This document shows, one piece after another, positions 1-64,000 of a stretch of 64,000 bases of DNA; position 1 is the first letter of the stretch; each line of letters begins with the position of its first letter. The notes below the pieces were generated by a model. The model had not been told where the DNA came from and ran no database searches. It saw only the letters and a list, made by a program, of their open reading frames with translations. The translations under genes were made by a program, and so were the position numbers. This DNA comes from Shigella phage SP18, in the sequence record GQ981382; one strand, 5' to 3'.

Positions 1-164
1 CAAAGGTAACCGCTTCAAGGAACGTAGATTTACCCGCGCCATTCTTACCGGTGACCAGAGTTTTTTGGACTTTATCCAGTTCAACAGTAATCGGTTGAGC
101 ACCAACCGACATAATATTTTTATAGATAACTTTCTTAAGCTTAAAAGTCTTCATCGTAATAAGC
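1..164 (-). CDS. 46: Recombination endonuclease subunit gp46 (SbcC/Rad50-like ATPase), N-terminal fragment; gene continues past window start
   Basis: Minus-strand ATG at 164; translation MKTFKLKKVIYKNIMSVGAQPITVELDKVQKTLVTGKNGAGKSTFLEAV with Walker A GKNGAGKST, matches recalled T4 gp46 N-terminus. Confidence 0.9.
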
Positions 165-404
165 ATCCTTGATACATGATTCAGCCATATGGATTAATGT
201 CTCTGGAGTATCATCTTCCATTACATTAAAGCTAAATTCCACGGCCCAATCGGTGACTACATAGACTTTGATAAGTTGACCAGTTTCCCGGTCAGTGATA
301 GCTTCAAACCAATACTTAATAGTATTCGGTTGATTATCGTCGTCAACCACATCACATTCGCGGATATGCTCAAGCCCCGCTTCATTAAAATCATAAAGTC
401 TCAT
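141..404 (-). CDS. Hypothetical protein between 47 and 46 (46.1-like position)
   Basis: 87-aa ORF, co-directional, abuts gp47 stop and overlaps gp46 start. Confidence 0.5.
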   Translation of the reverse strand: MRLYDFNEAGLEHIRECDVVDDDNQPNTIKYWFEAITDRETGQLIKVYVVTDWAVEFSFNVMEDDTPETLIHMAESCIKDAYYDEDF

Positions 405-1447
405 GGTTGCACCTCAAGATATAATTTGTTGGCCAATGCTTTGAGAGCTTTTGATTCTTTCTCATTGGCGTCAGGTAATGCATCGATATATTCTGCCATC
501 ATATCTGTTAAGCGTTTTATGTCTAACTCTTCATCAGAGTCTGACGTATCAACACTGTTATCAACCTTATTGACAACACGCAATTCGTGCACACGCTTTT
601 CTAATTCAGATTCGAACTTGGTCAGGTCTTTATCGACTTTTTCTACAATAACACGGACCGATAAGTCTTTGAAGTCGTCGTAGTTAATAGTTTCGTTTGG
701 ATAGAAAATCTTCCGATGCCAGGTGGTTTCATTCGGAATAAATTTCATCTCTTCGGTTTCGGTATCAAATTCCCAGAACCCGCGTGGGTCGTTCTCATCA
801 CCTGCTGTTAATGTCCATGGTGTTCCTATGTACTTAACGTTTGCAGCTTCTGAAATGGTATGGAAGTGACCAGACCAAACTTGCTTGTACTTCTTAAGGA
901 AATCAGGCTCAAGTCCGTGGGATTTCAATCCTTTATAGAAATAAAACCCGGTTAATTCCCAGTGACCGATGCAATATTCAGCACCAGAAGTTTTGATATG
1001 TTGGTGAATGTCAGTTGCGTTCTCGTCACACATCCATGGAATCATATCAATCTGACAACCGTCAAAATCAACAGTCGTTGGCTTATCGTAGATTTTAACA
1101 TGGTCATACTTATTCAGGAGTTCAGTGATAGCATTAGGATGAATCTTATTCTTCAGATTCATGTCATGGTTCCCGACTATCGTGTGCATAGTAATTCCTG
1201 CTTCACGAAGGAGTTCCATAATCTCACGGCTGAATTCCATCGTCTTATGCGTTACGGCCTTACGGACGTCAAAAATATCGCCATATTGAATCCAGACTTT
1301 AATCCCATTCGCTTTGGAATATGCAATCGCCTGTAAAATACCATCGCGTTGAATGTTTTGAGCCCATGGGTCGTCAGCTTTGACACCTAAGTGCCAATCA
1401 CCTAAATTTAAAATTTTCATAAGCCAAGCACCGTTATCGCAATGCAA
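401..1447 (-). CDS. 47: Recombination endonuclease subunit gp47 (SbcD/Mre11-like phosphoesterase)
   Basis: 348-aa ORF; N-terminus LGDWHLG and GDIFD, internal GNHD metallophosphoesterase motifs; synteny with 46. Confidence 0.92.
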   Translation of the reverse strand: MHCDNGAWLMKILNLGDWHLGVKADDPWAQNIQRDGILQAIAYSKANGIKVWIQYGDIFDVRKAVTHKTMEFSREIMELLREAGITMHTIVGNHDMNLKNKIHPNAITELLNKYDHVKIYDKPTTVDFDGCQIDMIPWMCDENATDIHQHIKTSGAEYCIGHWELTGFYFYKGLKSHGLEPDFLKKYKQVWSGHFHTISEAANVKYIGTPWTLTAGDENDPRGFWEFDTETEEMKFIPNETTWHRKIFYPNETINYDDFKDLSVRVIVEKVDKDLTKFESELEKRVHELRVVNKVDNSVDTSDSDEELDIKRLTDMMAEYIDALPDANEKESKALKALANKLYLEVQP

Positions 1448-1603
1448 AATAAAATTATTGAAATGAACCCGTCAGGAGTGGAAAAGAATCCTATCCAACA
1501 AGCTCGTGTGAATGTATAGAATGCCATGAATAGCACGACATATCCTAAAAATAATTCCATATGTTCTCCTCAGTTGGTTCATTTTATCATCCCGAATATA
1601 AAG

Positions 1604-1628
1604 CAAAAAAGGAAGCACTAGGCTTCCT
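1604..1628 (-). terminator. Rho-independent terminator (minus sense)
   Basis: Hairpin ggaagc-actag-gcttcc; plus-strand A-run 1604-1610 gives U-run after stem in minus sense. Confidence 0.5.
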
Positions 1629-1791
1629 TTCCAATTAATACACCGTACAGAGGTTCGTGAGAAGACCTGAACTTGATAGGCTTATAGGTAATAGTACCTT
1701 CATTTTCTGCTTTAATGCGAGCGGCTTCAAATTGAAGTATCATCTCATTTTTGTCAGATTTAATCTTATCAAAATCCGTCGAATTCGTCAT
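1618..1791 (-). CDS. Small hypothetical protein (about 57 aa)
   Basis: Hand-translated minus ORF MTNSTDFDKIKSDKNEM... ending inside the terminator hairpin; below ORF-track size cutoff. Confidence 0.3.
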   Translation of the reverse strand: MTNSTDFDKIKSDKNEMILQFEAARIKAENEGTITYKPIKFRSSHEPLYGVLIGKEA

Positions 1792-1947
1792 TCATACAGC
1801 CTCTTAAAAATCAGGATGTTCGTCTTGAAATATATTACCCAATCGTTTTAATTCATCAGAAGTAAGAATATCTACATCATCAATAGCCATAATATGCCTC
1901 TTAAACTTTTTCGTATTCGTCTTTCATTAGCCAACCTGTCCATGTTA

Positions 1948-2148
1948 TCATCTCTGCCACCACTTCTTAAGTTGATGAGAATCAACCCAAACCTTGGCTA
2001 CAGGCTCAATCTTAAAAATACCATCAGAATATTGGCCCATCATTTTGTATTCGGTTTCGGTCTGCTTAATACAGATATTACCGTATGAGCGAAGTCTGAA
2101 AGCGGCTCCAATAAGAAGCCGTTTAAAAGGTTTATTTACTAATGCCAT
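1948..2148 (-). CDS. Hypothetical protein (66 aa)
   Basis: ORF track; co-directional with flanking genes. Confidence 0.3.
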   Translation of the reverse strand: MALVNKPFKRLLIGAAFRLRSYGNICIKQTETEYKMMGQYSDGIFKIEPVAKVWVDSHQLKKWWQR

Positions 2149-2443
2149 TTACGATTTCCCAAATTTGTTTGCGAGTAGAATCCCACATCAACTTAATCAG
2201 GTCTTCCGTAACGGGTTGGCGGTAAATCCCACGCAGTTTAACTAAAGCGTATTTGTATGCTTCAAAATTGTTTTCCAGCACTGCGCCTTGAGCATGCTTA
2301 TTCAGTCGTGCAATTTCACGAGCATTCTTTTTCAGAATCTTCGCTGCTTGACTGGTTGCTTCAAGTGCGTTCGCTTCTTCGAGACGTTCCTGTGCTTCTT
2401 CAATCTGCTTATCGGTCAGTTGAGAAATATCTGGAGCTTGCAT
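2132..2443 (-). CDS. Hypothetical protein (103 aa)
   Basis: ORF in the 47-55 interval where T4 carries a-gt; no recognisable motif. Confidence 0.5.
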   Translation of the reverse strand: MQAPDISQLTDKQIEEAQERLEEANALEATSQAAKILKKNAREIARLNKHAQGAVLENNFEAYKYALVKLRGIYRQPVTEDLIKLMWDSTRKQIWEIVNGISK

Positions 2444-2444
2444 A

Positions 2445-2696
2445 TTAATCCTTGGGAGTTAACTCAATTGTAAAATATAGATTAGCATTATCCACATGAT
2501 AACGGTAATCAACGTTATTATCCGGTGAAGTAAATTCCAGATTCCGGACGTTTAAAGGGTCGATATCAATTGGAAGACCTTTTATGTCTCGCAGATAAAG
2601 TTTAATGAAATATGGGAGCGCAGTAAAGTCTTCCTCGATTTTATCTAAAAAATCGGTAATATCAAATTGATGTTTCATATAAAAAATCCAAATCAC
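2445..2696 (-). CDS. Hypothetical protein (83 aa)
   Basis: ORF immediately downstream of gene 55. Confidence 0.5.
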
Positions 2697-3219
2697 CTTC
2701 TTTATCTTTGGCGCTCTTATCAGACCCTGGCGCTTTAACTAAAGAGGATTCGTACTGTGTCATTTTGTCATAGATGTCCTGGATAAATGTTTCATCAGCC
2801 AGAGCCACCATATCGTCATCACGTGAATCGTATACGTTATGGACGAAGTAGCTATATTTCTTTGCCATTTCTTTACGTTCTTTTTTGATACGCTGAACGA
2901 AAGCATTGAAGCAAGCCATTGTTATGTAAGCATGTGGATTATCGTATTTTGTTTCGTCGAAGTTGTGAAGACCTTTTATTGCGGCCTCAATTCCGTCTGC
3001 TATCATTTCTTGCTTCCAGGATTGGGTATATCCGGAGAAGTTGAAACGTTTGCTAAGACCTTCGGCTATAAGCATAATCGCCAGACCAATAACATCGTTC
3101 TGGCGAATAATTTTGTTCGGGTCGGTGTTCGCATTCAGCTTCTGTTTCCACTCCGAAATAGCTTTCAAAAGCTCTTTATTATTTACATAGTTATTCTTGG
3201 TTAATTTAATTTCGTTCAT
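2662..3219 (-). CDS. 55: Late-transcription sigma factor gp55
   Basis: 185 aa; [45 protein letters not shown] and [20 protein letters not shown] match recalled T4 gp55. Confidence 0.93.
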
Positions 3220-3267
3220 ATCGCCTCACTTAGTATATGAATATTATATCATCCTTAATACAAAGCA

Positions 3268-3534
3268 TTAGCGAAGTAAACAGTACGCCTGAAAGACCTT
3301 CTCCATAATTGCCTTAAATTCATGGATGTCAATATAAGGGATAACCTCGGCATCACTAATGAATTCCATCAGACGGTCATGCTCGTTGCGGTATTGTCCT
3401 TCATTCAACATGCCGATATGGGACTCCCACGAGCCATACCCTTCTACGTGTGGGAAGAATGTTATTTTCATGAATTCATCCACCCAAAACGTTCCCAGGT
3501 CCTGGATGGATATCATTGTATGATTGATGTGCAT
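3268..3534 (-). CDS. Hypothetical protein (88 aa)
   Basis: ORF track; tightly packed co-directional early array. Confidence 0.45.
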   Translation of the reverse strand: MHINHTMISIQDLGTFWVDEFMKITFFPHVEGYGSWESHIGMLNEGQYRNEHDRLMEFISDAEVIPYIDIHEFKAIMEKVFQAYCLLR

Positions 3535-3821
3535 CAGTACACCAATTGAGCAGCTTCTAAAACATCATCAAGCTTATCAAACTGGTCAATATAATCAATC
3601 CCACCAACTTCATCTTTAGCATACAACCAATATTGGTGGAATTCATATTCAATAATAAAGTGGTCACCTTCAATCTGGAGAACCCCATCACCATTAAATT
3701 GAACTGCATAACCCGTAAAGCGGACATCATTCAGGAGTTCTTCTTTCATAGTAATCATTTCCAAGTTTTTATCGTAATTAGAGAGTTTTATTTTAATCAT
3801 TAAGATAATCCTCAAATTCAT
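3534..3821 (-). CDS. Hypothetical protein (95 aa)
   Basis: ORF track; stop/start junction with neighbour. Confidence 0.45.
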   Translation of the reverse strand: MNLRIILMIKIKLSNYDKNLEMITMKEELLNDVRFTGYAVQFNGDGVLQIEGDHFIIEYEFHQYWLYAKDEVGGIDYIDQFDKLDDVLEAAQLVY

Positions 3822-4047
3822 TTAATGTCATACCTTCGTTCCATGCTGTTTTCAGGTGCGGCATTCTGTTATACGTCGGCTCCGAGCTTATAGGAAATAT
3901 CCTGAAATCGCGATTACTTCCACCAAGCATATTGGCAGCTTTTATAATAGTTTCACTTTTATTCATTATAGTTGTACGTTGAACACCATGAATAAATGGA
4001 CCTTTAAAAACAATTATGGCTGATACACCTTCTGGTAAATTATTCAT
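3793..4047 (-). CDS. Hypothetical protein (84 aa)
   Basis: ORF track. Confidence 0.45.
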   Translation of the reverse strand: MNNLPEGVSAIIVFKGPFIHGVQRTTIMNKSETIIKAANMLGGSNRDFRIFPISSEPTYNRMPHLKTAWNEGMTLNEFEDYLND

Positions 4048-4370
4048 TTCGCACCCTTAATAATTTTCAGGTCAACAAAACCTTTCTTGCGCTGGGAATT
4101 CATACGCTTGATAGCTTTATCAGAAACTTCTTTGTTTTCACGCGGAAGCGGCAGACCAAACGCTACTACATCAAATTCATTCAGGATATACTGGACAAGG
4201 CTTTCACGAATACGCGCTTTACCCATTGTCTGACCTTCTGCAATAATCAACTTCTGTACATCGCCTTCCCACTGGTCCAGAATCTCAGGGGTAACGAAAC
4301 CAGATTTCATCAGAGTGTTAACTTTAGCAAATGCGAAATTAGTGATGATGTTAGTGATAGATGCAGTCAT
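4044..4370 (-). CDS. Hypothetical protein (108 aa)
   Basis: ORF track; hairpin-promoter cassette immediately upstream. Confidence 0.5.
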   Translation of the reverse strand: MTASITNIITNFAFAKVNTLMKSGFVTPEILDQWEGDVQKLIIAEGQTMGKARIRESLVQYILNEFDVVAFGLPLPRENKEVSDKAIKRMNSQRKKGFVDLKIIKGAK

Positions 4371-4403
4371 GATATATTCCTCAGTCTCATTAAATTAAAA
4401 TTT

Positions 4404-4440
4404 TATTATCCTAGGGTCATTATACCATGACCCCGTTGGT
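4404..4440 (-). promoter_or_regulatory. Early-promoter/stem-loop cassette (PeSL-like)
   Basis: Inverted repeat gggtcat/atgaccc whose loop carries minus-sense TATAAT; sits upstream of the 4370 start. Confidence 0.4.
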
Positions 4441-4442
4441 TT

Positions 4443-4688
4443 TTACTGCGCTTTAGCGCCTTTCCAGCCTTCGTACATCATTGCAACGGATAAAAGCAAT
4501 GCGCCTTCGCATGCAGCATACTTATTATTCCAAAACCAGTTCAGAAAAACTTCATCCTCAATGCCAGAGTGTTTCATGTTCTGGAAAAATTTGGCACGTT
4601 CTTCTGCAATACGTTGTGACAATTTAGATTGTGGATTCATTTTAAATTTTCCAGTTACCGTTTTCATCAATAAATTCAATCCAGTCAT
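4443..4688 (-). CDS. Hypothetical protein (81 aa)
   Basis: ORF track. Confidence 0.45.
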   Translation of the reverse strand: MTGLNLLMKTVTGKFKMNPQSKLSQRIAEERAKFFQNMKHSGIEDEVFLNWFWNNKYAACEGALLLSVAMMYEGWKGAKAQ

Positions 4689-4866
4689 TTACTGACCACT
4701 TGGTTGTATCGCCTTTTGGAGCAGAATTTAAAGCGTATAATCCTTGTTTAAAAAGCATTCGTTTGATATTCATGTTTTCCTCAGCTGTAACGATAGCACT
4801 CGTTTGATTTACGTTTTGCAACACGGTGAGAAGTATTATAATCAAAATCATCCTCAACGTATACAT
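4642..4866 (-). CDS. Hypothetical small protein with hydrophobic N-terminus; start uncertain (overlaps upstream ORF)
   Basis: ORF track; N-terminal LRMILIIILLTVL; possible internal start near 4773. Confidence 0.35.
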   Translation of the reverse strand: MYTLRMILIIILLTVLQNVNQTSAIVTAEENMNIKRMLFKQGLYALNSAPKGDTTKWSVNDWIEFIDENGNWKI

Positions 4867-5074
4867 CTTTTTTCAACTGACGAACTTCTTTACGCAGTTG
4901 ACGATTCATCTCATTCTTGACTTCTGAATCAACGCCACGCATACGCTTCCATTTGTCTGAACGGAAGATATTTTCTTCAACTTGTTCCTGACTTACACCA
5001 TCAGGCGCCTGACGACGCCCTGAATAATAAAAATCTTTTACAGACAATTCTTTGCGACGAATAGTTTTACCCAT
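4781..5074 (-). CDS. Hypothetical basic protein (97 aa)
   Basis: ORF track; Lys/Arg-rich. Confidence 0.4.
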   Translation of the reverse strand: MGKTIRRKELSVKDFYYSGRRQAPDGVSQEQVEENIFRSDKWKRMRGVDSEVKNEMNRQLRKEVRQLKKDVYVEDDFDYNTSHRVAKRKSNECYRYS

Positions 5075-5076
5075 AG

Positions 5077-5331
5077 TTACCTCAGCAGTTTGTATCCAAT
5101 AAGCTTTTTAATGTACTGGATATCTTTGACATCCAAATCCAACTTAAGGTCTTTCAGACGGTCACCCAGGGTCAAAAAGGTTACATGTTTCCAATTCTTC
5201 ACTGAGCAACAATAAGTCTTAGGCCCATTTGCAATTTCAATATTTTTATCTGTGACGGTGATAAAAATCAAACGTTCATCATCAAGATTAAGGGTGGCGA
5301 CATTTTTCATTGAATGTAATTTCAGGCTCAT
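5077..5331 (-). CDS. Hypothetical protein (84 aa)
   Basis: ORF track. Confidence 0.45.
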   Translation of the reverse strand: MSLKLHSMKNVATLNLDDERLIFITVTDKNIEIANGPKTYCCSVKNWKHVTFLTLGDRLKDLKLDLDVKDIQYIKKLIGYKLLR

Positions 5332-5510
5332 AATTTAGGTCCTTTTGCAACTGTATTGAACAAGCTACGGTCACACACCATCAACGGAGCATCAGGCCAT
5401 TTCAAAGGACGATACCATACATCTTGGTCCGTCACTTTGGTTACTTGCACAGGATAGCCATTTACTGAATAATACTGGTCGGCTTTAATTTCTTTATCTT
5501 CAATAACCAT
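5328..5510 (-). CDS. Hypothetical small protein; ATG start at 5510 preferred over the TTG-initiated track start at 5588
   Basis: GAGGAAAACAAA-ATG ribosome site; the longer track ORF begins with TTG and runs through the upstream promoter cassette. Confidence 0.4.
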   Translation of the reverse strand: MVIEDKEIKADQYYSVNGYPVQVTKVTDQDVWYRPLKWPDAPLMVCDRSLFNTVAKGPKL

Positions 5511-5570
5511 TTTGTTTTCCTCATCAGTAGTTGATGGGATAATGATACACCGTTCAAAGGGGCTTGTACA
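5511..5570 (-). promoter_or_regulatory. Early-promoter/stem-loop cassette (PeSL-like) plus gggg/cccc hairpin
   Basis: Shared core ctcatcagtagttgatgggataat and hairpin aaaggggcttgtacacccctttt. Confidence 0.4.
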
Positions 5571-5577
5571 CCCCTTT

Positions 5578-5895
5578 TTAATCTTCAATTAAGTCCTGGT
5601 CATACCCCAGGGATATCAGTTTTGTTTTAAAGGCAGGAATATTTGTCATTTTTTCATCATTGACAAAAATCACTGGGTAACGAATGTTAAGGGTAGGATA
5701 TCCAGCACGCTTAGCCAAAGACACGATTAATGGCCTGTCATAAGCGATTTCAGAGCCTTGTTTGTTAAGGACTGAATAGAATGTATAAGGAAGGTTTAAG
5801 GAGCCCAGAAGGCTCCTGACGTGCATACAACCTGGGCATCGACCGACTTCTTCGGGGATACCATAGATTTCAATCTTAGTCGAGTTTTGGTCCAC
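5578..5895 (-). CDS. Glutaredoxin/thioredoxin-fold protein (NrdH-like)
   Basis: 105 aa; CPGC redox motif near N-terminus; lies just upstream of nrdG/nrdD as NrdH does in T4. Confidence 0.5.
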   Translation of the reverse strand: MDQNSTKIEIYGIPEEVGRCPGCMHVRSLLGSLNLPYTFYSVLNKQGSEIAYDRPLIVSLAKRAGYPTLNIRYPVIFVNDEKMTNIPAFKTKLISLGYDQDLIED

Positions 5896-6175
5896 AGGAA
5901 ATCACTCCTTGGTAGTTCCAGGTTTTAATAACTTCTTCATCGCTGGCAGTTGCGTACGGGACATAAACCTGAATAAGGAAACCCGTGTCATCGAAAGAGA
6001 AATAAACCGTCGGTTTGATTCCATGAATCTCAGACAATGCATAGATGTCTTTAAGGTCTTCTTCCTTACCGACAAAGAATTCCGGGTCCAGGTCACAGTC
6101 GTGGAAGTACCATTCATCACCGAACTTGTCCCATGCGGTCCAATTAGTAGCTACATATTCTTCAAAACGTTTCAT
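5876..6175 (-). CDS. Hypothetical protein (99 aa)
   Basis: ORF track. Confidence 0.45.
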   Translation of the reverse strand: MKRFEEYVATNWTAWDKFGDEWYFHDCDLDPEFFVGKEEDLKDIYALSEIHGIKPTVYFSFDDTGFLIQVYVPYATASDEEVIKTWNYQGVISCGPKLD

Positions 6176-6411
6176 TCTTTCACCTTCAGCATTTTTGCAA
6201 TGGTACTATGAATAGTCTGGATTCTTTTGTTGAATTCAGAGCTTTCGAGGCCAGGATTGGTGCTTAACCAACCGATAATAACAAACAGCAAACCAAACGG
6301 GATAGCCAGAATAAGCAGACAAACGATGAACAACACAAGCGTTATGTTTGCCAGAATATCTGCTGTAGCATTACGAAATTTATTCATATTTACCCTTAAT
6401 TGATTAACCAA
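6172..6411 (-). CDS. Small membrane protein (79 aa)
   Basis: Hydrophobic stretch LVLFIVCLLILAIPFGLLFVIIGWL. Confidence 0.45.
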   Translation of the reverse strand: MVNQLRVNMNKFRNATADILANITLVLFIVCLLILAIPFGLLFVIIGWLSTNPGLESSEFNKRIQTIHSTIAKMLKVKE

Positions 6412-6501
6412 GCATTGATAAACACTAAACTATACTGCGAATAAAATTCTGGACCAAAACGAAAAATCATATCATTTATAGTATCCATAATGTAATTCAA
6501 T

Positions 6502-6972
6502 TTAATCATGTTTCCACACCCCATCGGTATTTGACCAAAGTCGCTGATTATCTGACCCTCGCCACAGTTTTTTGGTCGGAAGATTTTTCTCATACTTCCC
6601 ATCAATAATAACATCAACATATTTAAGCATTTCTAGTTGTTTAATATCTTCAAACTTATATCCCGTCCACATCCAAATGCTTTTATTGGGATAAAGATTT
6701 TTAATAGTTTGAACCACAGAGTGAATAACATCTCGGTTATCAGGATAGAGAGGGTCTCCTCCGGTTATAGTTAATCCTTCTATATAATCATTATTCAAAC
6801 ATTCAATTAATTGTTCTAGTGTTTTACCAGTAAATGGAACACCATTTCTAGCATTCCATGTTGATTTATTATAACACCCTTCGCATTTATGCAAACAACC
6901 TGTAACGAAAAGAACGACCCTACAACCAGGGCCATTCACAAAATCACAAGGATAAATTCTATCATAATTCAT
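6502..6972 (-). CDS. nrdG: Anaerobic ribonucleotide reductase activating protein NrdG (radical SAM)
   Basis: 156 aa; CxxxCxxC-type cluster CLHKCEGCYN; directly downstream of nrdD. Confidence 0.88.
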   Translation of the reverse strand: MNYDRIYPCDFVNGPGCRVVLFVTGCLHKCEGCYNKSTWNARNGVPFTGKTLEQLIECLNNDYIEGLTITGGDPLYPDNRDVIHSVVQTIKNLYPNKSIWMWTGYKFEDIKQLEMLKYVDVIIDGKYEKNLPTKKLWRGSDNQRLWSNTDGVWKHD

Positions 6973-8786
6973 TGATGTTTAACCCTATGCATGATTTCTT
7001 TATTTTTGCCGAGATTAAATCCACGTTCGTTCGGATTCCCCAAATAGCCGCATGTTCTTCTTATTGTGTTCATCTTTTTAGGGTCAGTTTCTCCACAAAT
7101 AGAACAAACAAATCCGTTTTCAGTAGGAGTCATTTCATGGGTACTTCCACACGTAAAACATTTATCTACTGGCATATTAACACCAAAATAATCTAAATGT
7201 TGTGCAGCATAATCCCATACAGCCTCAAGACCTTTTAAGTTATTTTTCATATCAGGAAGTTCAACATAAGAAATGTGACCACCTGTTGCAATGAAATGAT
7301 ACGGTGCTTCGCGAGAAATCTTTTCAAACGGAGTAATATTTTCTTCTACTGAAACGTGGAAACTATTAGTGTACCAGCCTTTATCAGTAACATCTTTTAC
7401 ACTTCCATATTTTTCGGTATCAAGTTTACAGAAGCGATAGCACAGGTTTTCAGCAGGAGTAGAATACAAACTAAAAGCAAATCCGGTTCTTTCAGTCCAC
7501 TGCTTAAGACGAGCATTCATTTTAGTCAAAATTTCTTGTCCAATATCACGACCGACAAGAATATTCAATTCGTGAATACCAATGTATCCTAAGGACACTG
7601 AACTTCTACCGTTTTTAAATAACTCAATTATATCGTCATCGGGTTTAAGACGAACCCCGAATGCACCTTCTTGATAAAGAATAGGAGCAACAGTCGCTTT
7701 AACTCCTTTTAAGGAACTAATTCTACACATCAAAGCTTCAAAACATAAATCCATTCGCTCATTGAACAATTCAGTAAATTTCTGTTCATTGAACTGTGTT
7801 CCAATATAAGAATCTAATGCAATGCGAGGAAGATTCAGTGTTACAACACCAAGATTATTACGTCCATCAAGAATTTCATTACCAGTCGAATCTTTCCATA
7901 CGCCCAAGAAACTACGACAACCCATTGGAGAAACAGGAATAGATGAACCAGTGATAGCTTTGTTATTCTTAGCTGAAATGATATCAGGATACATTCTTTT
8001 GCTTGCACACTCTAAAGCAAGCTGCTTAATATCATAGTTTGGGTCGTCTTTATAAAGATTAACACCTTCTTCAACGAACATAACAAGTTTAGGGAAAATA
8101 GGAGTTATCCCATCACGACCAAGACCTTTAATACGATTTTTCAGAATTGCTTTCTGAATCATTCGTTCGGTCCAGTCAGTTCCGGTACCAAATGTAATTG
8201 TCACAAAAGGAGTCTGACCATTTGAGCTAAAGAGAGTATTTACTTCATATTCATAAGCTTGGAATGCATCGTATACGTCTTTTTCTGTTTTAGATTGGGC
8301 ATAATTCAACGCATCAGTGATTTGCCATTTTTCCGCGTCCTCAATATGTTTCGCATAGGTACGTTTAACATAAGGAGAAAGTACTTTATCTACATTCGCA
8401 AAAGTCGTTCCGCCATATTGATGGGAAGCAACCTGCGCAGTAATTTGTGCCATAATTGCAGTAGCAACACTGATTGATTTAGGAGTTTCAATCTGTGCAT
8501 TACCGAGTTTAAATCCGTTCTCAAGCATTCCTTTTAAATCTACTAAACAGCAATTAGTAAATGGAAGAGCAGGGGAATAATCAATATCATGGAAATGAAT
8601 AATTCCGCTTTCATGTGCTTTCATAATAAAAGACGCGACCATATTTTTGGCAATATGTTTAGATACAATACCAGCCATAAGGTCACGTTGAGTTGGAAAA
8701 ACACGAGAATCTTTATTAGCATTCTCGTTTAAAAGGTCTTTATTAGTTTTATGAATCAATCCTTCAATTTCGTTTTCAATTGTCAT
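6969..8786 (-). CDS. nrdD: Anaerobic ribonucleoside-triphosphate reductase NrdD (class III)
   Basis: 605 aa, uninterrupted; C-terminal zinc ribbon CFTCGS...CSICG and glycyl-radical region RTCGYLG. Confidence 0.93.
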   Translation of the reverse strand: MTIENEIEGLIHKTNKDLLNENANKDSRVFPTQRDLMAGIVSKHIAKNMVASFIMKAHESGIIHFHDIDYSPALPFTNCCLVDLKGMLENGFKLGNAQIETPKSISVATAIMAQITAQVASHQYGGTTFANVDKVLSPYVKRTYAKHIEDAEKWQITDALNYAQSKTEKDVYDAFQAYEYEVNTLFSSNGQTPFVTITFGTGTDWTERMIQKAILKNRIKGLGRDGITPIFPKLVMFVEEGVNLYKDDPNYDIKQLALECASKRMYPDIISAKNNKAITGSSIPVSPMGCRSFLGVWKDSTGNEILDGRNNLGVVTLNLPRIALDSYIGTQFNEQKFTELFNERMDLCFEALMCRISSLKGVKATVAPILYQEGAFGVRLKPDDDIIELFKNGRSSVSLGYIGIHELNILVGRDIGQEILTKMNARLKQWTERTGFAFSLYSTPAENLCYRFCKLDTEKYGSVKDVTDKGWYTNSFHVSVEENITPFEKISREAPYHFIATGGHISYVELPDMKNNLKGLEAVWDYAAQHLDYFGVNMPVDKCFTCGSTHEMTPTENGFVCSICGETDPKKMNTIRRTCGYLGNPNERGFNLGKNKEIMHRVKHQ

Positions 8787-9256
8787 TTTAAACTCTTTCT
8801 AAGCTGCTTCTTAAATGAAGCCATTAATTGTGTTTTGGTGTCAGATTCATTATAAGTCATACCATTCAAAAGCATTTCCCGAATCATTTCTTCTTTTCCC
8901 AGGCGACCGAACTCTTTGGCTTTGTCTGTTACAAAATTGGGGTGAATATTGTTTTCGGTATAATCAGATTTCAGATAGACAAGCAAACTCTCTAACCATT
9001 CCAGGTAGTCAACATCGCGACTTTTTAGACCCGAACGGCTGAACTTATGCTTCATTTGTCCTTCTGTTCCATTGCACAGATTGCATAGTAACCCGCGAAC
9101 CTTACCGGCTTTTGGTCCGTTCAATTCGTGGTCATGGTCAAGATGGTTGGCCTGAACATCAGAGTCCAAATCACGGTGGCAAATTGGACACTTACCAGCT
9201 TGTGCATCATAAAGTTTTTGTTTTTCTTCTTTGTATAATTTGCCAGTCAACAACAT
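8783..9256 (-). CDS. 49: Endonuclease VII (Holliday junction resolvase) gp49
   Basis: 157 aa; near-identical to recalled T4 endo VII (MLLTGKLYKEEKQK..., HLDHDHELNGPKAGKVRGLLCNLCN, C-terminal KKQLRKSLK). Confidence 0.93.
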   Translation of the reverse strand: MLLTGKLYKEEKQKLYDAQAGKCPICHRDLDSDVQANHLDHDHELNGPKAGKVRGLLCNLCNGTEGQMKHKFSRSGLKSRDVDYLEWLESLLVYLKSDYTENNIHPNFVTDKAKEFGRLGKEEMIREMLLNGMTYNESDTKTQLMASFKKQLRKSLK

Positions 9257-9386
9257 AATAAAACCCTTACCATTATTAGATAAGGGTATTTATTAATATC
9301 CTAATAGTTTAGCAGTGCAACTTAGCACTAACAACAATCCGAATAAAGCAACTCCGGCCCAAAATACCGTAATAAGAGCATCCATA

Positions 9387-9563
9387 TCAGACCCCGTAGA
9401 ACGAGCGATGCAAACGTTTAAATTGACGAATCATCTTTTTAGTAGGACGGGTATATAATCCTACACAGGTGGCCATAAACTGGTCAGTAGGGCTTCCTTT
9501 GATAAGAAGTTTCCAGACCTTGTCACCGTTTAACTTTTCGGTATAGACTAATGCAGTTTTCAT
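9387..9563 (-). CDS. Small hypothetical protein (about 58 aa)
   Basis: Hand-translated minus ORF MKTALVYTEKLNGDKVW...; TAATG overlap with upstream ORF; below track cutoff. Confidence 0.3.
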   Translation of the reverse strand: MKTALVYTEKLNGDKVWKLLIKGSPTDQFMATCVGLYTRPTKKMIRQFKRLHRSFYGV

Positions 9564-9832
9564 TAAACAATCCTAAAACAAGGATAATGGCATTCAACGT
9601 TACCATTATCAATTATCATATACTCAGTGATACAGGTCCATGACCCTTCAATTTCTATGGTATCAAAAAGGTATTCATCTGTTTCAACAACGTCCCAAAC
9701 ATTACATTCAACGTCAGGGTCAAAACGTTGTCTTAACGCATGGATAACATCACCATTTTTAAATCCTGCGTCTTGAAGCTCTTTCATAAAACCTGATTGA
9801 GCAGCATGAATATTAACAATTTCTAAAAACAT
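9563..9832 (-). CDS. Hypothetical protein (89 aa)
   Basis: ORF track. Confidence 0.45.
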   Translation of the reverse strand: MFLEIVNIHAAQSGFMKELQDAGFKNGDVIHALRQRFDPDVECNVWDVVETDEYLFDTIEIEGSWTCITEYMIIDNGNVECHYPCFRIV

Positions 9833-10122
9833 TAAAAGACCTCATCAGAAAAGCGGAGTTGGGCTTCAAGCCAATGAATGTAGTCAGCTGCAGCAAAAAT
9901 TAAAGCAGATTCTTCATCGGGTAACTTACGAGAATCTGACAATTCGTAAAGCGAATGCTCAATCAGACGGCCTTTATGGCGGCCAACTTCAATTTTGGTA
10001 CTCATATCCAAACCCCATATCGATTAAATCATTGTTTGAAGGTTCATTATAATCTATTTCGGAATCGTTGTAAACAGGTTCCTCTGGCTCGACAGTTTCC
10101 CATCGAGCGGTATACCATGGTT

Positions 10123-10443
10123 TTATAGCGTAATCCATTCTCTGATAGTTTGGGTTACGACACGTTCTTGGAGCTTAACCAGTTCAACAGTCGGGACCAT
10201 ATGGTCCCAGTCAGTATGATAAGAGCCGGTACGAGTTTCGTTTACAGCCACATGCACATTATGTTTTTTGCTGAAATAAATTGCCTGGCGATATTGGTAT
10301 TTGCCGGTTTGTGTCCATTCGCCTAATTCAACCGGAACCAGGTAGTCCGAAAATTCAAACTCGTATGATTCAGTAAACGCATCATGGTCTTCAATGATTT
10401 CGCTTAAAACAGCATCAACATCTAATTCATTTTCAATAGTCAT
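10123..10443 (-). CDS. Hypothetical acidic protein (106 aa)
   Basis: ORF track. Confidence 0.45.
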   Translation of the reverse strand: MTIENELDVDAVLSEIIEDHDAFTESYEFEFSDYLVPVELGEWTQTGKYQYRQAIYFSKKHNVHVAVNETRTGSYHTDWDHMVPTVELVKLQERVVTQTIREWITL

Positions 10444-10748
10444 TGGTCACTCCAATAGCTTGATACTTCAAAATCAGGCTCGCCGTTTTCCCAGTACCAA
10501 GGACCAACCGGATGCCAATCACCATGCTTATCTTCTTCATATTCTTCAGATTCAAGCCCAACGTATTGCCATTGGACTTCATAAGCAGTGCCGCCGATTA
10601 CAACAGTGTTCTCACCATATGGATTAGCCACAGCAAAGTCAATACCTTCTGCTTTAGCCAGCCAAACCATATATTCGTATAGCTTATATTCCAGGTCATC
10701 TTCGGTACCATCACCTAGAAAAATGGTTTGTTCGTTTAATTCAATCAT
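10440..10748 (-). CDS. Hypothetical acidic protein (102 aa)
   Basis: ORF track. Confidence 0.45.
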   Translation of the reverse strand: MIELNEQTIFLGDGTEDDLEYKLYEYMVWLAKAEGIDFAVANPYGENTVVIGGTAYEVQWQYVGLESEEYEEDKHGDWHPVGPWYWENGEPDFEVSSYWSDQ

Positions 10749-11081
10749 AATTCCACCATAAATTCAAATAGCTGGTCACGTACACAAGTATCAGTCCAAC
10801 CCCATTCGTTGGCTTCTTCTTTTAACCAATCCGGGAGATTTGCCAATACGGTTTCTTTACTAGGCGCAGGAGTATCAAACTCTCTTGCGCAGGTTTCATA
10901 AGCTTTATCAAATTCGGTCATTTAAAGTTCCAGAATGAAGCACCAACCAGAAATAAAGGCCAACAAATCATAGACGTCAGCCACCAGCAAAAGTCACCTG
11001 CACCGAAATCATCTAATTTAGCTAGGGTCTTAGCATAACCAATACCGATGATAAGATACAAAACACCCAACAATAATTCAA

Positions 11082-11345
11082 TCATTTAAAATAAGCTCGC
11101 AGTTGGTCGAAGCCACCAATATGACTTCCATCAGGGGCAAATACCTGTGGCATGGTCAAACCAATTTGAGATTCACGACCAAGCGCAACCAGGAGTTGAG
11201 CAATCTTCTCATCATCAAACACACCTTTTTCAGGCATAACGTTAATGAATTCGTAAGGTTGTTTTTTAACGTCAAGTAAACGTTTTGCATTGTCACAGAA
11301 AACGCAACGATGAATGTTTGAATCGTAGCCATATACTTTAAACAT
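11082..11345 (-). CDS. nrdC: Glutaredoxin/thioredoxin NrdC
   Basis: 87 aa; MFKVYGYDSNIHRCVFCDNAKRLL and C-terminal QVFAPDGSHIGGFDQLRAYFK nearly identical to recalled T4 NrdC; CVFC active site. Confidence 0.9.
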   Translation of the reverse strand: MFKVYGYDSNIHRCVFCDNAKRLLDVKKQPYEFINVMPEKGVFDDEKIAQLLVALGRESQIGLTMPQVFAPDGSHIGGFDQLRAYFK

Positions 11346-11346
11346 A

Positions 11347-11604
11347 TTATTCCTTAATTCCTAATACTTGTTTGAAGGTCTCAGTATAATCGGAGTATTG
11401 ACCGGTTTGTTCTTTATGTTTGACCATAATACCATAAACTTCTGAACGCATATTATTATATGAACGAGTTAAAGCAGATTTCAATACTGAATAACTATCC
11501 GGAAGTTTACCGTGTTCTTTATAATAGGCCAGAGTTAATTCACGGACCGCCTTATCAGCAGTCTCAAGATATTCTTTACGCTTTGCCATTTTCTTCTCGC
11601 TCAA
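11347..11604 (-). CDS. Hypothetical protein (85 aa)
   Basis: ORF track. Confidence 0.45.
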
Positions 11605-11869
11605 ATTTGTGTTTGCAATGTCTGCATTTATAACGAAGATTACTAGTCTGCCAATGGACTAACTGGACCTGTTCAGTTCCACATTCTGGACAGTTTGGAA
11701 CGCTCTTAGAAGCACGTTCCCGGCGGCGAACCATAGCCATTACCATATCCCAATCAGGAACCTGACTATAATCATCAGTCCAGTTTATAAGACCTTTATT
11801 AACCCCCGCTGCGGGGGTCCATTCTGGAAATGCAGTTTCTGCAATATCTTCAGCTAAACGTTGTTTCAT
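11576..11869 (-). CDS. Hypothetical zinc-ribbon protein (97 aa)
   Basis: CPEC...CRHC Cys4 motif. Confidence 0.45.
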
Positions 11870-12855
11870 TTCAGCAGCTCCAGAGCCTGTTCCAGTTTAT
11901 CCAGACGATTAGTTGATTCTTCCCAAAGTCGCTTGGCTTTGGTATAGTCTTCAGTTGCCTTTTTATTAACAGCAAGAGCTTCATTATACGCCGTTTCCAG
12001 GGCAACAATTTCAGGCGCTTTTTGTTTCACCGGCTCGTTGTTCAGATTATCAATCAGGTCTTCAAGGGTGGTTTCTTGTGGTGCATTCATAATTTCCTCA
12101 CTTTTCTTTTTATAAATTTCTGCAACAGTTGGTTGTTTTGCACATTTAACTTCGTGTAATGTCACCACAATTTTCCAACCTTTCCAACCATGAGCACTGG
12201 TGATAGGGTCTACTTTAATTTTTTCAACAGTGCGCATATAGTTAAGGGCACACTGCATCTGTGAAGTAAGCGTGCTCGCAGCATCAAGATACTTTTTGAC
12301 ATTTTCTGGAGTAGCTACTGGAGTAAAGAACTCATGCTTAACTGTAATAATTACCTGGTTTTCCCCAGACTCTTTAACCTTGACCATGTGCTCAGCCAAA
12401 TGGGAGATAGTGCGATAATCACCATCCATCAATTTTGTCGCTGATTTTATGATAGACATTTTGTTATCTCTGAATTCACGCGCCCAGCGATGGGCGAATT
12501 CAGAAACAGTATAGCCTTGTTTATCAAGGTAGTATTTTTCAACGTCACCAAACCAATGATAGCCAATTGTACCTTTGCCGCGGTTGGATTCAACACCAAA
12601 CTTATGAAGAAGGTCTTTATTAACCAGGTATGACAGGACTCGGGAACCTTTAAAAGTTTTCTTGATATCATCGTTACCTGCACGACTCGCAATAGTTGCA
12701 ATGTCTTTCTTGAAGCGACCAGATGCAACAATCGTCGAGTCAATCTGATTTAACCAGAAATTGATAATCGAAAGGATAGACAATTCACCTGTTAATGGTT
12801 TTACTTTTGCGTCGATAGTGGTGTTAAAGGCCTGGATATATTCGTTACGTGTCAT
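11866..12855 (-). CDS. Hypothetical protein (329 aa) with C-terminal coiled coil
   Basis: Long ORF; no recognisable catalytic motif; hairpin-promoter cassette upstream at 12861-12913. Confidence 0.55.
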   Translation of the reverse strand: MTRNEYIQAFNTTIDAKVKPLTGELSILSIINFWLNQIDSTIVASGRFKKDIATIASRAGNDDIKKTFKGSRVLSYLVNKDLLHKFGVESNRGKGTIGYHWFGDVEKYYLDKQGYTVSEFAHRWAREFRDNKMSIIKSATKLMDGDYRTISHLAEHMVKVKESGENQVIITVKHEFFTPVATPENVKKYLDAASTLTSQMQCALNYMRTVEKIKVDPITSAHGWKGWKIVVTLHEVKCAKQPTVAEIYKKKSEEIMNAPQETTLEDLIDNLNNEPVKQKAPEIVALETAYNEALAVNKKATEDYTKAKRLWEESTNRLDKLEQALELLK

Positions 12856-12913
12856 AGTGTTCTCCTCATAAAGTAGGAATTCATTATACTCCCTCCATCC
12901 TTGGAAGTAAACA

Positions 12914-13291
12914 TTATTTTAATGCTAAAATCGCCGCCTGCAATTTATTGCGTTGTGTTTCCATGTTCTTGATGCGATTCAGAACATCCTGGATACCCTT
13001 TTTCTCATCTTCAATCAGACCATTTAAGCGGTTGACTGATTCCTGGATAGCATCAGCATGATGTTTCTCAATAGGCTTCATTGATGGGTTAAAGATTCCA
13101 AGAGAGCTAGCCGGTTTGACTTTCCATTGGTACATATTTTTAACGTCCAGCGGTGAAATAGGCTGTGTTTTATATTGACCTGCAAATGCTGGACCATATG
13201 ATGCGGATGATGCGATAGGGGTACGTTCTGTCATTTCTGGTTCCTTTTTCTCCTGATAAGGAGCGTAAGACAAAAGATATTCTTTAGTCAA
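12914..13291 (-). CDS. Hypothetical protein (125 aa)
   Basis: ORF track. Confidence 0.45.
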   Translation of the reverse strand: MTKEYLLSYAPYQEKKEPEMTERTPIASSASYGPAFAGQYKTQPISPLDVKNMYQWKVKPASSLGIFNPSMKPIEKHHADAIQESVNRLNGLIEDEKKGIQDVLNRIKNMETQRNKLQAAILALK

Positions 13292-13305
13292 TTTAATATC
13301 AATGG

Positions 13306-13818
13306 TTATAGTTTTAAGGAATTTTCCGTTTGGTGGATATAATTTGTATCTTCTTCAAACGTGTATGCTTCAACAGCATGGCGCATATAAAACAGCGCAA
13401 TACCCATAACCTCTTTAAAGGTATCACAAAGAGCAACATCACCCTTGGTGGTTGGCTTGAACTTAATCTGCACACCATCATTCTTGATATTGATAATCAA
13501 GTTACTGGAGGTAAAATTATAGTTCTTGATGTTAACTGGAGCTTTACGAATACGAAGTCCAGCTGCCAGGATTTCCTTGATACTCTTACGAACTGTGACA
13601 CCAAACAAAAACGCAGGGCGGCGGCAGTAATCATTCAGAGAGTTAATTCTTACAATACGTTGACCATACCCCTGGGTGGCAGAACCAGATTTGATTTTGC
13701 CAAAGTTAACCAGAGAATTCATCGCAATAAGACGGGTTGCACGTCCTTCACGCTGTTCAAATCGAGAATATTCTTTACGTGTTTTAATGTTCATATCAGA
13801 GTCCAAATAATTTTTCAT
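13306..13818 (-). CDS. Hypothetical protein (170 aa)
   Basis: ORF track. Confidence 0.5.
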   Translation of the reverse strand: MKNYLDSDMNIKTRKEYSRFEQREGRATRLIAMNSLVNFGKIKSGSATQGYGQRIVRINSLNDYCRRPAFLFGVTVRKSIKEILAAGLRIRKAPVNIKNYNFTSSNLIINIKNDGVQIKFKPTTKGDVALCDTFKEVMGIALFYMRHAVEAYTFEEDTNYIHQTENSLKL

Positions 13819-14011
13819 AGAGTTTAGCGATAGGCCACAGAATTAGCATACATAACCAGGCAAAGCAAAATACTGGCCATACAAATGTAATGAATACCGC
13901 ATCATAGCTTGATTCAATTTTAACCGGGTTCCATGCGCCTGTTTTATGCGCAATCAAAGCAGTAATAAATCCTATCACAAGATAAGCAAGAATAAAACCA
14001 ATAATTTCCAT
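13796..14011 (-). CDS. Small membrane protein (71 aa, two hydrophobic helices)
   Basis: IIGFILAYLVIGFITALIA and WPVFCFAWLCMLILWPIA segments. Confidence 0.45.
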   Translation of the reverse strand: MEIIGFILAYLVIGFITALIAHKTGAWNPVKIESSYDAVFITFVWPVFCFAWLCMLILWPIAKLYEKLFGL

Positions 14012-14013
14012 AA

Positions 14014-14859
14014 TTAATCCTTAAGAAGATTTAGGATATCGATATATTTCTGACGTTCAGCCTTGGCTTTAGCATTCAGACCGGAGAGTCGGAAAATCTC
14101 ATCATCTTGTTGTTGAATTGTAACATTCAAGCAAGTAAGCAAATTGCTAAAATACTCAATCTGGACTTGATGCTTCTCATTGCTTCGCACTGGAACAGGT
14201 TCCATTTTAGGAGCTTGTTCTGAAGAGTCTTCAGCCAGGTCTTTAATTTTATAAAGTTTAATACGCTGACCTGCTCCAGTTTCGGCATCACCAAAACTAA
14301 GAACACCGTGCTGTTCTAATTCAGACAAGGCCAATCGGAGATGGAACTTCCAGTTGTCGTATTGACATCCACTGTAATGGGAAATGGTATACTCATTTTC
14401 ATTTCTGGGGTGGTTAACAATACTAAAGATAATCCAATCACCCGAACCATTGGTCTTAAAGGTCATTTGTTTATCTTGACCTTTTGCAAGGCGAGCACCA
14501 AGAGCCAGTAAACGTCGTTGGTTGGCATGAAGGTCTTTAACCACTTCATCAAACGTCATGGTGCTAATCGCACGACCATAAAGGTCGTAACCTTTGTTAT
14601 AATTTTTAAGAATAATTCTGGCATTAGCACGAGACAACATACCTGTTTTACGAAGAGTTTTCATGACTCGGTCTTCTAACGTAAACGAACCTTTAGTCTT
14701 GTCAAAGATTTTAGTGAAGTCATTTTTAACAGTACAAACATTGAACTTGTCCCACATCATATATAGAACCTTTTCAACCACATCTTTAGTGCTTGGAATA
14801 CTGTTAAATTTAACAACTTTTTTAACTTCAGAACGAATTTCATTAATTGCTTGTGACAT
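14014..14859 (-). CDS. Hypothetical protein (281 aa)
   Basis: ORF track. Confidence 0.55.
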   Translation of the reverse strand: MSQAINEIRSEVKKVVKFNSIPSTKDVVEKVLYMMWDKFNVCTVKNDFTKIFDKTKGSFTLEDRVMKTLRKTGMLSRANARIILKNYNKGYDLYGRAISTMTFDEVVKDLHANQRRLLALGARLAKGQDKQMTFKTNGSGDWIIFSIVNHPRNENEYTISHYSGCQYDNWKFHLRLALSELEQHGVLSFGDAETGAGQRIKLYKIKDLAEDSSEQAPKMEPVPVRSNEKHQVQIEYFSNLLTCLNVTIQQQDDEIFRLSGLNAKAKAERQKYIDILNLLKD

Positions 14860-14922
14860 AATAATTTCCTCAATAGATTAATCAAAGGTCAGAACCATTA
14901 TACCATCCTTGGTATAAAGCGT

Positions 14923-15447
14923 TTATGCGAGAACCGTCTTTAAACGCTCTTCAAACTTCTGAAGGAGTACCTGGCGCTCTGCTCTTTGTTTGGTATAGGT
15001 TTCAATACGCTCTGAAGTGAGATTGTATTGTTCATTAACTGATTCCCTCATGAATTCAGGAATCTCTTTACACGCCTTGATTTCATTGAACTTATCAAGC
15101 ACCGCTTGTTGTTCAGCAATCAGACCATCATAATATTGGATATCTGATTTGATGTTTTGTACATCAGATTCAGTAGGCATATTTTTCTTTGCTCTTGTCG
15201 CTTGATATTCTGCATTAGTCTCTCTTGACCAGAACAAAGAACGGTTTTTGTTGGTGTTTTTATACACATCAACAATACCAACTGAATCAACAGTCACAAT
15301 CCAGTTCCAGGCGTTTTTATAAGTCTGACCACCTGATACTGTAATCTCACCTGCACAAGCAACATCATTAAAGAACTTACTTTGTGCTTCTGATTTAAAA
15401 TTACCATTATTGTAATTAATCAGATTAAAGATTGATTTGGCTTCCAT
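14923..15447 (-). CDS. Hypothetical protein (174 aa)
   Basis: ORF track; promoter cassette directly upstream. Confidence 0.5.
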   Translation of the reverse strand: MEAKSIFNLINYNNGNFKSEAQSKFFNDVACAGEITVSGGQTYKNAWNWIVTVDSVGIVDVYKNTNKNRSLFWSRETNAEYQATRAKKNMPTESDVQNIKSDIQYYDGLIAEQQAVLDKFNEIKACKEIPEFMRESVNEQYNLTSERIETYTKQRAERQVLLQKFEERLKTVLA

Positions 15448-15515
15448 TTTATTCTCCAGTATTTGGTAACTCAGTATGGGAACATTATACGTTTATCCCC
15501 ATACTATGTACACAT
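15448..15515 (-). promoter_or_regulatory. Early-promoter/stem-loop cassette (PeSL-like)
   Basis: tttattctcc...ggtaactcagtatgggaacattatacg...ccccatactatgtacac; near-identical copy at 16021-16092. Confidence 0.5.
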
Positions 15516-15818
15516 TTAATTAAAAGTTCTTTCAGTATTTTCACCGCTGAACCAGACGCTCTTAACGGCTTGCTGTGCGCGATGGAGCTGCTCTGCCATA
15601 TAAACACCAAGGGCCTCAGCTTTACGCGTCCTGTGGGCTTCTGCGGCGACCATTTGCAGCTTATCCATCATGATAAGAGCTTTACATTTCTCCTTCAGAG
15701 CATATCGCTTCTTCTCTTCTGGAGTTTTGACCATTCCTCTTAACTTGTGCATTTTCAGCTTAAAATGGTCAGCAGATTTCAGACATGCCTCAATCATGTC
15801 AAGTTCATACTTTTTCAT
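15516..15818 (-). CDS. Hypothetical protein (100 aa)
   Basis: ORF track. Confidence 0.45.
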   Translation of the reverse strand: MKKYELDMIEACLKSADHFKLKMHKLRGMVKTPEEKKRYALKEKCKALIMMDKLQMVAAEAHRTRKAEALGVYMAEQLHRAQQAVKSVWFSGENTERTFN

Positions 15819-15824
15819 AATTCC

Positions 15825-16019
15825 TCACTTGCGACGACGTTTTGGTAATGGCATTGCTTTACCTGCAGGGGTCAAAGTCACACGCAAAGCATTACCAATA
15901 CCAAGGGATGCTTTAACCAGACCTTTGGCTTTTAACTCACCAAATGCTTGACGTTGTTCAGGGTCACGAGTGTTAACCATCAGACCTTTTTCACCAGCAG
16001 CTTTGATTAATTCTAACAT
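15825..16019 (-). CDS. Hypothetical basic protein (64 aa)
   Basis: ORF track; promoter cassette directly upstream. Confidence 0.4.
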   Translation of the reverse strand: MLELIKAAGEKGLMVNTRDPEQRQAFGELKAKGLVKASLGIGNALRVTLTPAGKAMPLPKRRRK

Positions 16020-16020
16020 T

Positions 16021-16092
16021 TTATTCTCCGTTTGTTTATTTGGTAACTCAGTATGGGAACATTATACGTCTATCCCCATACTATGTACACTA
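16021..16092 (-). promoter_or_regulatory. Early-promoter/stem-loop cassette (PeSL-like)
   Basis: Repeat of the 15448-15515 element with minus-sense TATAAT in the hairpin loop and GGAGAATAAA before the ATG. Confidence 0.5.
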
Positions 16093-16320
16093 CTTTATAT
16101 AATTTTTAATATCAATCCTGCCCTGGTAGTGCTTGGCAGTTTCCTTCATCTTTTCTATGTCGATACCAACAATCACCTCACATGATTGACTTCCATGATG
16201 GCGTTTAAAATGTTCAATCGCTTCTTCTCGCGTTTGTTTGGATACGCGAGGTCTCATATGATTCATAATGGCTCCTTAGTAAAAATTCATTATGCATCAA
16301 CAGAGACAAGTTTGTACACC

Positions 16321-16350
16321 TTTAAAATAAAAAGGACCCCGAGGGGTCCT
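16321..16350 (-). terminator. Rho-independent terminator (minus sense)
   Basis: Hairpin aggacccc-gag-gggtcct followed in minus sense by a U-rich run. Confidence 0.55.
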
Positions 16351-16592
16351 TAGATTGCACTCCAAAAATTATGGAATCTTATAGTATTGATAGCCCAGTT
16401 AACAAACCTGCGAGTTTGCTTGGAAGTTGGTTTACATGTGTACTTGATATTGACCCGACGCCCAGTTTCCCGACAGACCGCTTCGAGATACCAGCGCCGA
16501 CCTTTATTGGGTCTTCCATATGATAAGAAGACCTTGATTTCCTGGTTATCGATAATAGGAATTGTGGTTGTCAAGATATACCTCTTCAACAA
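16350..16592 (-). CDS. Hypothetical basic protein (80 aa)
   Basis: ORF track; overlaps the 3' end of the nucleotidyltransferase ORF. Confidence 0.35.
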   Translation of the reverse strand: MLKRYILTTTIPIIDNQEIKVFLSYGRPNKGRRWYLEAVCRETGRRVNIKYTCKPTSKQTRRFVNWAINTIRFHNFWSAI

Positions 16593-17556
16593 ACTTGTCC
16601 CAGAACTTCATGTCCACCTTCTCAGGCATACCATTCTTAGCGGCCCAGATAGCATTAGTTTCGACTTCATCAACGATAGCTTCAAGTTCGGCCTGCACAT
16701 CTTTAAAAGCATGAAGCCCTTGTTTGATTTCAAGGATAAATGGTGCTGTACGTAAAGGATATTGGAGGTCGCCAGTCATATAGATTTCCTTCAACTGGTA
16801 TCCAGCCCGATAAGCATGGCTCAGAGCTTTCCAGTCGATACCTTCATTAGCTTCAGCCTTACGAGCGCGCTCGCCATATTCCGCATCGAGCTTATTCAGA
16901 GATTGCTTGAGCTCGATTAAAGACAAGGTGGTTTGGTACTTACGTCCAAGAACAGTATAGAACGTTTGAGGACCAGTTTTCTCGTGGTTATGGAATACCC
17001 ATTCACAAAACTCGTTTTCAGGGAGTCTGTGTTTGATATCTTCTACCTTAGTTCGACGTTGCTTAGTCGAACCGTCTTCTTGATAATCGACCCACTGTTC
17101 AGGAATCTGGTTAACGATTGCCAGTACACCACGTAGAGCGGCCAGTCGAGAACCTTTAACACCATATTTGGAAGCTTGCTTACGGACATACCCCAAATAG
17201 GCTTTCATGTTGGTTGTATAGAACCGCGAACGGTTATCCTGAATAAACTTCCATACATCTGGTAAATCGGATTTGACAACCAGGTCAGCCGGTGTGTGAA
17301 TCATGTCCAGGGCAACGGTTTCGCCATCGGCTGCCAGTTTAAAGAAATATTTCAGACTATAAAGTTCATGGTCAACATCATCTTTTGTATTTTTGGTAGC
17401 CGTGTTATTCGTGTTCAGGTTTGTATGGTTCATCGCGGTTCCGAGCAGGATATCTCGCGGATGAGGAACGAAGATTTCTTTAAAATCAACATCAGATTCC
17501 GGAGTACTTGTTCCATAAAGGTGGGAGCCAAAATATCCCTTCATAACAGTTCTCAT
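16546..17556 (-). CDS. Putative nucleotidyltransferase (Pol-beta-like fold)
   Basis: N-terminal GS-x10-DVD motif (YFGSHLYGTSTPESDVDF) and downstream acidic VALDMIH; start set at the MRTVMKGYF Met to avoid overlap. Confidence 0.55.
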   Translation of the reverse strand: MRTVMKGYFGSHLYGTSTPESDVDFKEIFVPHPRDILLGTAMNHTNLNTNNTATKNTKDDVDHELYSLKYFFKLAADGETVALDMIHTPADLVVKSDLPDVWKFIQDNRSRFYTTNMKAYLGYVRKQASKYGVKGSRLAALRGVLAIVNQIPEQWVDYQEDGSTKQRRTKVEDIKHRLPENEFCEWVFHNHEKTGPQTFYTVLGRKYQTTLSLIELKQSLNKLDAEYGERARKAEANEGIDWKALSHAYRAGYQLKEIYMTGDLQYPLRTAPFILEIKQGLHAFKDVQAELEAIVDEVETNAIWAAKNGMPEKVDMKFWDKFVEEVYLDNHNSYYR

Positions 17557-18005
17557 TTTTTGTCCTCGAAGTGGATTACAGGGCACATCTTAGATTTACG
17601 AGCTTTAATGTATTGAATAACGATGTTTTCTTTAGTTTCCTTTCCTTCACGTTTGGCTAGAATACGTTGCCATTCCTTTTCTTCTTTACGTAAATCATAC
17701 CAGGACCATAAATTCATTAGACCATACATTAAACCAAATGCTACCGCCAGAATAAGAGCCAGTGTAGCTAGTCCTAAAATAAACCCTAAACCTAAACCAA
17801 CCGGGGTACTTAATACAAAGAAATGCTCTAATACACCAGCCCCCGCGACAGTGAATCCAAAAACCACACTACCGATAAAAATGGCACAAACAAAACAGGC
17901 CCAAACCATTTTCCAAAAGTAAGCACACAATGAGTGTGGACGAGAATGGCGGTCATAAAATTTATCGTGGAAACGAGCATGCCAAGAGTTTGCATTGATA
18001 ATCAT
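17553..18005 (-). CDS. Multi-pass membrane protein (150 aa)
   Basis: Three or more hydrophobic helices; C-terminal basic tail. Confidence 0.5.
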   Translation of the reverse strand: MIINANSWHARFHDKFYDRHSRPHSLCAYFWKMVWACFVCAIFIGSVVFGFTVAGAGVLEHFFVLSTPVGLGLGFILGLATLALILAVAFGLMYGLMNLWSWYDLRKEEKEWQRILAKREGKETKENIVIQYIKARKSKMCPVIHFEDKK

Positions 18006-18015
18006 AATATTTTCC

Positions 18016-18576
18016 TTAAGAGTTCATAGTTGGGATAACCGAGTTCAGATAAGAGACTAAAACTTTTAGCTCGTCTTTAGTAAATACAACTTCACTTTCA
18101 CCGTCATGTCTTTGGACAATGGACAACAAGTCACGGCCGTTATGTTGATACACAGTCAGTTCAGTATTATAATCTAATTCCTCTTCATCGCCTTCAAACG
18201 TTTCGCTAGATCGAATCAGTGCGTCTTGACCAGGGACTTTCCATTCAACTTCTGGCTTGCATTCTTCCTGGAACAGTTTGAAAATACAATCAAAGAATTT
18301 ATCAGAATCGCTGATGCTCAGACATTTTTCATCTGTTTCAATATTAAACCCAGCGTCGTGCTTATAAATGCGAGCACATACATCGTCGGTAATATCAAAT
18401 ACACCACTAAAACTACCGTTAAGATATTCATCTTTATCCAAAACCATTAAATCATAAAGTGGTTTAATATCAGCGATAGTCAGTACGATTTTATCGTCTT
18501 CTTGACAAAGCTCAATTGCGTTATTAACTACTTCAGCGGTCAGTTCGCCAAACAATTCAGTTGTTTCAATAATCAT
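18016..18576 (-). CDS. Hypothetical acidic protein (186 aa)
   Basis: ORF track. Confidence 0.5.
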   Translation of the reverse strand: MIIETTELFGELTAEVVNNAIELCQEDDKIVLTIADIKPLYDLMVLDKDEYLNGSFSGVFDITDDVCARIYKHDAGFNIETDEKCLSISDSDKFFDCIFKLFQEECKPEVEWKVPGQDALIRSSETFEGDEEELDYNTELTVYQHNGRDLLSIVQRHDGESEVVFTKDELKVLVSYLNSVIPTMNS

Positions 18577-18586
18577 TTTCTGTTCC

Positions 18587-18877
18587 TCAACGGTTATGTT
18601 TTAAAATACTATAAAGCGCTTCTACTTGGCTTGCATCCAGGTAAATAACATCATCATCTTGCTCAATGGAAATCCCGCCAGTATTACCTTTAACAAAATT
18701 ACATTCGCACACTTCAACTGGGCGGTATACGTCACCAACTGGATGCTCAGGCTCCAGAACAATCACACCATTTTCAGAATTACCACTTGGGTCATATAAC
18801 ATTACAGTTTCCTCGCTAACCATGAAAAGAATAAACCAATTAAAACAGGCCCTACAGCCATTGTTAACCAAGCCCAA
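18587..18877 (-). CDS. Hypothetical protein (96 aa)
   Basis: ORF track. Confidence 0.45.
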   Translation of the reverse strand: MGLVNNGCRACFNWFILFMVSEETVMLYDPSGNSENGVIVLEPEHPVGDVYRPVEVCECNFVKGNTGGISIEQDDDVIYLDASQVEALYSILKHNR

Positions 18878-18893
18878 GGTTCAAGATAGTAAA

Positions 18894-19151
18894 TCATCTC
18901 ATGCTCCTGTGCCAGCAATTTCGTGGCTCACGTTTAAAAATTTTGTCGTGCATTGATTGACAACCAACACAATATATCACACCTTTAATCGCTTGTCTCC
19001 GCGCTTCAGGAATTTTTTCGTCGCAGTCAAAACAGAATTCAGCAGACTCCCTTTCAACTGCAACTTGCGCTCTCGCATGGGTGATAGCGGCTTGGACAAC
19101 CGCTTCCATCTCTAACTGTTCAGCACCATCTTTTGCAAATCCAACAGCCAT
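18894..19151 (-). CDS. Zinc-finger protein, DksA/TraR-like C4 type
   Basis: CFDC-x17-CVGC arrangement. Confidence 0.45.
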   Translation of the reverse strand: MAVGFAKDGAEQLEMEAVVQAAITHARAQVAVERESAEFCFDCDEKIPEARRQAIKGVIYCVGCQSMHDKIFKREPRNCWHRSMR

Positions 19152-19333
19152 TATTCTTTCAACTCATTCAGATACTCAACCAAGGCTGCTTTAGAGTTAG
19201 CCAAATCTCGTTTACACTGTTCTATTCCAGAATATGAATAACCTTCACAATATTCAACAGCCAGGTCATTGGATGCATTTTCAATGTGCCAGGCGAGTTT
19301 GATAATTTTTTCAATCTGTTCAGTAGTTAACAT
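19151..19333 (-). CDS. Hypothetical protein (60 aa)
   Basis: ORF track. Confidence 0.4.
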   Translation of the reverse strand: MLTTEQIEKIIKLAWHIENASNDLAVEYCEGYSYSGIEQCKRDLANSKAALVEYLNELKE

Positions 19334-19337
19334 AATA

Positions 19338-19574
19338 TCACCAGTATTTTTTGATGGTAGAAATTAATTCTTGGACTTGAGTGTTCTTCAGCTTGCACCC
19401 ACAACCTTTTAAGGTGTCTTTAAGGAGCCATGGTTCCTTGAGCTCGTCCTTTTCCAGGCGGATTCTATATCCTCTGTAATCAGCAAATATGCTTCCGTCA
19501 TCAAATATCTTAATTTCAAGAATATGATTATTGGTTTCATATTCCAATGAAACCATGGTATTTGTAAGTTTCAT
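19338..19574 (-). CDS. Hypothetical protein (78 aa)
   Basis: ORF track. Confidence 0.4.
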   Translation of the reverse strand: MKLTNTMVSLEYETNNHILEIKIFDDGSIFADYRGYRIRLEKDELKEPWLLKDTLKGCGCKLKNTQVQELISTIKKYW

Positions 19575-19777
19575 TATTCCACCACATATGATAATGAGAA
19601 AATTGCTGATGAAAGATGGGTAGCATCTTCTTCACACAGTTCAAATGGAGCTTTCTGTAAGAGTTCAACCACTTCTTCATCAGTGGCACTGTCCATAAAG
19701 ATTGCATAATCATTAAGATAGATAACAACCTCATCACCAGTATTAACTGCATCAATCTTGATATTTTTAATTCTCAT
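19574..19777 (-). CDS. Hypothetical acidic protein (67 aa)
   Basis: ORF track; ATG at 19777 preceded by GAGGAGAACAC and a promoter cassette at 19781-19810. Confidence 0.45.
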   Translation of the reverse strand: MRIKNIKIDAVNTGDEVVIYLNDYAIFMDSATDEEVVELLQKAPFELCEEDATHLSSAIFSLSYVVE

Positions 19778-19839
19778 TGTGTTCTCCTCAGTAGTTGATG
19801 GGATAATAGTACACCCTTTTTATGGTGTTGTAAACCCCC

Positions 19840-19872
19840 TAAATGAAAAAAGGTCCACCCGAAGGCAGACCT
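19840..19872 (-). terminator. Hairpin terminator, possibly bidirectional
   Basis: aaaaaaggtccacccgaaggcagaccttttg; A-run on one side and T-run on the other. Confidence 0.4.
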
Positions 19873-19878
19873 TTTGAA

Positions 19879-20262
19879 TTACTCTAATGTTAACAGATAC
19901 TTAGTCTGAAAGAAAACTCCAACGATATCGTCCAGGGTCGATTGAATAGCCTTGGGTACAACTTTATAGACTCTTTCCGAGCTTTTAATCATTTCATCTA
20001 AAAACAAAATTGTATCTTTCGGCAAGTCCGAGGCGGACGGTAATGCAGCTTTGTATTGTTTCCCGCTGTAACCTAACCATTGCTCACTGAACTGGTCGAG
20101 TGGACCTTGGATTTCTGTGAAGTAGAAATCATAAGCTTTATGGCGGGCGTAACTTTTGGTTTCAAGATGGGCGGACTTAAAATAAGCCAAAGAGACTAAC
20201 AACCACCCAATATATGAATCCACCTCAGACCCACGACCCGTTACGAAATCATCAAATTTCAT
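19879..20262 (-). CDS. Hypothetical protein (rI.-1 position)
   Basis: 127-aa ORF directly downstream of the rI-like gene. Confidence 0.45.
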   Translation of the reverse strand: MKFDDFVTGRGSEVDSYIGWLLVSLAYFKSAHLETKSYARHKAYDFYFTEIQGPLDQFSEQWLGYSGKQYKAALPSASDLPKDTILFLDEMIKSSERVYKVVPKAIQSTLDDIVGVFFQTKYLLTLE

Positions 20263-20545
20263 CTTCCAATTTTACCTTCATTAATTTAGCGTACTCTCTC
20301 GCCGCAGCTTTACCATCGCTTTTGCAGGTAATTTCAGTTTCGCATTGGCTTTTGTTGTTCCATTCAGTCTTGATAAACGCCCAGAACTGTTCGGATTGGT
20401 GTACGCTTGGTTCTTTGAATTGCGAATAAATCTTCATCGCACTATCTGCATATTGGGTAAACTTCCCATCTGTTGCAGAGGACAGATTTGGACCTAAACA
20501 GCCCAGGATTATTAGACTTAATGAAAGTCCTCGAATAAGGTCCAT
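20252..20545 (-). CDS. rI: Lysis inhibition regulator RI-like membrane protein
   Basis: 97 aa; N-terminal signal anchor; HQSEQFWAFIKTEW...CETEITC...AREYAKLMKVKLEDEI resembles recalled T4 RI; adjacent to tk as in T4. Confidence 0.65.
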   Translation of the reverse strand: MDLIRGLSLSLIILGCLGPNLSSATDGKFTQYADSAMKIYSQFKEPSVHQSEQFWAFIKTEWNNKSQCETEITCKSDGKAAAREYAKLMKVKLEDEI

Positions 20546-20617
20546 AAGGACTCCTATTGTTGGTCATGATTACGCTTTGCAGCCTTAACATAGCGGAATA
20601 CTAGTTAGTAACTGTAT

Positions 20618-20893
20618 TTATAGACGTTTAAAATTAAAGCAGTACTCTGAAAATAAACCTGCAAAATTACGTTCAACCCAGACCCGTTGTTTTGGACTGG
20701 TGACCGTTGACAAATAGTATGCTTGTTGCAGGCTTATTCCGTTTTTATTGGGGCACTCTTTGTTGAACGAGTGATAGGTACTTGCAACGATTTCGACTTC
20801 GCGCTCATACCTTTCCTGGTCCTGTTGCATAGGAACAAAAACCAAAACCAGGAATATCAAAATAGAGATATACGTCCAAACCTTGTATACCAT
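20618..20893 (-). CDS. Small membrane protein (rI.1 position)
   Basis: 91 aa; N-terminal hydrophobic helix; between tk and rI. Confidence 0.45.
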   Translation of the reverse strand: MVYKVWTYISILIFLVLVFVPMQQDQERYEREVEIVASTYHSFNKECPNKNGISLQQAYYLSTVTSPKQRVWVERNFAGLFSEYCFNFKRL

Positions 20894-20900
20894 GTGAACC

Positions 20901-21473
20901 TCAGCTTGTTAATTCGAGCCAATGTTTTCTGCACAAAGATACGTACGATTCATTCCCACCGACCAATACTTGCTCGCCGTCCTTTACAGCAGCACCGTCG
21001 ATTACTCGAGCGGTCATGGTTGCTTTCCGGCCGCAATGGCAGACGCCCTTTAATTCAACCAGTTTATCCGAAATAGCCAGAAGTCTGGCCGAACCGGGAA
21101 ATAATTGACCCCGAAAATCTGTTCTTAACCCGTAACACATAACGGGGATATTGTAATTATCAACCACTTGAGCTAACTGGTCAATTTGCTCTGGTAACAA
21201 AAATTGAGCTTCATCGACCAGGACACAATGGATATCCTTTTGAGACTCGGCCCATTTATAGAATTCAAACAGGTTCATGTCGGCCGTTACCAGGTTTGCT
21301 TCCTGGCTAATACCGATGCGTGATTTAATTTCGCCTTCCGAGTCCCGATTATCAATAACAGGTTTTAGCAAAAGCACACTCATTCCACGCTCTTTATAGG
21401 AATAAGCTGCAGTCAGCAATGAAGCTGTTTTGCCTGCATTCATTGCTGCGTAATGATAAATTAAACTCGCCAT
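20901..21473 (-). CDS. tk: Thymidine kinase
   Basis: 190 aa; P-loop NAGKTASLL, VDEAQFL and C-terminal CxxC zinc motif CHCGRKAT. Confidence 0.92.
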   Translation of the reverse strand: MASLIYHYAAMNAGKTASLLTAAYSYKERGMSVLLLKPVIDNRDSEGEIKSRIGISQEANLVTADMNLFEFYKWAESQKDIHCVLVDEAQFLLPEQIDQLAQVVDNYNIPVMCYGLRTDFRGQLFPGSARLLAISDKLVELKGVCHCGRKATMTARVIDGAAVKDGEQVLVGGNESYVSLCRKHWLELTS

Positions 21474-21482
21474 ATCACCTTC

Positions 21483-21668
21483 TTAAAGCGTATTCACATA
21501 AGCTATTAATTCGTTTTCTTTCGCATCAAATCGATTAGCAAATTCTTCCTGATGTTCGGCATCTATTGGACCGTATTCATCATAAAAGGCGTTTGCTTCT
21601 GTATGCTCATCCAAAAGCTCATGGATAAGCTCAAATAATCTACTTTTCTGACTAATGCTTAAACTCAT
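21483..21668 (-). CDS. Hypothetical acidic protein (61 aa)
   Basis: ORF track. Confidence 0.4.
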   Translation of the reverse strand: MSLSISQKSRLFELIHELLDEHTEANAFYDEYGPIDAEHQEEFANRFDAKENELIAYVNTL

Positions 21669-21892
21669 TTCGGTTCCCCATATCGCACAAATTTAGGATG
21701 TTCGCAATAACCAGAATGAAAACCTTCACCCTTATGATTGGAACACCCTTTATTGGAACAGTACCACCAGTAATCATATTCGCAATTCATTTCATCGTTG
21801 CATAAAGCTGCGATTACTGGCCATTCACATTTTTCACATTTGGCCGTTTTAAGAATTCGGGCTTGGCTCATAACCATTGCACCTTTAAGCAA
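21665..21892 (-). CDS. Cys-rich putative zinc-binding protein (75 aa)
   Basis: CEKCEW...CNDEMNCEYDYWWYCSNKGCSNHKGEGFHSGYCEH. Confidence 0.4.
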   Translation of the reverse strand: MLKGAMVMSQARILKTAKCEKCEWPVIAALCNDEMNCEYDYWWYCSNKGCSNHKGEGFHSGYCEHPKFVRYGEPK

Positions 21893-22080
21893 TATTCTTC
21901 TACGTGCTGTTTACGTTTATTTTTATCTATAAAAGTATATTCAACATATTCACCGATATACCATTTATCAGTGTTGTGTTGACTTTTTATAGGACATTTG
22001 GTTACTCGAGTTTCGGTCCAGCGTCGAATAATTTCCGCTTTGTTTTTAGGGTCAAACGGATGTGGGTAATGTGCTTTCAT
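21868..22080 (-). CDS. Hypothetical protein (70 aa)
   Basis: ORF track. Confidence 0.4.
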   Translation of the reverse strand: MKAHYPHPFDPKNKAEIIRRWTETRVTKCPIKSQHNTDKWYIGEYVEYTFIDKNKRKQHVEEYCLKVQWL

Positions 22081-22531
22081 AATCCACCACTATTAAATCA
22101 ATGTCAGGAGTAAACATATCAATTAATTGAGATACCTTATCCCAATCACCACCAGCAATACCACAACCAATACGTGGAATATAAATTACCGGTTTAAACA
22201 AAAGGGTTTCTGCTTGTAGATTTAATTCTATCATACAATTTACTAAAGCGCCATAATCAAGATTAGGGCCTGGTTCGTATTGCGTATACAAGTTATAGCA
22301 CATGCCAAAACCTGTAGGCTTATGTTTAAAAACAATAGACATATCGCCTAATTTATCACGAGAACCGTATTCAGTAGTGGTTTTATCTATTTCTAAAACT
22401 TTTGGATAAGCCTTCGCCAACTGTCCAGCTACACCGGAACCCATTGTATGAAAGCAGTTGCAACCATGTGCAATAATATTGCCTTGAAGAAAGAGGGCGA
22501 CGATATCGCCCTTAATATACTGGGTAATCAT
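22052..22531 (-). CDS. Macro-domain protein (ADP-ribose binding/processing)
   Basis: 159 aa; Gly-rich nucleotide-binding signature HGCNCFHTMGSGVAGQLA and GCGIAGGDW typical of macro domains. Confidence 0.6.
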   Translation of the reverse strand: MITQYIKGDIVALFLQGNIIAHGCNCFHTMGSGVAGQLAKAYPKVLEIDKTTTEYGSRDKLGDMSIVFKHKPTGFGMCYNLYTQYEPGPNLDYGALVNCMIELNLQAETLLFKPVIYIPRIGCGIAGGDWDKVSQLIDMFTPDIDLIVVDYESTLPTSV

Positions 22532-22887
22532 TTAGAGTTCAATCCTCTATTATATGAATCCACTAACCTGTCAACCATACTGGTGCAGGCCGCCTTGTAT
22601 TTTGCACTTGATAGAATGCAATCCATTTCAAATAATTTCTTTTCATATTTGTTGGATAATACATTCTTTTTCAAAAGCGTATGTTCAACATCATTTTGAC
22701 CATCTTTATAGGCTGCGGTGAGCTTGGCACTGAACTGGATTATACAATCCACATTGCTTGCTGCGCAATAATCTTTAGCCGTCCTCGTTGCATATTCTAT
22801 GATGCTGTTGTTGTCGTCGCTCTGTACTGAAGCTATTCCTCCCATGCTGAATACTAACCCTATGACTAAAGTGATAACTCTTACCAT
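22528..22887 (-). CDS. Secreted/periplasmic hypothetical protein (119 aa)
   Basis: N-terminal signal-like VITLVIGLVFSMGGIASV. Confidence 0.45.
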   Translation of the reverse strand: MVRVITLVIGLVFSMGGIASVQSDDNNSIIEYATRTAKDYCAASNVDCIIQFSAKLTAAYKDGQNDVEHTLLKKNVLSNKYEKKLFEMDCILSSAKYKAACTSMVDRLVDSYNRGLNSK

Positions 22888-22889
22888 TT

Positions 22890-23432
22890 TTAATCCACCG
22901 TTTTTAATAGGCCTCGTGATTTTAAGTAGTTAGCTTTTTCTAGGACCTGTGAAGCATACTTATTACCAGCTTTCACATTCCATCCTGCGTTATATGATGA
23001 TAGCGTTTTTCTTATATCCCCCTTATGAATATTCAACCAGTATGAAAGCTCAATATAAGCCCAGCGTGCACTGTTCTCTCTCTTGCTTATCATCTTGATT
23101 ATTTCTTTATCTGTCATTGTCCACCCAACCTGTTTCACTCGTTCGCGTACGGTTGGAAGATAATTTTGGAATATACCATATGCATGATGCTTATCTTTAT
23201 TTAATCCAGTATTAACCCCAGCAGAACTTTCCTGCCAGGTTAAACCAGCCATGATATATCCCAAACCATTACGTTGGTGTGGATTTTCTTTGTACTTGCC
23301 ATTTTTCTGGAACTGTTCTCCAAACGCATAAGCATATTGAAGGTTCTCCATTTGTTCATTACTGAAAGTAGGCTCTACGCTATGGGCAGACATACTAACT
23401 GTCAATAGTAAGGTGGCGATTACTTTTTTCAT
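22890..23432 (-). CDS. Secreted lytic-transglycosylase-like (SLT-domain) protein
   Basis: Signal peptide MKKVIATLLLTVSMSAHS; SLT-like motifs ES, GIFQ and YNAG. Confidence 0.45.
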   Translation of the reverse strand: MKKVIATLLLTVSMSAHSVEPTFSNEQMENLQYAYAFGEQFQKNGKYKENPHQRNGLGYIMAGLTWQESSAGVNTGLNKDKHHAYGIFQNYLPTVRERVKQVGWTMTDKEIIKMISKRENSARWAYIELSYWLNIHKGDIRKTLSSYNAGWNVKAGNKYASQVLEKANYLKSRGLLKTVD

Positions 23433-23442
23433 GAATTCCCCA

Positions 23443-23901
23443 TTAGATATAAATCACTTTTGTGCTAATTTTTCCTTCCAGACGATTAGAGTTAACAAAC
23501 GCCATACGACAACACATGGTTGGAGACTTCCCAGGAATAGCTGGATTAACTGTCATTCCTAACCATAGGTTCTTGTCTGTGATTTCCAGACGAAGTGGAC
23601 GGTAGTTCACATTCGGGTCAATTTGTGCTTCAACTTCCGGGAGTGGTTTCATCTCCAGGAATTCAACGATTTCTTTTACATGTGGTGTGATTTTTCCAAA
23701 CAAGTCAAAAACATATTGTTCATCAATTTCACGTTGGATTGCACGGTCCAATAGGTGTGGACTGTACTTAATGAAGAATACTTCAAGGCCTGCTTCTTTA
23801 CAAGCCTTGTTGATAGCATTATTAATTTTGAGGAACTCCGTTTCAAAAATGCGACGAAGTTTATTGCGGCGAATGTAAACACTTGAATCGATAGTAGTCA
23901 T
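23443..23901 (-). CDS. regB: RegB site-specific endoribonuclease
   Basis: From internal Met: MTTIDSSVYIRRNKLRRIFETEF...YSPHLLDRAIQREIDEQYVFDLF...RLEITDKNLWLG...CCRMA matches recalled T4 RegB; GGAG ribosome site before ATG 23901. Confidence 0.85.
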   Translation of the reverse strand: MTTIDSSVYIRRNKLRRIFETEFLKINNAINKACKEAGLEVFFIKYSPHLLDRAIQREIDEQYVFDLFGKITPHVKEIVEFLEMKPLPEVEAQIDPNVNYRPLRLEITDKNLWLGMTVNPAIPGKSPTMCCRMAFVNSNRLEGKISTKVIYI

Positions 23902-23950
23902 GATTATCTCCTTTTGTTTGATGGGATAATCATAACTCATTTCAATCTGC
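23902..23950 (-). promoter_or_regulatory. Early-promoter cassette (PeSL-like) upstream of regB
   Basis: gtttgatgggataatcat...cttgtacactac shared core. Confidence 0.4.
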
Positions 23951-23957
23951 TTGTACA

Positions 23958-24537
<580 letters not shown>

Positions 24538-24541
<4 letters not shown>

Positions 24542-24771
24542 TTCACTTCCTCGCCAGTTGCGATATCATATTCTACCAAACGAAGGCCTTCAGTCCAACC
24601 TTGCACGGAGATATAGGTAGACGGGTAAATCATTTCTTTACCATTCCACCGACCGCCATCCCAGACTTCCAGAAAGTCTTGTTCACCTGGTCCATTAAAC
24701 CATTCAACAAATCTTTTCAGAGCTTCATCAGAGCCTTCAATTGTCAATTTAGACATATTTTTTCCAGTCAC
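24538..24771 (-). CDS. Hypothetical protein (77 aa)
   Basis: ORF track. Confidence 0.45.
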
Positions 24772-25045
24772 TAATTAATCGCACATCCTGGTCATAGGTC
24801 AGGAGGCTACGAGTGATAATACCCTTACACGGTCCAGAAATAAATTCCAGAGTAAAGTAAGGAACCTGTTTCATTAATCGGATACTTGGAGCATGACATC
24901 TAAAACGAGAGCCCTTAAAGGGCCCTGACATGAATACATATTCTAATGGATAGAAATAAGCATATTCAAAATTTGTAGTAAGGTCCTCTCTTCGGACCTT
25001 ACGTGAGAAATAACAGAACTCAAAAAGTTCTTCATCAGTCATCAT
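24749..25045 (-). CDS. Hypothetical protein (98 aa)
   Basis: ORF track. Confidence 0.45.
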   Translation of the reverse strand: MMTDEELFEFCYFSRKVRREDLTTNFEYAYFYPLEYVFMSGPFKGSRFRCHAPSIRLMKQVPYFTLEFISGPCKGIITRSLLTYDQDVRLISDWKKYV

Positions 25046-25569
25046 TGCATTCCTATCACAAAGAACAGTGGCAGAGGTTTAGAACCTTGGCACATAAATT
25101 TATTCATCATTGTCTGATAAGCTTCATAGAACTTATCCATCGCTGGTAGGCGAATAGGCTCTTCAATAATAATCAATAATCGGGTAACAGACAGTCCACG
25201 ATATTTGTGAAAATGATCTTCATCTAAAAATGAACGAACAGTATCATATACAACAAAACCAGGTCGTTCAACATTAAGATGTGGCTGTGCTTTAGAAACC
25301 CGCTTTATTATATCACAGATTTCTCGTGAGCGATGCGAAGAACTCGACATAACAATCACATCATTACCTTTGGAAACCCAATCCGCAGCAAACTGTGCAA
25401 TGGCACTTGTTTTACCTGTTTGTCGCCCACCGTCAAGTCTCAGAGTGCCAAACTCTTGCATTCTTGAAGCGGGTTCATACCAGGTGTATTGGTCTGAATC
25501 TAAACGTTCAATGGCGCGTTCAGCGAAGGCGTGCATTAAGGTTAGATAAATGGGAGTTAAAAATTTCAT
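25042..25569 (-). CDS. Small P-loop NTPase-like protein (175 aa)
   Basis: Walker A-like GGRQTGKTS, hydrophobic-stretch-plus-acidic LLIIIEEP resembling Walker B. Confidence 0.45.
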   Translation of the reverse strand: MKFLTPIYLTLMHAFAERAIERLDSDQYTWYEPASRMQEFGTLRLDGGRQTGKTSAIAQFAADWVSKGNDVIVMSSSSHRSREICDIIKRVSKAQPHLNVERPGFVVYDTVRSFLDEDHFHKYRGLSVTRLLIIIEEPIRLPAMDKFYEAYQTMMNKFMCQGSKPLPLFFVIGMQ

Positions 25570-25730
25570 AATTGTCTCTTAGTTGGTGGGGCCGTTCCTT
25601 GGCACATAATTCATCCATGTATCCGTATGTAAACCCTTTACCGCACTTGGGCTCGACCTTATTACAGGTAGGGAAAGGTCCATCACTCAGAGGACGCGAC
25701 GTTCATGAGGAGAGGGCCGGCTTGCCTTTA

Positions 25731-26030
25731 TTAGAAAGAACCAGAGCCTTTAATTGTGTTCTGGCGACCTTTATTTTCTAATTCAGAATGGTCAATTTCA
25801 TATGCTTGTGCTACACCAAAAGCCTTTTTAACTTTAGCTAAAGAACCTTTAGATGTAACAATATTAAAAGTATTACCTTTGGTAAAATCAACCAAATCCA
25901 CTTGTACACCTTGTTTACCGAGGCTTGCGACAATAGCATCAACATATTGTTGGTCTAAATTGCCCTGGACTCCAATTTGGAATGCTTTAGGAGCTTTAGC
26001 TTCTGTGATAAATTCTTGATAAGTTTTCAT
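25731..26030 (-). CDS. Internal-protein-like capsid-targeted protein (MKTYQEFITE N-terminus)
   Basis: N-terminus MKTYQEFITEAK matches the T4 IPI/IPII/IPIII capsid targeting sequence with a protease-type ITE site. Confidence 0.7.
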   Translation of the reverse strand: MKTYQEFITEAKAPKAFQIGVQGNLDQQYVDAIVASLGKQGVQVDLVDFTKGNTFNIVTSKGSLAKVKKAFGVAQAYEIDHSELENKGRQNTIKGSGSF

Positions 26031-26038
26031 TTATTCTC

Positions 26039-26078
26039 TCCAAGTTGATGGGATAATTATGCACTATCCCATCAAAAA
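26039..26078 (-). promoter_or_regulatory. Early-promoter/stem-loop cassette (PeSL-like)
   Basis: 9-bp inverted repeat gatgggata/tatcccatc with minus-sense TATAAT-like loop. Confidence 0.45.
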
Positions 26079-26086
26079 GTAAACAG

Positions 26087-26350
26087 TTATGCTTTACCGC
26101 CAGAAACAATACCAAAGGTCTCAAAGTCCCATTCAATATCGTCAACATCAACTTTCTTACCAGCAACCACGAATGCGATTTCGCGACGTTTTGCATAGGT
26201 GACAATTTCTTTACCGTCACCACCAAAGAAAGAATAACCATTGCGCTTCATGGTGCCAAAGTCTTCAGCATCACCAGCAAACGCGCGGACTTTAAAGGAA
26301 CCGGCAGGAGCTTTAGTAGATTCAGTAATAAATTCTTGATAAGTTTTCAT
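26087..26350 (-). CDS. Internal-protein-like capsid-targeted protein
   Basis: N-terminus MKTYQEFITESTKA. Confidence 0.7.
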   Translation of the reverse strand: MKTYQEFITESTKAPAGSFKVRAFAGDAEDFGTMKRNGYSFFGGDGKEIVTYAKRREIAFVVAGKKVDVDDIEWDFETFGIVSGGKA

Positions 26351-26363
26351 AATGTCTCTTTAA

Positions 26364-26678
26364 TTACTCTTTAGGGAAATCGCGCAAAAACGCATCATAA
26401 AGTTTATTACCAATGCGACGGAATGCTTTTGCCGCATGAACGTTATCCGGATTTGCAATTTTAATTTGCATTACATGACTACCGGCCCATGATTTGGCTT
26501 CATCATAATAGCCTTTAATTTCTTTAATAGTCTTACGTTTTCCGCCAGGACCATCAACAGTAATTTTCCACGAACCGGTGCTTGTTTCACTTGGTGGGGT
26601 TAATTGTTCAATCCAGACATAACCGCCTTCAACACGTTTTTGGGTAGATTCAGTAATAAATTCTTGATAAGTTTTCAT
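26364..26678 (-). CDS. Internal-protein-like capsid-targeted protein
   Basis: Start moved to internal Met giving MKTYQEFITESTQ; conserved leader DNA cagtaataaattcttgataagttttcat. Confidence 0.65.
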   Translation of the reverse strand: MKTYQEFITESTQKRVEGGYVWIEQLTPPSETSTGSWKITVDGPGGKRKTIKEIKGYYDEAKSWAGSHVMQIKIANPDNVHAAKAFRRIGNKLYDAFLRDFPKE

Positions 26679-26726
26679 TTTATATTCCATTGTTTGGTTG
26701 ATAAAATCATTATACAACCTTTTTAG

Positions 26727-27143
26727 TTAAGCGTACACAGCTTTCCCATAGTATTTGTACCAGGTAGGCTTTTGAGAAATTTTCTCATTCAGTCTGGCTT
26801 GACTGATTTTAATTGACCAGATTGATGGTTGATAATCATTCTTCCATTCATCAGGAATATCATTTAAATCTTGGGTAGAAATATCTTTTATGTTAAACCC
26901 TCGCTTTAAACATTCCGCAATAAGTTCTTGATGACGGTTTTTAAGGAACAAAAGTTTATCATAAAAGAAGGTGACATGACCAGTCCCTAGAAGAAAAGAT
27001 GATGGGATTTTAAAGTCAGAAACCTTTTTACCATTTTGTACATGCTTACGAACAGCACCAAAAACGCGAGGAAGCTCACGATATTCAGCCATAAGATGTT
27101 GGTCAGCAAGTTCAGATACCAGAGTTAAATTAATGCGAGTCAT
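26727..27143 (-). CDS. denV: Endonuclease V (pyrimidine-dimer DNA glycosylase) DenV
   Basis: 138 aa; [35 protein letters not shown]...[13 protein letters not shown] nearly identical to recalled T4 DenV. Confidence 0.93.
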
Positions 27144-27150
27144 GTTTGTT

Positions 27151-27198
27151 CTCCGTAGTTGATAGGGTCATTATAACCCTACCATTTGGAGATGTACA
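27151..27198 (-). promoter_or_regulatory. Early-promoter/stem-loop cassette (PeSL-like) upstream of denV
   Basis: gtagttgatagggtcattataaccct...gatgtacactaat. Confidence 0.4.
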
Positions 27199-27687
27199 CT
27201 AATATGCGTCAAAAGTTCCAGTACGGAAAGTTTCGATAACTCGTTTGGCTCGGTTCGGAGTCTGGACTTTATACCATCTCGAGTCGGCCAGTTCCTTAGC
27301 GGCGGCTTCCCATGATTTAGCCTTCAGCAATCGCATACCCTTAGGAAAACCAGCAACACCAGCAACACCCATCTGGAATACCATATTAATGAGCGCACAC
27401 CGACGGACTTCATCCAGTACATCATAAACAGGTTTTAAGACAGGATGCCTCAAGATTCCAGCTTTAGCCTTTTCGACCGAACGGTTAAACAGTGTTTCAG
27501 CTTCGTGCTGGGTTATACGGCCATTACAGACACGACCCATGAGCTTGTCGAGCTCGGCACGAGCAACATCTTTTGATGGGTTCTTAGTTATCAGTTGCCC
27601 GATACCAATGGTCCAAAAGCCTTCGGTATCTTTATACAAATCCAACTTACAACCTTCATCTATGCGTAACATTTCGAATATATTCAT
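27199..27687 (-). CDS. e: Endolysin (T4 lysozyme e)
   Basis: 162 aa; [58 protein letters not shown] match recalled T4 lysozyme. Confidence 0.93.
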
Positions 27688-27713
27688 AATACCCCCTTAT
27701 ATAGGGGTATTTA

Positions 27714-28172
27714 TTATCCGAAAATTTGAGTCAGTACCTTATACATCGATTTGCCCATCACGTACTGCCATTGGCTCGGTTTAATCAGAGCAAACGCATC
27801 AAACTCTGGGACCGAACTGCCATCCGGGAAGGTATGATAGGCAGAGCATTTACTATGTCTGAACTGCTCATGCTCGACCGGAACCGTGTACAAAAACAGG
27901 TGAAGGTTTTTATTATCTGAATAACGGAACTCACCGAGGTCTTTTAAGAATGCTGGGTCATATTGGGTAAACCCGGTTTCTTCTTCGGTTTCACGGATAG
28001 CAGCTTCAATCGGGGATTCATCAGCTTCAACATGACCCTTAGGGATGTCCCATTTGTGCGCAGGCATACCTGGTTTACGAGAACCGGTCACACGACCCAT
28101 GAATAACTCTTTATCTTCAGTCATGAAAATAATGCCAGCAGATAATTCTTTCACCTTGTTTTTCTTACTCAT
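27714..28172 (-). CDS. nudE: Nudix hydrolase NudE
   Basis: Nudix box GHVEADESPIEAAIRETEEETG; position next to e as in T4. Confidence 0.85.
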   Translation of the reverse strand: MSKKNKVKELSAGIIFMTEDKELFMGRVTGSRKPGMPAHKWDIPKGHVEADESPIEAAIRETEEETGFTQYDPAFLKDLGEFRYSDNKNLHLFLYTVPVEHEQFRHSKCSAYHTFPDGSSVPEFDAFALIKPSQWQYVMGKSMYKVLTQIFG

Positions 28173-28401
28173 CGTCTCGTTTCCATGATTGGTTAAAAAT
28201 ATCGCTCATTAAAAATTCAAGTCTATTTTCCAATGAAGGGCTTTCACTATCAGAAACTTGAATCATATAATCAGAAATAGGTCGGAACATATCCAAGTCG
28301 CTTTCTAAATCTTCTTTGATTTTCTCTTCTGATGTTCCGGTGTCATAGGAATACAGATAAGAATCACACGACTCAGATTTAATATAAATTGCAATACTCA
28401 T
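28165..28401 (-). CDS. Hypothetical acidic protein (78 aa)
   Basis: ORF track. Confidence 0.45.
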   Translation of the reverse strand: MSIAIYIKSESCDSYLYSYDTGTSEEKIKEDLESDLDMFRPISDYMIQVSDSESPSLENRLEFLMSDIFNQSWKRDDE

Positions 28402-28982
28402 TTACGGCATTCCTCAATAAAAGAATTTAATGTATTTTTCTTAGCGATATCGTCGTATACCTTTTTAACTTTAGAAATACGAAAAGGTACTTCAATAGTC
28501 ATAGTCCATAAAAATGATGCAATAAGTCCAACAGCAGCAGAAGAAATGCACGCGCCCATTACAGCCACAGGCGCTTCATTTTTACCTGTCAGGAAAAACC
28601 ACAGGATTGGTAAAAATAAGATTCCAGACCAAGCATAAAACCTGGAACAAATTAACTTATCAAATTCATCTTTCCAGGTACGAAATCCATATTTCTTGCT
28701 ATAAGAAATTAATGGGTCGGGCGTCTGTTCTTTGAGTGGTTCTGGTTGATACCCATTAATGATGTATCCCATTTTATATTCCTTAATTAAAAGCTCTTTC
28801 ACATGACGATTGCATCGCGACCAATCAACATTTTCCACCTTGATTCCTTCATCACCATCATCAAGGTTCGCCCAATATTTTTTGGTAATCATAAATTCAT
28901 CTCTTGATACAATTATACCTGCATTTTCTGCCCGACGGATGAAGTTTACATCAACACCCATACAACCAGGTTCATACAGCAT
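28398..28982 (-). CDS. Membrane protein with C-terminal FIEEC motif (194 aa)
   Basis: Two hydrophobic helices; C-terminal NSFIEECRK shared with other ORFs in the window. Confidence 0.5.
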   Translation of the reverse strand: MLYEPGCMGVDVNFIRRAENAGIIVSRDEFMITKKYWANLDDGDEGIKVENVDWSRCNRHVKELLIKEYKMGYIINGYQPEPLKEQTPDPLISYSKKYGFRTWKDEFDKLICSRFYAWSGILFLPILWFFLTGKNEAPVAVMGACISSAAVGLIASFLWTMTIEVPFRISKVKKVYDDIAKKNTLNSFIEECRK

Positions 28983-29667
28983 TACCAGCCCTCCATAGGA
29001 AATTCCAGATATACTTGAGCATTAACGCGGATTTCATTGGTGATTTTATTAACGCGGTCAGTTTTACGAGATACACGACCAAACCAGCGCCAACCATTAC
29101 CAACTGTTTTTGTTCCAGTATGCCAGGTCTGCCAGTTGAATTCACACAACGTGCGGTCAGGAGCTTCTTGAACTAAAAGTTCACCCGCCTTGATTTTTTC
29201 CAGAACTTCCTGGTGCCACTGGCGATAGATAAGTTCGCCATCAGGAATCTGACTGAATTCTGAAGTTCCCAGAGCAAAATGAGTAGGGCAAACAGAAGCG
29301 TTAACCAGACCCAGGATGTGTTCAGAATGGTAACGAGGGTTATCATAATCAGGTTGTCCTGCTGTAATAAAATGTTGTCCTGCTGGAATATCTGGACGTG
29401 GTACATCATCATGGTGATACCCAGGGATAGCAGGATACCAACCAGGCATCAACATATGGACGCGAGAGTCAAATACAACATCACGATTGGTCCAGTCCAG
29501 TGGTAATGCAGCAATAAAGCTACGGGTAATTAAACCGCCTTTATCCCAGGCAAAACTTAAATCACAATTAAAGAACATCGGTTCATTTTTGATTTCGTCA
29601 TTACTGACATATTGAGCAAATTGACCAACTTCACGCATTTGACTATTAAAAGTTTTTGAGCTATTCA
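28982..29667 (-). CDS. Hypothetical protein (about 228 aa from internal Met)
   Basis: Track ORF 28982-29806 trimmed to the MNSSKTF Met so it does not overlap the upstream ORF. Confidence 0.5.
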
Positions 29668-29678
29668 TGATATTTTCC

Positions 29679-29903
29679 TCAGTATTCTTCATCATATTCA
29701 AAGTCTTCATCAAACTCGGGTTCCAGAGAAATTTCTTCTTCTGGGTGGAATTCACAAGGGAAATATTCCACTTCACCACAATCGGCGTCATAGGACTGGA
29801 AATCAATTTGGATTACGGTTTCGGATACAACAATAACTTCAGCAACCAAGTCACCTGCAATTTCCATTCCAACTTTAACATCTTTAGCTTTGATAGTATT
29901 CAT
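29679..29903 (-). CDS. Hypothetical acidic protein
   Basis: Start set at MNTIKAKDV Met preceded by GGAGAATAAA; promoter cassette upstream. Confidence 0.45.
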   Translation of the reverse strand: MNTIKAKDVKVGMEIAGDLVAEVIVVSETVIQIDFQSYDADCGEVEYFPCEFHPEEEISLEPEFDEDFEYDEEY

Positions 29904-29968
29904 TTTATTCTCCAATTTGGTAACTCAGTATGGAATCATTATGCACTGACTCCATACTGATGTACACA
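29904..29968 (-). promoter_or_regulatory. Early-promoter/stem-loop cassette (PeSL-like)
   Basis: ttttattctcc...ggtaactcagtatggaatcattatgcac...gatgtacacac. Confidence 0.45.
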
Positions 29969-29969
29969 C

Positions 29970-30929
29970 TTATTTTGTGAAAGGACGAATTAAATGTTGG
30001 TTAGCCTTAAAGCGTTTAACATAGTCTTCGCGCCCCAGGGTGTTGTACATATTAACCACTTCCTGGTAATGTTCCCAGGCATACTCACGGAACCATCCAG
30101 ACGTAATGGAGGTGCAGACTTTTTCCAGCGCAATATGGAAGCTCACAGATGGAGAGATATTGAACTCATTAGGAACCTGCGAACGCTCCAGAGCGAGCAC
30201 ACATGCTTCTTCATAAACCCCTGCCAGTTTAATAACATCAGGGAGCGCTTCAAATTTTTCACGCGAGGTCATGACTTCTGAATCATCCTTCATATAGAAC
30301 TTATATGCAGGCTTATCAGCAAGCGCCACGGCCTCGTGGATGGAGTCATGGTCAAGGGTATAGATTGTATCATTAAAGAAAGTTTTCTTGCCCACGTCTA
30401 GTTTAGGGTGACTGTATGACAGTGTTTCTGTCTGACGATGCAGCATGATTTTCTGCAGTTCATCATTAAGAACAATACCCTTATTGCGAAGGTAATTAAT
30501 ATGACTCATGGTCTTCAGGAAGAATGGATTGTTCTTCAGGTAACGATGAGACAATTTGATTGCCAAACAAATATCAGGGGTCGCCCAGTAAAAACCAGAT
30601 AGACGGTCTCTCTGAATATTTGCCTTCGCATATTTGAGCAGACGATAACTGGAGGTAAAATCTTCGTCTTGAAGCTCATCAGTCAACTCACGAACACTTG
30701 TCAGTGCGCGGACGATGTACGCTTCAAAATAGGTTTCTTTACCATTGTGCATACATTTAAAAGCTTGAACATCTGGGTTATCCACATGCACGTGCTGCCC
30801 CATCATCTGGGTTTTAAAACTGTTCCAAGAACCCTGGTCAGCGATAAAGTCCCAATCAGAGTTTTCAATTTTCTGACTTTCAATCAGACCAGCGTTATGT
30901 AATGCACGAGAACCAATAACTAACATCAT
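29970..30929 (-). CDS. Hypothetical protein (319 aa), possible nucleotidyltransferase-like N-terminus
   Basis: N-terminal VIGSRAL...SDWDF loosely resembles GS...DxD; otherwise unrecognised. Confidence 0.5.
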   Translation of the reverse strand: MMLVIGSRALHNAGLIESQKIENSDWDFIADQGSWNSFKTQMMGQHVHVDNPDVQAFKCMHNGKETYFEAYIVRALTSVRELTDELQDEDFTSSYRLLKYAKANIQRDRLSGFYWATPDICLAIKLSHRYLKNNPFFLKTMSHINYLRNKGIVLNDELQKIMLHRQTETLSYSHPKLDVGKKTFFNDTIYTLDHDSIHEAVALADKPAYKFYMKDDSEVMTSREKFEALPDVIKLAGVYEEACVLALERSQVPNEFNISPSVSFHIALEKVCTSITSGWFREYAWEHYQEVVNMYNTLGREDYVKRFKANQHLIRPFTK

Positions 30930-30942
30930 AATATTTTCCTCA

Positions 30943-31110
30943 TTAGTAAAGACGAGTTACTTCATATTTTCCAAGTGCCGATTTTTTCGCTTCAATTCGT
31001 GAGGCAGCAAGATTGGCGGCCTCTAGTGAAGAAAATTGAACCACTTGAGAAGTATTCTGTCTTACTCCGCCTTGCGGGTGAGTGACAAAAACAATAAGAA
31101 CATTATACAT
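30943..31110 (-). CDS. Small hypothetical protein (about 55 aa)
   Basis: Hand-translated MYNVLIVFVTHPQGG...; coordinates approximate. Confidence 0.3.
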   Translation of the reverse strand: MYNVLIVFVTHPQGGVRQNTSQVVQFSSLEAANLAASRIEAKKSALGKYEVTRLY

Positions 31111-31120
31111 AATATTTTCC

Positions 31121-31321
31121 TCAAATAATACCGTATGCGTAAATATCTTTTTTAATGCAGGAAACTACTTCTTCCAGAGAATCACAAACACGTTCTGTGA
31201 CGCCTGCGTAATCACCACTGATGGTTACTTTAATGCCATCAGAAACTTCCTGGAGATTAACCTCCAGTTGGTTGACTTTGGCTTCGTTCAGAACTTTGAT
31301 TAATTCGTTTGCGATAGACAT
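31121..31321 (-). CDS. Hypothetical protein (66 aa)
   Basis: ORF track. Confidence 0.4.
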   Translation of the reverse strand: MSIANELIKVLNEAKVNQLEVNLQEVSDGIKVTISGDYAGVTERVCDSLEEVVSCIKKDIYAYGII

Positions 31322-31385
31322 TTTTATTCTCCTGTTCTGATAACGTGATTGTCATCAGTTGATAGGAGTATAGTAACACAGTTTT

Positions 31386-31730
31386 TTAGACTTGTATACT
31401 GCTTCTACAATATTCTAAAAATAATTTATCGTTGTCTACCTTATCCCAACGACGACAAGATGGATTCCAGACCAGAGCGTTGTCACCACAACCATTGAGT
31501 TTAAAATGGTCGTAGTACATAACTATATGCCTGGTTTCGTCACTGGAGAACCCCGGTATAGGTTCTCCGTGGGTGTGATACCTATGATGATGCATTGAGA
31601 GGTCGCATTTGTAAAACATCTCACGTTTACCGCGAACGAACAAGAAAGCTTGCCCATTCATATAGAATTCTTTATCTGTTTTCAAAAGATATTTGAATAC
31701 CGAATCTTTATGCATAATTCCTCCTACCAC
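31386..31730 (-). CDS. Hypothetical His/Cys-containing protein (114 aa)
   Basis: ORF track. Confidence 0.45.
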   Translation of the reverse strand: MVGGIMHKDSVFKYLLKTDKEFYMNGQAFLFVRGKREMFYKCDLSMHHHRYHTHGEPIPGFSSDETRHIVMYYDHFKLNGCGDNALVWNPSCRRWDKVDNDKLFLEYCRSSIQV

Positions 31731-31745
31731 ATCCTTGTGATTAAA

Positions 31746-31973
31746 TTATTTTCCTAACGAAATGCGAGTAGGTTTTTTACCGAAATATTCTTCATAGGAA
31801 CCATCTAAACGACCCGCTTTAGACCGACAATACGAATCATACTTTTTGTAATAAGTCAACTCGGTATTGTAACGTGGATGTCTATCAGCCATAATAATAC
31901 TTAACGGCCAACCTTTGGCGTAATCACGAAGACCATTTATTTTACGAATATATCTTTTCTTTAATTTTAACAT
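31746..31973 (-). CDS. Hypothetical basic protein (75 aa)
   Basis: ORF track. Confidence 0.4.
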   Translation of the reverse strand: MLKLKKRYIRKINGLRDYAKGWPLSIIMADRHPRYNTELTYYKKYDSYCRSKAGRLDGSYEEYFGKKPTRISLGK

Positions 31974-32200
31974 GAACTTGGGTACCAGATTTTACCATCG
32001 GCACTAGCAACGAAGGTGCGACCAGCTTCTTCCCCATAACAAGAGCTGTTCAACCAGTCTTCAAGACGGACTTCGCCGTCATAATCATCAAGCTCAACAC
32101 CAAAATCTTGAGCAGAAGCCATATCTTTTACTTTCTTATACAGTGCAGCCAGTTCAAGGGCGGCTTTTTCTAATTCAGCACGTTCAACAGCAGTAGTCAT
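31967..32200 (-). CDS. Small paralog family member, C-terminal ...WYPSSC
   Basis: 77 aa; ends GKIWYPSSC; one of five tandem paralogs. Confidence 0.5.
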   Translation of the reverse strand: MTTAVERAELEKAALELAALYKKVKDMASAQDFGVELDDYDGEVRLEDWLNSSCYGEEAGRTFVASADGKIWYPSSC

Positions 32201-32209
32201 TTTATCACC

Positions 32210-32437
32210 TTAGCAAGACATAGAGGAGTTAAACCAGAAACCTTTACCATCTGGGATACCGTAATCACCACGAATCCAGTCATACTCTTCGTATTCTGGA
32301 CAACCCGCAGGAATATATCGTTGAAGACTGTCAGCATACACATGAAAGTATTCACCAGTTTTATCGGCCAGTTGTTCACCTTCACAGATTAGTGCACGGA
32401 TTTGGTCTTCAATTTCTTTAACAGTTTTAGCAGTCAT
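32210..32437 (-). CDS. Small paralog family member, C-terminal ...FWFNSSMSC
   Basis: 75 aa; ends GKGFWFNSSMSC. Confidence 0.5.
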   Translation of the reverse strand: MTAKTVKEIEDQIRALICEGEQLADKTGEYFHVYADSLQRYIPAGCPEYEEYDWIRGDYGIPDGKGFWFNSSMSC

Positions 32438-32446
32438 TTTATTTCC

Positions 32447-32644
32447 TTAGCATTCATAAGAGGAGGACACCCAGGAGCCACCCGTAATTGTAATACAGCC
32501 ATTGTAAATCGTGATATGACGGTCCAGATGGTTTTCACCTTCGATATAGATGTCGGCTTCTTCACGTTCTTCTTTACAAATCTGGATAACGTTTTCAATA
32601 GCTGCCGCGGCAGTACGGATTGCACAATCTAATTCACGAGACAT
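32447..32644 (-). CDS. Small paralog family member, C-terminal ...WVSSSYEC
   Basis: 65 aa; ends GGSWVSSSYEC. Confidence 0.5.
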   Translation of the reverse strand: MSRELDCAIRTAAAAIENVIQICKEEREEADIYIEGENHLDRHITIYNGCITITGGSWVSSSYEC

Positions 32645-32653
32645 AATAATTCC

Positions 32654-32935
32654 TTAACATTCAGAAGAGGAGGACACCCAACCACCTTTTTCCAGGTCAG
32701 TTGTATAGTCATGAGTATTAACAATAGCCCATTCAGGATGACCATGTTCTTCCCAATGGGCAAGGTCTGCTTTCAGGGCGCCAGGAGAATAATAGTCACC
32801 GCCCATACCGCGAGCAGGGTATATATTAAAATGAGTCTCATATTTGTCTGCAATTTCCTCGGCACGACGAATAGCTTTATGGATGTCATTTACTGCGTTA
32901 GCCAGTTCTTTATTTTTACGGTAATCATTCATCAT
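32654..32935 (-). CDS. Small paralog family member, C-terminal ...WVSSSSEC
   Basis: 93 aa; ends KGGWVSSSSEC. Confidence 0.5.
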   Translation of the reverse strand: MMNDYRKNKELANAVNDIHKAIRRAEEIADKYETHFNIYPARGMGGDYYSPGALKADLAHWEEHGHPEWAIVNTHDYTTDLEKGGWVSSSSEC

Positions 32936-32944
32936 AACGTTTCC

Positions 32945-33235
32945 TTAGCACATTGCCGAAGAGGAGACCCAAGCACCAACTGTAACGACACCGTTTTCAA
33001 CTTCACCGCCGTTGTTTTCAATTTCATTTTTAAACCACTGGGAGCATTCATAACCGACAGGATAATATGTACGGCCCGAACCATAATCACCGGTACCAAA
33101 TTGGATACCATATTCATCTGCGATTTCTTCACAGTGTTTTTCAATTTCAGAGGTCTTATTTAGAAGAGAATAGATAGCTTTTTCTGCAGATTTCTCATCA
33201 TAATACTTGGGGATAGCAATTTCAATTTTATTCAT
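32945..33235 (-). CDS. Small paralog family member, C-terminal ...WVSSSAMC
   Basis: 96 aa; ends VGAWVSSSAMC. Confidence 0.5.
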   Translation of the reverse strand: MNKIEIAIPKYYDEKSAEKAIYSLLNKTSEIEKHCEEIADEYGIQFGTGDYGSGRTYYPVGYECSQWFKNEIENNGGEVENGVVTVGAWVSSSAMC

Positions 33236-33585
33236 GATTTACATTCCTTAATAAAGGTTTCAAGTTCATTGCGTTTTGTTTTGTCTAGGAACTTATTATA
33301 CTCAGCCATTGCTGAAGCATATCTCTTCCGACTAGGAGCATTCACGGCATTTGTGTGACAGATATCATACACAACAGGGATAAAATAAGACACAACAGCC
33401 GGAGCGATTATCATAAAGAAGCCCATCTCAATAGGCATCACTCCCTCGATTGCAGCCATAACCGTGGTCATTACCAGACCAACCAGGCCGCCAAGCATGG
33501 CGGTGACAATCCCTAATAATAAATTGGCACCAATATCATATTCAGCCAATTGATAAACATGTGATGCAAGACTAGGCCGTTCCAT
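33232..33585 (-). CDS. Membrane protein with C-terminal FIKEC motif
   Basis: Start moved to the MERPSLASHV Met; hydrophobic helices; C-terminal ETFIKECKS. Confidence 0.45.
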   Translation of the reverse strand: MERPSLASHVYQLAEYDIGANLLLGIVTAMLGGLVGLVMTTVMAAIEGVMPIEMGFFMIIAPAVVSYFIPVVYDICHTNAVNAPSRKRYASAMAEYNKFLDKTKRNELETFIKECKS

Positions 33586-33967
33586 TACGAACCTCCTTAA
33601 TAAATTCTTCGGCGCATTTAATTTTGTGCTCTTCTTGTAGGGAAACACATTTTTGTTCCCACTCTTTAACTCGTCCACGATATCCTTTATTCATATGATT
33701 TTGATGCCACACATTTATCAATATCATACACAGGACCGTAATAAAAGGAGCTGCAATTACTAGCGTCCAGGCGACTCCAACACTAATGATATTCATATCC
33801 CCACAAAGCACCATCATTATAACCCCAACGATGCACATGGACAGAGCCCCAAATGGAGGCATAAGGTCTTTATCAATCTTGTCCGCGTACACAAATTTTT
33901 CTGGTTTACTTGGCAGATATAACGTTCGCATTTTGAACCCCTTTAGCATATTCACGACATTCAGCAA
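33572..33967 (-). CDS. Membrane protein (131 aa; start uncertain)
   Basis: Two hydrophobic helices; C-terminal EEFIKEV. Confidence 0.45.
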   Translation of the reverse strand: MLNVVNMLKGFKMRTLYLPSKPEKFVYADKIDKDLMPPFGALSMCIVGVIMMVLCGDMNIISVGVAWTLVIAAPFITVLCMILINVWHQNHMNKGYRGRVKEWEQKCVSLQEEHKIKCAEEFIKEVRNGTA

Positions 33968-34460
33968 TAAAACGATTAAGCTTACGTTTCCGTTTACGAC
34001 TCTCTAATGTGTACTCAGCCGCCAAATCAAGAAGCTCATCTTTATCATAATTTTTAATATCAGTATAAGTTGGACGACGGTCAACCATTCCAAAGTGGTC
34101 ACCATTTTCTAACATCAAATAACATACCAAATGGTCATCATCATCCGCATTAATAAGTTGTTTATAATCGCTAGGGTCGTTTAAAGCATATACTGAATAA
34201 CTCAGCCCAGCGAATTCCACTCGTTGAATACCCAGATTTACGTCAATAATTTCCAGGGCATCTGTGAAAGAAAGGTCTTCAGCTAAAGCAAAAATAAAAG
34301 GCAATTTTGTAGTATCACCGCGGCTAGTTGTTCTTCTTAAGAAATCATTGGAATAACCCAAGTCACCGCGGATTCTATAAAGAACTGTGTTAGTTTCAGT
34401 GGCAAGACCACTACCGCCAAACCAGTCTACATTTGATAGAAGGTCAGTATATAAGCTCAT
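33906..34460 (-). CDS. Hypothetical protein with C-terminal FIAEC motif
   Basis: Start at the MSLYTDLL Met (ATG 34460); C-terminal RKRKRKLNRFIAECRE. Confidence 0.5.
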   Translation of the reverse strand: MSLYTDLLSNVDWFGGSGLATETNTVLYRIRGDLGYSNDFLRRTTSRGDTTKLPFIFALAEDLSFTDALEIIDVNLGIQRVEFAGLSYSVYALNDPSDYKQLINADDDDHLVCYLMLENGDHFGMVDRRPTYTDIKNYDKDELLDLAAEYTLESRKRKRKLNRFIAECREYAKGVQNANVISAK

Positions 34461-34503
34461 AATATTCTCCTCTCCCAATTAGGGGGCAAAGCCCCCTTTT
34501 ATC

Positions 34504-35097
34504 TTACTTAAGCGAATTGATATATTCTTCAATGTCAGCGGACGTGGTATCCACACCAACCTGTGGGCCTTTGAAGGTTTCAACACGCATCAGAGTGTCT
34601 TCAATATCAATCTTAGTCAATGCAGCGATTTCAACAACATCATCTGCGGTTGCAATACCCAGTGCAGACACCTTACGGGTTTCGCGGATGTATTCCAGTT
34701 TAACAGCTAGTTCCTGACGAGAGTCATCCAGCTCTTTAACTTTCAATTTAATTTCATTACGCATTTCAACATAATCATCTGCCTTCTTACGAAGTTGTTT
34801 AGCAGTGCGACGATACAGGAGACCCAGTTTAGCATGGACCTGGACATCTGCACCATCAGCAATCAGTTTTCGGATTTCACGCTCTTTTGAAGCGGCGAGC
34901 TGGTCTTTTTCATTCGCTAACTCGCGGATGCGTTTTTCTTCATTAACAGACTTAACGTGGGCAGTCTGGAGCTCAGTAATCTTATCAATCAGGGTAGAAG
35001 CAGCTTTAGTATATTGGTCTTCAATAGACAGGTTTTGCGCCATTGCAGTACCCAGTTTGGAGCGGATGAATTCAACAAGTTTCTTTAAAGTATTCAT
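34504..35097 (-). CDS. Coiled-coil protein (197 aa)
   Basis: Heptad-rich, Glu/Lys/Arg-rich sequence throughout. Confidence 0.5.
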
Positions 35098-35169
35098 GGT
35101 ATTTCCTTCAGTTAGTTAATGTTTTATTATCCCGGGAACATACTATCATGTTCCCGTTAAAGCACTAAT

Positions 35170-35475
35170 TTAGATTTTGTTTTCCTGCACACCATAATAA
35201 AGTTCATCAGACACAATATCCAGGATGCGGCGAACATATTCATCATGGTATTGACAGTCAAAATCAAATGTAACAGTAGTTTCCGCTTCACGAGTGAATT
35301 TAACTTGCACATTCAGGTGATTAACAACGTTAGTTAATTTATCAGTAAAGAACTCTTTTGCTACCGCCTGTTGGACTTGCACTTTGAACTTGGTGTTACG
35401 AATCATATTTTCAGCAGATGCGAAATTACCAGTTTTATCAAAGTCAACAAGCGCCATGTTGATGATGAATTTCAT
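35170..35475 (-). CDS. Hypothetical protein (101 aa)
   Basis: ORF track; ATG at 35475 after GGAGAATAAA. Confidence 0.5.
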   Translation of the reverse strand: MKFIINMALVDFDKTGNFASAENMIRNTKFKVQVQQAVAKEFFTDKLTNVVNHLNVQVKFTREAETTVTFDFDCQYHDEYVRRILDIVSDELYYGVQENKI

Positions 35476-35556
35476 TTTATTCTCCAGTGTTTTATTGTGT
35501 AACTCAGTATGGAATCATTATGCCTTAAAGCAGGGGGCTTGTATACCCCCTTTTTG
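35476..35556 (-). promoter_or_regulatory. Early-promoter/stem-loop cassette (PeSL-like) with gggg/cccc hairpin
   Basis: ttttattctcc...gtaactcagtatggaatcattatgcc...cagggggcttgtataccccctttttg. Confidence 0.45.
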
Positions 35557-35558
35557 AA

Positions 35559-36002
35559 TTAAATTTCAAATTCTTTGCGGAAGTTGGAAGCATAAGACTG
35601 AACTGATGCTTTGTTGAATCCAAACTCACGCACAATCATATCAATAACAGCCCTACGAGCGGCACCATTAGACATATTGACAGTTTTGAACATATCATAG
35701 CATAAATCTTTGTTGCTCATACCGGAGCGTTTAGGTGTCTTACGTTCAGTTTTTGGTTCAGTCTTAGGAGTAGGTTTAACTTCTGGTTTAACCTGTCCAT
35801 CATTCAGACCTTTAAAAATTTTACCTGCCAGAGTTGCCAGTTTAGCAGCTTCGCCACGAGTGATACCAAATACTGCCGGGTTAAATGAAATACCTTCAGC
35901 TGTCAGACGTTTAAAGAACATACGTGCGGCGGATTGTGCTTCAGCTTCAGAAGAGTTGTTTAATGCCAGTTTAACATACTTAACCAGTTTTGAAGTTTTC
36001 AT
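35559..36002 (-). CDS. Hypothetical protein, paralog A with conserved C-terminal domain (...AARRAVIDMIV...VQSYASNFRK)
   Basis: Start at the MKTSKLVKY Met; C-terminal 50 aa closely similar to the 36086-36511 product. Confidence 0.55.
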   Translation of the reverse strand: MKTSKLVKYVKLALNNSSEAEAQSAARMFFKRLTAEGISFNPAVFGITRGEAAKLATLAGKIFKGLNDGQVKPEVKPTPKTEPKTERKTPKRSGMSNKDLCYDMFKTVNMSNGAARRAVIDMIVREFGFNKASVQSYASNFRKEFEI

Positions 36003-36060
36003 TTTATTATCCCGTTTGTTTATTTGGTAACTCAATATGGGATAATTATACACTATCCCA
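36003..36060 (-). promoter_or_regulatory. Early-promoter/stem-loop cassette (PeSL-like)
   Basis: ttttattatcccgtttgtttatttggtaactcaatatgggataattatacactatccc. Confidence 0.45.
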
Positions 36061-36085
36061 CCTGGAAGTAAAACACTTTTCTCAA

Positions 36086-36511
36086 TTATTTTTGAGCTTT
36101 GCGGAAGTTGGATGCATATGACTGAACAACAGTCTTTTTGATATCATGGGTGGTAACCAGAACATCAATCAGAGCGCGACGAGCTGCATTATCATTCATA
36201 TCAATTTCTGAAAATGCCTGGAAGCAAATGTCACGAGCGTTACCAGATTTGGACTGGATTTTTTCTTCTTTAACTTCTTCAATTGGGAATTCAATCATTT
36301 CAGCTTGGATTAATTCAATGATAGATTCTTTTGACTGTTTGGTGTTTACCTTCAGTTCAGAATTAAGGGACTTGGCGATGGCAACAATCTGGGTTGAAGT
36401 CAGATGAATAAGTGCATCTTCACGAATGCAGATTTCACATACTTCGTCAGCAACCATTTTGTTGGTGATGCGGGTAACAGAGAATGCAGAGGTCAGGGTC
36501 AGGAAGTTCAT
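36086..36511 (-). CDS. Hypothetical protein, paralog B with conserved C-terminal domain (...AARRALIDVLV...VQSYASNFRK)
   Basis: Start at the MNFLTLTSAF Met; shared C-terminal domain with paralog A. Confidence 0.55.
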   Translation of the reverse strand: MNFLTLTSAFSVTRITNKMVADEVCEICIREDALIHLTSTQIVAIAKSLNSELKVNTKQSKESIIELIQAEMIEFPIEEVKEEKIQSKSGNARDICFQAFSEIDMNDNAARRALIDVLVTTHDIKKTVVQSYASNFRKAQK

Positions 36512-36600
36512 TTTATTTCTCCAAAGTTTTGTTTGATTCAGTGTGTAACTCAGTATGGAATCATTATGCACCCGGTCAATTCGGATGTACACTACTTTTT
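36512..36600 (-). promoter_or_regulatory. Early-promoter/stem-loop cassette (PeSL-like)
   Basis: ttttatttctcc...gtgtaactcagtatggaatcattatgcac...gatgtacactac. Confidence 0.45.
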
Positions 36601-36628
36601 GAAGAAAATTTCAAATTTATTCGGGGTA

Positions 36629-36659
36629 TAAAAAAAGCCCCAACCTTTCGGAAGGGGCT
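36629..36659 (-). terminator. Rho-independent terminator (minus sense) ending the tRNA/ncRNA region
   Basis: Hairpin gcccc-aacctttcggaa-ggggc; plus-strand A7 gives U-run in minus sense. Confidence 0.55.
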
Positions 36660-36665
36660 ATACCT

Positions 36666-36960
36666 TGTCGGGGTTCCACCTGCAAGGCAAGTGTTTGTAC
36701 GAAACGCCGGGATTCGAACCCGGTTATTAAGCAGTTGACGCTACTCAATATTTTTAAAAGGCCATATCTCGACCATATCCGAACGTTCCGTCAAAAACGC
36801 TACTCGGCTTACGGCAAAGATATTTCCTCGAATCGATAATTCGGTGCGCCGTTTCAGCTGTGAGATAAGGGACTTTAAGAGGTCAACTCATGTACGCCTT
36901 AAAGTCGGGTCTTATTCAGGGAACTTCAGTCCGACGACTTACCGGTAGCGACCCGGTTTC
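36666..36960 (-). ncRNA. Structured non-coding region with tRNA-like T-arm; candidate stable RNA(s) (T4 rnaC/rnaD-like position)
   Basis: About 290 nt without an ORF next to the tRNA cluster; minus-sense CCGGG-TTCGAAT-CCCGG T-arm at 36700-36724 but no canonical cloverleaf found by eye. Confidence 0.3.
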
Positions 36961-37200
36961 TCATTCAATTGTAATAGCTAATTTGACTTTAACAACCTTA
37001 TAATTGGAATCAAGGTCATTGAATTCCATAAAATTTGTTGCTAATCTGCGAGTCGGGAAACTTAGATATTTATTATGCTCAGGTGGAGCAGTTAATGCAA
37101 ACCATGGGACTTGTTTATCATTTTCATCAAACTCATCAAAGCTATAAACCAGCTCGTTGCTGGTTATATCCATAACTGCATATGATTCACTAATAACCAT
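36961..37200 (-). CDS. Hypothetical protein (79 aa)
   Basis: ORF track; between tRNA-Arg and the non-coding region. Confidence 0.4.
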   Translation of the reverse strand: MVISESYAVMDITSNELVYSFDEFDENDKQVPWFALTAPPEHNKYLSFPTRRLATNFMEFNDLDSNYKVVKVKLAITIE

Positions 37201-37214
37201 AATATCCTCAGTAA

Positions 37215-37290
37215 TTGGTCGAGACAGTAGGGATCGAACCTACGACCTAGGACTTAGAAGGTCCTTGCTCTTCCTTCTGAGCTATGCCTC
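37215..37290 (-). tRNA. tRNA-Arg (anticodon UCU)
   Basis: Minus-sense cloverleaf CGAGGCA...CTTCTAA...GTAGGTTCGATCCCTAC...TGTCTCGACCA; anticodon loop CU-UCU-AA. Confidence 0.8.
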
Positions 37291-37295
37291 GTAAT

Positions 37296-37369
37296 TTGCG
37301 GACACACATGGATTCGAACCATGGACCAATTGATTAACAGTCAACTGCTCTACCACTGAGCTATGCATC
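37296..37369 (-). tRNA. tRNA-Asn (anticodon GUU)
   Basis: Minus-sense GGATGCATAGCTCAGTGGTAGAGC...CTGTTAA...CATGGTTCGAATCCATG; anticodon GTT. Confidence 0.75.
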
Positions 37370-37373
37370 CAAA

Positions 37374-37448
37374 TTGGTGGCCCTTGCTGGTTTCGATCCA
37401 GCTACCTATCAGTTATGAGCTGACAGCTCTCCCATTGAGCTAAAGGGC
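37374..37448 (-). tRNA. tRNA with CAU anticodon (Met or lysidine-modified Ile)
   Basis: Minus-sense GGCCCTTTAGCTCAATGGGAGAGC...CTCATAA...GCTGGATCGAAACCAGC AAGGGCC ACCA; T-loop reads AUCGAAA. Confidence 0.75.
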
Positions 37449-37542
37449 CAATTCTATTATGAAAGGCTCTTTGAGGGAAGAACCTTTGGTAATAGAGGGT
37501 ACTTATTAATAATAACACATAACTCTTAAAGCATATTACTTG

Positions 37543-37944
37543 TTAACCTTCATCAACAATAGTATGTGTATTGGCATTGACAATCTGCCACCAGTCAAAA
37601 CGGTTGGAACCATAACAAGGCTTCTTCTCGTTTTCTTTAATGATAACGCGCAGTTCATCTTCAGTCGCAGCCTTTGCGATTAAGTCAGCATAACCGCCAC
37701 GAGGATAATAGCTATCACCCGCGAACAAAAGGAAATTTACCTTCCCAGAAGGGATATAGGCTTCCTTTGGATACTTGTTTCCTGCATGGTCTACCACTTC
37801 AATATAACGATAAGGAATATCAGTATTTTCAATCCATTGCCACGCCGCGGCAGGAGAATCAAAAGCATCTACACCTAAACGGTTATCTTCATCTTTAGAC
37901 GGGTTATTTTCATAATCCGCATATACATAATATTCAACGTTCAT
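37543..37944 (-). CDS. Hypothetical protein (133 aa)
   Basis: ORF track. Confidence 0.5.
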   Translation of the reverse strand: MNVEYYVYADYENNPSKDEDNRLGVDAFDSPAAAWQWIENTDIPYRYIEVVDHAGNKYPKEAYIPSGKVNFLLFAGDSYYPRGGYADLIAKAATEDELRVIIKENEKKPCYGSNRFDWWQIVNANTHTIVDEG

Positions 37945-38140
37945 TATTCACCTTTAGAGATTTTATCCATAACGAAAGAGATTGAACCAATTAAAAATGC
38001 AACTACTAAAGAGATTATATTCTCAGAAGTTGAAAGCATATTCAACATAAAGCCAGCAAACATGCTAAAACCAAAAAGCGGTAACAGCAACAAGGGCAGT
38101 AACATTTCTAATTAATTCGCAACGTTTCATTTTATTCTCC

Positions 38141-38187
38141 TCAGTAGTTGATGGGATAATCATACTACAGTTATCCCATCACGTACA
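38141..38187 (-). promoter_or_regulatory. Early-promoter/stem-loop cassette (PeSL-like)
   Basis: ctcctcagtagttgatgggataatcatactacagttatcccatcacgtacact; 10-bp inverted repeat. Confidence 0.45.
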
Positions 38188-38466
38188 CTAAATTTTTGTA
38201 TATTGTCCAGCTTTAACTTTTTTCAGTTCACGAGGGCTTACCGCGTAAGTGAATGGAGCATTCCAGGAAGAACTGACTTTGTAACCTTTAGTCAACATCA
38301 TTGCTGAAACTTTCTTGTTATCAGGACCGTTTTCGCCTTTAACAAGAAACAACTCAAATGCGCCACCATCAACCGGTTTGGCCTTAACCATCAGATATCC
38401 TTTCAGGTCTTCCAGCATATCCGGGTGACTAATTGATTCGTTAATAAATTCTTGATAAGTTTTCAT
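38188..38466 (-). CDS. Internal-protein-like capsid-targeted protein
   Basis: N-terminus MKTYQEFINES. Confidence 0.7.
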   Translation of the reverse strand: MKTYQEFINESISHPDMLEDLKGYLMVKAKPVDGGAFELFLVKGENGPDNKKVSAMMLTKGYKVSSSWNAPFTYAVSPRELKKVKAGQYTKI

Positions 38467-38470
38467 TAGT

Positions 38471-38520
38471 AGCTCCAGTAGTTGATGGGATAATTATACT
38501 GCAACTATCCCATCACGTAC
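38471..38520 (-). promoter_or_regulatory. Early-promoter/stem-loop cassette (PeSL-like)
   Basis: agtagttgatgggataattatactgcaactatcccatcacgtacat. Confidence 0.45.
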
Positions 38521-38529
38521 ATTACATTT

Positions 38530-38812
38530 TTACATTTTTGAACCACGAATTACACCATAAGCGGCGAAGTCGTCAGAAATATCTTTAGGAGAGTTCTTAC
38601 CAGTTTCAATGAAGGCAATGCTTGACTTCTGACTAAAAGAGGTAATTTTGTTATAGTTGGAGTCAAGGAAGGTATAACCATTTTTACGCAGCTGGTCAAA
38701 GTCTTCAGCGTCGCCTTTACCTTTGAAGTCAACCCATTTGTAGGTGTTTTTCTTCTGAAGACCCAGAGGCCAGGTAATTGTTTTCTACCAAAAATTCATG
38801 AAAAGTTTGCAT
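38530..38812 (-). pseudogene. Internal-protein-like gene interrupted by a +1 frame change at an A5 run
   Basis: N-terminal frame MQTFHEFLVENNYLASGSSEEKHLQMG stops; the adjacent frame continues ...WVDFKGKGDAEDFDQLRKNGY...IAFIETGKN... paralogous to the 26087-26350 product; removing one A restores a 93-aa ORF. Confidence 0.5.
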
Positions 38813-38820
38813 TTGAAATC

Positions 38821-39093
38821 CTATTTTAGATAAATTGCGTATTTTTTATAACCAGCCGTCTCATGACGGAGACCCTTGTCATTGGCAAAACGCTCAATGT
38901 TATTAATTTGGTTCTGGTCAAGTTCTGAAATGTCAAACGCGAAAAAGTTGCGTTTGTTACCAATTGTTATATGGTCAGTCAAGTCAATGCTATACAAGTG
39001 ATTGATATTGTCAATCATAGCTTTGACTGCTTTACTAATTTTTACTTCTTCGTTCAGTTGGGACTCGTTGAAAAATTCATTGAAAGTTTTCAT
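38821..39093 (-). CDS. Internal-protein-like capsid-targeted protein
   Basis: N-terminus MKTFNEFFNES; late-promoter motif TATAAATA 11 nt upstream. Confidence 0.65.
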   Translation of the reverse strand: MKTFNEFFNESQLNEEVKISKAVKAMIDNINHLYSIDLTDHITIGNKRNFFAFDISELDQNQINNIERFANDKGLRHETAGYKKYAIYLK

Positions 39094-39101
39094 AAGAAAC
39101 C

Positions 39102-39434
39102 TTATTTATAAAGTTTTGCCAGTTCTTTACGTCCACGAGCAGACATAATAAATTGTTCATCGCCAATTTTAAAATAAGCCATACCACCGTCAACAGCGAT
39201 ACCAATTTCTTTAGTACCTTCTTTGCCTTTCCACTTGCCACCAGATTTCAGGACAGCTTCAACTGCAGCTTTGGAATATTTGGACGTTTGAAAACGTTCA
39301 TTACCAATCTGAAAGAAAACACCATCTGCATTTTTGGTTAAACCAAATTTCAGAGAGCCTTCACTATCATCAATTGATTTGGTCTCATTGATGGCGGATT
39401 CGGCTAAAAACTCGTTGTAAGTTTTGACGCTCAT
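39102..39434 (-). CDS. Internal-protein-like capsid-targeted protein
   Basis: Start at internal Met giving MSVKTYNEFLAES. Confidence 0.6.
   Translation of the reverse strand: MSVKTYNEFLAESAINETKSIDDSEGSLKFGLTKNADGVFFQIGNERFQTSKYSKAAVEAVLKSGGKWKGKEGTKEIGIAVDGGMAYFKIGDEQFIMSARGRKELAKLYK
39103..39110 (-). promoter_or_regulatory. T4-type late promoter TATAAATA (minus sense)
   Basis: Plus-strand tatttata is TATAAATA in minus sense, upstream of ATG 39093. Confidence 0.5.
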
Positions 39435-39494
39435 TTTAACTCCGTTTGTTCGTTGGTGTAGGAACATATTACTGCACCTACACTCATTTGTACA

Positions 39495-40182
<688 letters not shown>

Positions 40183-40183
<1 letters not shown>

Positions 40184-40860
40184 TATATTACCTTATTAAT
40201 TTTATCAAAAAGTTCATCGAGTGTGCCATCGTTTTTAATAACAATGTCACTAGCTAGTGGTGGAAGTCCAGCTTCCGTAATGTGTGTATCAGTAGAATGA
40301 TTTGCTTCATCGCGTTCTACAAAGATTATTGTAGCACCCATCGCCCGAAGCGAATCAAGTTCGTTCTTTTGGCGAACATCTGGGACAACGTAATATTTAT
40401 ATCCAGAATAGAGGTTGTCAAGATAGTTGCATGCAAAAGTTTTAATCCAAAACATGCTGTCGAACTCTGTACAAACGATGTCAGTTCCAAGGGTCTGCAT
40501 GAAACGTCTAACTGTCCAGGGCTCAACATTATTTAGTGTGTGAAATTCAATAATTTTACGAACCATATCTGGATTCGGAAGGTCAAGATTGTATTGTTGT
40601 TTCAACCATTCAAGAGCATCAACCAGAAGAATATAAGCTTCGGTGTTGTTCATTATCAAGGTTTTTTCACGGTCATAACCTTGTCCATCAAAATTTTCCA
40701 GGGTCAAATTGTGTGGCAGGTCTTGACGAATCCACGCGTTATAAAGCGCTTCTTTAATCGGACCTGCAAGCTGCCACTTTGTTCCATTTTGACTAATAAC
40801 ATAATCAGCAGTCGTATCTTTACCACTGCGTTTTTTACCCACAATCGCAATTAATTTCAT
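40183..40860 (-). CDS. 1: Deoxynucleoside monophosphate kinase gp1
   Basis: 225 aa; P-loop GKKRSGKDTTADY, QLAGPIKEAL, DTHITEAGLP match recalled T4 gp1. Confidence 0.9.
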
Positions 40861-41457
40861 ACGTTTCTCATAGATGGATGCATTGACTTAGACCTGATTT
40901 CCTGTTGCATTGCTGCATTACTATCAATCTGTGGTCTACCTTCTATTATTATACCATCAATTTCTACAGCAAAAGACTTAAAGTTGAAAGTTGCTGTTGC
41001 GTTGATAGCGGGGTCAGAATCTTCTTTATATGAATACTGAATCTCTGACAGGTCGGACGGCCATGCTCCATAGTAATGGATTGACATGACAATTTTGTCC
41101 TTGTTGTTATCTAAGATATGAAGCGTAACCGCTTCAGGACGACCCTTTGGATGCCATGCTTTTGATTCGTGTGTGATGTAGTTGTTGAGCGAGAGCATCC
41201 ATTTATAGATATCAAGCCATGCTCTTAAGTCTTTGTCGCACAGAAAGTTAACAATCAACGGGTCGAATTCTATTGTACTACCAGGAAGACTGGAGCGATT
41301 TATACCTTGTGTTCCCCCAGGGACATCCGTCACAGGAATGTGAACTCCTGGAAGGGTAACGTCTTGAACGTTGAGTTTAAAGGTCTGTGTGAGGTTTGAA
41401 TCGCTTACCTCTAATATAAAGTTAGTCGTGTTAGTTTGATTATATAAACCTGACATA
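40857..41457 (-). CDS. 3: Tail completion/sheath stabiliser gp3
   Basis: Position between genes 1 and 2; start set at the MSGLYNQTNTTNF Met (track ORF has an unlikely 59-aa extension). Confidence 0.7.
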
Positions 41458-41541
41458 GTGCACCTTGTTTGCTTTAAAACAATCAGTGTTATAATGGTTC
41501 TAGACCTTTTGTCCTTACCAATAACACTGACCGATAATAGA

Positions 41542-42375
41542 TTATGAATTTCTCCAAACTTTTTGTGCAGAGAATTTTTTGCCTTTGCTGTAAAAAGCTT
41601 GCAACGGAAGCATAACAACGTTTGCCCAGTCACTGGGCTTGATTTCAGTGATAGTACCTTTTATATTGCCAGGTATATATGCTTTAATCATCTGGTCAGC
41701 CCCTTTAAATCCCTTCACCTTTGACCAATCAATTTTCAGATGAGTCTTGTTCGTAATCGTAGGAGTATTAGCATATTGCTTAAGAAGTTCCTCAAGGAAC
41801 TCTTGACGCGCCTTCGGCGGAATATAGTGCAAGTTCAAACCATACATCAAATTGTGCTTACCTAGCCCAAGATAAATGATTAACGGATATTTGTCCCAGT
41901 ACGGAAGAGTATCCTTATGCTTTGCATCATAGATATAAGCATAAATTTTACCCGGTTGAGGTTTAGCCGTTACGTGGCCACGAACTGATTTCTTAATTGT
42001 CTCAGCGAACCATCTGGCAGATTTGGTGTTGCTTGCTGCACCTTCGTTAGCAATCTTATCTCTTATGCTCTTTCTAAAGCTATTCACCATTATCAGCTGG
42101 CGTTCAGCCTTCGTAAGTTTACCAGCAGGTTTCTTTTTGAGTTTGGATACTTTATAAGCAGTCTGAATTCTCGAATTGTATCTTGACATGCTTTTGGTAA
42201 AGGTCGAATAGTTGATTCCTTTCTCTTCAGCAAACTTCTTCGAAGTCATTCCCTTTTCTTTTGCTGTATAAAATTCAACCCCTATCTCAACCCATTGTTG
42301 TTCGGATTTACTGGGTTTTGGACCTGGTTTATCTGCAGATTCATTGATAAATGTAAAAATACTCATCCTTTCCAT
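41542..42375 (-). CDS. 2: DNA end protector protein gp2
   Basis: 277-aa basic protein; synteny 4-2-3 as in T4. Confidence 0.75.
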
Positions 42376-42812
42376 CCTAATTTTTTCAGTGAGTTTTCAG
42401 TGATTATCCTGAACGTTATACCCATCTTATCCGCGGTAGCTTGTGCAGCTTTCCATTTGTCAGAGTTAACGCTCCAGGTGTACATTTCGTTAATAAATCT
42501 CTTTTTACTCGCAGTGGTATTATTGGCCGGTTTGGTTGGGGGTCTTGTTTCTTTTAATGGCTTAACTTCGAAAAAGAACTGCTGTCCTGTATCGAACTTA
42601 ACCCAGAAATCCATATAATATCTGCGCTTTTTACCTTCAGCATTGCAGAAGTATGGAATAATCACAGTCTCAGAGCCCCATTGAACAACGTTCGGATGGT
42701 TGTCGAGCCATCTCATCAACCAAGCCTCCCAGCTTGACCGGTATTGTATTTTCTTCCAGTCGCCCTTATATTTTTCTATGTTGGTGGGCTTGAATTTCCC
42801 GGAGTATGCCAT
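42363..42812 (-). CDS. 4: Head completion protein gp4
   Basis: 149 aa; synteny; late promoter and GGAGG immediately upstream. Confidence 0.8.
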
Positions 42813-42840
42813 ATAGCCTCCTAATAAATATTGATATACT

Positions 42841-42848
42841 TATTTATA
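42841..42848 (-). promoter_or_regulatory. T4-type late promoter TATAAATA (minus sense) for gene 4
   Basis: Minus-sense TATAAATA-AGTATATCAATATTTATTA-GGAGG-CTAT-ATG. Confidence 0.6.
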
Positions 42849-42852
42849 AATG
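42845..42852 (+). promoter_or_regulatory. Late-promoter-like TATAAATG (plus sense) for gene 53
   Basis: tatttataaatGGAGGctttATG; 7 of 8 match to TATAAATA. Confidence 0.45.
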
Positions 42853-42860
42853 GAGGCTTT

Positions 42861-43463
42861 ATGCTTTTTTCATTTTTTAACCCTATTGATTATGATGCGA
42901 AAACAATCAGAAAAAACTCGGCATCATTGACGAAAGAAGATGTCTTAAGCATTCCAATGACTGACATCTTCAGAAACTACCGCGCTTATTTCGATAAGGT
43001 CGCTGCTAATTATACACCCAAAACCTATTACATTGCAGGAGCTCCGAGACCCGAAGAATTGGCATATCAGCTCTATGGTAACACACAACTCTATTGGGTT
43101 CTCCTGATGATTAATGACATCTATGACCCTTATTATGGTTGGCTTGGTTCTCAGGAATCATCCTATCAGGCATCTATTCAGAAATATTCGAATGTCGGTG
43201 GTAACCAGGTCCTTTATCATGTGAATGAAGATGGTGAGAAGTTCTGGAACCTTGTATCTTATCCTGATAATCCATACACCTGGTACGATAAAGGTGATAA
43301 GAACAAATTATACCCGCAGTATGAAGGTCCATTAGCTGCAGTGGATATCTATGAAGATGCTATCCGTAAAAATGAATACAAACGCGAAATAAAAATAATT
43401 GACCCGGAAGACATTGAGTCATTTATTTCCGCGCTTATCCGTGAAATGGAGAAGGCTTTATGA
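42861..43463 (+). CDS. 53: Baseplate wedge protein gp53
   Basis: MLFSFFNPIDYDAKTI...MTDIFRNYRAYF...GNTQLYWVLLMINDIYDPYYGW matches recalled T4 gp53; ATG at 42861 rather than the TTG at 42831. Confidence 0.88.
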   Translation: MLFSFFNPIDYDAKTIRKNSASLTKEDVLSIPMTDIFRNYRAYFDKVAANYTPKTYYIAGAPRPEELAYQLYGNTQLYWVLLMINDIYDPYYGWLGSQESSYQASIQKYSNVGGNQVLYHVNEDGEKFWNLVSYPDNPYTWYDKGDKNKLYPQYEGPLAAVDIYEDAIRKNEYKREIKIIDPEDIESFISALIREMEKAL

Positions 43464-45247
43464 TTAATATGTCAGATAATGTAAGTTGGTTCGTCGGGGT
43501 TGTCGAAGACCGAATGGACCCACTTCAGCAAGGTCGTGTGCGTGTTCGTGTATGGGGTATGCATCCATATGAGAAAGCACAAGGGCCTGTTAAAGGTATC
43601 AGAACCGAAGACCTTCCTTGGATGTCTGTATTGATGCCGACATCATCTGCATCAGTTTCTGGGATTCAAACTGCCATGACTGGTATGGTCCCAGGTACTC
43701 AAGTATATGGTCACTTTTTAGACAAGTGGAAGCTCAACGGTCTTGTTATTGGTACGTATGGTTCAGCCTCAAGACAAAAGGCAAATCCTAACGAAGGCTT
43801 CTCTGACCCTACAGGACAATACCCGCTTTATGTTGGTAATGATGCTGCAGCGCTTAACCGTGGCGGTGAAGTCGGTTATGATGCAACTTCGAACGTAATT
43901 CAGGATGCGAACCTTGACCTTGGTATTAACCCAGATGGTCTTGATTTGAGCCAGGTTAAGCCTGATGATAATCCTAATTTCACAATTGAAAATATGCTCC
44001 ACCGTGATGAAGGTCTTCGACTGAAGGTATATTGGGACACCGAAGGTTATCCTACTATAGGCATAGGACACTTAATTGCACCACAACCTATTAGAGATAT
44101 GAATCAGATAAACAAAATATTATCTAATCAAATAGGCCGTGAAGTTAAAGGTAACCCTGGTGCAATATCAATGGACGAGGCTTCTAAGTTATTCCAAGAA
44201 GACCTTAAAAAAGTCCAAAACGATATAGGTAGGCATAGTGTTGTGGGTCCGGTTTATAATAAAGAAAACCGTTCGAGACAAATGGCTCTTGAAAACATGG
44301 CTTTCCAAATGGGATTAGGTGGATTGGCTAAATTCCGTGGAATGCTTAGCGCAATGTTAGTAGGTGATTATAAAAAAGCATTTGAGGAAGCTCGTAATTC
44401 AGTATGGTTTAACCAAACTAAAGGACGTGCATCAAGGGTATCAATGATTATCCTTACCGGTAATATGGAATCATATGGTATTATGGCTCCTAAAGAAAGG
44501 TCATTTAAAGGGCGTTCATATAGGATGATTCAAACCTTTGCAGCCCCTGCAAATTCTGACCCAGCCGACCCATGGACTCCAGAAGATACACGGATTCTAT
44601 TTAAAGAGCCAGAATCAAGTTACAAGGGCGAATATCCTTACGTGCAGACAATGCAAACTGAAGGCGGTCATATTCAGGAATTCGATAACACCCCTGGACA
44701 AGAACGTTATCGACTGATTCACCCAACCGGTTCCTACGAGGAAGTTGCACCAGATGGTCGTAAGACTTCGAAGACAGTGGCCGATGGTTATTATATGACC
44801 CAGGGTGATTCGAGTACTTACGTTGGTGGTAATAATAAAGTCAACGTTGGCGGTGATGAAACCTATTATAATATGGCTAATGTTCGTCGTCAGACCGATG
44901 GAAACGAAAGCATTCATATTCGTGGGAATGAAACCAAAACTGTAGAAGGTAATGGAACTTTGCTTGTTAAAGGAAATGTTAAAATAGTTATTATGGGTAC
45001 TGCTGATATAACTGTTGAACAAGAAGCATATATTACGGTTGAAAAAGATACAACAGTTAATGTCAACCAGAATGCAGATATAAGTGTTAAACAAAAGGCC
45101 ACAATCAATGCTCAAAATATGGATGTAAATGTCGAACAAGATTTAAATTTTGCAGCGACGAACATTAATTTAAACGCATCAAATACTGTGCATATGGATG
45201 GTGGTTCATTAGCTAAAGTATCTGGTGGCAACGTACAGGTCGGTTAA
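43460..45247 (+). CDS. 5: Baseplate hub subunit and tail lysozyme gp5
   Basis: 595 aa; N-terminal VGVVEDRMDPLQQGRVRVRVWGMHPYEKAQGP, lysozyme domain DEGLRLKVYWDTEGYPTIGIGHLI, C-terminal repetitive beta-helix region. Confidence 0.93.
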   Translation: MINMSDNVSWFVGVVEDRMDPLQQGRVRVRVWGMHPYEKAQGPVKGIRTEDLPWMSVLMPTSSASVSGIQTAMTGMVPGTQVYGHFLDKWKLNGLVIGTYGSASRQKANPNEGFSDPTGQYPLYVGNDAAALNRGGEVGYDATSNVIQDANLDLGINPDGLDLSQVKPDDNPNFTIENMLHRDEGLRLKVYWDTEGYPTIGIGHLIAPQPIRDMNQINKILSNQIGREVKGNPGAISMDEASKLFQEDLKKVQNDIGRHSVVGPVYNKENRSRQMALENMAFQMGLGGLAKFRGMLSAMLVGDYKKAFEEARNSVWFNQTKGRASRVSMIILTGNMESYGIMAPKERSFKGRSYRMIQTFAAPANSDPADPWTPEDTRILFKEPESSYKGEYPYVQTMQTEGGHIQEFDNTPGQERYRLIHPTGSYEEVAPDGRKTSKTVADGYYMTQGDSSTYVGGNNKVNVGGDETYYNMANVRRQTDGNESIHIRGNETKTVEGNGTLLVKGNVKIVIMGTADITVEQEAYITVEKDTTVNVNQNADISVKQKATINAQNMDVNVEQDLNFAATNINLNASNTVHMDGGSLAKVSGGNVQVG

Positions 45248-45248
45248 T

Positions 45249-47312
45249 ATGAATTACTACGATAAAGTTGATGAAGTGGTAGGGACTGTAACAAGTCCCT
45301 GTGATGACGCAGTAGGACCCGGTGAATATCGCCGGGTTAAATGGGAATTATATAACCCAACAGGTGCTTTTATTCAACCTGGGAATGGCGTTGAATGGGA
45401 TACCGAGATTATTCCACTAGCTACACATTTATACACACAAAATCCATTTGGTAATAAGTCCGAAACTTTTCCTGCACCTCCGCCGCCGGAAGATGGAACA
45501 AGTCAAGGTATCTGGTGTGCTAAACTCGGAATATTCTTTATTACGCAATTGGATTTAGAAAATTATGTAGAATCGATTGGTGCAACTCTTTTGTCCGGTA
45601 ATGATTGGTACGGTGCTGATTTATCAAAATCCGTATTGTATAAAACATCTATTGAATATGATATGTATCGCATCGAAAACTGTGGCGGTGTATGGACGTC
45701 ACAAGGCCCTAGAATGGACCCCAGGACGATGATTGCAGTTACGGCTGATTATCATATGTATGTCAACTTTAACGGCCTTGGTGACTCCCGCAGGGCTTAT
45801 TTGAAGTACTATGAGACAAAACCTTGTACTTATGTTGGACTGGTATTAAATCTAGATGTTGATATGAGTATCCCAGGAACTCCGATTCCGGGACCGGTAT
45901 CCATTGGGTCTTTACCGCCAGAAATAACCGGGCGAGCCAGGGCAATAAGCTGTGTTCCTTTTACAGCGGAATTCCCTTACAACGGATTGACCAATGCGAT
46001 TATGGCTTCATGGAATACATCTAGGAATTCATTCAAATTATATTGGGATATGCTCCCTGGATGGCCATCATCTGGTGGAACCGATTGGGAAAAATTCTTC
46101 GATTCTGGTTATAGTAAGCTATCGGTCGCAATGGAAGAGCTAGGCAACTCAGCTGTTGCTATGTGTCAATATGTTCAGCAAATGGCTTTTCTTGCATTTA
46201 AAGATGCCATATCACAGGTCTTGAATATTGTTGGCGGTGGGTGGGACTTACTTAAAAGCTTTTTACCCTCGATTACTATTATGGGCATGACTATTGACCT
46301 GGAAGACCTCTGCACTTCAGGTGATGGTGTACAGAAATTAAAAGAAGCATGGAAAAACTTTAATTTAGAAGAAACCATCCAATCGATTTATTCTGCCATT
46401 GGGTCGGCATACGATTATTCGGTTGAACGCGTCAAGATGTATTCGCGTGACCTTATTGATGCAATTACAGACTTGTATGACTGGGCCTGGTCTCAATTGC
46501 TTATGGCTGGTGTTGCATTATCAAAACTGTGTGTAGACCTCGCTCAAATATGGAGTATGCCTCCTATAGTTCCGAACCCAGTTTGGAGCGTTATTACTGC
46601 GGTCAAGGAAATGATGAAGCAAGTTAAACCACTGGACATGATAATGAGCGGTAACTTTCCAGGATTCACAGCATCAGATGTTTATCAAATGGTTATGGAA
46701 AAGGTAGACCAGAAAATAGACGAAGCTTATGCAATGATTGAGGCTCTTAAAACCAAGGCACTCAATCTGTGGAATGAGATTAAGCTCAAAAAGCAAGAAG
46801 TACAAAAACAAGCTATTGAATTTAAACAATATCTTTCAGGAATGTACGAAAAAGTTACAGACGAGCTAACTGCTCAGAAGGAAGCCGCATTATCACAAGC
46901 TGAAGCTGCACTTGAACTTTTAAAGAATAAATATAATCAGATTAAGAACTCTATTACCGAAAGTCAAACCTCTGTTTCTGATGTATTAGATATGGCTTTA
47001 GAAGAATTCAAAAAACTTCCTATTGTGGCTCAAATGGAAGAACTTCTCGGTATGCTCGGAGCTACTGTAGATGATATCATGGTTATATACGAGAACTCAG
47101 TAACTAAAGCAAAATCTTTATATCACGAATTTACTGATGGTTCCAGGTCAATGAAAGACTTGTGCAAATCAATGTATAACCAAATATCAACATTATCCTT
47201 AAGTAAGGTGGTACAATGGATTAATAAGATGCTGGGAATATTCGGTTTAACGATTGCATTTCCATCCCTTTCCATTTGCATACCTTGTTTAGAATCTCCT
47301 ACTAGGAATTAA
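45249..47312 (+). CDS. Large hypothetical protein (687 aa) in the gene 5 to gene 6 interval; coiled-coil and C-terminal hydrophobic segment
   Basis: Single uninterrupted ORF from ATG 45249 (MNYYDKVDEV) to 1 nt before gene 6; no PAAR-like Gly-rich repeats recognised. Confidence 0.7.
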   Translation: MNYYDKVDEVVGTVTSPCDDAVGPGEYRRVKWELYNPTGAFIQPGNGVEWDTEIIPLATHLYTQNPFGNKSETFPAPPPPEDGTSQGIWCAKLGIFFITQLDLENYVESIGATLLSGNDWYGADLSKSVLYKTSIEYDMYRIENCGGVWTSQGPRMDPRTMIAVTADYHMYVNFNGLGDSRRAYLKYYETKPCTYVGLVLNLDVDMSIPGTPIPGPVSIGSLPPEITGRARAISCVPFTAEFPYNGLTNAIMASWNTSRNSFKLYWDMLPGWPSSGGTDWEKFFDSGYSKLSVAMEELGNSAVAMCQYVQQMAFLAFKDAISQVLNIVGGGWDLLKSFLPSITIMGMTIDLEDLCTSGDGVQKLKEAWKNFNLEETIQSIYSAIGSAYDYSVERVKMYSRDLIDAITDLYDWAWSQLLMAGVALSKLCVDLAQIWSMPPIVPNPVWSVITAVKEMMKQVKPLDMIMSGNFPGFTASDVYQMVMEKVDQKIDEAYAMIEALKTKALNLWNEIKLKKQEVQKQAIEFKQYLSGMYEKVTDELTAQKEAALSQAEAALELLKNKYNQIKNSITESQTSVSDVLDMALEEFKKLPIVAQMEELLGMLGATVDDIMVIYENSVTKAKSLYHEFTDGSRSMKDLCKSMYNQISTLSLSKVVQWINKMLGIFGLTIAFPSLSICIPCLESPTRN

Positions 47313-47313
47313 A

Positions 47314-49272
47314 ATGGCTACTCCTACGAATTACCAATTAACAAGAACCGTTAACGCAATCCCAAAAGTATTTGTGGGAGCTACGTTTGAAGAAATTAAA
47401 AAGAACATCATTGACTGGTTATCAAGCCAGGATGAATTTAAGGATTATGATTTCGTAGGTTCGCGAATGAATATCCTGATTGATATGCTTGCATACAATA
47501 CATTGTATATGCAACAGTTTGCTAACACGGCAGTTTACGAATCATTTATCGGAACTGCAAACCTAAGGTCTTCGGTTGTTCAAGCTGCACAGGATAATGG
47601 TTATCTTCCATCTTCGCGTTCGGCCGCAAAGACTTCGGTTATGCTGACATGTTCTCACGCTCTCCAACCATCGAATATTGAAATCCCGCGTGGGACTAAG
47701 TTCCTGGCTTATGCTCGTGATACATCAGCTGACCCTTATATGTTTGTCACAACGGATAATGTAATCGCGGTAAAAGACATTAACAACCAATATCTGCCGA
47801 TTGTATCCCTTGCACAAGGTCGTATTATTCGTACTGAACTTTTGTATGACCCGAAACAACCTATTCTTATTCGTGACCCGGATATTGACCGAAAAGAAGT
47901 TAAGCTTTTTGTGAACGGTATCGAGTGGACTGACTGGACAAACAAATCAATGGTTCATGCTGGCTCAACGTCCACCATTTTCTATATGCGTGAAACTGTT
48001 GATGGTAATACCGAATTCTTCTTCGGTGAAGGTGAATCGACCAAATCTGTTGCCGGTGGCGTATTGGAAGCCAACTATATTGGTGGATTGAAACCCGTAC
48101 AGGATTCGACAATTGTTATCGAATATCTTCGCACATCAGGGGCCGATGCAAATGGTGCAGTTGATTTCAGCTATGCAGACTCCTTGACTTATATCACTGT
48201 TGACAAGATTACAGAAAACTACAATAACGATAAAGATTACGTTGGAGCTGATGGCGGTGGTGACCCGGAAGATATTGAACGAATCCGTGAACTGGCTGTA
48301 GTTAAACGTGAAGCGCAGATGCGTGCTGTCACCGGGACCGATTATGATACATTCGTATCAGAAAGATTCGGCTCAATCGTACAAGCCGTACAGACGTTTA
48401 CAGACCCAAATAAACCTGGATATGCGTTTATATCAGTTAAACCTAAATCGGGCTTGTATCTCACCGCAGTGCAGCGTGAGGACATCAAAAACTACCTTAG
48501 TGAGTTCAACGTATCGACAATTACACCATCAGTTATTTCTCCTGATTATTTGTTCCTTAAACACAATATCAAAGTGTCTTATGCGCTGAATAAATTACAG
48601 GAATCTGAACAGTGGTTGCAAGCACAAATCATTAACCAGATTGACCGCTATTATATTGATGAAGTTGAATTGTTTAACCACAGTTTTGCTAAATCGAAAC
48701 TGCTCACTTATGTAGATAATACCGACCATAGTATTTTGGGTTCGTCTGCAACGGTGACAATGGTTCGCGAGGTCTTGAACTTCTTTAAGACTCCAGAATC
48801 CGGCATTAAATATTATAATCAATATACTAATAGGTCGGTGGAATCAAGCGAATTTGAATTCGTTCCAACAAACCAAAGCGATACCGTTACCTCATATAAC
48901 GTCCGTATTGTAGCGACTGACCGCAACTCATCTGGTGATGGTAAAATGGTCATTGGTCCGTTCCGTCCAGGTGATGTTCAGCTTAATGCGAATATTCAAC
49001 CTTACACAGGTAATGACTTTAATAAGATGGTTGCACCAGCTGACCAGACTCAATACTTTGTAATCGGTGAAATCGATTATTGGTCTGATTATATCTTCTG
49101 GGACATTGCCGCGATTGGTTTGACTTCGGACCGTTTTGAAGTGCAATCAATCGAACTGTATGCGGGTCCAGACCAGGACAACATCTACACAAAAGACGGT
49201 TCGCTTATCGTATTCGAAAATGACCTTCGTCCACAGTATACGACTATTAATTTAGAACCAATTACATTATAA
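47314..49272 (+). CDS. 6: Baseplate wedge protein gp6
   Basis: 652 aa; long collinear match to recalled T4 gp6 (NYQLTRT, GADGGGDPEDIERIREL, PGYAFI, LIVFENDLRPQY). Confidence 0.93.
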   Translation: MATPTNYQLTRTVNAIPKVFVGATFEEIKKNIIDWLSSQDEFKDYDFVGSRMNILIDMLAYNTLYMQQFANTAVYESFIGTANLRSSVVQAAQDNGYLPSSRSAAKTSVMLTCSHALQPSNIEIPRGTKFLAYARDTSADPYMFVTTDNVIAVKDINNQYLPIVSLAQGRIIRTELLYDPKQPILIRDPDIDRKEVKLFVNGIEWTDWTNKSMVHAGSTSTIFYMRETVDGNTEFFFGEGESTKSVAGGVLEANYIGGLKPVQDSTIVIEYLRTSGADANGAVDFSYADSLTYITVDKITENYNNDKDYVGADGGGDPEDIERIRELAVVKREAQMRAVTGTDYDTFVSERFGSIVQAVQTFTDPNKPGYAFISVKPKSGLYLTAVQREDIKNYLSEFNVSTITPSVISPDYLFLKHNIKVSYALNKLQESEQWLQAQIINQIDRYYIDEVELFNHSFAKSKLLTYVDNTDHSILGSSATVTMVREVLNFFKTPESGIKYYNQYTNRSVESSEFEFVPTNQSDTVTSYNVRIVATDRNSSGDGKMVIGPFRPGDVQLNANIQPYTGNDFNKMVAPADQTQYFVIGEIDYWSDYIFWDIAAIGLTSDRFEVQSIELYAGPDQDNIYTKDGSLIVFENDLRPQYTTINLEPITL

Positions 49273-49288
49273 GCCTCTTCGGAGGCTT
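49271..49288 (+). other. UUCG-tetraloop hairpin between genes 6 and 7
   Basis: aagcctc-ttcg-gaggctt; no T-run follows. Confidence 0.35.
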
Positions 49289-49300
49289 TAAGGAATCTTA

Positions 49301-52300
49301 ATGACTGTTAAAGCCCCTTCTGTTACTAGCTTGCGGATTGATAAACTATCTGCTAACCAGGTTAGTATTAAATGGGATGATGTAGGCTCCAACTTTTACT
49401 ATTTTGTGGAGATTGCCCAAATCACAGAAAATGGAGTACGCATCCCAACTAGAGATTTAATTTGGCGCGACCTTGGTTATACCGCAGACAATGAATGGTT
49501 CGAGCAGGAATATATTCGTCCGTTGACAAGTTATCAGATGCGTGTGTCTGTTGCGGCAATGGGCTTCGAACGGTCTGATTGGGAATATACCGAGGAATTT
49601 GAAACCTTTGCAACGAACGCATATACTTTTGAACATATGCGCGAATTTAGTTTGGCCAATAAATTCATTGAAGAAAAATTCACCAATAAAAATCAGAGCT
49701 ATATCAACTTTAACAATGATATTATTATGGCTTCATTGATGTCCGAAGACTTTACATGGACTTCTGCTTATTCTCATTTGTCTTCAATTTCGAACTATGT
49801 TTTGCAAGAAGACCAATATCATGAAATCCAGGGACCGATTCAAGCAGTTTGTGTTGACCAAAACCGTACGATGCTTGCTGAACTTGGTGGCGTGCTTTAT
49901 CTGTTCGAACGCTTTCAGCCGATGGTTAAAGTCTCCAATGACAAAGGTCAGAACTGGTATTATATAAGACTCTTTAATGAGCGTATCGGTAACCCTGTGT
50001 CAAGGACTGTATATTATCAGACTGATACCACAACTTACGTTCTGGGCTATGACCGCATATTCTATGGTCGCCAATCAAGCGATATAAGATGGTCTGCGGA
50101 TGATGTTCGATTCAGTTCTGAAGACATTACATTTGCTAAAGTCGGTTCAGATATTAACCTTGGATTTGATATTGAAATCTTCGGGAACTATGCAAGACTT
50201 CCGGCCTATATTTCACAAATAGCTGAAGCTATCACGGTTTCGGATGAATTCATTTATGTTGCGGCGCGCGGTCGTGTATATAAAGCAAAAACCTCTGATG
50301 CACCGATTGATACAACTCCAGGGTCTCCGACCTTCGGTGAAAAACTATTTGAAACTGGTTACAGTACAATTACGACAAACCCTAAAGCAGTTTGTTATAA
50401 AATGGATTCAGTTCAAGGTCATACGTTTGCATTAATTACGGGTGAAGTTAAAGAAGAAAGACAAGACCCAACTAAACCTGAAAACGTTGTTGACTCTCTG
50501 GATAAAGGCGTTTATAAATTAGACCCCGATACTGATACATGGACGAGAGTTTTTGGCAATACAGAAGAAGAACGTCGTCGAATCGAACATGGTTATGCGA
50601 GCATGTCAACTGATGGCATCGAAGTGTTCTTTAGCTCCAGTAACTTCAAATATTCGGTTGAGCCTGATACTGAACTACCTCTTAAATATCCTGATGAAGT
50701 TAATGAAGCAGTCAAATACGTTTACGATGAGCAATGGATACATGATAAGCATTACCTGATGATGAGCTTCAGAGCTGGCGAAGATTCTGGCTTCGAAGAG
50801 TTCAAACCAGGCCGTATGACTTACTATGCAGAGCCGTTCTTTAACTGGTCAAGACGTGACGATACTCGTTGTTGGATTACGACTTCAGACCGAGCAATGG
50901 TTGTCTATAACGATATTCTTTATCAGTACATCATCGATACATTTGGTGGAACTTCCCCGGAACGTATCGTGCATGAATATTGGAACAAAGGTCGAGTAAC
51001 GATTACTGCACCTAACATCGAATTCAACGGCTTTAAAAAATATGCGTCCGGGATTATGCTTCATAAAAATACCGGGGAATTAATTGGCTATTTTGAATTT
51101 GACTATCGCGTGCGTGATGAAGTGCGTATCATCTGGAAGCCAAAAGAAATTATGCTTATGGCTGAACTACAAAATCAGGAACATGATATTCCGTGGACTC
51201 CGGAAAATGAGAATAAGGAAAAAGACCCGGACTTGCAACCACTGTTAACGAAGATGATTCCAGATAGTTATCTTTTACAGGATAGTAAATTTGAAAAATT
51301 CTGTGAATACTATTTGCAGTTCATCAGTGATGGTTCCGGTACATATTATAACAACCTGTTGAATCTTATTCGTAATCAATATCCGCGCGAGGAAGATGCA
51401 TGGGAATATCTCTGGAGCGAAATGTACAAACGCAACATTTACCTCTCCAAGGAAAAACGTGACGAAGCTGTTCGATTCTTCCAGGCCCGACAGTCTGATT
51501 TTTGGGCAACAAAAGGTACAGAAGCGTCTTATAAATTCCTGTTCAAATTACTGTATAATGAAGATGTTGAAATTGACATCGAATCCAAGAACGGAACCGA
51601 GTATGATATCGTAGTTGAATCTGATAATATCAGTGAAGACATTGTAGGCCAAACCATTTATACCGCAACTGGGCGCAGTAATGTGACTTATATGGAGCGC
51701 GATTATAAAGATGGTAAATTAAGATGGCGTATTACTATTCATAACCTCCTGGGACGTTTTATTGTTGGACAAGAAATTAAATCAGAAAGAACCTCATTCG
51801 AGGGGATGATTGTACAAGGTGTTCGTGGTAAAGAGTTGTTGAGTAACAACATCGATTATATTAACCGTAATCGCTCTTATTACGTAATGACAATTAAGTC
51901 AAACCTTCCGACCTCCCGTTATCGTAATGACGTTTTGAGATTCGTTCACCCGGTTGGATTTGGATTCATCGGTATCACGTTGCTGACAATGTTTGTTAAC
52001 GTTGGTTTGACTCTTAAACATACCGAGACAATCATTAATAAATTAAGTAACTATAGATGGTCTTCTGGTATTCCATCAGAATGGAATGACCGAGTTGCGG
52101 TGATTGGTGTTGATGGCACTATTGAGAAAAACCCTATCACAGGTGAAGCAATATATAACATCGCTCCTAATGCTGGCCAGCCTTTCCCGTTACCAGCCGA
52201 TTATGACGCCGAGAACGATTTCTCTATGTTCTATGGATTGTTACCGTCACAACGTCGTGGAAAATATAGTCCACTGTTTGACCAGTCAGCTGTTACATTC

Positions 52301-52396
52301 TCGAACTGGAGAGCATTAGTTGACCAACGTCTTAAAGATGATATTGGTAATCCAAGAGACCCGGTTAATCCTACACAGGTAAATGTAAATGAATAA
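49301..52396 (+). CDS. 7: Baseplate wedge protein gp7
   Basis: 1031 aa (T4 gp7 is about 1032 aa); synteny 6-7-8. Confidence 0.9.
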   Translation: MTVKAPSVTSLRIDKLSANQVSIKWDDVGSNFYYFVEIAQITENGVRIPTRDLIWRDLGYTADNEWFEQEYIRPLTSYQMRVSVAAMGFERSDWEYTEEFETFATNAYTFEHMREFSLANKFIEEKFTNKNQSYINFNNDIIMASLMSEDFTWTSAYSHLSSISNYVLQEDQYHEIQGPIQAVCVDQNRTMLAELGGVLYLFERFQPMVKVSNDKGQNWYYIRLFNERIGNPVSRTVYYQTDTTTYVLGYDRIFYGRQSSDIRWSADDVRFSSEDITFAKVGSDINLGFDIEIFGNYARLPAYISQIAEAITVSDEFIYVAARGRVYKAKTSDAPIDTTPGSPTFGEKLFETGYSTITTNPKAVCYKMDSVQGHTFALITGEVKEERQDPTKPENVVDSLDKGVYKLDPDTDTWTRVFGNTEEERRRIEHGYASMSTDGIEVFFSSSNFKYSVEPDTELPLKYPDEVNEAVKYVYDEQWIHDKHYLMMSFRAGEDSGFEEFKPGRMTYYAEPFFNWSRRDDTRCWITTSDRAMVVYNDILYQYIIDTFGGTSPERIVHEYWNKGRVTITAPNIEFNGFKKYASGIMLHKNTGELIGYFEFDYRVRDEVRIIWKPKEIMLMAELQNQEHDIPWTPENENKEKDPDLQPLLTKMIPDSYLLQDSKFEKFCEYYLQFISDGSGTYYNNLLNLIRNQYPREEDAWEYLWSEMYKRNIYLSKEKRDEAVRFFQARQSDFWATKGTEASYKFLFKLLYNEDVEIDIESKNGTEYDIVVESDNISEDIVGQTIYTATGRSNVTYMERDYKDGKLRWRITIHNLLGRFIVGQEIKSERTSFEGMIVQGVRGKELLSNNIDYINRNRSYYVMTIKSNLPTSRYRNDVLRFVHPVGFGFIGITLLTMFVNVGLTLKHTETIINKLSNYRWSSGIPSEWNDRVAVIGVDGTIEKNPITGEAIYNIAPNAGQPFPLPADYDAENDFSMFYGLLPSQRRGKYSPLFDQSAVTFSNWRALVDQRLKDDIGNPRDPVNPTQVNVNE

Positions 52397-53393
52397 CTCT
52401 ACCGTAGTTTACCGTTCGATTGTTACATCAAAATTCAGAACGGAAAAAATGTATAACTTCTACAGCGTCATCGGAGATGGCGCCAATGAAAATACAATGT
52501 ATGTCACGTTCGGTCGTGCAGAACCATGGGCTGCAAACGAGAACGACCCGGGCTTTGCTCCACCTTATCCGGTTGATGATGCCCAAGGTGTTGAAGATGT
52601 TTGGACTAATATGATGGGTGCAGTCAAGGTGTATAAATCCATGCTTGACTGCGTGGTTCCTCGTAAGGATTGGGGTGATGTTCGTTATCCTAACCCGCTG
52701 AACTTTCAGATTGGCGAAATCGTCGTAAGTAATACCGCACCATATAACCGAACTGATGTTGGTAAAGGTTGGATGGTTTATCGTTGTGTGGATGTTCCTG
52801 AATCTGGGACCTGTTCGATTTATTCCATCACTAATAAGCAAGAATGTCTTAAGCTTGGTGGTAAATGGACTTCAGACTATGCTTCCAGCCGAGCACCATC
52901 AGGGACTGGTGATACTGAAGGACGTGTTGATATGGGTGATGGTTATCTCTGGGAATATCTCTATGAGATTCCACCTGACGTATCCATTAACCGTTGTACA
53001 AACGAATATATCGTTGTCCCATGGCCAGAAGAAATTGCAGAAGACCCTGAACGTTGGGGATACAAAGATAACCTGACATGGCAGCAAGATGATTATGGTT
53101 TAATCTATCGTATCAAGGGAAATACAATTCGATTCAAGGCTTTCATGGATTCGATTTATTTCCCTCAGTTCAGTCTTCCAGGTAACAAAGGTTTTAGACA
53201 AATTTCAATTGTCGCTAACCCTCTGGAAATTAAAGCTGCTCCTAATGACCCGAATATCAAAGCAACAAAAGAATATTACGATGCTATTGATTTGAGTCGA
53301 CATTCTGGTGAAATGATTTACATGGAAAACAGACCACCTGTTTATCGTGCGATGGACCAAACCGAAGAAGTAAATATTATTTTTGAATTCTAA
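52389..53393 (+). CDS. 8: Baseplate wedge protein gp8
   Basis: 334 aa; N-terminus VVYRSIVTSKFRTEKMYNFY...FGRAEPW...GFAPPYP matches recalled T4 gp8. Confidence 0.92.
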   Translation: MNNSTVVYRSIVTSKFRTEKMYNFYSVIGDGANENTMYVTFGRAEPWAANENDPGFAPPYPVDDAQGVEDVWTNMMGAVKVYKSMLDCVVPRKDWGDVRYPNPLNFQIGEIVVSNTAPYNRTDVGKGWMVYRCVDVPESGTCSIYSITNKQECLKLGGKWTSDYASSRAPSGTGDTEGRVDMGDGYLWEYLYEIPPDVSINRCTNEYIVVPWPEEIAEDPERWGYKDNLTWQQDDYGLIYRIKGNTIRFKAFMDSIYFPQFSLPGNKGFRQISIVANPLEIKAAPNDPNIKATKEYYDAIDLSRHSGEMIYMENRPPVYRAMDQTEEVNIIFEF

Positions 53394-53396
53394 CTA

Positions 53397-53420
53397 GGGA
53401 CCTTCGGGTCCCTTTTTATT
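53397..53420 (+). terminator. Rho-independent terminator
   Basis: gggacc-ttcg-ggtccc followed by ttttta. Confidence 0.65.
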
Positions 53421-53422
53421 TT

Positions 53423-53430
53423 ATAAATAT
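53423..53430 (+). promoter_or_regulatory. T4-type late promoter TATAAATA upstream of gene 9
   Basis: tataaata followed by GAGG ribosome site and ATG 53457. Confidence 0.65.
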
Positions 53431-53456
53431 AGCTATATCAATAATGAGGCTTACCT

Positions 53457-54326
53457 ATGATTAATCAAACCCCAAAACTTTTAATAGATGTCGGCGAAAT
53501 TGGTAACGCCAGCACCGGCGATATCTTATATGATGGTGGTCGTAAAATTAACGAAGATTTTAATAACGTCTATAATACCTTCGGTGACCAACGTCTTTAT
53601 TCAATCGATAACGGCCAGAACTCTCAGGTCTTGCATGCTACAGGTTATTATCAAAAAGCAACAAACATAATCGAATGGAACACTCCTGTTGCGCTTGGTT
53701 CTCTCCGCGATGTCGATACCTCCAAGGGTGTTGTTACTGCCAGGATTGCCCGCGGTAAAATGGGTGAAGGTATTATCTTCATTAACTCTAACGGGACTTT
53801 ATCACCAACTCAATCTCTGGAAATCGAACTTCAAGGCACAGATACTTTCGTTTCGGCTCCGACCAACAAAATTCGCTTCACAAGCCCTTATACAAAGATT
53901 ACTCTTTGGTGTATCGATGACGCAAACGGCGTTGGCACCTGGGATTATTCAATCGAAAATATGTTTGGTGTAAAACATATTCCTTTGGACCGAACTTATA
54001 ATATCGGTCTGAACGCAAGAGATATTCCGATTGCATTGCGCGGTGATTTCAAAACAATGAAACTTTTGTTAACCGCTATATCTACTGATGAAACTAAATA
54101 CAAAGCATCAGAGGTCATGCTCTTTGTAGACACTCAAGCTAACCAAGTGTATAGCACAGAATACGGTGTATTGCGTCGTGGTCACGTGGATGACGATGAT
54201 GAGTTATATACCATTAACTTTAAAATAGGCGCTGACAACTTCGTTACGGCGACCGTAAGCGCACCAGTCTCCATGAAGCTCGCCATTAAGGTAGCCGAGA
54301 CACAAACCATTGGGGTAGCAATCTAA
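53457..54326 (+). CDS. 9: Baseplate wedge / long-tail-fibre socket protein gp9
   Basis: 289 aa; GEIGNASTGDIL, HATGYYQK, YSIENMFG, VSAPVSMKLAIKV resemble recalled T4 gp9. Confidence 0.9.
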   Translation: MINQTPKLLIDVGEIGNASTGDILYDGGRKINEDFNNVYNTFGDQRLYSIDNGQNSQVLHATGYYQKATNIIEWNTPVALGSLRDVDTSKGVVTARIARGKMGEGIIFINSNGTLSPTQSLEIELQGTDTFVSAPTNKIRFTSPYTKITLWCIDDANGVGTWDYSIENMFGVKHIPLDRTYNIGLNARDIPIALRGDFKTMKLLLTAISTDETKYKASEVMLFVDTQANQVYSTEYGVLRRGHVDDDDELYTINFKIGADNFVTATVSAPVSMKLAIKVAETQTIGVAI

Positions 54327-56136
54327 TGAAACAAAATTTAAAAATAGGCGTGATGGTCGATGATGGTACCGGCGATTATCTTCGTCTCGGCGGCCAAAAA
54401 TTAATAATAACTTTGATGACCTTTACTACCAGCTCGGTGATGGAGAAAATCCTCATGCTGCTGGTGCATGGAAAACATGGTCAGTAGCCGACGGTACAAC
54501 TCTGGAAGCCGTTATGGGTCGTAGCTATGCAGTGAATACCTCAAATGGTATGATTACTGTTAAGCTTCCTAAAGGAACTCCGTCTGAATATAATTACGTT
54601 ATTCGTTTGCGTGATGTGTTTGCAACTTGGCAAGTCTCCCCGGTGACGATTGTTCCGGCTGTTGGCGACACAATGAAAGGTTCTCCTGACCCTGTTGTTA
54701 TCCGTCGTAACCTGGCAGATATCGAACTGGTTTATTGCTCTCCTGGCCGTTGGGAATATATTGACAACAAACAGATTGACAAGATTTCGAATAACGACGT
54801 GGCAACTGTTGAGACCCAGCAATTCATCGCAACAGAAGGTCAAACGGACTTCCTGGATGTGTTTAATGGTCGTCCTTATAACATTGCAAGTCTCGAAGTT
54901 AAACATCGTGGTAACGACCTGTTTTATGGCAAAGATGATATTTTCGACCCGGTGAATGCTGAATTCGGTTCGCCTGGTGCAGCGCCTGGTGAAATTGTAA
55001 CCCTTGACGGTCGCAATATTCGTTTACGTATGCCTTGTGCAGCTGGTGACACGGTTATTGTCAGAACATTCAACGATGGTATTGCTCAGTATCGTAGTTC
55101 TTATAACCGTCGAGATGTTCAAATCCGTGATTCGAAATTTACTCTTGAAACCCCGGTCGAAGGCTCTTTGGTTGTAGCTGATTTATCTACTAAACACACA
55201 TTTATGGTTACTGAACTTGCGGTATCTCCTAGCAGTCCAATTAACCCGAATGCATGTGAAGTTTATATCAACAGCATATTACAGCACGAAGCAGGAACTG
55301 CAAACTATCCAGCTTATACATGCGAAGGTGCTAATGGTGACACTGCAGAAGAGTGTACAGATAATGGTGGTCAATGGGCTAAATCAAAAGAAGACTATAT
55401 AACAACCTTTGATGAAGACAACCGTATTGAATCTTTTGAGTTTGCTCGCACATTTGAAGATGGTGATATTCTGTCTATCGTTTGGTATAATAACGATATT
55501 GGCACCACAATGACTCTTGATGAAATTACAGATGAAACAAATAACATCTATGTTTCCCAGGGTCCAGAAGTTTCAATCACCGGTGATATAAGAATTACGG
55601 ATTACGATAATCCATTTGCTCCTAACCTGGAACCGGTTGACCCGAGCGAAATTAAACCATCTGCTGTTTCGATTCTCTTTAATATGTTCCATCCAATTGG
55701 CACAATTTACGAGAATACGACTAACCCAAATAACCCTGCGACATATATGGGTATGGGAACATGGAAGCGACTTGAAGAGCGTGTTTTGATTGGTTGGTCT
55801 GCTGACCCAGCCTCAAACTTCCATACAAACAATAACGACCTGGATTCTTCTGGTGTTCCGCAGGCAACCGCAGGGGGTACTGGTGGTAATGTACAAATTC
55901 ACATTAAACCAACCAATATTCCTAAAATTCAGACCGATGAAAAAGTATTGGTAGCTGATGCAACTGGCCCAATTATTGTTGGTGGTTGCCTGATTGACCC
56001 GGATGCACAAGGTCCTGCTTATACAAACTATCGCGAAGATTATGCGACTATTAATGAAGCTCTTGACCCACTGGCACAGCCAATAGATACGCTTCCTCCA
56101 TATTTGATTGTTTACCGTTGGGTAAGGATTGCATAA
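54326..56136 (+). CDS. 10: Baseplate wedge protein gp10; reading frame interrupted at an A5 run near 54393-54397
   Basis: Frame from ATG 54326 gives MKQNLKIGVMVDDGTGDYLRLGG then stops at 54485; the adjacent frame continues NNNFDDLYYQLGDGENPHAAGAWK...YLIVYRWVRIA collinear with recalled T4 gp10; one extra A would restore a 603-aa ORF. Confidence 0.85.
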
Positions 56137-56801
56137 TGACTACGTTGACAAATAAAAAGGCGAGTGTAATATCTCGCCATGCTGGTTACCTCCAGTTTGA
56201 TTATACCACTACCGATTCCACTGCTGTAGCGGGTAACCGCTATATCGGTGGTCCATCTGCTAACCAGACAAATGACGGTGTATTCTATCCGACAGTCCAG
56301 AGCGCAATTGATGATATTGCATTTCGTGCAGAACTTCCTGTCGGGTCGATAATTACTCGTCATGAGAATACTGCTCCTGGATTTATTAGTCAGTCAGATA
56401 AGATTAAGTTCACCGGGTCTATTTCTGGCGAAAACCTTGGCGAAACGGTTCTTATTAAAGTATTCGGTTTCCCGGTAGAAGTTATTGTCGGTGACTCGAG
56501 CGTGCTGGTTGCATCGAAAGTCAATGACGTTCTTTTGACTGCAATTTCACAGGGAATGATTATTTCTGCGACTGCTATCGATGCACTGGACCAGTCTATA
56601 TTAAATATTACATATAACGACTATCAGAATCACATCTTTGCTCCCATGACTCAATATGGTTGTGTTATGGAACAAACTATTGTTCAACAACCACGTGCCG
56701 GGTATGGGCAATGGGAATATCTTGGTTTACAAGATGTAACATTGCAAGGCGGTTCGGTTAATGGTCCAACATCTCTTTACTACTATAAGCGAGTCTACTA
56801 A
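56136..56801 (+). CDS. 11: Baseplate wedge protein gp11
   Basis: From ATG 56136 (TAATG overlap with gene 10): KASVISR, ITYNDYQNHI, PRAGYGQWEYLG resemble recalled T4 gp11. Confidence 0.88.
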   Translation: MTTLTNKKASVISRHAGYLQFDYTTTDSTAVAGNRYIGGPSANQTNDGVFYPTVQSAIDDIAFRAELPVGSIITRHENTAPGFISQSDKIKFTGSISGENLGETVLIKVFGFPVEVIVGDSSVLVASKVNDVLLTAISQGMIISATAIDALDQSILNITYNDYQNHIFAPMTQYGCVMEQTIVQQPRAGYGQWEYLGLQDVTLQGGSVNGPTSLYYYKRVY

Positions 56802-58333
56802 TGACAACGACTAACACGCTAAAACATATTAGCGATAAATCCGAATATAAAACATTTGACCCGGTGGGAACTTCATTTCCTCCGTCGGTAACAAATGTTC
56901 AGGAAGCATTGGGAGCTTTGGCTCCTATTGCTATTGATGGATTTATCCCAGAATCTACGGTTGCAGTACCAGGTATTATTCGCCTGGCGACCGAACAAGA
57001 AGTTATTGATGGCATAGGCAATAACACTGCGGTAACCCCCGAAACTCTTAAAGCTCGTTTGAATATTCCAACTCAGGCCACAGAGACTGTTGTCGGAATT
57101 ACCCGTTACGCAACCGATGTAGAAGCTATTGATGGCACAGTAACCGATGCAGCTATTGTCCCATCAAGTCTTAAAGCTTCTATTGATAATACATTTAATA
57201 CCCGCACTTCTACAGAAGACCGTAATGGTGTAATTAAGATTTCGACTCAAGCCGCTGCTCTGGCAGGAACAGATGATACAACGGCAATGACTCCTTTGAA
57301 GGTTTCATTGGCCATCGGTGCAGCAACTGCAGCTCTTCCAACTTATAGCACAGCAACAACCACTGTACAGGGGATTGTTAAAATTGCAACCCCAGCCGAG
57401 GTTCAAGCCGGTGCAATGAATAACGGTGTGGCAGTTTCTCCACTTGGACTTATTTCATTGACTGCAAATGCCTCTCGCAGAGGGTTGGTCCAATTGGCTT
57501 CCAGTGCTGAAGCAATTACAGGTACGGATGCAACAAAAGCAATTACCCCACAAGCTCTTCAGGCAAAAACTGGTAATACCGGACGACTTGGTATTGTCAA
57601 ACTGACAACTACCGTTGGTTCAGGGGATGGTAACACTGCTCTTGCATATAATGCAAACGTAATTTCAACCACTGGTGGTACAATTACTGGAACTCTTAAC
57701 GTCAACGGAACTTTACGTAGAAATGGCCAGGACGTTGTAACCCGCAATGAAATTAAAGATGATGTTCCAATCGGAACTATTATTATGTGGGGTGGACAGA
57801 CAGGAAATATTCCTTCTGGTTGGGAAATTTGTGACGGTGGTAATGTCGGTGATGCTGGTTTCCGAAATGTCGTTGGTAGTAAATGGGGCGCAACTGGTAA
57901 TAAGCCAGATTTTCGTGGATTATTCCCTCGCGGTTCCAATAGCTCTAACGATGGCGCTATGAAGGAATGGGAAACAAACATTAATATAAGAAACGCCAAG
58001 GGAAATGATTCCAAACAAAAACCTAAATTGGGTCAAGGTGTTGGTTCATATGGCCATGGTACAGTGCAGGCACAACAACTCCGTTTCCACAAGCACGCAG
58101 GTGGGTTTGGTGAATTTTCTGATGACGGCTCTTTTGGTAATAGCATACGTTCTAATTTTGTAGGGACTAGCAAAAAAATAGACTGGGATAACCGCTCATA
58201 TTATACCAACGAGGGATATGAAATAGATGGTAATAATCGCACCCCTAAAAGTACATTAAACAGCGAAGGTCTGATAGGTAATGAAAGCCGCCCATGGTCC
58301 ATGTCCATTCTTTTTATTATTAAGGTCAGATAA
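56801..58333 (+). CDS. 12: Short tail fibre protein gp12
   Basis: 510 aa; KTFDPVGTSFPP, IRLATEQEVIDG, GVIKISTQAAALAGTDDTTAMTPLK, QQLRFHKHAGGFGEF, NESRPWSMSILFIIKVR match recalled T4 gp12. Confidence 0.93.
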   Translation: MTTTNTLKHISDKSEYKTFDPVGTSFPPSVTNVQEALGALAPIAIDGFIPESTVAVPGIIRLATEQEVIDGIGNNTAVTPETLKARLNIPTQATETVVGITRYATDVEAIDGTVTDAAIVPSSLKASIDNTFNTRTSTEDRNGVIKISTQAAALAGTDDTTAMTPLKVSLAIGAATAALPTYSTATTTVQGIVKIATPAEVQAGAMNNGVAVSPLGLISLTANASRRGLVQLASSAEAITGTDATKAITPQALQAKTGNTGRLGIVKLTTTVGSGDGNTALAYNANVISTTGGTITGTLNVNGTLRRNGQDVVTRNEIKDDVPIGTIIMWGGQTGNIPSGWEICDGGNVGDAGFRNVVGSKWGATGNKPDFRGLFPRGSNSSNDGAMKEWETNINIRNAKGNDSKQKPKLGQGVGSYGHGTVQAQQLRFHKHAGGFGEFSDDGSFGNSIRSNFVGTSKKIDWDNRSYYTNEGYEIDGNNRTPKSTLNSEGLIGNESRPWSMSILFIIKVR

Positions 58334-58342
58334 GGAATAAAA

Positions 58343-59920
58343 ATGATTAACAAATTAGAATTAGCGAATCTTCCGTTTGTCGATGGTGTACCAGAAGCTG
58401 ACCAGAAACGAATTGAATGGATTCGCAATGGTGATTGCTTAACTGCAGCCACTACCAAATATGGGCACGATGGTGCCCTTAACGCCGCAGCTTTTGGCGT
58501 ACAGACCAACGTTGAAACTCTGGAAAAGAATGACACAACCACTAAGGACAAAGTAAACGAAATTGTCGATAGTGTTAACCAGATTAAAGAAGCTCTGGAT
58601 ATTTCCACTGATGCAAGCGTTATCCAACAGATTGAAACCAACCGTCTTAATATTGTAAGTCTCCAGACGGGTTTAGCCGAAACTGATATTGCTTTACTTG
58701 ATACCAGCACAAATCTCGGTGAATTACAGGAAGATGTTGGTTATTATAACCCACTGGAAGATGGACCATATTTGACCGTTCGTGCTAATATTAACCGTAT
58801 TAAGCATGAAATGGGCCATTATGCAAACCAAGATATCAATGGTGACCCATTGCCTGAAGGCGAAACTAATGATGCCACCGGGATGAAACGTATTATCATC
58901 GATAACAGTACAGCAATTGCAACTACGCAACGTCGTCTTACTATTCTCGAGGAAAATTACAATGATTCTGATGTAGGTGGGCTCACGATTAAATTAAATG
59001 AGATACGCGAAGAATTAGGTCCGCGTACAGAAGGTATTGGTAAATCTCCTGTTTATACTCGTTTAACTGCAGTCGAAGCTAAAGCCGGAACTAATGAAAC
59101 TGATATAGGGAATATCAAAACCGCAATTGGTTTTGGCCAAGGTCAAAGTATCGCAAACCGTGTCGGGACTCTGGAAACCAAGGCAACAAATTTAGAAAAT
59201 ACCACTTCTGGTATGAATACAAGATTGTCGAAAGTTGAAACAGATATTGGTACTGATGCCGAACCGACTTCCATTAATGGTCGTCTAAAAACGTTGCGTG
59301 ATGACATGACAGGTGTTCGTGTTGTTATCGGGGAAAATACAAGCAGTGGTTTACAGGGACAAGTTGTTGCCCTTAACGTTGCAGTAGGTATTAGTGATAG
59401 CCCGGCACCGACTTCCTTAATTCCTCGTATGCGTGAAGTCGAAACTTCTAGTCGTGCGAACGCTGCAGCTATTCAGGATATTCAGGCTGAAATCGGTAAC
59501 AATCAGTCAGGCATCAAAGGTTCTATCCTGACTATTAAATCACAAATCGATGGGACCAACCCAAACGGTTCGACTGTTGCTGAAAAAGGTATTCTCCCGA
59601 CTGTTGAAGGTCTGGTCAATGAAATGCTGACTAAGCTCAGTGATGCACCATCTGATACGAAGATTTACGGTCGCCAAGACGGTGCTTGGGCCGAAATCGT
59701 TGGTGGTGATATTCCTGCTCTAGTATCACGTGTGGATGGTATCGAATCGCGCACCAGTGGAGCCGAGATACTGATAACTGAACTTGAAGGTAAAGTATCA
59801 GCCTTAGAAACAGAGCTCGCCAAAAGGCCTCCTGTCGCTCCTACGACTGACGGACTTCCTTATGTGCTCGTTGATAATGCATGGGTTCCTTTGTCGACAT
59901 TCGTGACTGTTGGACCATAA
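58343..59920 (+). CDS. wac: Fibritin (whisker protein) wac
   Basis: 525 aa; N-terminal LANLPFVDGVPEADQKRIEWIRNG; GENTSSGL, IQAEIGNNQSGIKG; C-terminal foldon-like YVLVDNAWVPLSTF. Confidence 0.9.
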   Translation: MINKLELANLPFVDGVPEADQKRIEWIRNGDCLTAATTKYGHDGALNAAAFGVQTNVETLEKNDTTTKDKVNEIVDSVNQIKEALDISTDASVIQQIETNRLNIVSLQTGLAETDIALLDTSTNLGELQEDVGYYNPLEDGPYLTVRANINRIKHEMGHYANQDINGDPLPEGETNDATGMKRIIIDNSTAIATTQRRLTILEENYNDSDVGGLTIKLNEIREELGPRTEGIGKSPVYTRLTAVEAKAGTNETDIGNIKTAIGFGQGQSIANRVGTLETKATNLENTTSGMNTRLSKVETDIGTDAEPTSINGRLKTLRDDMTGVRVVIGENTSSGLQGQVVALNVAVGISDSPAPTSLIPRMREVETSSRANAAAIQDIQAEIGNNQSGIKGSILTIKSQIDGTNPNGSTVAEKGILPTVEGLVNEMLTKLSDAPSDTKIYGRQDGAWAEIVGGDIPALVSRVDGIESRTSGAEILITELEGKVSALETELAKRPPVAPTTDGLPYVLVDNAWVPLSTFVTVGP

Positions 59921-59924
59921 CAAA

Positions 59925-59945
59925 AGGGCTTCGGCCCTTTTTTCG
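59925..59945 (+). terminator. Rho-independent terminator
   Basis: agggc-ttcg-gccct followed by ttttt. Confidence 0.65.
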
Positions 59946-59953
59946 TATAAATA
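59946..59953 (+). promoter_or_regulatory. T4-type late promoter TATAAATA upstream of gene 13
   Basis: tataaata then AAGAGG and ATG 59972. Confidence 0.65.
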
Positions 59954-59971
59954 CAGTAAAGAGGAAAACAT

Positions 59972-60910
59972 ATGGCAACTGAATCATACAACCCGAAACA
60001 ATTAAAAGATGCAATCCTTCGTCGTCTTGGTGCTCCAATCACGAATATCGAAGTTACGACCGAACAGGTTTATGATTGTATCCAGCGCGCATTAGAATTA
60101 TATGGCGAATATCATTATAATGGCTATAACAAAGGTTATCAGGCTTTTTATATCGGTCATGATGAAGTTTCACAACAGAAATTCCGTGATGGTGTTTTCG
60201 ATTTAAAAGGTCGTAATATTTTTGCAGTAACGCAGATTATTCGTACTAACGTCGGTTCATTAACTTCGATGGATGGTCAAGCAACATATCCATGGTTCAC
60301 AGATTTCGTTCTGGGGCTGGCTGGTATTAATGGTGGAATGGGTAGTTCGTGTAATAGTTTTGGTCCAAATGCTTTTGGGGCAGACCTTGGTTATTTTACA
60401 CAGCTTATGCAATATCGTTCGATGATGCAAGACCTGATGGTTCCACTTCCAGATTACTGGTATAATGACGATACGGAACAACTTAAAATTATGGGCAACT
60501 TCCGTCAGGGAGATGTTATTGTAATTGAAGTTTACACCAAATCCTTTAATGGTGTTGATGCAATGGCCAGCAATACTGCGGGTTACGGTTATGCTTCTGG
60601 TGATTGTTCAAATCCATGGAATGCTGGTGCACAGTGGGATAACCCTGCACGCAGAATAAGCGGTATGAGAGCCGGTGAGGACTTCGGACTTCAAGATGGC
60701 GCATACAACAACCGTTGGGTGAAAGACTATGCCACGGCACTCGTTAAGGAAGTTAACGGCAACGTATTGGCTAAACACCAGGGAATGATGATGCCAGGTG
60801 GTGTCACAGTTGATGGTGTCCGTTTAATCGAAGAAGCTCGCATGGAAAAAGAACGTCTTCGCGAAGAACTTGACCTGCTGGATGCACCGGCTGGAATACT
60901 AATTGGGTGA
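59972..60910 (+). CDS. 13: Neck protein gp13
   Basis: 312 aa; synteny wac-13-14. Confidence 0.85.
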
Positions 60911-60913
60911 TTA

Positions 60914-61549
60914 ATGACTACATACTATAGACTTTATGTATCAACATTTGAAACATCTAATGGGATAATGGTATATGGCGGTAAACGCCATTCACATTAT
61001 GAAGATTCTAAAGCGGATAGTTATTTCGGTTCTGGTACTATTGTCAAGCGAGCTAAACAAAAATACGGAAGGAAATGTTTAGTCGACATTACATGGTCTA
61101 AACCTTTTGAATCGCCTGCTCTATTAAAAGAAGCCGAAGCCTTACTAGTCAGTGAGCTTTTAGAAAGTTTCGATAATTGTGCAAATTTACATCCAACAGG
61201 GGGAGGTGGACCAGAAGGTTATAGTTGTCCAGAAGATTCCCCTGCCTTTGGTAAAAAGAGAACAGCAGAATCAAGAAAACGAATGTCAGACGCAGCAAAA
61301 CAAAGGGAATGGTCAGAAGAAGGATTAAAACGTCGTAAAGAATCAACAGCTCGAATGTGGATTGATTTTAAGGACAGACATCCAGATTTTTCTGATGATA
61401 AAAATCCGGCCGCGCGTAAAATTATTACCGGCGACCTAGAATTTTGTACCGGAAGAAAATGTGCAGAATATTATTCGATAACACCGGCGACGGTCATTTA
61501 CAGATGTAAAAGTACAGCCGAAAAATGGAAATTATGGAATTATGCGTAA
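60914..61549 (+). CDS. Putative GIY-YIG homing endonuclease (Seg-like), free-standing between genes 13 and 14
   Basis: 211 aa; N-terminal YYRLYV...GIMVYGGKR...YFGSG...E-rich helix...N fits GIY-YIG spacing; basic repeats [33 protein letters not shown] resemble NUMOD3-type DNA-binding modules. Confidence 0.6.
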
Positions 61550-62330
61550 TTCTTATGATGCAAGCTTATTCGCTCGGCTCGAAGATGGAACCGGGTATGA
61601 CAATACAAACTCGTCAGAGATACTCAACCAATATGTAAACTTTATGCATCATGAAAATACCCAGACTTTAGCAGATGCTATTGTTGCTGAAAGTATTCAG
61701 ATGCGCGGAATGTCTCTCTATTATATCCCAAGACAATTCGTTAAACCAGATTTGTTATTCGGTGAAGACCTCCAGAGTAAATTTGATAAAGCATGGAAAT
61801 TTGCTGGTTATCTGGATACGTTCGATGCTTATCAGGGTGATGGTTCTATCTTTAGTAAATGGGGTATGTCTGTGAACGATGAAATCACAATATCGATTAA
61901 CCCTAATCTGTTTAAACACCAATGCAATGGAACTGAACCTATTGCCGGGGATTTGATTTATTTCCCTCTTGATAACAGCCTGTTCGAGATAACCTGGGTG
62001 CAACCTTATGACCCGTTCTATCAGGTAGGTCAAAACGCCATTCGTAAAATAACTGCGAGCAAATACATTTACTCCGGGGAAGAGCTTAAACCTGAATTAC
62101 AACGAAATGAAGGTATTAATATTTCAGAATTCAGTGAGCTCGATTTGCAACCAATCCACAATATCGATGGCCTTACAGATATCAGCGATATCCCTTATGC
62201 AGAATCCGATGAGATTAACGCAGAAGCGGCTGAATATGTTAAACCATATTTTGTGCAGAACGGTCGTGGACTTGAGTCTCCTCCTAAGGCAAAACAGGAT
62301 AGCTTTGACGATAGTTTCTTTGACGAATAA
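61542..62330 (+). CDS. 14: Neck protein gp14
   Basis: 262 aa; synteny; start overlaps the endonuclease gene end. Confidence 0.85.
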
Positions 62331-62344
62331 ATACATTTATTAAT

Positions 62345-62361
62345 GCGCCCGAACTGGGCGC
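62345..62361 (+). other. Hairpin between genes 14 and 15
   Basis: gcgccc-gaact-gggcgc directly followed by GGAGG of gene 15. Confidence 0.35.
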
Positions 62362-62373
62362 CTGGAGGTTACT

Positions 62374-63249
62374 TTGTTTGGGCATTTTTATAATTCGTCT
62401 CTGCGTCGCTATATCGTTTTAATGGGCGATTTATTTTCCCATGTACAAGTGGCCAGAACCAGAGAAGACACTGGACTTAAATATATTAAGGTCCCTATTT
62501 CTTATGCGTCAAAAGAAAAATTCATGATGCAGCTTGGAAAATGGACCGCTATTCAGAATACACCGACTCCTGACATGTCGCCACAAGAACGTGCTGCTCA
62601 GAAGGCTAAAATCGAGACCGTATTGCCCCGTATGAACCTACATATGGTTGACTTGATGTATAACGGACAATATAAAACGGCTCTCCAGAATCACACACAG
62701 GCGCGATTTGCTAATAACGACCCTCGCAAGCAGATATCTCAATATTCTCCTGTGCCGGTCAAAATGATTTTCGAGCTTGGAATATATACAAGGCATCAAG
62801 ATGATATGTTCCAGATTATCGAACAAATCATGCCTTACTTCCAGCCACACTTTAATACAACCATCACCGAACTTTATACGAATGAAATTACGTTCGAACG
62901 TGATATAAGAATTGTATTGCAGTCCATAGCAATGGATGAGCAAATTGAAGGTGATGCAATGACTCGTCGTAGACTCGAATGGTCCATTATGTTCGAAGTT
63001 AACGGTTGGTTATATCCACCGGTCAAGGAAGTAGCCGGGGAAATCCGTACTATCTATCTTGACTTCTTTGCAAATTCCAGAGAGCTTGCACCGGAAGGTA
63101 ATTTCGAATCTGTTGACTCGGAAGCCGTTCCACGAGACGTCGACCAAGAAGACTGGCAAGGCGAATCTGTTCAAACCTATTCGCAGGATATTCCTGTACC
63201 GGTTGACCCAGCACCTCCAGCTCCAAGAAAAAATAGGGTACCATTATGA
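62374..63249 (+). CDS. 15: Tail sheath stabiliser / tail completion protein gp15 (apparent TTG start)
   Basis: [21 protein letters not shown]...[11 protein letters not shown]...[16 protein letters not shown] matches recalled T4 gp15; first codon TTG 5 nt after GGAGG; no in-frame ATG upstream. Confidence 0.88.
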
Positions 63250-63737
63250 GTGAACTTGATATTAACAAATTGATGGATATAACAGACCTTCCCGGGATTG
63301 CCGGGGAGGAAGTTACTGCATACGAACCATTAGTATTAAAAGAAGTCGAAAGTAATCCAAATAACCGTACTCCAGACCTCGAGGACGACTATTCTGTTGT
63401 TCGTAAAAACTTACACTTCCAACAACAGATGTTGATGGATGCGGGTAAGATATTCCTTGAAGCAGCTAAGAATGCCGAATCACCGCGGCATATGGAAGTC
63501 TTTGCAACTCTTATGGGGCAAATGACTACCACGAACAAAGAGCTGTTAAAACTTCATAAAGAAATGAAAGAAATCACCGCTGAACAAATCGGCACAAAAG
63601 GTGGTGCACCATCACAGACAAATATTGAAAATGCAACTATTTTCATGGGGTCTCCTGCTGATTTGATGGATGAGGTTGGTGACTCATACGAAGCTCAGGA
63701 AAGACAAGAGAAAATAATTAATGGAACAGCCGGTTAA
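63246..63737 (+). CDS. 16: Terminase small subunit gp16
   Basis: 163 aa; [45 protein letters not shown] match recalled T4 gp16. Confidence 0.93.
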
Positions 63738-64000
63738 CGTATTAAGCGACGACCATCCGCTGAATATAGGCGATAACATTGCAATCCGTCCTCCCGGTTC
63801 ATTGGAGACAAAAGTTGAGGACGGAATACACTGGATTAAATCGCAGTGGGATGGTAAGTGGTATCCGGAGAAGTTTGATGAATATCTTAAAATTAATAAA
63901 ATTGTAAAAATTCCATCGAACGCGGATAAGCCAGAATTATTTCAAACCTTTAAAGATAAGAATAACCCACGCACCCGTTATAATGCGTTTCCTAACCTGA
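63721..64000 (+). CDS. 17: Terminase large subunit gp17, N-terminal fragment (continues beyond window)
   Basis: [15 protein letters not shown]...[20 protein letters not shown]...KIVKIP...[14 protein letters not shown] matches recalled T4 gp17 N-terminus. Confidence 0.92.

What the first reader, a model, noticed from the sequence alone, without database searches (positions are those of the whole stretch)
1448..2661. No glucosyltransferase-sized gene between 47 and 55
In T4 the alpha-glucosyltransferase gene lies between 47 and 55. Here that interval holds only ORFs of 57-103 aa, a terminator hairpin and AT-rich spacer. This suggests a different hydroxymethylcytosine modification pattern (glucosylation by another enzyme elsewhere, another sugar, or none), which affects sensitivity to modification-dependent restriction.
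Basis: partly seen in the sequence, partly recalled or inferred. Interest (0 to 1): 0.4.

Follow-up and report, generated by a model that had tools for sequence, protein, structure and literature searches.

The report
Missing glucosyltransferase; probable 5-methylcytosine phage
This T4-like phage has no alpha-glucosyltransferase gene between genes 47 and 55, which is normal for its genus (Gaprivervirus), and its relatives probably lack the gene because they appear to make 5-methylcytosine DNA with an altered thymidylate synthase instead of the hydroxymethylcytosine that the sugar would attach to.

Summary
Between gene 47 (401-1420, minus strand) and gene 55 (2662-3219, minus strand) there are only homologues of T4 47.1, a-gt.2, a-gt.3, a-gt.4 and a-gt.5, one unannotated 28-aa ORF, and one terminator hairpin followed by a MotA-type promoter. 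T4 carries mobB and a-gt at exactly that hairpin/promoter junction.

This layout is ordinary. It matches the annotated Gaprivervirus genomes VR7 and VR20. a-gt homologues occur mainly in Tequatrovirus-type coliphages and a group of Klebsiella phages.

I found no glycosyltransferase in the window or in the complete VR20 genome, which is 94% identical to the window. But VR20 also lacks gene 42 and b-gt, so there is probably no hydroxymethylcytosine to glycosylate. It still keeps dCTPase gp56, Alc and DenB.

VR20 has a single thymidylate-synthase homologue, "td", which lies outside the window. In Gaprivervirus td the residue equivalent to E. coli Asn177 is Asp, while Leu143 and Asp169 are retained. 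That is the published signature of a dCMP methylase. The 115 next-closest Td clusters listed all have Asn. Acinetobacter phages 133 and ZZ1 pose the same puzzle and also have Asp.

Published restriction data show VR7 DNA has modified, unglycosylated cytosines. The predicted base is therefore 5-methylcytosine. This is untested biochemically.

The parts
401..1420 (-). Gene 47 (SbcD-like recombination nuclease subunit), 339 aa. It forms the left boundary of the interval.
   Evidence: 72% identical to T4 gp47 over 338 aa, E 1e-169. The start codon and stop are given.
1417..1560 (-). Homologue of T4 47.1, a 47-aa predicted membrane protein. Its stop overlaps the gene 47 start as ATGA, as in T4.
   Evidence: 82% identical to T4 gp47.1. 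It matches phrog_6693 at E 3.5e-31. The gene is present in VR20, EAWsc9 and DK-13 and deleted in VR7.
1581..1607 (-). MotA-box (middle) promoter-like site, TTTGCTTTA-N12-TAAAAT, placed to restart transcription into 47.1-47. In T4 the mobB + a-gt module follows the homologous site.
   Evidence: Found by pattern scan. It is homologous to the T4 box downstream of a-gt.2: the blastn alignment of window 1714-1597 with T4 L002 5819-5705 runs through the hairpin and the box. Function is inferred, not shown.
1606..1632 (-). Intrinsic-terminator-like hairpin with an 11-bp stem and a U-run. The a-gt.2 stop codon TAG lies in the loop.
   Evidence: Found by the terminator scan. The RNA fold gives -16 kcal/mol with z = -2.3 against shuffles.
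1618..1791 (-). Homologue of T4 a-gt.2, 57 aa, function unknown.
   Evidence: 53% identical to T4 a-gt.2. It matches Pfam DUF5486 at E 6e-20 and phrog_2140.
1804..1890 (-). Unannotated 28-aa ORF (MAIDDVDILTSDELKRLGNIFQDEHPDF) with a strong Shine-Dalgarno sequence (AAGAGG). It lies on a 97-nt segment that is present or absent among relatives.
   Evidence: The segment is present in EAWsc9 and absent in DK-13 and VR20, and the region differs in VR7. It is flanked by the direct repeats AAGACGAA and TTTAAGAGGC. The ORF has no Pfam or PHROG family. Whether it is a gene is not established.
1948..2148 (-). Homologue of T4 a-gt.3, 66 aa, function unknown.
   Evidence: 43% identical to T4 a-gt.3. It matches phrog_1648 at E 4e-29.
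2132..2443 (-). Homologue of T4 a-gt.4, 103 aa, function unknown.
   Evidence: 42% identical to T4 a-gt.4. It matches Pfam DUF2654 at E 2e-23 and phrog_951.
2445..2678 (-). Homologue of T4 a-gt.5, 77 aa from its ATG, function unknown. It overlaps the 3' end of gene 55 by 17 nt.
   Evidence: 39% identical to T4 a-gt.5. It matches Pfam DUF5491 at E 1.5e-12 and phrog_1169.
2662..3219 (-). Gene 55 (late sigma factor), 185 aa. It forms the right boundary of the interval.
   Evidence: 79% identical to T4 gp55, E 6e-97.
40183..40860 (-). Gene 1 (dNMP kinase) homologue. It is the only step of the proposed 5-methyl-dCMP to 5-methyl-dCTP route that lies inside the window.
   Evidence: The ORF is listed. 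It is collinear with the VR20 gene annotated 'deoxynucleoside monophosphate kinase, similar to T4 gp1'. bioRxiv 10.1101/2024.12.05.627091 co-expressed T4 gp1, which it calls a promiscuous dNMP kinase, with 5mdCMP-producing synthases to bring 5mdC into plasmid DNA. A role in this phage is inferred.

Best explanation
The window comes from a Gaprivervirus-type T4 relative. Its 47-55 interval is the standard one for that genus: a run of small early/middle genes (47.1, a-gt.2 to a-gt.5), ended by one hairpin terminator and restarted by one MotA-type promoter. T4 has the 2.1-kb mobB + a-gt module inserted at that same terminator/promoter junction.

The glucosyltransferase is absent because the lineage has no substrate for it. 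The close relatives lack the whole hydroxymethylcytosine pathway (gene 42, a-gt and b-gt). They keep the machinery that excludes and attacks ordinary cytosine DNA (dCTPase gp56, Alc, DenB, DenA).

The proposed replacement is their single thymidylate-synthase homologue, annotated 'td'. It carries Asp at the position of E. coli Asn177 and keeps Leu143, Asp169 and the other 13 TS active-site residues compared. That is the published signature of a dCMP methylase. The proposed route is:
1. gp56 converts dCTP to dCMP.
2. Td(Asp177) converts dCMP to 5-methyl-dCMP.
3. The gp1 kinase and host NDP kinase convert that to 5-methyl-dCTP.
4. The phage polymerase incorporates it, so 5-methylcytosine replaces cytosine in the DNA.
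5. dTMP would come from deamination of 5-methyl-dC nucleotides by Cd, or from host ThyA.

A methyl group offers no hydroxyl, so no glycosyltransferase is needed.

Shown here: the anatomy of the interval, the absence of these genes, and the residue pattern. Inferred: the enzyme's activity, the identity of the base, and that this window's own genome carries the same td allele, because td lies outside the window.
For: Interval anatomy:
- The interval's genes and their T4 homologies are given.
- The T4 gene order is given.
- The hairpin and MotA box in the window are homologous to those after T4 a-gt.2. T4 has a second hairpin plus a degenerate box after a-gt.
- VR7, VR20, EAWsc9 and DK-13 have the same layout.
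- The window is collinear with VR20 at 94% identity over 91% of its length.

Absence of the hmC pathway in VR20:
- There is no hit to T4 a-gt, b-gt, gp42, Dam or mobB anywhere in VR20 (tblastn, phmmer).
- Exactly one TS-family ORF is found in VR20.
- gp56 is 68% identical to T4's.
- alc, denB, denA, cd, frd and gene 1 are annotated in VR20.

The Td residue pattern:
- VR20, VR7 and CJ20 Td all have Asp at the Asn177 position, with Leu143, Cys146 and Asp169 kept.
- The T4 Td crystal-structure sequence 1TIS has Asn at that position.
- Among the best 120 homologue clusters in a 5.8-billion-protein database, only the 4 Gaprivervirus-clade clusters have Asp. Of the rest, 115 have Asn and one did not match the motif.
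- dN/dS between the two Gaprivervirus td subclades is 0.18, so the gene is maintained by selection.

A prediction that was tested and held: Acinetobacter phages 133 and ZZ1 are the other Alc/DenB/dCTPase-bearing phages that PMC8056088 names as lacking any known base-modifying enzyme. Both also have Asp177 with Leu143 and Asp169.

Literature:
- The Asn177-to-Asp rule is described in PMC8670742.
- The Leu143 and Asp169 diagnostics are described in PMC13326640.
- TS homologues predicted from residue 177 were confirmed to make 5mdCMP in 5 of 7 cases, in cells co-expressing T4 gp1. The same paper proposes that deaminases supply thymidylate in 5mC phages (bioRxiv 10.1101/2024.12.05.627091).
- VR7 DNA is described as having modified, unglycosylated cytosines, and is listed apart from the hydroxymethylated T4 147 in an assay that included T4 beta-glucosyltransferase treatment (PMC6326788).
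- Gaprivervirus is reported to lack the hmC synthase while keeping Alc, DenB and the dCTPase, with the authors proposing an unknown base (PMC8056088 and PMC12115623).
Against: - td, gene 42's usual locus and b-gt's usual locus all lie outside the 64-kb window. For this particular phage their state is extrapolated from relatives that are 86-98% identical.
- No enzymatic or mass-spectrometric data exist for any Gaprivervirus.
- The VR7 restriction figure itself could not be seen. Only its legend was available. That legend says 'modified cytosines' and never says 'methyl'.
- Laboratory Asn177-to-Asp mutants keep some dUMP activity, so the natural enzyme could be dual or still mainly a dTMP synthase.
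- Whether Alc and DenB spare 5mC DNA is unknown.
- A 5mC genome should be a McrBC target. Only a weak Arn-like match (E 6e-5) was found at the syntenic position in VR20.
Confidence: 0.6

Rival explanations
1. The phage carries some other, still unknown non-canonical cytosine made by an unrecognised enzyme, as the comparative-genomics papers proposed. On this view the Asp177 in Td is incidental or only widens the enzyme's specificity.
For: PMC8056088 and PMC12115623 state that the enzyme and the base are unknown. Many genus-specific hypothetical genes remain uncharacterised. The TS family has already produced unexpected chemistry, namely the flavin-dependent 5-hydroxy-dCMP synthases (PMC13326640).
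Against: Asp177 co-occurs with the missing gene 42 in Gaprivervirus, phage 133 and ZZ1, and in none of the 115 next-closest Td clusters listed. The two obvious candidates were excluded. The gene at the 42 locus of VR20 encodes a lipoprotein. The dioxygenase-like 228-aa protein in the window is widespread in phages, including Mosigvirus-type coliphages. Td keeps Asp169, so it does not have the 5-hydroxy-dCMP synthase signature.
Confidence: 0.15
2. The DNA contains non-glycosylated 5-hydroxymethylcytosine. It would be made by Td(Asp177) acting as a hydroxymethylase, or by an undetected enzyme. Only the sugar step has been lost.
For: VR7 behaves like the non-glucosylated hmC mutant T4 147 towards BREX, and Csp6I cuts its DNA. 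Asp177 is shared with T4 gp42.
Against: Td keeps the bulky Leu143 that is thought to exclude water. T4-type hydroxymethylases have Asp or Glu there, and T4 gp42 aligns with Asp. Td is 66-70% identical over its full length to T4-type Td, including the C-terminus. The BREX supplement used T4 beta-glucosyltransferase treatment and calls T4 147 'hydroxymethylated' but VR7 only 'modified'.
Confidence: 0.1
3. The phage has ordinary, unmodified cytosine DNA, as reported for the Krischvirus and Pseudotevenvirus T4 relatives, so no transferase is needed.
For: No gene 42, a-gt, b-gt or Dam was found. Such T4 relatives exist (Table 4).
Against: Those genera lack Alc and DenB, whereas Gaprivervirus keeps Alc, DenB, DenA and a dCTPase 68% identical to T4's. 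VR7 DNA is reported to have modified cytosines. Asp177 in the only TS would be hard to explain.
Confidence: 0.08
4. The cytosines are glycosylated by a different transferase encoded elsewhere in the genome.
For: RB69-type phages do exactly this with arabinose. About 106 kb of this phage's genome was not seen.
Against: None of the 288 annotated features of VR20 is a glycosyltransferase or a sugar-nucleotide enzyme, including the rIIA-to-polymerase region where the arabinosylation cluster sits in other genera. VR7 DNA is reported to be unglycosylated. BREX, which glycosylation defeats, fully restricts VR7.
Confidence: 0.04

Closest known systems
47-55 interval of Gaprivervirus phages vB_EcoM_VR7, VR20, EAWsc9 and DK-13
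   Same: The gene content and order are the same: 47, (47.1), a-gt.2, a-gt.3, a-gt.4, a-gt.5, 55. There is no a-gt and no mobB. Nucleotide identity is 94-98%.
   Different: The differences are small indels. The window has 47.1, like VR20 and unlike VR7. It has the 97-nt segment with the 28-aa ORF, like EAWsc9 and unlike VR20 and DK-13. It lacks 46.1, like VR7. No database record matches the window exactly. The best match over 27-48 kb is CJ20, at 96% identity over 95%.
47-55 interval of phage T4 (Tequatrovirus)
   Same: The flanking genes 47, 47.1 and 55 are shared, as are the four small a-gt.2 to a-gt.5 genes. The hairpin plus MotA-box cassette after a-gt.2 is homologous.
   Different: T4 has the 264-aa HNH homing endonuclease MobB and the 400-aa alpha-glucosyltransferase, followed by a second hairpin, between that cassette and 47.1. 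The window has nothing there.
5-methylcytosine phages of the Xanthomonas Xp12 type (TS-family 5-methyl-dCMP synthase plus deaminase)
   Same: This is what the system is predicted to work like. A thymidylate-synthase homologue with Asp at position 177 would methylate dCMP. A kinase would bring the product to the triphosphate. A dCMP-deaminase-family enzyme could supply thymidylate. No second TS is present.
   Different: The genome background is T4-type, with dCTPase, Alc and DenB. The enzyme is a recent derivative of T4-type Td (66-70% identical) and not a relative of the Xp12 enzyme. Activity and base composition are untested. The Xp12 sequence itself was not compared here.
RB69 / Mosigvirus and Dhakavirus 5-hydroxycytosine-arabinose system
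   Same: These are T4 relatives that also lack a-gt and b-gt and that use a TS-family enzyme with Asp177 to act on dCMP.
   Different: Their enzyme sits at the gene 42 locus, has Asp169 changed to Asn and Leu143 changed to Glu, and is accompanied by arabinosyltransferases and sugar-nucleotide genes. VR20 has none of these genes, and its Td keeps Asp169 and Leu143.

Membership tests
T4 alpha-glucosyltransferase (a-gt) at the 47-55 locus | An ORF of about 400 aa, homologous to T4 a-gt, between 47.1 and a-gt.2. | tested here: not met
   The largest ORF in the interval is 103 aa. tblastn and phmmer with T4 a-gt give no hit in the window at E<2.
T4-type small early genes 47.1 and a-gt.2 to a-gt.5 | Sequence homology to the T4 proteins, in the same order and on the same strand. 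| tested here: met
   Identity to the T4 proteins is 82, 53, 43, 42 and 39% respectively, with E values from 1e-12 to 3e-21. The ORFs match Pfam DUF5486, DUF2654 and DUF5491 and PHROGs 6693, 2140, 1648, 951 and 1169.
Genus Gaprivervirus | High nucleotide identity and collinearity with the genus exemplars VR7 and VR20. | tested here: met
   The window is 94% identical to VR20 over 91% of its length in one collinear block, VR20 32325-95764. The 47-55 region is 94-98% identical to 33 Gaprivervirus-type records.
T4-type hydroxymethylcytosine pathway | A gene 42 dCMP hydroxymethylase, that is, a TS homologue with Asp177 and an acidic residue at position 143. | tested here: not met
   This was tested on the complete genome of the relative VR20. 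There is no gp42 hit. At the uvsX-imm locus there is only a 167-aa lipoprotein gene. The genus-level absence is reported in PMC8056088 and PMC12115623. The locus lies outside the window, so this phage itself could not be tested.
T4-type hydroxymethylcytosine pathway | A beta-glucosyltransferase or another DNA glycosyltransferase. | tested here: not met
   There is no b-gt hit in the window or in VR20. No glycosyltransferase is annotated in VR20.
TS-family 5-methyl-dCMP synthase (dCMP methylase) | A thymidylate-synthase fold with the catalytic Cys146 and the phosphate- and folate-binding residues intact. | tested here: met
   Tested on the relatives' Td (VR20, VR7, CJ20). R21, E58, W80, Y94, R126, R127, C146, H147, Q165, R166, S167, H207 and Y209 are all conserved. 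The match to PDB 1TIS has E 6e-128. The gene is not in the window.
TS-family 5-methyl-dCMP synthase (dCMP methylase) | Asp instead of Asn at E. coli position 177, which sets dCMP specificity. | tested here: met
   The motif is PFDIGSY in VR20, VR7, CJ20 and clusters P0001-P0004, against PFNIASY in T4 Td and 115 other clusters.
TS-family 5-methyl-dCMP synthase (dCMP methylase) | A hydrophobic residue at position 143 (methyl rather than hydroxymethyl product) and Asp at position 169 (not a 5-hydroxy-dCMP synthase). | tested here: met
   Leu143 and Asp169 are retained. The criteria come from PMC13326640.
TS-family 5-methyl-dCMP synthase (dCMP methylase) | Demonstrated conversion of dCMP to 5-methyl-dCMP, and 5-methylcytosine in virion DNA. 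| not testable with these tools
   Only indirect evidence exists: VR7 DNA is described as having 'modified cytosines' and as unglycosylated.

The most novel reading that the evidence does not exclude
Gaprivervirus phages, including the one this window comes from, and independently the Acinetobacter T4 relatives 133 and ZZ1, have replaced hydroxymethylcytosine by 5-methylcytosine. They would have done this by converting their own thymidylate synthase into a dCMP methylase through an Asn177-to-Asp change and discarding gene 42 and the glucosyltransferases. This would be the first T4-family phages with 5mC genomes. It would answer the question left open in PMC8056088 and PMC12115623 of which base and which enzyme these phages use.
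Probability: 0.55. Interest if true: 0.65.

Novelty: new member of a known kind. Interest (0 to 1): 0.45.

Why it matters
Taken alone, the missing a-gt gene is routine. It has been visible in the VR7 annotation (GenBank HM563683), and an a-gt homologue is found in only 657 phage records, mainly Tequatrovirus-type coliphages and a group of Klebsiella phages.

What matters is the explanation it leads to. [quoted passage not shown] The Asp177 thymidylate synthase is a concrete candidate that can be tested in an afternoon.

If the DNA is fully 5-methylcytosine, several consequences follow:
- It predicts which host defences these phages evade or trigger. They should be sensitive to McrBC, McrA, Mrr and BREX, and resistant to many type II enzymes.
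- It bears on whether they are low-transducing, which the 2025 paper treats as a criterion for choosing safe therapy phages.
- It bears on how their DNA behaves in sequencing and cloning.
- It adds a third cytosine chemistry to Tevenvirinae, alongside glucosyl-hmC and arabinosyl-5hoC.
- It shows how a single residue change in a housekeeping enzyme can replace a whole modification module.

Tried and rejected
1. I looked for a hidden or divergent a-gt, b-gt, gp42, Dam or MobB in the window and in the whole VR20 genome with tblastn and phmmer. Nothing scored below E = 0.15.

2. I considered the gene that occupies the b-gt/42 locus in VR20 (167 aa) as the replacement enzyme. It was rejected because it has a lipoprotein signal peptide (…LLSGC) and no enzyme domain.

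3. I considered the 228-aa protein at window 28982-29668. It has an HxD…H-like motif, and the EAWsc9 record annotates a 'phytanoyl-CoA dioxygenase' somewhere in this region. It was rejected as a genus-specific replacement because it is found in 470 phage records, including Mosigvirus-type coliphages, Aeromonas and Klebsiella phages and even mycobacteriophages.

4. The neighbouring 319-aa protein (DUF7277 + DUF7275) has no known function, and I did not pursue it further.

5. I scanned other large early ORFs of the window against Pfam and found no glycosyltransferase or methyltransferase domain.

6. I searched the literature for an earlier statement that Gaprivervirus or VR7 DNA is 5mC and found none. 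The two original VR7 papers in Arch Virol (2010, 2011) are not held, so they could not be checked.

7. The 'AT-rich spacer' is not a feature. It is ordinary short intergenic DNA.
Full report
**What is in the interval**

All genes in this part of the window are on the minus strand. Gene 47 runs from 401 to 1420. Gene 55 is 2662-3219.

Between them are these ORFs:

| Feature | Coordinates | Length |
|---|---|---|
| 47.1 homologue (ATGA overlap with gene 47, as in T4) | 1417-1560 | 47 aa |
| a-gt.2 homologue | 1618-1791 | 57 aa |
| unannotated ORF with a strong AAGAGG ribosome-binding site | 1804-1890 | 28 aa |
| a-gt.3 homologue | 1948-2148 | 66 aa |
| a-gt.4 homologue | 2132-2443 | 103 aa |
| a-gt.5 homologue | 2445-2678 | 77 aa |

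- Identities to the T4 proteins for 47.1 and a-gt.2 to a-gt.5 are 82, 53, 43, 42 and 39%.
- The family matches are DUF5486, DUF2654 and DUF5491 and five PHROGs, all of unknown function.
- No ORF on either strand exceeds 103 aa.

The only sizeable non-coding stretch between a-gt.2 and 47.1 is 57 nt. It holds a hairpin at 1632-1606 with an 11-bp stem and a U-run (-16 kcal/mol, z = -2.3). The a-gt.2 stop codon lies in its loop. Directly after it comes a MotA-box middle-promoter-like site, TTTGCTTTA-N12-TAAAAT, at 1607-1581, followed by the 47.1 ribosome-binding site. GC content is not unusual.

**Comparison with T4**

The order in NC_000866 is 47, 47.1, a-gt (400 aa), mobB (an HNH homing endonuclease), a-gt.2, a-gt.3, a-gt.4, a-gt.5, 55.

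- Nucleotide alignment shows that the window's hairpin and MotA box are homologous to the hairpin and box that follow a-gt.2 in T4.
- In T4 that box is followed by mobB and a-gt.
- After a-gt, T4 has a second hairpin (GGGCTTCGGCCC) with a degenerate copy of the box (TAGCTTTATA), and then 47.1.
- T4 therefore differs from the window by a 2.1-kb module bounded by similar terminator/promoter cassettes.
- I infer that such repeats are the likely substrate for gain or loss of the module. This is not demonstrated.

**How ordinary the layout is**

The window is a Gaprivervirus.

- Its first 3.4 kb are 94-98% identical to 33 records of that genus.
- The whole window is collinear with VR20 at 94% identity over 91% of its length.
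- VR7, VR20, EAWsc9 and DK-13 are annotated with the same a-gt-less interval. They differ only by small indels: 47.1 is missing in VR7, and the 97-nt segment with the 28-aa ORF is missing in VR20 and DK-13.
- Homologues of T4 a-gt occur in 657 of 50,697 phage records. About 500 are at 90% identity or more. In the 30 sampled rows these are E. coli, Shigella, Yersinia and Salmonella T4-type phages. About 143 records are at 60-80% identity, and in the sample these are Klebsiella phages.

An empty a-gt slot is thus the rule outside those groups. It has been public in the VR7 record (HM563683).

**Is there another glycosyltransferase?**

- None is detectable in the window.
- I fetched the complete RefSeq genome of VR20. 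None of its 288 features is a glycosyltransferase or a sugar-nucleotide enzyme.
- T4 a-gt, b-gt, gp42 (dCMP hydroxymethylase), Dam and MobB give no hit in VR20 by tblastn or phmmer.
- Where T4 has segA, b-gt and 42 between uvsX and imm, VR20 has a single 167-aa gene whose product starts with a lipoprotein signal peptide.
- VR20 nevertheless keeps a dCTPase 68% identical to T4 gp56. It also keeps alc, denB, denA, cd, frd and gene 1.

The literature states this paradox explicitly. PMC8056088 and PMC12115623 report that Gaprivervirus lacks the hmC synthase and every known base-modifying enzyme while keeping Alc, DenB, DenA and the dCTPase. They conclude that an unknown enzyme or an unknown base must exist.

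Experimentally, PMC6326788 reports that VR7 DNA has modified cytosines, is not glycosylated and is fully restricted by BREX. Its supplementary legend describes an assay that included T4 beta-glucosyltransferase treatment. It calls T4 147 'hydroxymethylated' but VR7 only 'modified'.

**The lead that came out of this**

VR20 has exactly one thymidylate-synthase-family gene, annotated td (HMM search).

- Its product aligns end to end with E. coli ThyA and with the T4 Td crystal-structure sequence 1TIS.
- It reads …DVFLGLPF**D**IGSY… where T4 Td and E. coli ThyA read …PF**N**IASY….
- This is E. coli position 177. The Asn-to-Asp change there is the classic switch from dUMP to dCMP specificity that turns TS into a dCMP methylase (PMC8670742, citing Hardy & Nalivaika 1992 and Liu & Santi 1992).

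PMC13326640 adds two further diagnostics. A bulky Leu143 goes with a methyl product, and an acidic residue there goes with a hydroxymethyl product. Asp169 changed to Asn marks the 5-hydroxy-dCMP synthases of RB69-type phages.

- Td of VR20, VR7 and CJ20 keeps Leu143, Asp169, Cys146 and the other 12 active-site residues compared. CJ20 is the closest record to the window over 27-48 kb.
- T4 gp42 aligns with Asp at both position 143 and position 177.

The change is specific to this lineage.

- Among the best 120 homologue clusters from 5.8 billion proteins, only the four Gaprivervirus-clade clusters (86-98% identical) have Asp.
- The other 115 clusters that matched the motif (70% identity or less) have Asn. 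They include Tequatrovirus-named phages, phage Bp7 and Klebsiella T4-type phages.
- The two Gaprivervirus td subclades differ at 14% of residues but give dN/dS = 0.18, so the gene is under purifying selection.

**A test of the idea**

PMC8056088 names two other T4 relatives with the same paradox, Acinetobacter phages 133 and ZZ1. I fetched their td genes. Both encode Asp at position 177 and keep Leu143 and Asp169, although they are only about 53% identical to the Gaprivervirus enzyme. The correlation between a missing gene 42, retained Alc/DenB/dCTPase and Asp177 in Td therefore holds in every case examined.

**Most likely mechanism**

The steps below are inferred unless marked otherwise.

1. 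gp56 hydrolyses dCTP to dCMP.
2. Td(Asp177) methylates dCMP with CH2-THF. Frd, whose gene overlaps td by 4 nt in VR7, recycles the dihydrofolate.
3. The gene 1 kinase (window 40183-40860) and host NDP kinase make 5-methyl-dCTP. bioRxiv 10.1101/2024.12.05.627091 co-expressed T4 gp1 with 5mdCMP-producing synthases in an in-vivo assay of this kind.
4. The phage polymerase incorporates it, so 5-methylcytosine replaces cytosine.
5. Thymidylate would come from deamination of 5-methyl-dC nucleotides by Cd, as that preprint proposes for Xp12-type phages, or from host ThyA.

A methyl group cannot be glycosylated, so a-gt and b-gt are superfluous. A weak Arn-like match (an inhibitor of McrBC, E 6e-5) lies next to asiA in VR20. 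That would fit a 5mC genome but is not strong evidence.

**Limits**

- td and the gene 42/b-gt locus are outside the window, so for this phage their state is extrapolated from relatives.
- No biochemical or mass-spectrometric data exist.
- I could read only the legend of the VR7 restriction figure.
- The two original VR7 papers are not in the library, so I cannot exclude that they comment on td.
- I did not compare the Xp12 enzyme itself.

**Verdict**

Following it leads to a specific, testable and apparently unpublished explanation for a puzzle stated in the literature. I rate the whole as moderately interesting. The predicted enzyme is a new member of a known kind, the TS-family dCMP methylases.

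Noticed in passing
window 1804-1890 (segment 1826-1923): There is a 28-aa ORF with a strong Shine-Dalgarno sequence between a-gt.2 and a-gt.3. It sits on a 97-nt segment that is present in EAWsc9 and absent in VR20 and DK-13. The segment is flanked by the direct repeats AAGACGAA and TTTAAGAGGC, which looks like an indel created by recombination between duplicated ribosome-binding-site sequences.
   Followed up: partly
window 1-404: Gene 46.1 is absent. The gene 46 start (about 155) overlaps the 46.2 stop (141), as in VR7. VR20, EAWsc9 and DK-13 all carry 46.1. The window therefore mixes VR7-like and VR20-like micro-indels.
   Followed up: partly
window 60914-61549 (+): A 211-aa homing-endonuclease-like ORF sits between genes 13 and 14. 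It hits T4 SegA at E 8e-6 and phrog_314 'homing endonuclease' at E 2e-29. VR20 has 13 and 14 directly adjacent.
   Followed up: partly
window 44982-47302 (ORF 45225-47312, +): A 695-aa ORF (phrog_5296, unknown function) follows gene 5 in a 2.3-kb segment that has no counterpart in VR20, which has 5.1 and 5.4 there.
   Followed up: no
window 12914-13291 and 13306-13818 (-): The NrdC.5-like gene (phrog_2351, 329 positions; one 306-aa gene in VR20) is split into two ORFs of 125 and 170 aa. This could be a frameshifted or interrupted gene, or a sequencing error.
   Followed up: no
window 28982-29668 and 29970-30929 (-): Two adjacent genes have unknown function. The first encodes a 228-aa protein with an HxD…H-like motif. 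It is found in 470 phage records across Proteobacteria, Actinobacteria and Bacillus phages, and the EAWsc9 record annotates a 'phytanoyl-CoA dioxygenase' in this region. The second encodes a 319-aa DUF7277 + DUF7275 protein.
   Followed up: partly
L003 22916-23419 (VR20, outside the window): The slot that holds segA, b-gt and 42 in T4 holds a single 167-aa predicted lipoprotein gene in VR20 (signal peptide ending LLSGC; phrog_1754). This may be a superinfection-exclusion-type function next to imm.
   Followed up: partly
L006 35905-36655 (VR20, outside the window): VR20 has a full-length alc (167 aa) followed by a second, 77-aa ORF. The N-terminus of the second ORF resembles the Alc N-terminus, so it may be a partial duplication.
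   Followed up: no
L013 117-1064 (phage 133) and L014 7347-8279 (phage ZZ1): The td genes of Acinetobacter phages 133 and ZZ1 also encode Asp at the Asn177 position and keep Leu143 and Asp169. The same predicted dCMP-methylase switch therefore exists outside Gaprivervirus.
   Followed up: yes

Follow-up and report, generated by a model that had tools for sequence, protein, structure and literature searches.

A family of probable PeSL-type early promoter cassettes in the genome of Shigella phage SP18

PeSL (promoter-early-stem-loop) elements of T4-type phages are defined by an early promoter of sigma-70-like type preceded by an A/T-rich tract, a variably placed stem-loop, and a Shine-Dalgarno sequence (SD) with start codon at the 3' end (PMC2839356, PMC4122927). 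They are intergenic, lie in hyperplastic regions beside ORFans, and in RB49 and phi1 the stem-loop is most commonly found in the stretch that separates the -35 box from the -10 box or overlapping the -10 (PMC2839356). Elements that have no stem have been termed degraded or '1/2' PeSLs (PMC2839356, PMC4122927). In middle promoters, a MotA box, (a/t)(a/t)TGCTT(t/c)a, is positioned 12 +/- 1 bp upstream of the -10 (PMC2988021).

Here we describe a repeat family in a stretch of 64,000 nucleotides from Shigella phage SP18 (GQ981382), which we refer to as the window. The window comes from a Gaprivervirus, a T4-type coliphage of the VR7/VR20-like sort, with the early genes on the minus strand, from roughly 1 kb to 43 kb. 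The repeats are a good example of the PeSLs already described and not a new kind of element, and it is highly probable that they serve as prereplicative expression cassettes of this published class. In the open-access literature, a scope that does not take in the VR7 genome paper, no published link of PeSLs to VR7 or Gaprivervirus was found.

Predicted promoter and leader repeats on the minus strand

The two most similar copies of the repeat, at 15460-15513 and 16037-16090 on the minus strand, are 577 bp apart and identical at 53/54 nt, and a match of this grade was absent from 100/100 shuffles. This bears out the original prediction of a near-identical pair at 15448-15515 and 16021-16092. Following the 54-nt repeat, the two copies differ by a short indel and then again have GGAGAATAAAATG in common. 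An nhmmer profile trained on 13 sites and run against the window gave 17 matches at E<0.01, namely the 13 training sites and four further ones. In line with the proposed minus-strand family, all 17 matches from this profile of aligned copies are on the minus strand, in the early region between 5.5 and 39.5 kb (nrdC-tk-vs-regB-ip-e-tRNA-57B), and there were zero matches at this threshold in the plus-strand late region of the window. The profile missed a cassette at 16264-16353 as well as all sites of MotA type; these were recovered by listing minus-strand gaps of at least 30 nt, giving the total of 23 promoter cassettes used for the stem statistics below. As in the published PeSLs, the cassettes are intergenic and concentrated in the hyperplastic early region, for the most part ahead of small genes without a known function. 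Searching the whole window with Rfam at gathering score returned only three tRNAs and no match to a cassette. We rejected a reading of the repeats as transposons or MITEs, because they lack terminal repeats, target duplications and a transposase and occupy a fixed place before a gene.

The cassettes are built in a constant order, with an A/T-rich tract, GTGTACA or GTTTACA as the -35 box, a spacer of 17 bp, in many cases a TGn, and the -10 box, which takes forms such as TATAAT and CATAAT and is followed by a conserved start region (..TCCCAT..). By sequence, 18-19 sites have a sigma-70-like promoter, with GTGTACA/GTTTACA, 16-18 bp of spacing, a TATAAT-like -10 and often TGn. All cassettes have GGAG or GAGG at the 3' end with an ATG 5-9 nt beyond. 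At each of the 19 sites that had been listed as carrying a modular element, a ribosome-binding site and start codon follow a -10-like hexamer. The -35, spacer, -10 and start region are also common to the copies, and the similarity thus extends past the ribosome-binding site, to which the original prediction had allowed that it might be limited. The early cassettes are as follows.

15445 to 15528, minus strand: focal early cassette 1; -35 GTGTACA (15513-15507); -10 TATAAT (15489-15484) with stem AGTATGGGGA/TTCCCATACT around it; SD GGAGAATAAAA (15457-15447); ATG at 15447; predicted to drive a 174-aa NrdC.8-like gene.
16017 to 16105, minus strand: focal early cassette 2; -10 at 16066-16061; ATG at 16019; the 53/54 match to cassette 1 spans the -35 to CCAAATA.
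16264 to 16353, minus strand: early cassette; terminator at 16351-16332 (hairpin GGACCCCtcgGGGTCC and T-run), followed by GGTGTACA-N18-CATAAT with the -10 at 16294-16289; predicted to drive the 58-aa ORFan at 16090-16266.
39432 to 39510, minus strand: early cassette upstream of a 110-aa gene adjoining 57B; GTAGTGTACA; -10 TAATAT (39471-39466); stem GTGTAGG/CCTACAC across the -10.
38464 to 38537, minus strand: early cassette before an internal-protein gene (MKTYQEFI...); -10 (38498-38493) spanned by stem GATGGGATA/TATCCCATC.
38128 to 38203, minus strand: early cassette; stem GATGGGATA/TATCCCATC across the -10 (38164-38159); SD GGAGAATAAAA.
36509 to 36610, minus strand: early cassette; GTAGTGTACA; -10 CATAAT (36568-36563); GATTCCATACTGAGTTA leader retained; no stem.
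36000 to 36088, minus strand: early cassette; -10 (36050-36045) spanned by stem (G)TGGGATA/TATCCCA(T).
35473 to 35565, minus strand: early cassette; stem AGGGGG/CCCCCT around the -35 (35551-35532); -10 CATAAT (35522-35517); SD GGAGAATAAAA.
31319 to 31414, minus strand: early cassette; GTATACA; -10 TACTAT (31375-31370); 8-bp leader hairpin CTGATGAC/GTTATCAG ahead of SD GGAGAATAAAA.
29901 to 29985, minus strand: early cassette; -10 (29943-29938) spanned by 11-bp stem AGTATGGAGTC/GATTCCATACT, which includes one G.T pair.
27141 to 27214, minus strand: early cassette of denV; stem (GG)TAGGGT/ACCCTA(TC) with the -10 (27175-27170) in the loop.
26676 to 26753, minus strand: early cassette before an internal-protein gene; -10 at 26714-26709; weak 5-bp stem only.
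26028 to 26100, minus strand: early cassette before an internal-protein gene; -10 (26061-26056) spanned by stem TGATGGGATA/TATCCCATCA.
23899 to 23973, minus strand: early cassette of regB; GTAGTGTACA; -10 TATGAT (23934-23929); no stem; SD GGAGATAATCATG.
19775 to 19878, minus strand: early cassette; upstream intrinsic terminator with 12-bp stem, CTTCGG loop and T-run (19875-19848); GTTTACA; -10 TACTAT (19811-19806).
12853 to 12927, minus strand: early cassette; TGTTTAC; -10 TATAAT (12888-12883); no convincing stem.
5508 to 5590, minus strand: early cassette; stem AAAGGGG/CCCCTTT around -35 GTGTACA (5577-5556); -10 TATCAT (5547-5542).
4368 to 4445, minus strand: weak member without a good -35; TGg-TATAAT (4424-4419); 7-bp stem GGGTCAT/ATGACCC overlapping the -10.

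Separately, we note that the Trna.4-like gene behind the cassette at 38128 to 38203 is frameshifted.

The conserved distal box that had been proposed was borne out for its 7-mer core, GTGTACA/GTTTACA, which is the -35 box, but the 10-mer GTAGTGTACA has just 4 exact occurrences, and when one mismatch is allowed it was not clearly above chance (6 against 2.7 expected). We consequently dropped the 10-mer as a defining motif, since it is not significantly enriched on its own and the recurring part is the 7-mer core within the profile. A scan with a generic sigma-70 consensus gave no clear enrichment in the window (60 vs 58.6 expected, and 71 vs 54.1), so that the case for promoters lies with the specific family and its position. 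From these features, the cassettes are predicted to be strong promoters for the host RNA polymerase.

The proposed conserved leader, GGAGAATAAAA, was exact at 6 sites (0.33 expected) but only approximate elsewhere. The SD GGAGAATAAAATG fits the published consensus for strong RegB/S1 cleavage, GGAGRAYARAA, to which there are 6 exact matches, all at cassette SDs, vs 0.33 expected. The cassette leaders are thus candidate RegB cleavage sites, and the window also carries a regB gene, identified by orthology to annotated regB/endoribonuclease coding sequences in relatives.

23443 to 23901, minus strand: regB endoribonuclease gene.

Presumably, its product, whose function is described in PMC3014915, is the trans-acting partner of the GGAG leaders.

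The sites listed in the original prediction as early promoters do form a family, but the one at 14881 is a middle promoter with a MotA box (CGCTTTA-N12-TATAAT). The list had also left out the early cassette at 16264-16353 and the middle-type sites at 35095-35168, 3217-3270 and 1558-1620. Four sites in total thus have a MotA-like box, 12 bp and a -10.

35095 to 35168, minus strand: middle-type cassette of an e.6-like gene; MotA box GTGCTTTA, N12, TAGTAT (35145-35140); 9-bp stem CGGGAACAT/ATGTTCCCG with the -10 in the loop.
14857 to 14925, minus strand: middle-type cassette; CGCTTTA-N12-TATAAT (14902-14897); 7-bp stem TATACCA/TGGTATA overlapping the -10.
3217 to 3270, minus strand: middle-type promoter of gene 55; TGCTTTG-N12-TATAAT.
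1558 to 1620, minus strand: middle-type promoter; TGCTTTA-N12-TAAAAT, preceded by hairpin GGAAGC/GCTTCC plus T-run.

Since a MotA box replaces the -35 in this minority of cassettes, they would be middle promoters; neither motA nor asiA lies within the window. At the e.6-like gene, the same stem, -10 and gene are found behind one or the other type of upstream half depending on the phage set, with the MotA box in the window, MN01 and UPEC07, and a sigma-70 -35 (TGTTTACA) in phage 212, VR20, P896 and JS10.

Exchange of genes at the cassettes

Comparison of the window with five sister phages gave 44 clusters of homology breakpoints. Eleven of these fall within cassettes, which make up 5.4% of the DNA (p=1.6e-5 under a uniform null, p=0.027 under a null restricted to gene boundaries). 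For four insertions, deletions or swaps the junctions could be placed at nucleotide level; they lie in the -35 box or the conserved leader. Indels and replacements between close relatives thus occur at or beside the cassettes, as is known for PeSLs, and the proposal that the cassettes are sites of modular gene shuffling is sustained by the breakpoints together with these four cassette-bounded events.

In the window and in MN01, a module of ~225 bp that contains a 58-aa gene has been inserted between two cassettes, with junctions at GTGTACA and CCATACTGAGTTACCAAATA.

16090 to 16266, minus strand: 58-aa ORFan, within the ~225-bp module.

The ORFan is absent from phage 212, VR20, P896 and UPEC07. 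The version of cassette 2 seen at 16017 to 16105 is found only in the window, MN01 and VR26; in four aligned relatives that do not have the insertion, its spacer and -10 differ and there is no stem. Homologs of the ORFan occur in unrelated phages of 45-48 kb (71% aa identity) and as ORF025 of phi1 (52%), which immediately follows an element built like a PeSL (TTGACA-N17-TATAAT plus stem CGGGT/ACCCG).

At 36000 to 36088, the window has one chimeric cassette where VR20, MN01 and P896 have two cassettes flanking an extra gene. At 29976, alternative genes each come with their own spacer, stem, -10 and leader, the crossover being at the -35; the alternative gene, with stem GTGGGAC/GTCCCAC, occupies the site at 29901 to 29985 in MN01, UPEC07, VR20 and phage 212. 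A recurrent breakpoint at 27198-27205 coincides with the -35 of the denV cassette, and a breakpoint at 26057 lies within the -10 of the cassette at 26028 to 26100. That the cassettes also account for a patchwork of paralogs, as had been suggested, is only weakly indicated, by one pair of cassette-driven genes with 42% identity over a 73-residue alignment; the internal-protein genes have only the N-terminal MKTYQEFI in common.

A simpler explanation would be that these are merely early promoters and leaders kept alike by RNA polymerase, the ribosome and RegB, with recombination being incidental and the stems functionless. We regard this as unlikely. With regard to recombination, it supposes that only intergenic breakpoints survive selection, and it draws on the 33/44 clusters that lie outside cassettes and on the modest enrichment seen against gene boundaries. 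The junctions of the four resolved events, however, map to the conserved blocks themselves, which goes beyond a mere preference for intergenic DNA. The second part of this explanation, concerning the stems, is considered below.

Stem-loops and their possible role

An inverted repeat around the -10 had been predicted at every site. This held for 12/23 cassettes but not for the others. In total, the stem spans the -10 in 12 cassettes, surrounds the -35 in 2, lies upstream in 3 and belongs to the leader in 1, and four or five of the 23 cassettes are without any stem. The -10 stem is absent or weak at 36603, 23958, 12912 and 26738, and stems are located elsewhere at 35559 and 5571 (around the -35), at 19835 (a separate upstream terminator) and at 31399 (the leader hairpin). 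Across the -10, 7 or more Watson-Crick pairs could form in 10/23 cassettes, compared to a mean of 0.53 (maximum 3) in 500 spacer shuffles, and RNAfold gave z<-2 in 11/23; the effective sample behind these counts is smaller than 23, since the GATGGGATA and AGTATGG families recur and their copies are not independent. A stable stem-loop within or beside the promoter, for which five position classes are recognised, is again as expected for PeSLs.

The sequence of the arms varies from locus to locus (AGTATGGGGA, GATGGGATA, TAGGGT, GTGTAGG, GGGTCAT, CGGGAACAT), and relatives have still other stems at the equivalent place (GTGGGAC, GGGACCA, GAGGACA). The orthologous e.6 promoter has five distinct stems in five genera, with the -10 in the loop each time, and the JS10 stem differs by two both-sided compensatory changes. 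Across at least five Tevenvirinae genera, the e.6 promoter thus keeps the position of the hairpin but not its sequence. A scan of viral contigs for denV starts, meant to gather orthologous promoters, gave 6 loci, all from close relatives, and was left out of the evidence. For stems without function one can point to the several cassettes that have none, and to the e.6 promoter of T4, which has no convincing stem, but functionless stems would be hard to reconcile with a frequency about 20 times that in shuffles and with the different complementary arms, including the both-sided changes, at the same position across loci and genera.

The stem had also been proposed to terminate transcription of the upstream gene. 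A terminator scan detected no U-run after any of the 12 -10-bracketing stems, which are therefore not canonical intrinsic terminators, and for these stems the proposal finds no support in the sequence. Intrinsic terminators were recognised only at the upstream stems 19875-19848 and 16351-16332 and before the site labelled 1600m, while the -35 stems look like terminators when the opposite strand is read. In 15/23 cassettes, the sense strand is more stable than the antisense strand through G.U pairs (Wilcoxon p=0.016), which favours a role at the RNA level. The stem classes are nearly mutually exclusive within one cassette, and this fits a role that is independent of position relative to the promoter boxes.

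Alternatively, the inverted repeat could act as a DNA hairpin or cruciform extruded from supercoiled or transiently single-stranded DNA, either as a promoter switch by which the -10 is exposed or hidden or as a target of endonuclease VII at which recombination starts. At 12 cassettes, and in each of five genera, the loop contains the -10, occlusion of the -10 was part of the original prediction, and the phage encodes endonuclease VII (gene 49). Many of the stems, however, need G.T pairs, which are C.A mismatches on the other strand, and a two-sided cruciform would thus be weaker than the sense-strand hairpin. Moreover, loops of 5-13 nt disfavour cruciform extrusion, and the stems at the -35, upstream or in the leader fit a role that does not depend on promoter position. 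We therefore consider a DNA-level role improbable. It is barely credible that the repeats are operators of a dimeric DNA-binding protein shutting off early promoters, a reading we rejected because arm sequence and spacing vary: a palindrome centred on the -10 has classical repressor geometry and T4 early-promoter shut-off is incompletely explained (PMC3014915), but the arms are wholly different from one cassette to the next and also when orthologous promoters from different genera are compared, their spacing ranges from 3 to 13 nt, and the DNA palindrome is broken by G.T pairs.

If the cassettes are prereplicative expression cassettes of the PeSL class, as we prefer, a transcript from the cassette's own promoter would start ~7 nt past the -10, inside the 3' arm of a -10-bracketing stem. 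The -10 hairpin would then form only in read-through RNA from the upstream gene, where it might cause attenuation, direct processing or stabilise the 3' end and thereby insulate each small gene module; cassettes without a -10 hairpin usually have a stem elsewhere. The conserved blocks (-35, start region/leader and SD) would provide 10-50 bp of homology between otherwise unrelated neighbourhoods, and homologous recombination at these blocks could insert, delete or swap modules, each module bringing part of the promoter with it.

More tentatively, a hairpin signal specific to read-through RNA might cooperate with the RegB site while the cassette halves are exchangeable, a combined reading that we offer as a possibility with clearly less than even chances. 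The hairpin, together with a RegB site 15-30 nt downstream, may, once RegB has cut, cap the upstream message at its 3' end, or the two may give read-through and promoter-proximal mRNAs different fates. Were this combined reading true, a swap of the upstream half would shift a gene from early to middle timing and leave the -10, hairpin and leader untouched, which is the pattern at e.6.

Significance and comparison with known systems

The window adds a third well-sampled T-even lineage examined for PeSLs, Gaprivervirus, with Dhakavirus as outgroup, and provides nucleotide-level cases of accessory genes entering or leaving a T4-type genome, including internal proteins and ORFans common to unrelated phages. 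About 45 records of these two genera reached 90% identity or more. Current understanding is not overturned. Of specialist interest are the cassette leader as a consensus RegB site, the -10 stems that co-vary at one orthologous promoter in five genera, and the single gene that follows a sigma-70 -35 in some phages and a MotA box in others. In practice, the cassettes can be used to mark early promoters and likely recombination joints when annotating these therapeutic-candidate phages.

Among the systems with which the cassettes can be compared, Rho-independent terminators correspond to the G+C-rich stem plus T-run that opens the cassettes at 19775-19878 and 16264-16353, unlike the -10-bracketing stems, which have no T-run. 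The RegB/S1 sites of T4 early mRNAs (GGAGRAYARAA, in SD regions; Durand et al., 2006, reviewed in PMC3014915) are matched by GGAGAATAAAA at 11/11 positions and are likewise found in the translation initiation region of early genes of a phage with regB, although the predicted sites are exact in only 6 window cassettes. T4 early promoters (Hinton, 2010, PMC2988021) are alike in having an A/T-rich tract, a GTTTAC-type -35, TGn at many sites and a -10 close to consensus, and in lying in tandem along early transcription units; stems are not described there as part of the promoter, and the -35 preferred in the window is GTGTACA.

The overall architecture agrees with the published PeSL definition. 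The PeSLs of RB49 and phi1 (Arbiol et al., 2010, PMC2839356) resemble the window elements in being composite cassettes, in the position classes of the stem, in their ORFans and in the indels between relatives. They belong to Krischvirus and not Gaprivervirus, have TTGACA as the -35 in place of GTGTACA/GTTTACA, and often have stems of G-runs and C-runs, whereas the stems in the window are of mixed sequence. Promoter and terminator activity as well as mini-circles were shown experimentally for RB49/phi1, while the window cassettes are known from sequence alone. Mini-circles arise by exchange between neighbouring cassettes, for which the focal pair would be an obvious candidate in the window. The PeSLs of T4 and PST (Comeau et al., 2014, PMC4122927) come from the same subfamily, and their TTTACW-N17-TAYWAT is near the window consensus; the stems of PST and T4 lie just upstream of the promoter, whereas most stems in the window bracket the -10. 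The same study describes PmSLs, Mot-box versions of the element in nt-1/KVP40 that are comparable to the four MotA-type sites of the window; it reports PmSLs only in nt-1, and we did not find in it an exchange of sigma-70 -35 and MotA box before one gene, as at e.6. The elements of that study adjoin indels and internal-protein genes, as do those in the window.

Probable promoter cassettes of the early region

By Megablast, SP18 falls into the VR7/VR20 group of T4-type coliphages (genus Gaprivervirus), with phage 212 as the closest record (97% identity, 92% of a 25-kb query covered). According to the annotation of relatives, the prereplicative region occupies the minus strand from ~1 to 43 kb, in the order 55.x, nrdG/nrdD, 49, nrdC.x, tk, vs, regB, internal proteins, denV, e, nudE, e.x, tRNAs, more internal proteins, 57B, 57A, 1, 3, 2 and 4, after which baseplate genes begin on the plus strand. 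In T-even phages this is the early region classically known as hyperplastic.

Two cassettes, 15513 and 16090, had been described as near-identical. Indeed, their minus-strand sequences at 15460-15513 and 16037-16090 differ at 1 base in 54, no match in shuffled sequence equalled this pair, and GGAGAATAAAATG resumes in both copies past a short indel. Each of the 19 originally predicted sites combines a -10-like hexamer with a ribosome-binding site and start codon. With 13 of these as the input for an nhmmer profile, 17 sites scored E<0.01; every one lies on the minus strand, from 5.5 to 39.5 kb, and the late region gave no matches. The cassette family exists, with a strong strand and region bias. 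The original prediction was, however, over-generalised: an inverted repeat is not universal, and site 14881, taken for an early element, is a MotA-box middle promoter. Listing all minus-strand gaps of at least 30 nt brought the total to 23 cassettes (19 early-type, 4 MotA-type) through the following additions:

16264-16353, minus: early cassette (16318)
35095-35168, minus: MotA-type promoter (35150m)
3217-3270, minus: MotA-type promoter of gene 55
1558-1620, minus: MotA-type promoter (1600m)

Aligned on the -10, the cassettes open with an A/T-rich tract, in which the upstream gene often has its stop codon, followed by a -35 element (a)GTGTACA or GTTTACA, a 17-bp spacer, often with TG at its end, a -10 element (TATAAT, CATAAT or TAYTAT), a conserved start region in two forms, tATCCCATCAACTACTGAGGAG... 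or gTTCCCATACTGAGTTACCAAATA..., and lastly GGAGAATAAAATG. The proposed "distal box" corresponds to the -35; of it, only the 7-mer GTGTACA/GTTTACA recurs generally. Exact copies of the full 10-mer stand at four sites, and by itself it is not clearly above chance. This anatomy fits the T4 early promoters (UP/-35/TGn/-10; PMC2988021) and is close to the PST/T4 promoter consensus TTTACW-N17-TAYWAT (PMC4122927) of promoter-early stem-loops (PeSLs). From their sequence, the elements are very probably early, in a few cases middle, promoter cassettes. Three promoters (12883-12927, 14897-14925 and 3243-3270), two of them MotA-type, share the spacer motif AAGGATG(G/A) immediately 5' of the -10 (ccAAGGATGGagggagTATAAT, ccAAGGATGGTATAAT and ttAAGGATGATATAAT).

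The leader is apparently more than a ribosome-binding site. The strong RegB/S1 cleavage-site consensus is GG*AGRAYARAA (PMC3014915), and the leader sequence GGAGAATAAAA agrees with it at 11 of 11 positions. The pattern occurs 6 times in the window against 0.33 expected, every time at a cassette Shine-Dalgarno (SD) sequence, and makes the leader a predicted RegB target. The window also carries regB, assigned by orthology to the annotated regB of relatives:

23443-23901, minus: regB

Given the consensus fit and the presence of regB, a cassette would, by analogy with the T4 literature, fire early and then have its leader cut by RegB. In JS10 (~22700-22770), the regB leader itself holds a 10-bp stem, TCTCCTGTAG/CTACAGGAGA, whose 3' arm includes the GGAG of the SD, so that read-through RNA would mask the ribosome-binding and RegB sites; the window's regB cassette lacks this stem.

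Some further observations concern the surroundings of the cassettes. Genes nrdG and nrdD (anaerobic ribonucleotide reductase; 6502-8786) are missing from MN01 and JS10, and the ends of this deletion do not coincide with cassettes (window 6388-8724). Between a small ORF adjoining the tRNA cluster and cassette 36603 lie ~350 non-coding nt (36612-36960, minus) whose strong folding is confined to the minus strand (z -3.2 and -3.8) and which contain a tRNA T-arm-like CCGGGTTCGAATCCCGG, end in a terminator, AGCCCC...GGGGCTTTTTTT, and have no Rfam match; they may encode small stable RNAs resembling T4 rnaC/rnaD. Behind cassette 38188, a Trna.4-like membrane-protein gene (37944-38130, minus) has one T more in a T-run than phage 212, breaking the frame after 21 codons, which reflects either a pseudogene or a sequencing error. 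The 161-nt gap at 25570-25730, between an internal-protein gene and a Vs.8-like gene, is unusually G+C-rich (50%); neither strand shows a folding signal (z -0.3 and +0.9), and the gap contains no cassette.

Hairpins around the -10 element

An inverted repeat had been claimed at all sites; it brackets or overlaps the -10 at 12 of the 23 cassettes.

Stem classes among the cassettes (named by position; m, MotA-type)
Bracketing or overlapping the -10, hexamer in the loop (12): 39495, 38522, 38188, 36073, 29976, 27199, 26090, 16090, 15513, 4442, 35150m, 14940m
Enclosing the -35 (2): 35559, 5571
Separate terminator-like hairpin upstream (3): 19835, 16318, 1600m
Leader hairpin (1): 31399
None or weak (5): all other sites

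Stems of 7 or more Watson-Crick pairs span the -10 in ten cassettes, against a mean of 0.53 and a maximum of 3 with shuffled spacers, and RNAfold gives z<-2 for 11 of 23. The stems are not one repeated sequence: the window has at least 6 kinds of mutually unrelated arms, and relatives have yet other arms at the same cassette position. The best single test of complementarity is the e.6 promoter.

Stems of the e.6 promoter across genera
Gaprivervirus: (C)GGGAACAT
Dhakavirus: GAGGACA
Mosigvirus: GAGAGCA
Kanagawavirus: GTGTAGGAG
Unclassified Klebsiella phage (Biddle_MM4): GTGTAGGAGA

The -10 sits in the loop of every one of these differing stems, and RNAalifold finds two both-sided compensatory pairs in that of JS10, which together argue that complementarity of the arms is under selection; the T4 e.6 promoter has no convincing stem.

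As to what the hairpin may do, transcription from a cassette's own promoter would begin ~7 nt past the -10, within the 3' arm, so that the hairpin could form only in RNA reading through from upstream. Many stems contain G.T pairs, which are mismatches on the opposite strand, and for 15 of the 23 cassettes the sense fold is more stable than the antisense fold (Wilcoxon p=0.016). As a rule there is one stem per cassette, whatever its position. Because of this sense-strand stability and the single stem, we favour a role in sense-strand RNA over promoter-DNA mechanics. Attenuation, a processing signal and 3'-end protection are candidate roles, each of them tentative. No U-run follows the -10 stems, so they are not canonical intrinsic terminators; in RB49/phi1, one stem tested in a reporter was a strong terminator (PMC2839356). 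Read on the plus strand, the -35-enclosing stems and the stem of 4442 look like good intrinsic terminators (5556-5577, 35532-35551 and 4414-4433), since the A-rich tract upstream of the promoter becomes a T-run there, and they could halt antisense transcription into the early region.

Cassettes and gene shuffling

Cassette-bounded gene shuffling was borne out by comparison with relatives. When the window was aligned to five sister phages (212, VR20, MN01, P896 and UPEC07) and co-linear blocks were chained, 11 of 44 block-end clusters lay in cassettes, which make up 5.4% of the region (p=1.6e-5; p=0.027 under a stricter null of gene boundaries only). Several further breakpoints lie just inside internal-protein genes, directly after a shared N-terminal MKTYQEFI. 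Three cassette-driven genes of this kind (starts at 26676-26678, 26028-26030 and 38464-38466) begin with it and are otherwise unrelated; with breakpoints at ~26644 and ~38437, immediately past this N-terminus, the conserved recombination block would reach ~30 nt into the genes.

Four events were cleanly resolved. In the first, a ~225-bp module is present in the window and MN01 (and, by tblastn, VR26) and missing from the alignments of 212, VR20 and UPEC07; P896 has the same breakpoint and stem-less cassette as the module-less phages. The module comprises a promoter spacer, -10, SD, a 58-aa ORF (16090-16266) and a second -35, with junctions at GTGTACA on one side and inside CCATACTGAGTTACCAAATA on the other. 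Its insertion turned the downstream cassette into a copy of cassette 15513, and the near-identical pair originated in this way. The 58-aa ORFan has homologs of 71% aa identity in unrelated 45-48 kb Salmonella and E. coli phages, and one of 52% in phi1/RB49, ORF025, between genes 43 and uvsX. Immediately 5' of ORF025 stand TTGACA-N17-TATAAT and the stem CGGGT/ACCCG, a PeSL architecture; PeSLs flank gene 43 on both sides (PMC2839356).

In the second event, an extra gene lies between two cassettes in VR20, MN01 and P896, where the window and phage 212 have just one cassette (36000-36088), a chimera of those two, matching the published picture of PeSL excision and insertion. Which of two genes stands at 29901-29985 depends on the phage; both lie behind a common -35, and each brings its own spacer, stem, -10 and leader. 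Lastly, the stem, -10 and leader of the e.6-like gene are the same in all six phages compared. MN01, UPEC07 and the window have a MotA box in front of them, whereas 212, VR20 and P896 have a sigma-70 -35 with an extra gene before it; JS10 has a -35 as well. Taken together, the cassettes are likely to be recombination joints.

Comparison with published PeSLs

The PeSL identity originally proposed is strengthened by these direct comparative tests: every sequence-level feature of the PeSL definition is found in the window's elements, and the interpretation is supported at that level. We found no open-access paper linking PeSLs to VR7-like phages, the VR7 genome paper being outside this scope. The overall picture will be expected by T4 specialists and is modest; the small additions are the RegB-consensus leader, the swap between a -35 and a MotA box, and a hairpin that co-varies across genera while keeping the -10 in its loop. 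Set against the published elements, the differences are gradual: the -35 here is GTGTACA, against TTGACA in RB49/phi1, and the stems are of mixed sequence rather than G-runs/C-runs. The preference for a stem around the -10 is shared with RB49/phi1, unlike the stem position in PST/T4.

Follow-up and report, generated by a model that had tools for sequence, protein, structure and literature searches.

Judged by its sequence, the nucleotidyltransferase encoded in this stretch of Shigella phage SP18 DNA is the ortholog of T4 NrdC.11, whose gene was catalogued long ago and is in that sense already known and ordinary; NrdC.11 proteins form a subgroup that has diverged from other Pol-beta nucleotidyltransferases of the RlaP family (PF10127). 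We consider it probable that the protein is an RlaP-type NrdC.11 RNA-repair enzyme and, jointly, that the small phrog_944 membrane protein encoded beside it is an independent neighbour. SP18 is a T4-like coliphage of the Gaprivervirus/Dhakavirus type; the window analysed here is the whole stretch of 64,000 nucleotides (record GQ981382), in which the genes of interest lie on the minus strand (Table 1).

The nrdC.11 gene of SP18 and its surroundings

The SP18 gene has both features expected of an nrdC.11 ortholog: identity that is high over the full length, and a kept place in the nrdC-mobD region. The SP18 protein shares 98% of its amino acids with VR7 NrdC.11 (VR7 gp101) and 83% with T4 NrdC.11 (NP_049709, annotated 'nucleotidyltransferase'), in each case across all 336 residues, and it matches phrog_388 with E = 1.9e-132. 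In SP18, T4 and VR7 alike, the gene is flanked by mobD.1 upstream and by nrdC.9/.8/.6 downstream. Locally, SP18 differs from T4 at two points: (i) T4 has MobD upstream of nrdC.11, whereas SP18 has the phrog_944 membrane gene there; and (ii) nrdC.10 follows nrdC.11 in T4, whereas three small ORFs follow it in SP18.

Table 1. Features of the SP18 gene block around nrdC.11 (positions in the window).
Feature	Position	Strand	Evidence or remark
mobD.1 / y05I ortholog, acidic, 186 aa	18016..18576	(-)	PF24449 E = 5.9e-42, PF24448 E = 9.8e-20
Small membrane protein, phrog_944, 150 aa	17553..18005	(-)	Full-length match, E = 6.8e-57
In-frame extension of nrdC.11 up to GTG (probably not translated)	17557..17586	(-)	Falls inside the membrane-protein gene; homologs begin at ATG
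nrdC.11 ortholog, 336-aa Pol-beta nucleotidyltransferase, RlaP family (PF10127)	16546..17556	(-)	Pfam, phrog_388, identity to T4 and VR7
Basic 74-aa ORF, phrog_8921	16350..16574	(-)	E = 4.7e-38 over full length
Intrinsic-terminator-like hairpin	16332..16351	(-)	AAGGACCC-CUCG-GGGUCCUU, then U5AU4; ends the gene block

The three co-directional ORFs described in an earlier note on this DNA, of 186, 150 and (as a maximal frame) 346 aa, were all recovered. The maximal frame of the nucleotidyltransferase (16546-17586) opens on a GTG. The real start is likely the ATG at 17556, because a GAGGA Shine-Dalgarno sequence lies 6 nt upstream of it and homologs are 336 aa long from this ATG. The 4-nt overlap with the membrane gene proposed earlier is indeed there (ATGA at 17556), but the same start makes the protein 336 rather than 346 aa.

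The 186-aa product, correctly called acidic, has a pI of 4.14 (42 D+E versus 15 K+R); Pfam names both of its domains 'putative transcription factor', and in the VR7 record it bears the name MobD.1. At the other end of the block, the conserved phrog_8921 ORF, which the earlier note passed over (pI 10.7; 80 aa if read from a TTG at 16592; VR7 counterpart VR7ORF100c) overlaps the 3' end of nrdC.11, an overlap that is repeated in other genera. The strong terminator of the earlier note was also found, as a hairpin (8-bp G+C stem, tetraloop and U-run, -15 kcal/mol, z = -2.49), but it does not directly follow the nucleotidyltransferase: the phrog_8921 ORF stands between, and its stop abuts the hairpin. 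The nearest terminator-like site upstream of the block is at 19875-19848, so that about nine small genes share one stretch and the three genes do not form a unit of their own. A sigma-70 promoter scan returned 19 sites, against 18.1 expected from shuffled sequence, and an Rfam search over the window gave nothing but three tRNAs elsewhere.

Relation of NrdC.11 to the RlaP family

RlaP stands for 'RNA ligase-associating Pol-beta', a family whose presumed task is to mend damaged RNA termini ahead of ligation. The Pfam profile of this family scores 41.8 bits against the SP18 NrdC.11 ortholog (gathering cut-off 23, E = 1.4e-10), in an alignment that spans only residues 8-134, which correspond to profile positions 25-142 of 249. 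The same domain is present in every listed NrdC.11 homolog in precomputed tables, and a 2025 preprint placed T4 NrdC.11 in cluster 5 of the PF10127 network (PMC12776372).

The active-site signature is complete. The motif YFGSHLYGTSTPESDVDF provides G10-S11, ten residues and D22-x-D24 (336-aa numbering), and these four residues are invariant in two homolog alignments of 26 and 48 sequences. A third carboxylate, D60/D62 with E64, lies on model strand 61-67, beside the DxD strand; among NrdC.11 homologs D60 never varies and D62 hardly does. The Pol-beta fold, the GS-x(10)-DxD signature and the downstream acidic residue that the earlier note had read from the letters are all borne out.

In the AF2 model, an NTase core is joined to a helical domain: residues 1-95 are modelled as an alpha/beta core, 99-148 and 213-335 as long helices, and 155-208 as a beta insert. 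This model (pLDDT 88.3) used a more diverse alignment, and a model from a shallow alignment had pLDDT below 50 at residues 1-66. The PfRlaP crystal structure (PMC12776372) has an N-terminal NTase domain followed by a C-terminal helical domain, and the predicted layout of NrdC.11 may correspond to it. There are differences too: only the N-terminal ~130 residues of NrdC.11 are recognisably alike, and the protein is ~70 residues longer than canonical RlaP and has a beta-sheet insert. When the NrdC.11 profile was compared with canonical RlaP by hhalign, only ~82 N-terminal columns were aligned (E = 0.015, probability 2.9%). Because in both the Pfam and the hhalign comparisons the likeness is confined to the N-terminal part, the C-terminal two thirds of NrdC.11 could have a different specificity.

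A search of PDB sequences, a set from which PfRlaP is evidently absent, with the single sequence and two profiles found nothing meaningful. No match to a CD-NTase (CBASS) or a CCA-adding enzyme, two affiliations raised earlier, was obtained by sequence or by fold.

RNA-repair neighbourhoods and the proposed role of the enzyme

What might NrdC.11 act on? Its relatives are tied to RNA ligases and RNA-repair operons, as are RlaP proteins. Among 32 environmental phage loci with NTases 37-48% identical to the NrdC.11 ortholog, an RNA-ligase association (Rnl1, or ligase plus RtcB) was found in 20; the order NTase, ATP-dependent ligase, RtcB recurred in 11 loci, and an Rnl1-type RNA ligase was present in 9. 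In bacteria, canonical RlaP, Hen1, Pnkp, RtcB or Ro60 was encoded nearby in 34 of the 76 loci sampled (NTases 30-51% identical). Where the bacterial neighbour is canonical RlaP, the two genes usually overlap by 4 nt. Since in bacteria the NrdC.11-like clade is thus usually paired with a canonical RlaP gene, often overlapping it, the two are probably not redundant and may have different jobs.

Two Pseudomonas RlaPs, PfRlaP and PaRlaP, add 1-2 NMP to an RNA 3'-OH, prefer Mn2+ and act on neither DNA nor protein (PMC12776372). By analogy with these distant paralogs, from which both substrate and product are taken, 3'-OH nucleotide addition is most likely the activity of NrdC.11. Among the roles that the earlier note had left open, RlaP-type tRNA or RNA repair is the best supported, by the PF10127 score and by the RNA-repair neighbourhoods of the relatives. 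In this scheme, D22, D24 and D60/D62 would form a two-metal site through which 1-2 nucleotides are added, without a template, to the 3'-OH end left on a broken RNA. A typical substrate would be a tRNA that a host anticodon nuclease has cleaved and shortened in its anticodon loop. The phage enzymes for end healing and sealing, Pnkp (pseT) and Rnl1 (rnlA), whose genes lie in other parts of such genomes, could then join the ends into a full-length RNA. The SP18 window contains no RNA ligase or Pnkp gene; in VR7, a close relative, pseT and rnlA are found at a distance of about 86-90 kb. NrdC.11 would be a non-essential accessory enzyme, made from the early gene block and serving counter-defence or RNA maintenance; T4 can do without the segment nrdC.11-mobD.3 (PMC9825161).

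Alternatively, the enzyme could act on a protein, by MntA/MNT-type AMPylation, or on a small molecule, in the manner of aminoglycoside or lincosamide NTases, as an antitoxin-like or anti-defence factor apart from RNA repair. Structural neighbours of the model do include KNTase/ANT(4'), LinB and MNT-HEPN components, and there are weak matches to NTP_transf_2 (E = 0.069) and MntA (E = 0.056). We regard this alternative as unlikely: both matches fall far under their family thresholds, whereas PF10127 is above its own; the bacterial RlaPs label RNA and neither DNA nor protein (PMC12776372); and relatives of the NTase are embedded in clusters with Pnkp/Hen1, RtcB, Rnl1 and Ro60.

The phrog_944 membrane protein and its linkage to nrdC.11

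The gene upstream of nrdC.11 encodes a membrane protein, as the earlier note had stated; its three or more helices are less certain. A hydropathy scan of the SP18 protein gives three peaks, but 44 of 60 family members have two segments, with K/R-rich tails on both sides. Because most members have two segments and both tails are rich in K/R, an N-in/C-in hairpin is the favoured, predicted topology. The full-length match to phrog_944 (PHROG annotation 'membrane protein') is a family placement only. The 60 relatives sampled fall without exception into this family, which numbers 1112 clusters at 50% identity. Its members share an N-terminal motif, MxINxNSWH…P.SLCxYFW, and a basic C-terminal one, KAKKxKxCPxIEF; C27 and C141 are invariant, and the hydrophobic core between the motifs is variable, with 2-3 TM segments. 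Searches of Pfam, NCBIfam and PADLOC yielded nothing beyond transmembrane noise below threshold (NIPSNAP, Oleosin, ABZJ_00895), and a scan of bacterial genomes for M[IN]INxNSWH, a pattern so narrow that a miss is weak evidence of absence, found no match. The best explanation is that the protein is an independent, fast-evolving member of the large, phage-only phrog_944 family.

Do the two genes form a pair? Among 72 related viral NTase loci, the membrane gene is adjacent in only 14, separated by 1-5 genes in 26 and not found nearby in 32; conversely, no NTase lies near the membrane gene in 44 of 73 loci, and no membrane gene was found in any of 80 bacterial NTase loci. Individual genomes illustrate how the order is broken. 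In T4 the homing endonuclease mobD occupies the place of the membrane gene while nrdC.11 is kept, and the 44-61 kb stretch checked there holds no membrane-gene copy. A VR26-like phage carries MobD as an insertion between membrane gene and NTase gene, and in Aeromonas phage AS-zj these two are 72 kb apart. The two products have also diverged to different extents, the NTase being 83% identical to the T4 group and the membrane protein only 28%. In Klebsiella-type phages, a 184-aa gene found between membrane gene and NTase was considered as MobD.1 and rejected, since BLASTP showed no similarity. Nor are ATGA overlaps unusual, being present at 20 of the 105 same-strand junctions in positions 1-44000 of the window. 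Because the pair is separable and such overlaps are routine, a two-component system is not indicated. Adjacency and the ATGA overlap are best explained by a gene order inherited within the nrdC-tk hyperplastic region, together with the dense packing of T4-like early genes.

A looser, non-obligate link, in which the membrane protein localises or regulates RNA repair at the membrane or in which both proteins counter the same host system, would fit the finding that in 39 of 40 enterobacterial-type loci (NTase at least 60% identical, several genera) the phrog_944 gene precedes the NTase gene in the same orientation, at a distance of 0-1.8 kb, and in SP18 both genes share one stretch between the same terminator-like sites. 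Such a link seems to us improbable. T4-like gene order is conserved by descent anyway, the number of intervening genes ranges from 0 to 5, T4 has lost the membrane gene at this site and retained nrdC.11, and no recurrent neighbour was found for the membrane gene in loci without the NTase.

We give very little credence to a Hailong- or Panoptes-like pair, in which a nucleotide or oligonucleotide made by the NTase would gate the membrane protein for superinfection exclusion or timing, or in which the NTase alone would supply a decoy signal, such as poly-dA, that silences the Hailong of the host. In the Hailong anti-phage system (PDB 9dbh; PMC13434031), HalB (~217 aa) primes poly-dA synthesis on a tyrosine, and HalA forms a tetrameric channel whose crown domain binds DNA. 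SP18 shares with halA-halB a gene order in which the membrane protein comes first and the NTase second, stop and start overlapping, and nearly all enterobacterial T4-like loci have the phrog_944 gene upstream of the NTase. However, no sequence-level likeness of the SP18 pair to either Hailong protein was found: NTase profiles do not reach HalB, the membrane-protein profile finds no HalA chain among PDB sequences, and the likeness of the NTase to HalB (13% identity) appears to be that of the generic NTase fold, with Z near those of 3c18 (8.1) and ANT/LinB (6.6-6.7). The 150-aa membrane protein with its short tails does not have the size to hold both a channel and a crown domain, PADLOC gives no match, and the genes found around NTase relatives serve RNA repair and do not encode effectors. 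A Hailong pair would be expected to form an obligate operon, whereas in many genomes the SP18-type genes stand apart or lack their partner, as the loci and phages counted above show, and they have diverged unequally from the T4 group; the SP18 pair also lies in the early region of a lytic phage. A version in which the two genes would be a phage-borne Hailong-like guard or exclusion module, an NTase product gating a small membrane effector, or in which Hailong-type defences of the host would be disarmed by a decoy oligonucleotide from the NTase, with the separations in other phages being secondary, is if anything still less credible.

The signalling or abortive-infection module suggested by the earlier note is thus not supported, with no PADLOC match and a pairing that is lineage-specific and repeatedly broken; clear orthology to the conserved T4 nrdC.11 and no evidence of coupling are essentially the findings that the note itself had listed as speaking against it. 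An NTase beside a membrane protein resembles a signalling defence module, and recognising here nrdC.11 and an unrelated neighbour removes a false lead. What emerges on the membrane side is phrog_944, a large family of membrane proteins confined to phages, in which two cysteines are invariant. On the enzyme side, if the proposed role of NrdC.11 is true, a phage RlaP putting back the nucleotides that RloC-type anticodon nucleases cut out would complete the T4 Pnkp/Rnl1 tRNA-repair story.

The nucleotidyltransferase and its locus

What is the nucleotidyltransferase? It matches Pfam PF10127 (RlaP) at 41.8 bits (cut-off 23) and phrog_388 at E = 1.9e-132. Aligned along its whole length, it shares 83% identity with T4 NrdC.11, and it shares 98% with VR7 NrdC.11. 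The gene shares its flanks with the T4 and VR7 orthologs (mobD.1 upstream; nrdC.9, nrdC.8 and nrdC.6 downstream). Relatives occur in 1515 phage records, and a search of 5.8 billion proteins returned 4907 matches at E <= 1e-10, with PF10127 on all matches listed. The GS/DxD motif quoted in the earlier note is present, and the acidic residue that it placed further downstream is conserved: G10, S11, D22, D24 and D60 do not vary among homologs, including those with as little as 37% identity, and D62 is nearly invariant. In an AlphaFold model (alignment of 48 diverse sequences, pLDDT 88.3), residues 1–95 form a Pol-beta alpha/beta core with D60, D62 and E64 on the strand adjoining the DxD strand; the remainder is a helical domain into which a beta sheet is inserted (residues 155–208). 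Judged by homology, the enzyme is the already known T4 NrdC.11-type RlaP nucleotidyltransferase. T4 NrdC.11 is explicitly assigned to cluster 5 of the PF10127 network (PMC12776372), and the T4 segment nrdC.11–mobD.3 can be deleted (PMC9825161), as expected of an accessory gene.

The window comes from a T4-like coliphage, and positions 16000–19200 are 88–95% identical to Escherichia phages 212, VR7 and VR20 and related Gaprivervirus/Dhakavirus-type genomes. The earlier observation is real but needed corrections to a start codon, a helix count and an overlooked small ORF. The acidic protein was borne out, as was the 4-nt overlap. The length of 346 aa, however, is that of the maximal GTG ORF: the ATG at 17556, which makes the ATGA overlap, is the likely start because a GAGGA Shine-Dalgarno sequence lies 6 nt upstream and homologs are 336 aa long. 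Likewise, a terminator-like hairpin closes the block but does not directly follow the nucleotidyltransferase gene, as the small ORF lies between. This ORF starts with TTG within the final 29–47 nt of nrdC.11, ends at the terminator stem and is conserved, and its overlap with nrdC.11 is seen again across several T4-like genera.

Features of the locus, in transcription order
Feature	Position	Strand	Remarks
Acidic 186-aa protein	18016-18576	-	MobD.1/y05I ortholog; PF24449 + PF24448; pI 4.14
150-aa membrane protein	17553-18005	-	phrog_944
Nucleotidyltransferase, 336 aa	16546-17556	-	PF10127, phrog_388
Basic 74-80-aa ORF	16350-16574/16592	-	phrog_8921; pI 10.7; overlaps end of nucleotidyltransferase gene
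Terminator-like hairpin	16351-16332	-	Last element of block

T4 nrdC.10 (~325 aa) is missing from the window, where small ORFs are found instead (16090-16266 and 15825-16019; phrog_12120 and phrog_6001), an example of the plasticity of the nrdC–mobD region. RefSeq product names in this region ("thioredoxin", [quoted passage not shown]) are wrong: they were derived from nrdC.x and mobD.x as gene names and then propagated. ARAGORN and Rfam agree on only three tRNA genes in the window (Arg-TCT, Asn-GTT and Met-CAT; 37216-37449, minus strand).

The membrane protein and its junction with nrdC.11

The phrog_944 match spans the full length of the membrane protein, for which no family was found in Pfam, NCBIfam or PADLOC. 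Searched with a profile, 1.84 billion representatives gave 1112 clusters (50% identity), nearly all of 130–170 aa; no relatives turned up in 185,579 bacterial and archaeal genomes scanned with a narrow pattern. Conserved motifs mark both ends of the family, MxINxNSWH…P.SLCxYFW at the N terminus and the basic PN…YxKAKKxKxCPxIEF at the C terminus, on either side of a hydrophobic core that varies; C27 and C141 are invariant and W8-H9 nearly so. Hydropathy of the window's protein has three peaks, in line with the three or more helices first proposed, but the family favours two segments. Because 44 of 60 members have two hydrophobic segments and both tails are K/R-rich, an N-in/C-in hairpin is the more likely topology. 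The tails are then probably on the same, cytoplasmic side, and their C27, C141 and W8-H9 could together make a metal-binding or redox site.

Is this protein functionally coupled to the nucleotidyltransferase, as a signalling or abortive-infection module would require? Enterobacterial T4-like phages keep the two genes 0–1.8 kb apart, which points toward coupling but is adequately explained by general gene-order conservation in T4-like genomes. A phrog_944 gene lies upstream on the same strand in 40 of 72 nucleotidyltransferase-anchored loci, directly adjacent in 14 and separated by 1–5 genes in 26; none was found within 4 kb in the 32 more distant loci, nor in any of 80 bacterial loci. Conversely, 44 of 73 membrane-anchored loci have no nucleotidyltransferase within 5 kb, and no other recurrent neighbour was found in these. 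The genes are 72 kb apart in Aeromonas phage AS-zj, and this phage and the T4 group share 83% identity in the nucleotidyltransferase but only 28% in the membrane protein. Of 105 same-strand junctions at positions 1–44000 of the window, 20 have an ATGA overlap, and ~40% have an overlap of some kind. Coupling is thus not supported: the pair is often separate, broken or unpaired. A pair of the Hailong type (HalA membrane channel, HalB nucleotidyltransferase) is very improbable, as the membrane-protein profile does not match HalA and the genes are separable in other genomes.

In T4, the HNH homing endonuclease MobD occupies the membrane gene's position, and no phrog_944 gene was found between 44 and 61 kb of the T4 genome, the span checked. 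Tequatrovirus teqskov lacks mobD and has the adjacent pair, and in a VR26-like genome MobD (79% identical to that of T4) is inserted exactly between the two genes. Therefore, the junction is a homing site at which a break is tolerated. The window's junction (17553-17556), where MobD sits in other phages (fetched loci L006:3198-4001 and L003:1430-2209), is uninterrupted and without endonuclease. Upstream of its membrane gene, teqskov (L004:1464-2537) has two tandem MobD.1/y05I-family genes (phrog_1502), the window and T4 one; relative to teqskov, T4 MobD replaces the second as well as the membrane gene.

RNA-repair neighbourhoods of the NrdC.11 clade

Among the 72 viral loci fetched around NrdC.11 relatives, 32 have nucleotidyltransferases of 37–48% identity; 11 of these carry a PF01068 ATP-dependent ligase just downstream, followed by RtcB, and 9 an Rnl1-type RNA ligase (PF09511). 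The compact order of nucleotidyltransferase, ligase (PF01068 plus OB domain) and RtcB is seen on environmental phage contigs (L053, L060, L062-L064, L066, L067, L069-L071, L074), an apparent phage RNA-repair cassette joining 5'-phosphate-type and 3'-phosphate-type ligases. In 76 bacterial loci (nucleotidyltransferases of 30–51% identity), a canonical full-length RlaP gene (PF10127, 240 bits) lies directly downstream in 23–25, usually overlapping by 4 nt. Hen1 occurs in 8, Pnkp in 6, RtcB in 10 and Ro60 in 8, and at least one of these five in 34. Thus, the NrdC.11 clade sits within RNA-repair clusters and forms a subgroup of RlaP that has genuinely diverged: hhalign aligns it with canonical RlaP over only ~82 N-terminal columns (E = 0.015).

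The tandem pair (L196:4929-6790 and ~22 further bacterial loci, e.g., L183, L185, L204 and L230) often stands beside Pnkp/Hen1, RtcB or Ro60, and two unlike RlaP-type enzymes in tandem suggest that the two have separate tasks or combine into a heteromer. Near this locus, T4-like phages carry the NrdC.11-type gene only, without canonical RlaP.

Burroughs and Aravind chose the name RlaP for the association of the family's genes with RNA ligases (summarised in PMC7824862), and predicted that the family replaces nucleotides lost from cleaved RNAs prior to ligation. Two Pseudomonas RlaPs add 1 or 2 NMPs to RNA 3'-OH ends, prefer Mn2+, are inactive on DNA and protein, and can rescue aminoacylation of a tRNA short of one anticodon-loop nucleotide (PMC12776372, a 2025 preprint). 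No ligase gene was found within the window; the close relative VR7 has pseT (Pnkp) and rnlA (Rnl1) in other parts of its genome. Pnkp and Rnl1 are 5'-phosphate ligation enzymes and require a 3'-OH end, exactly the end that an RlaP would leave. RNA 3'-end repair is the most probable role of the NrdC.11-type nucleotidyltransferase.
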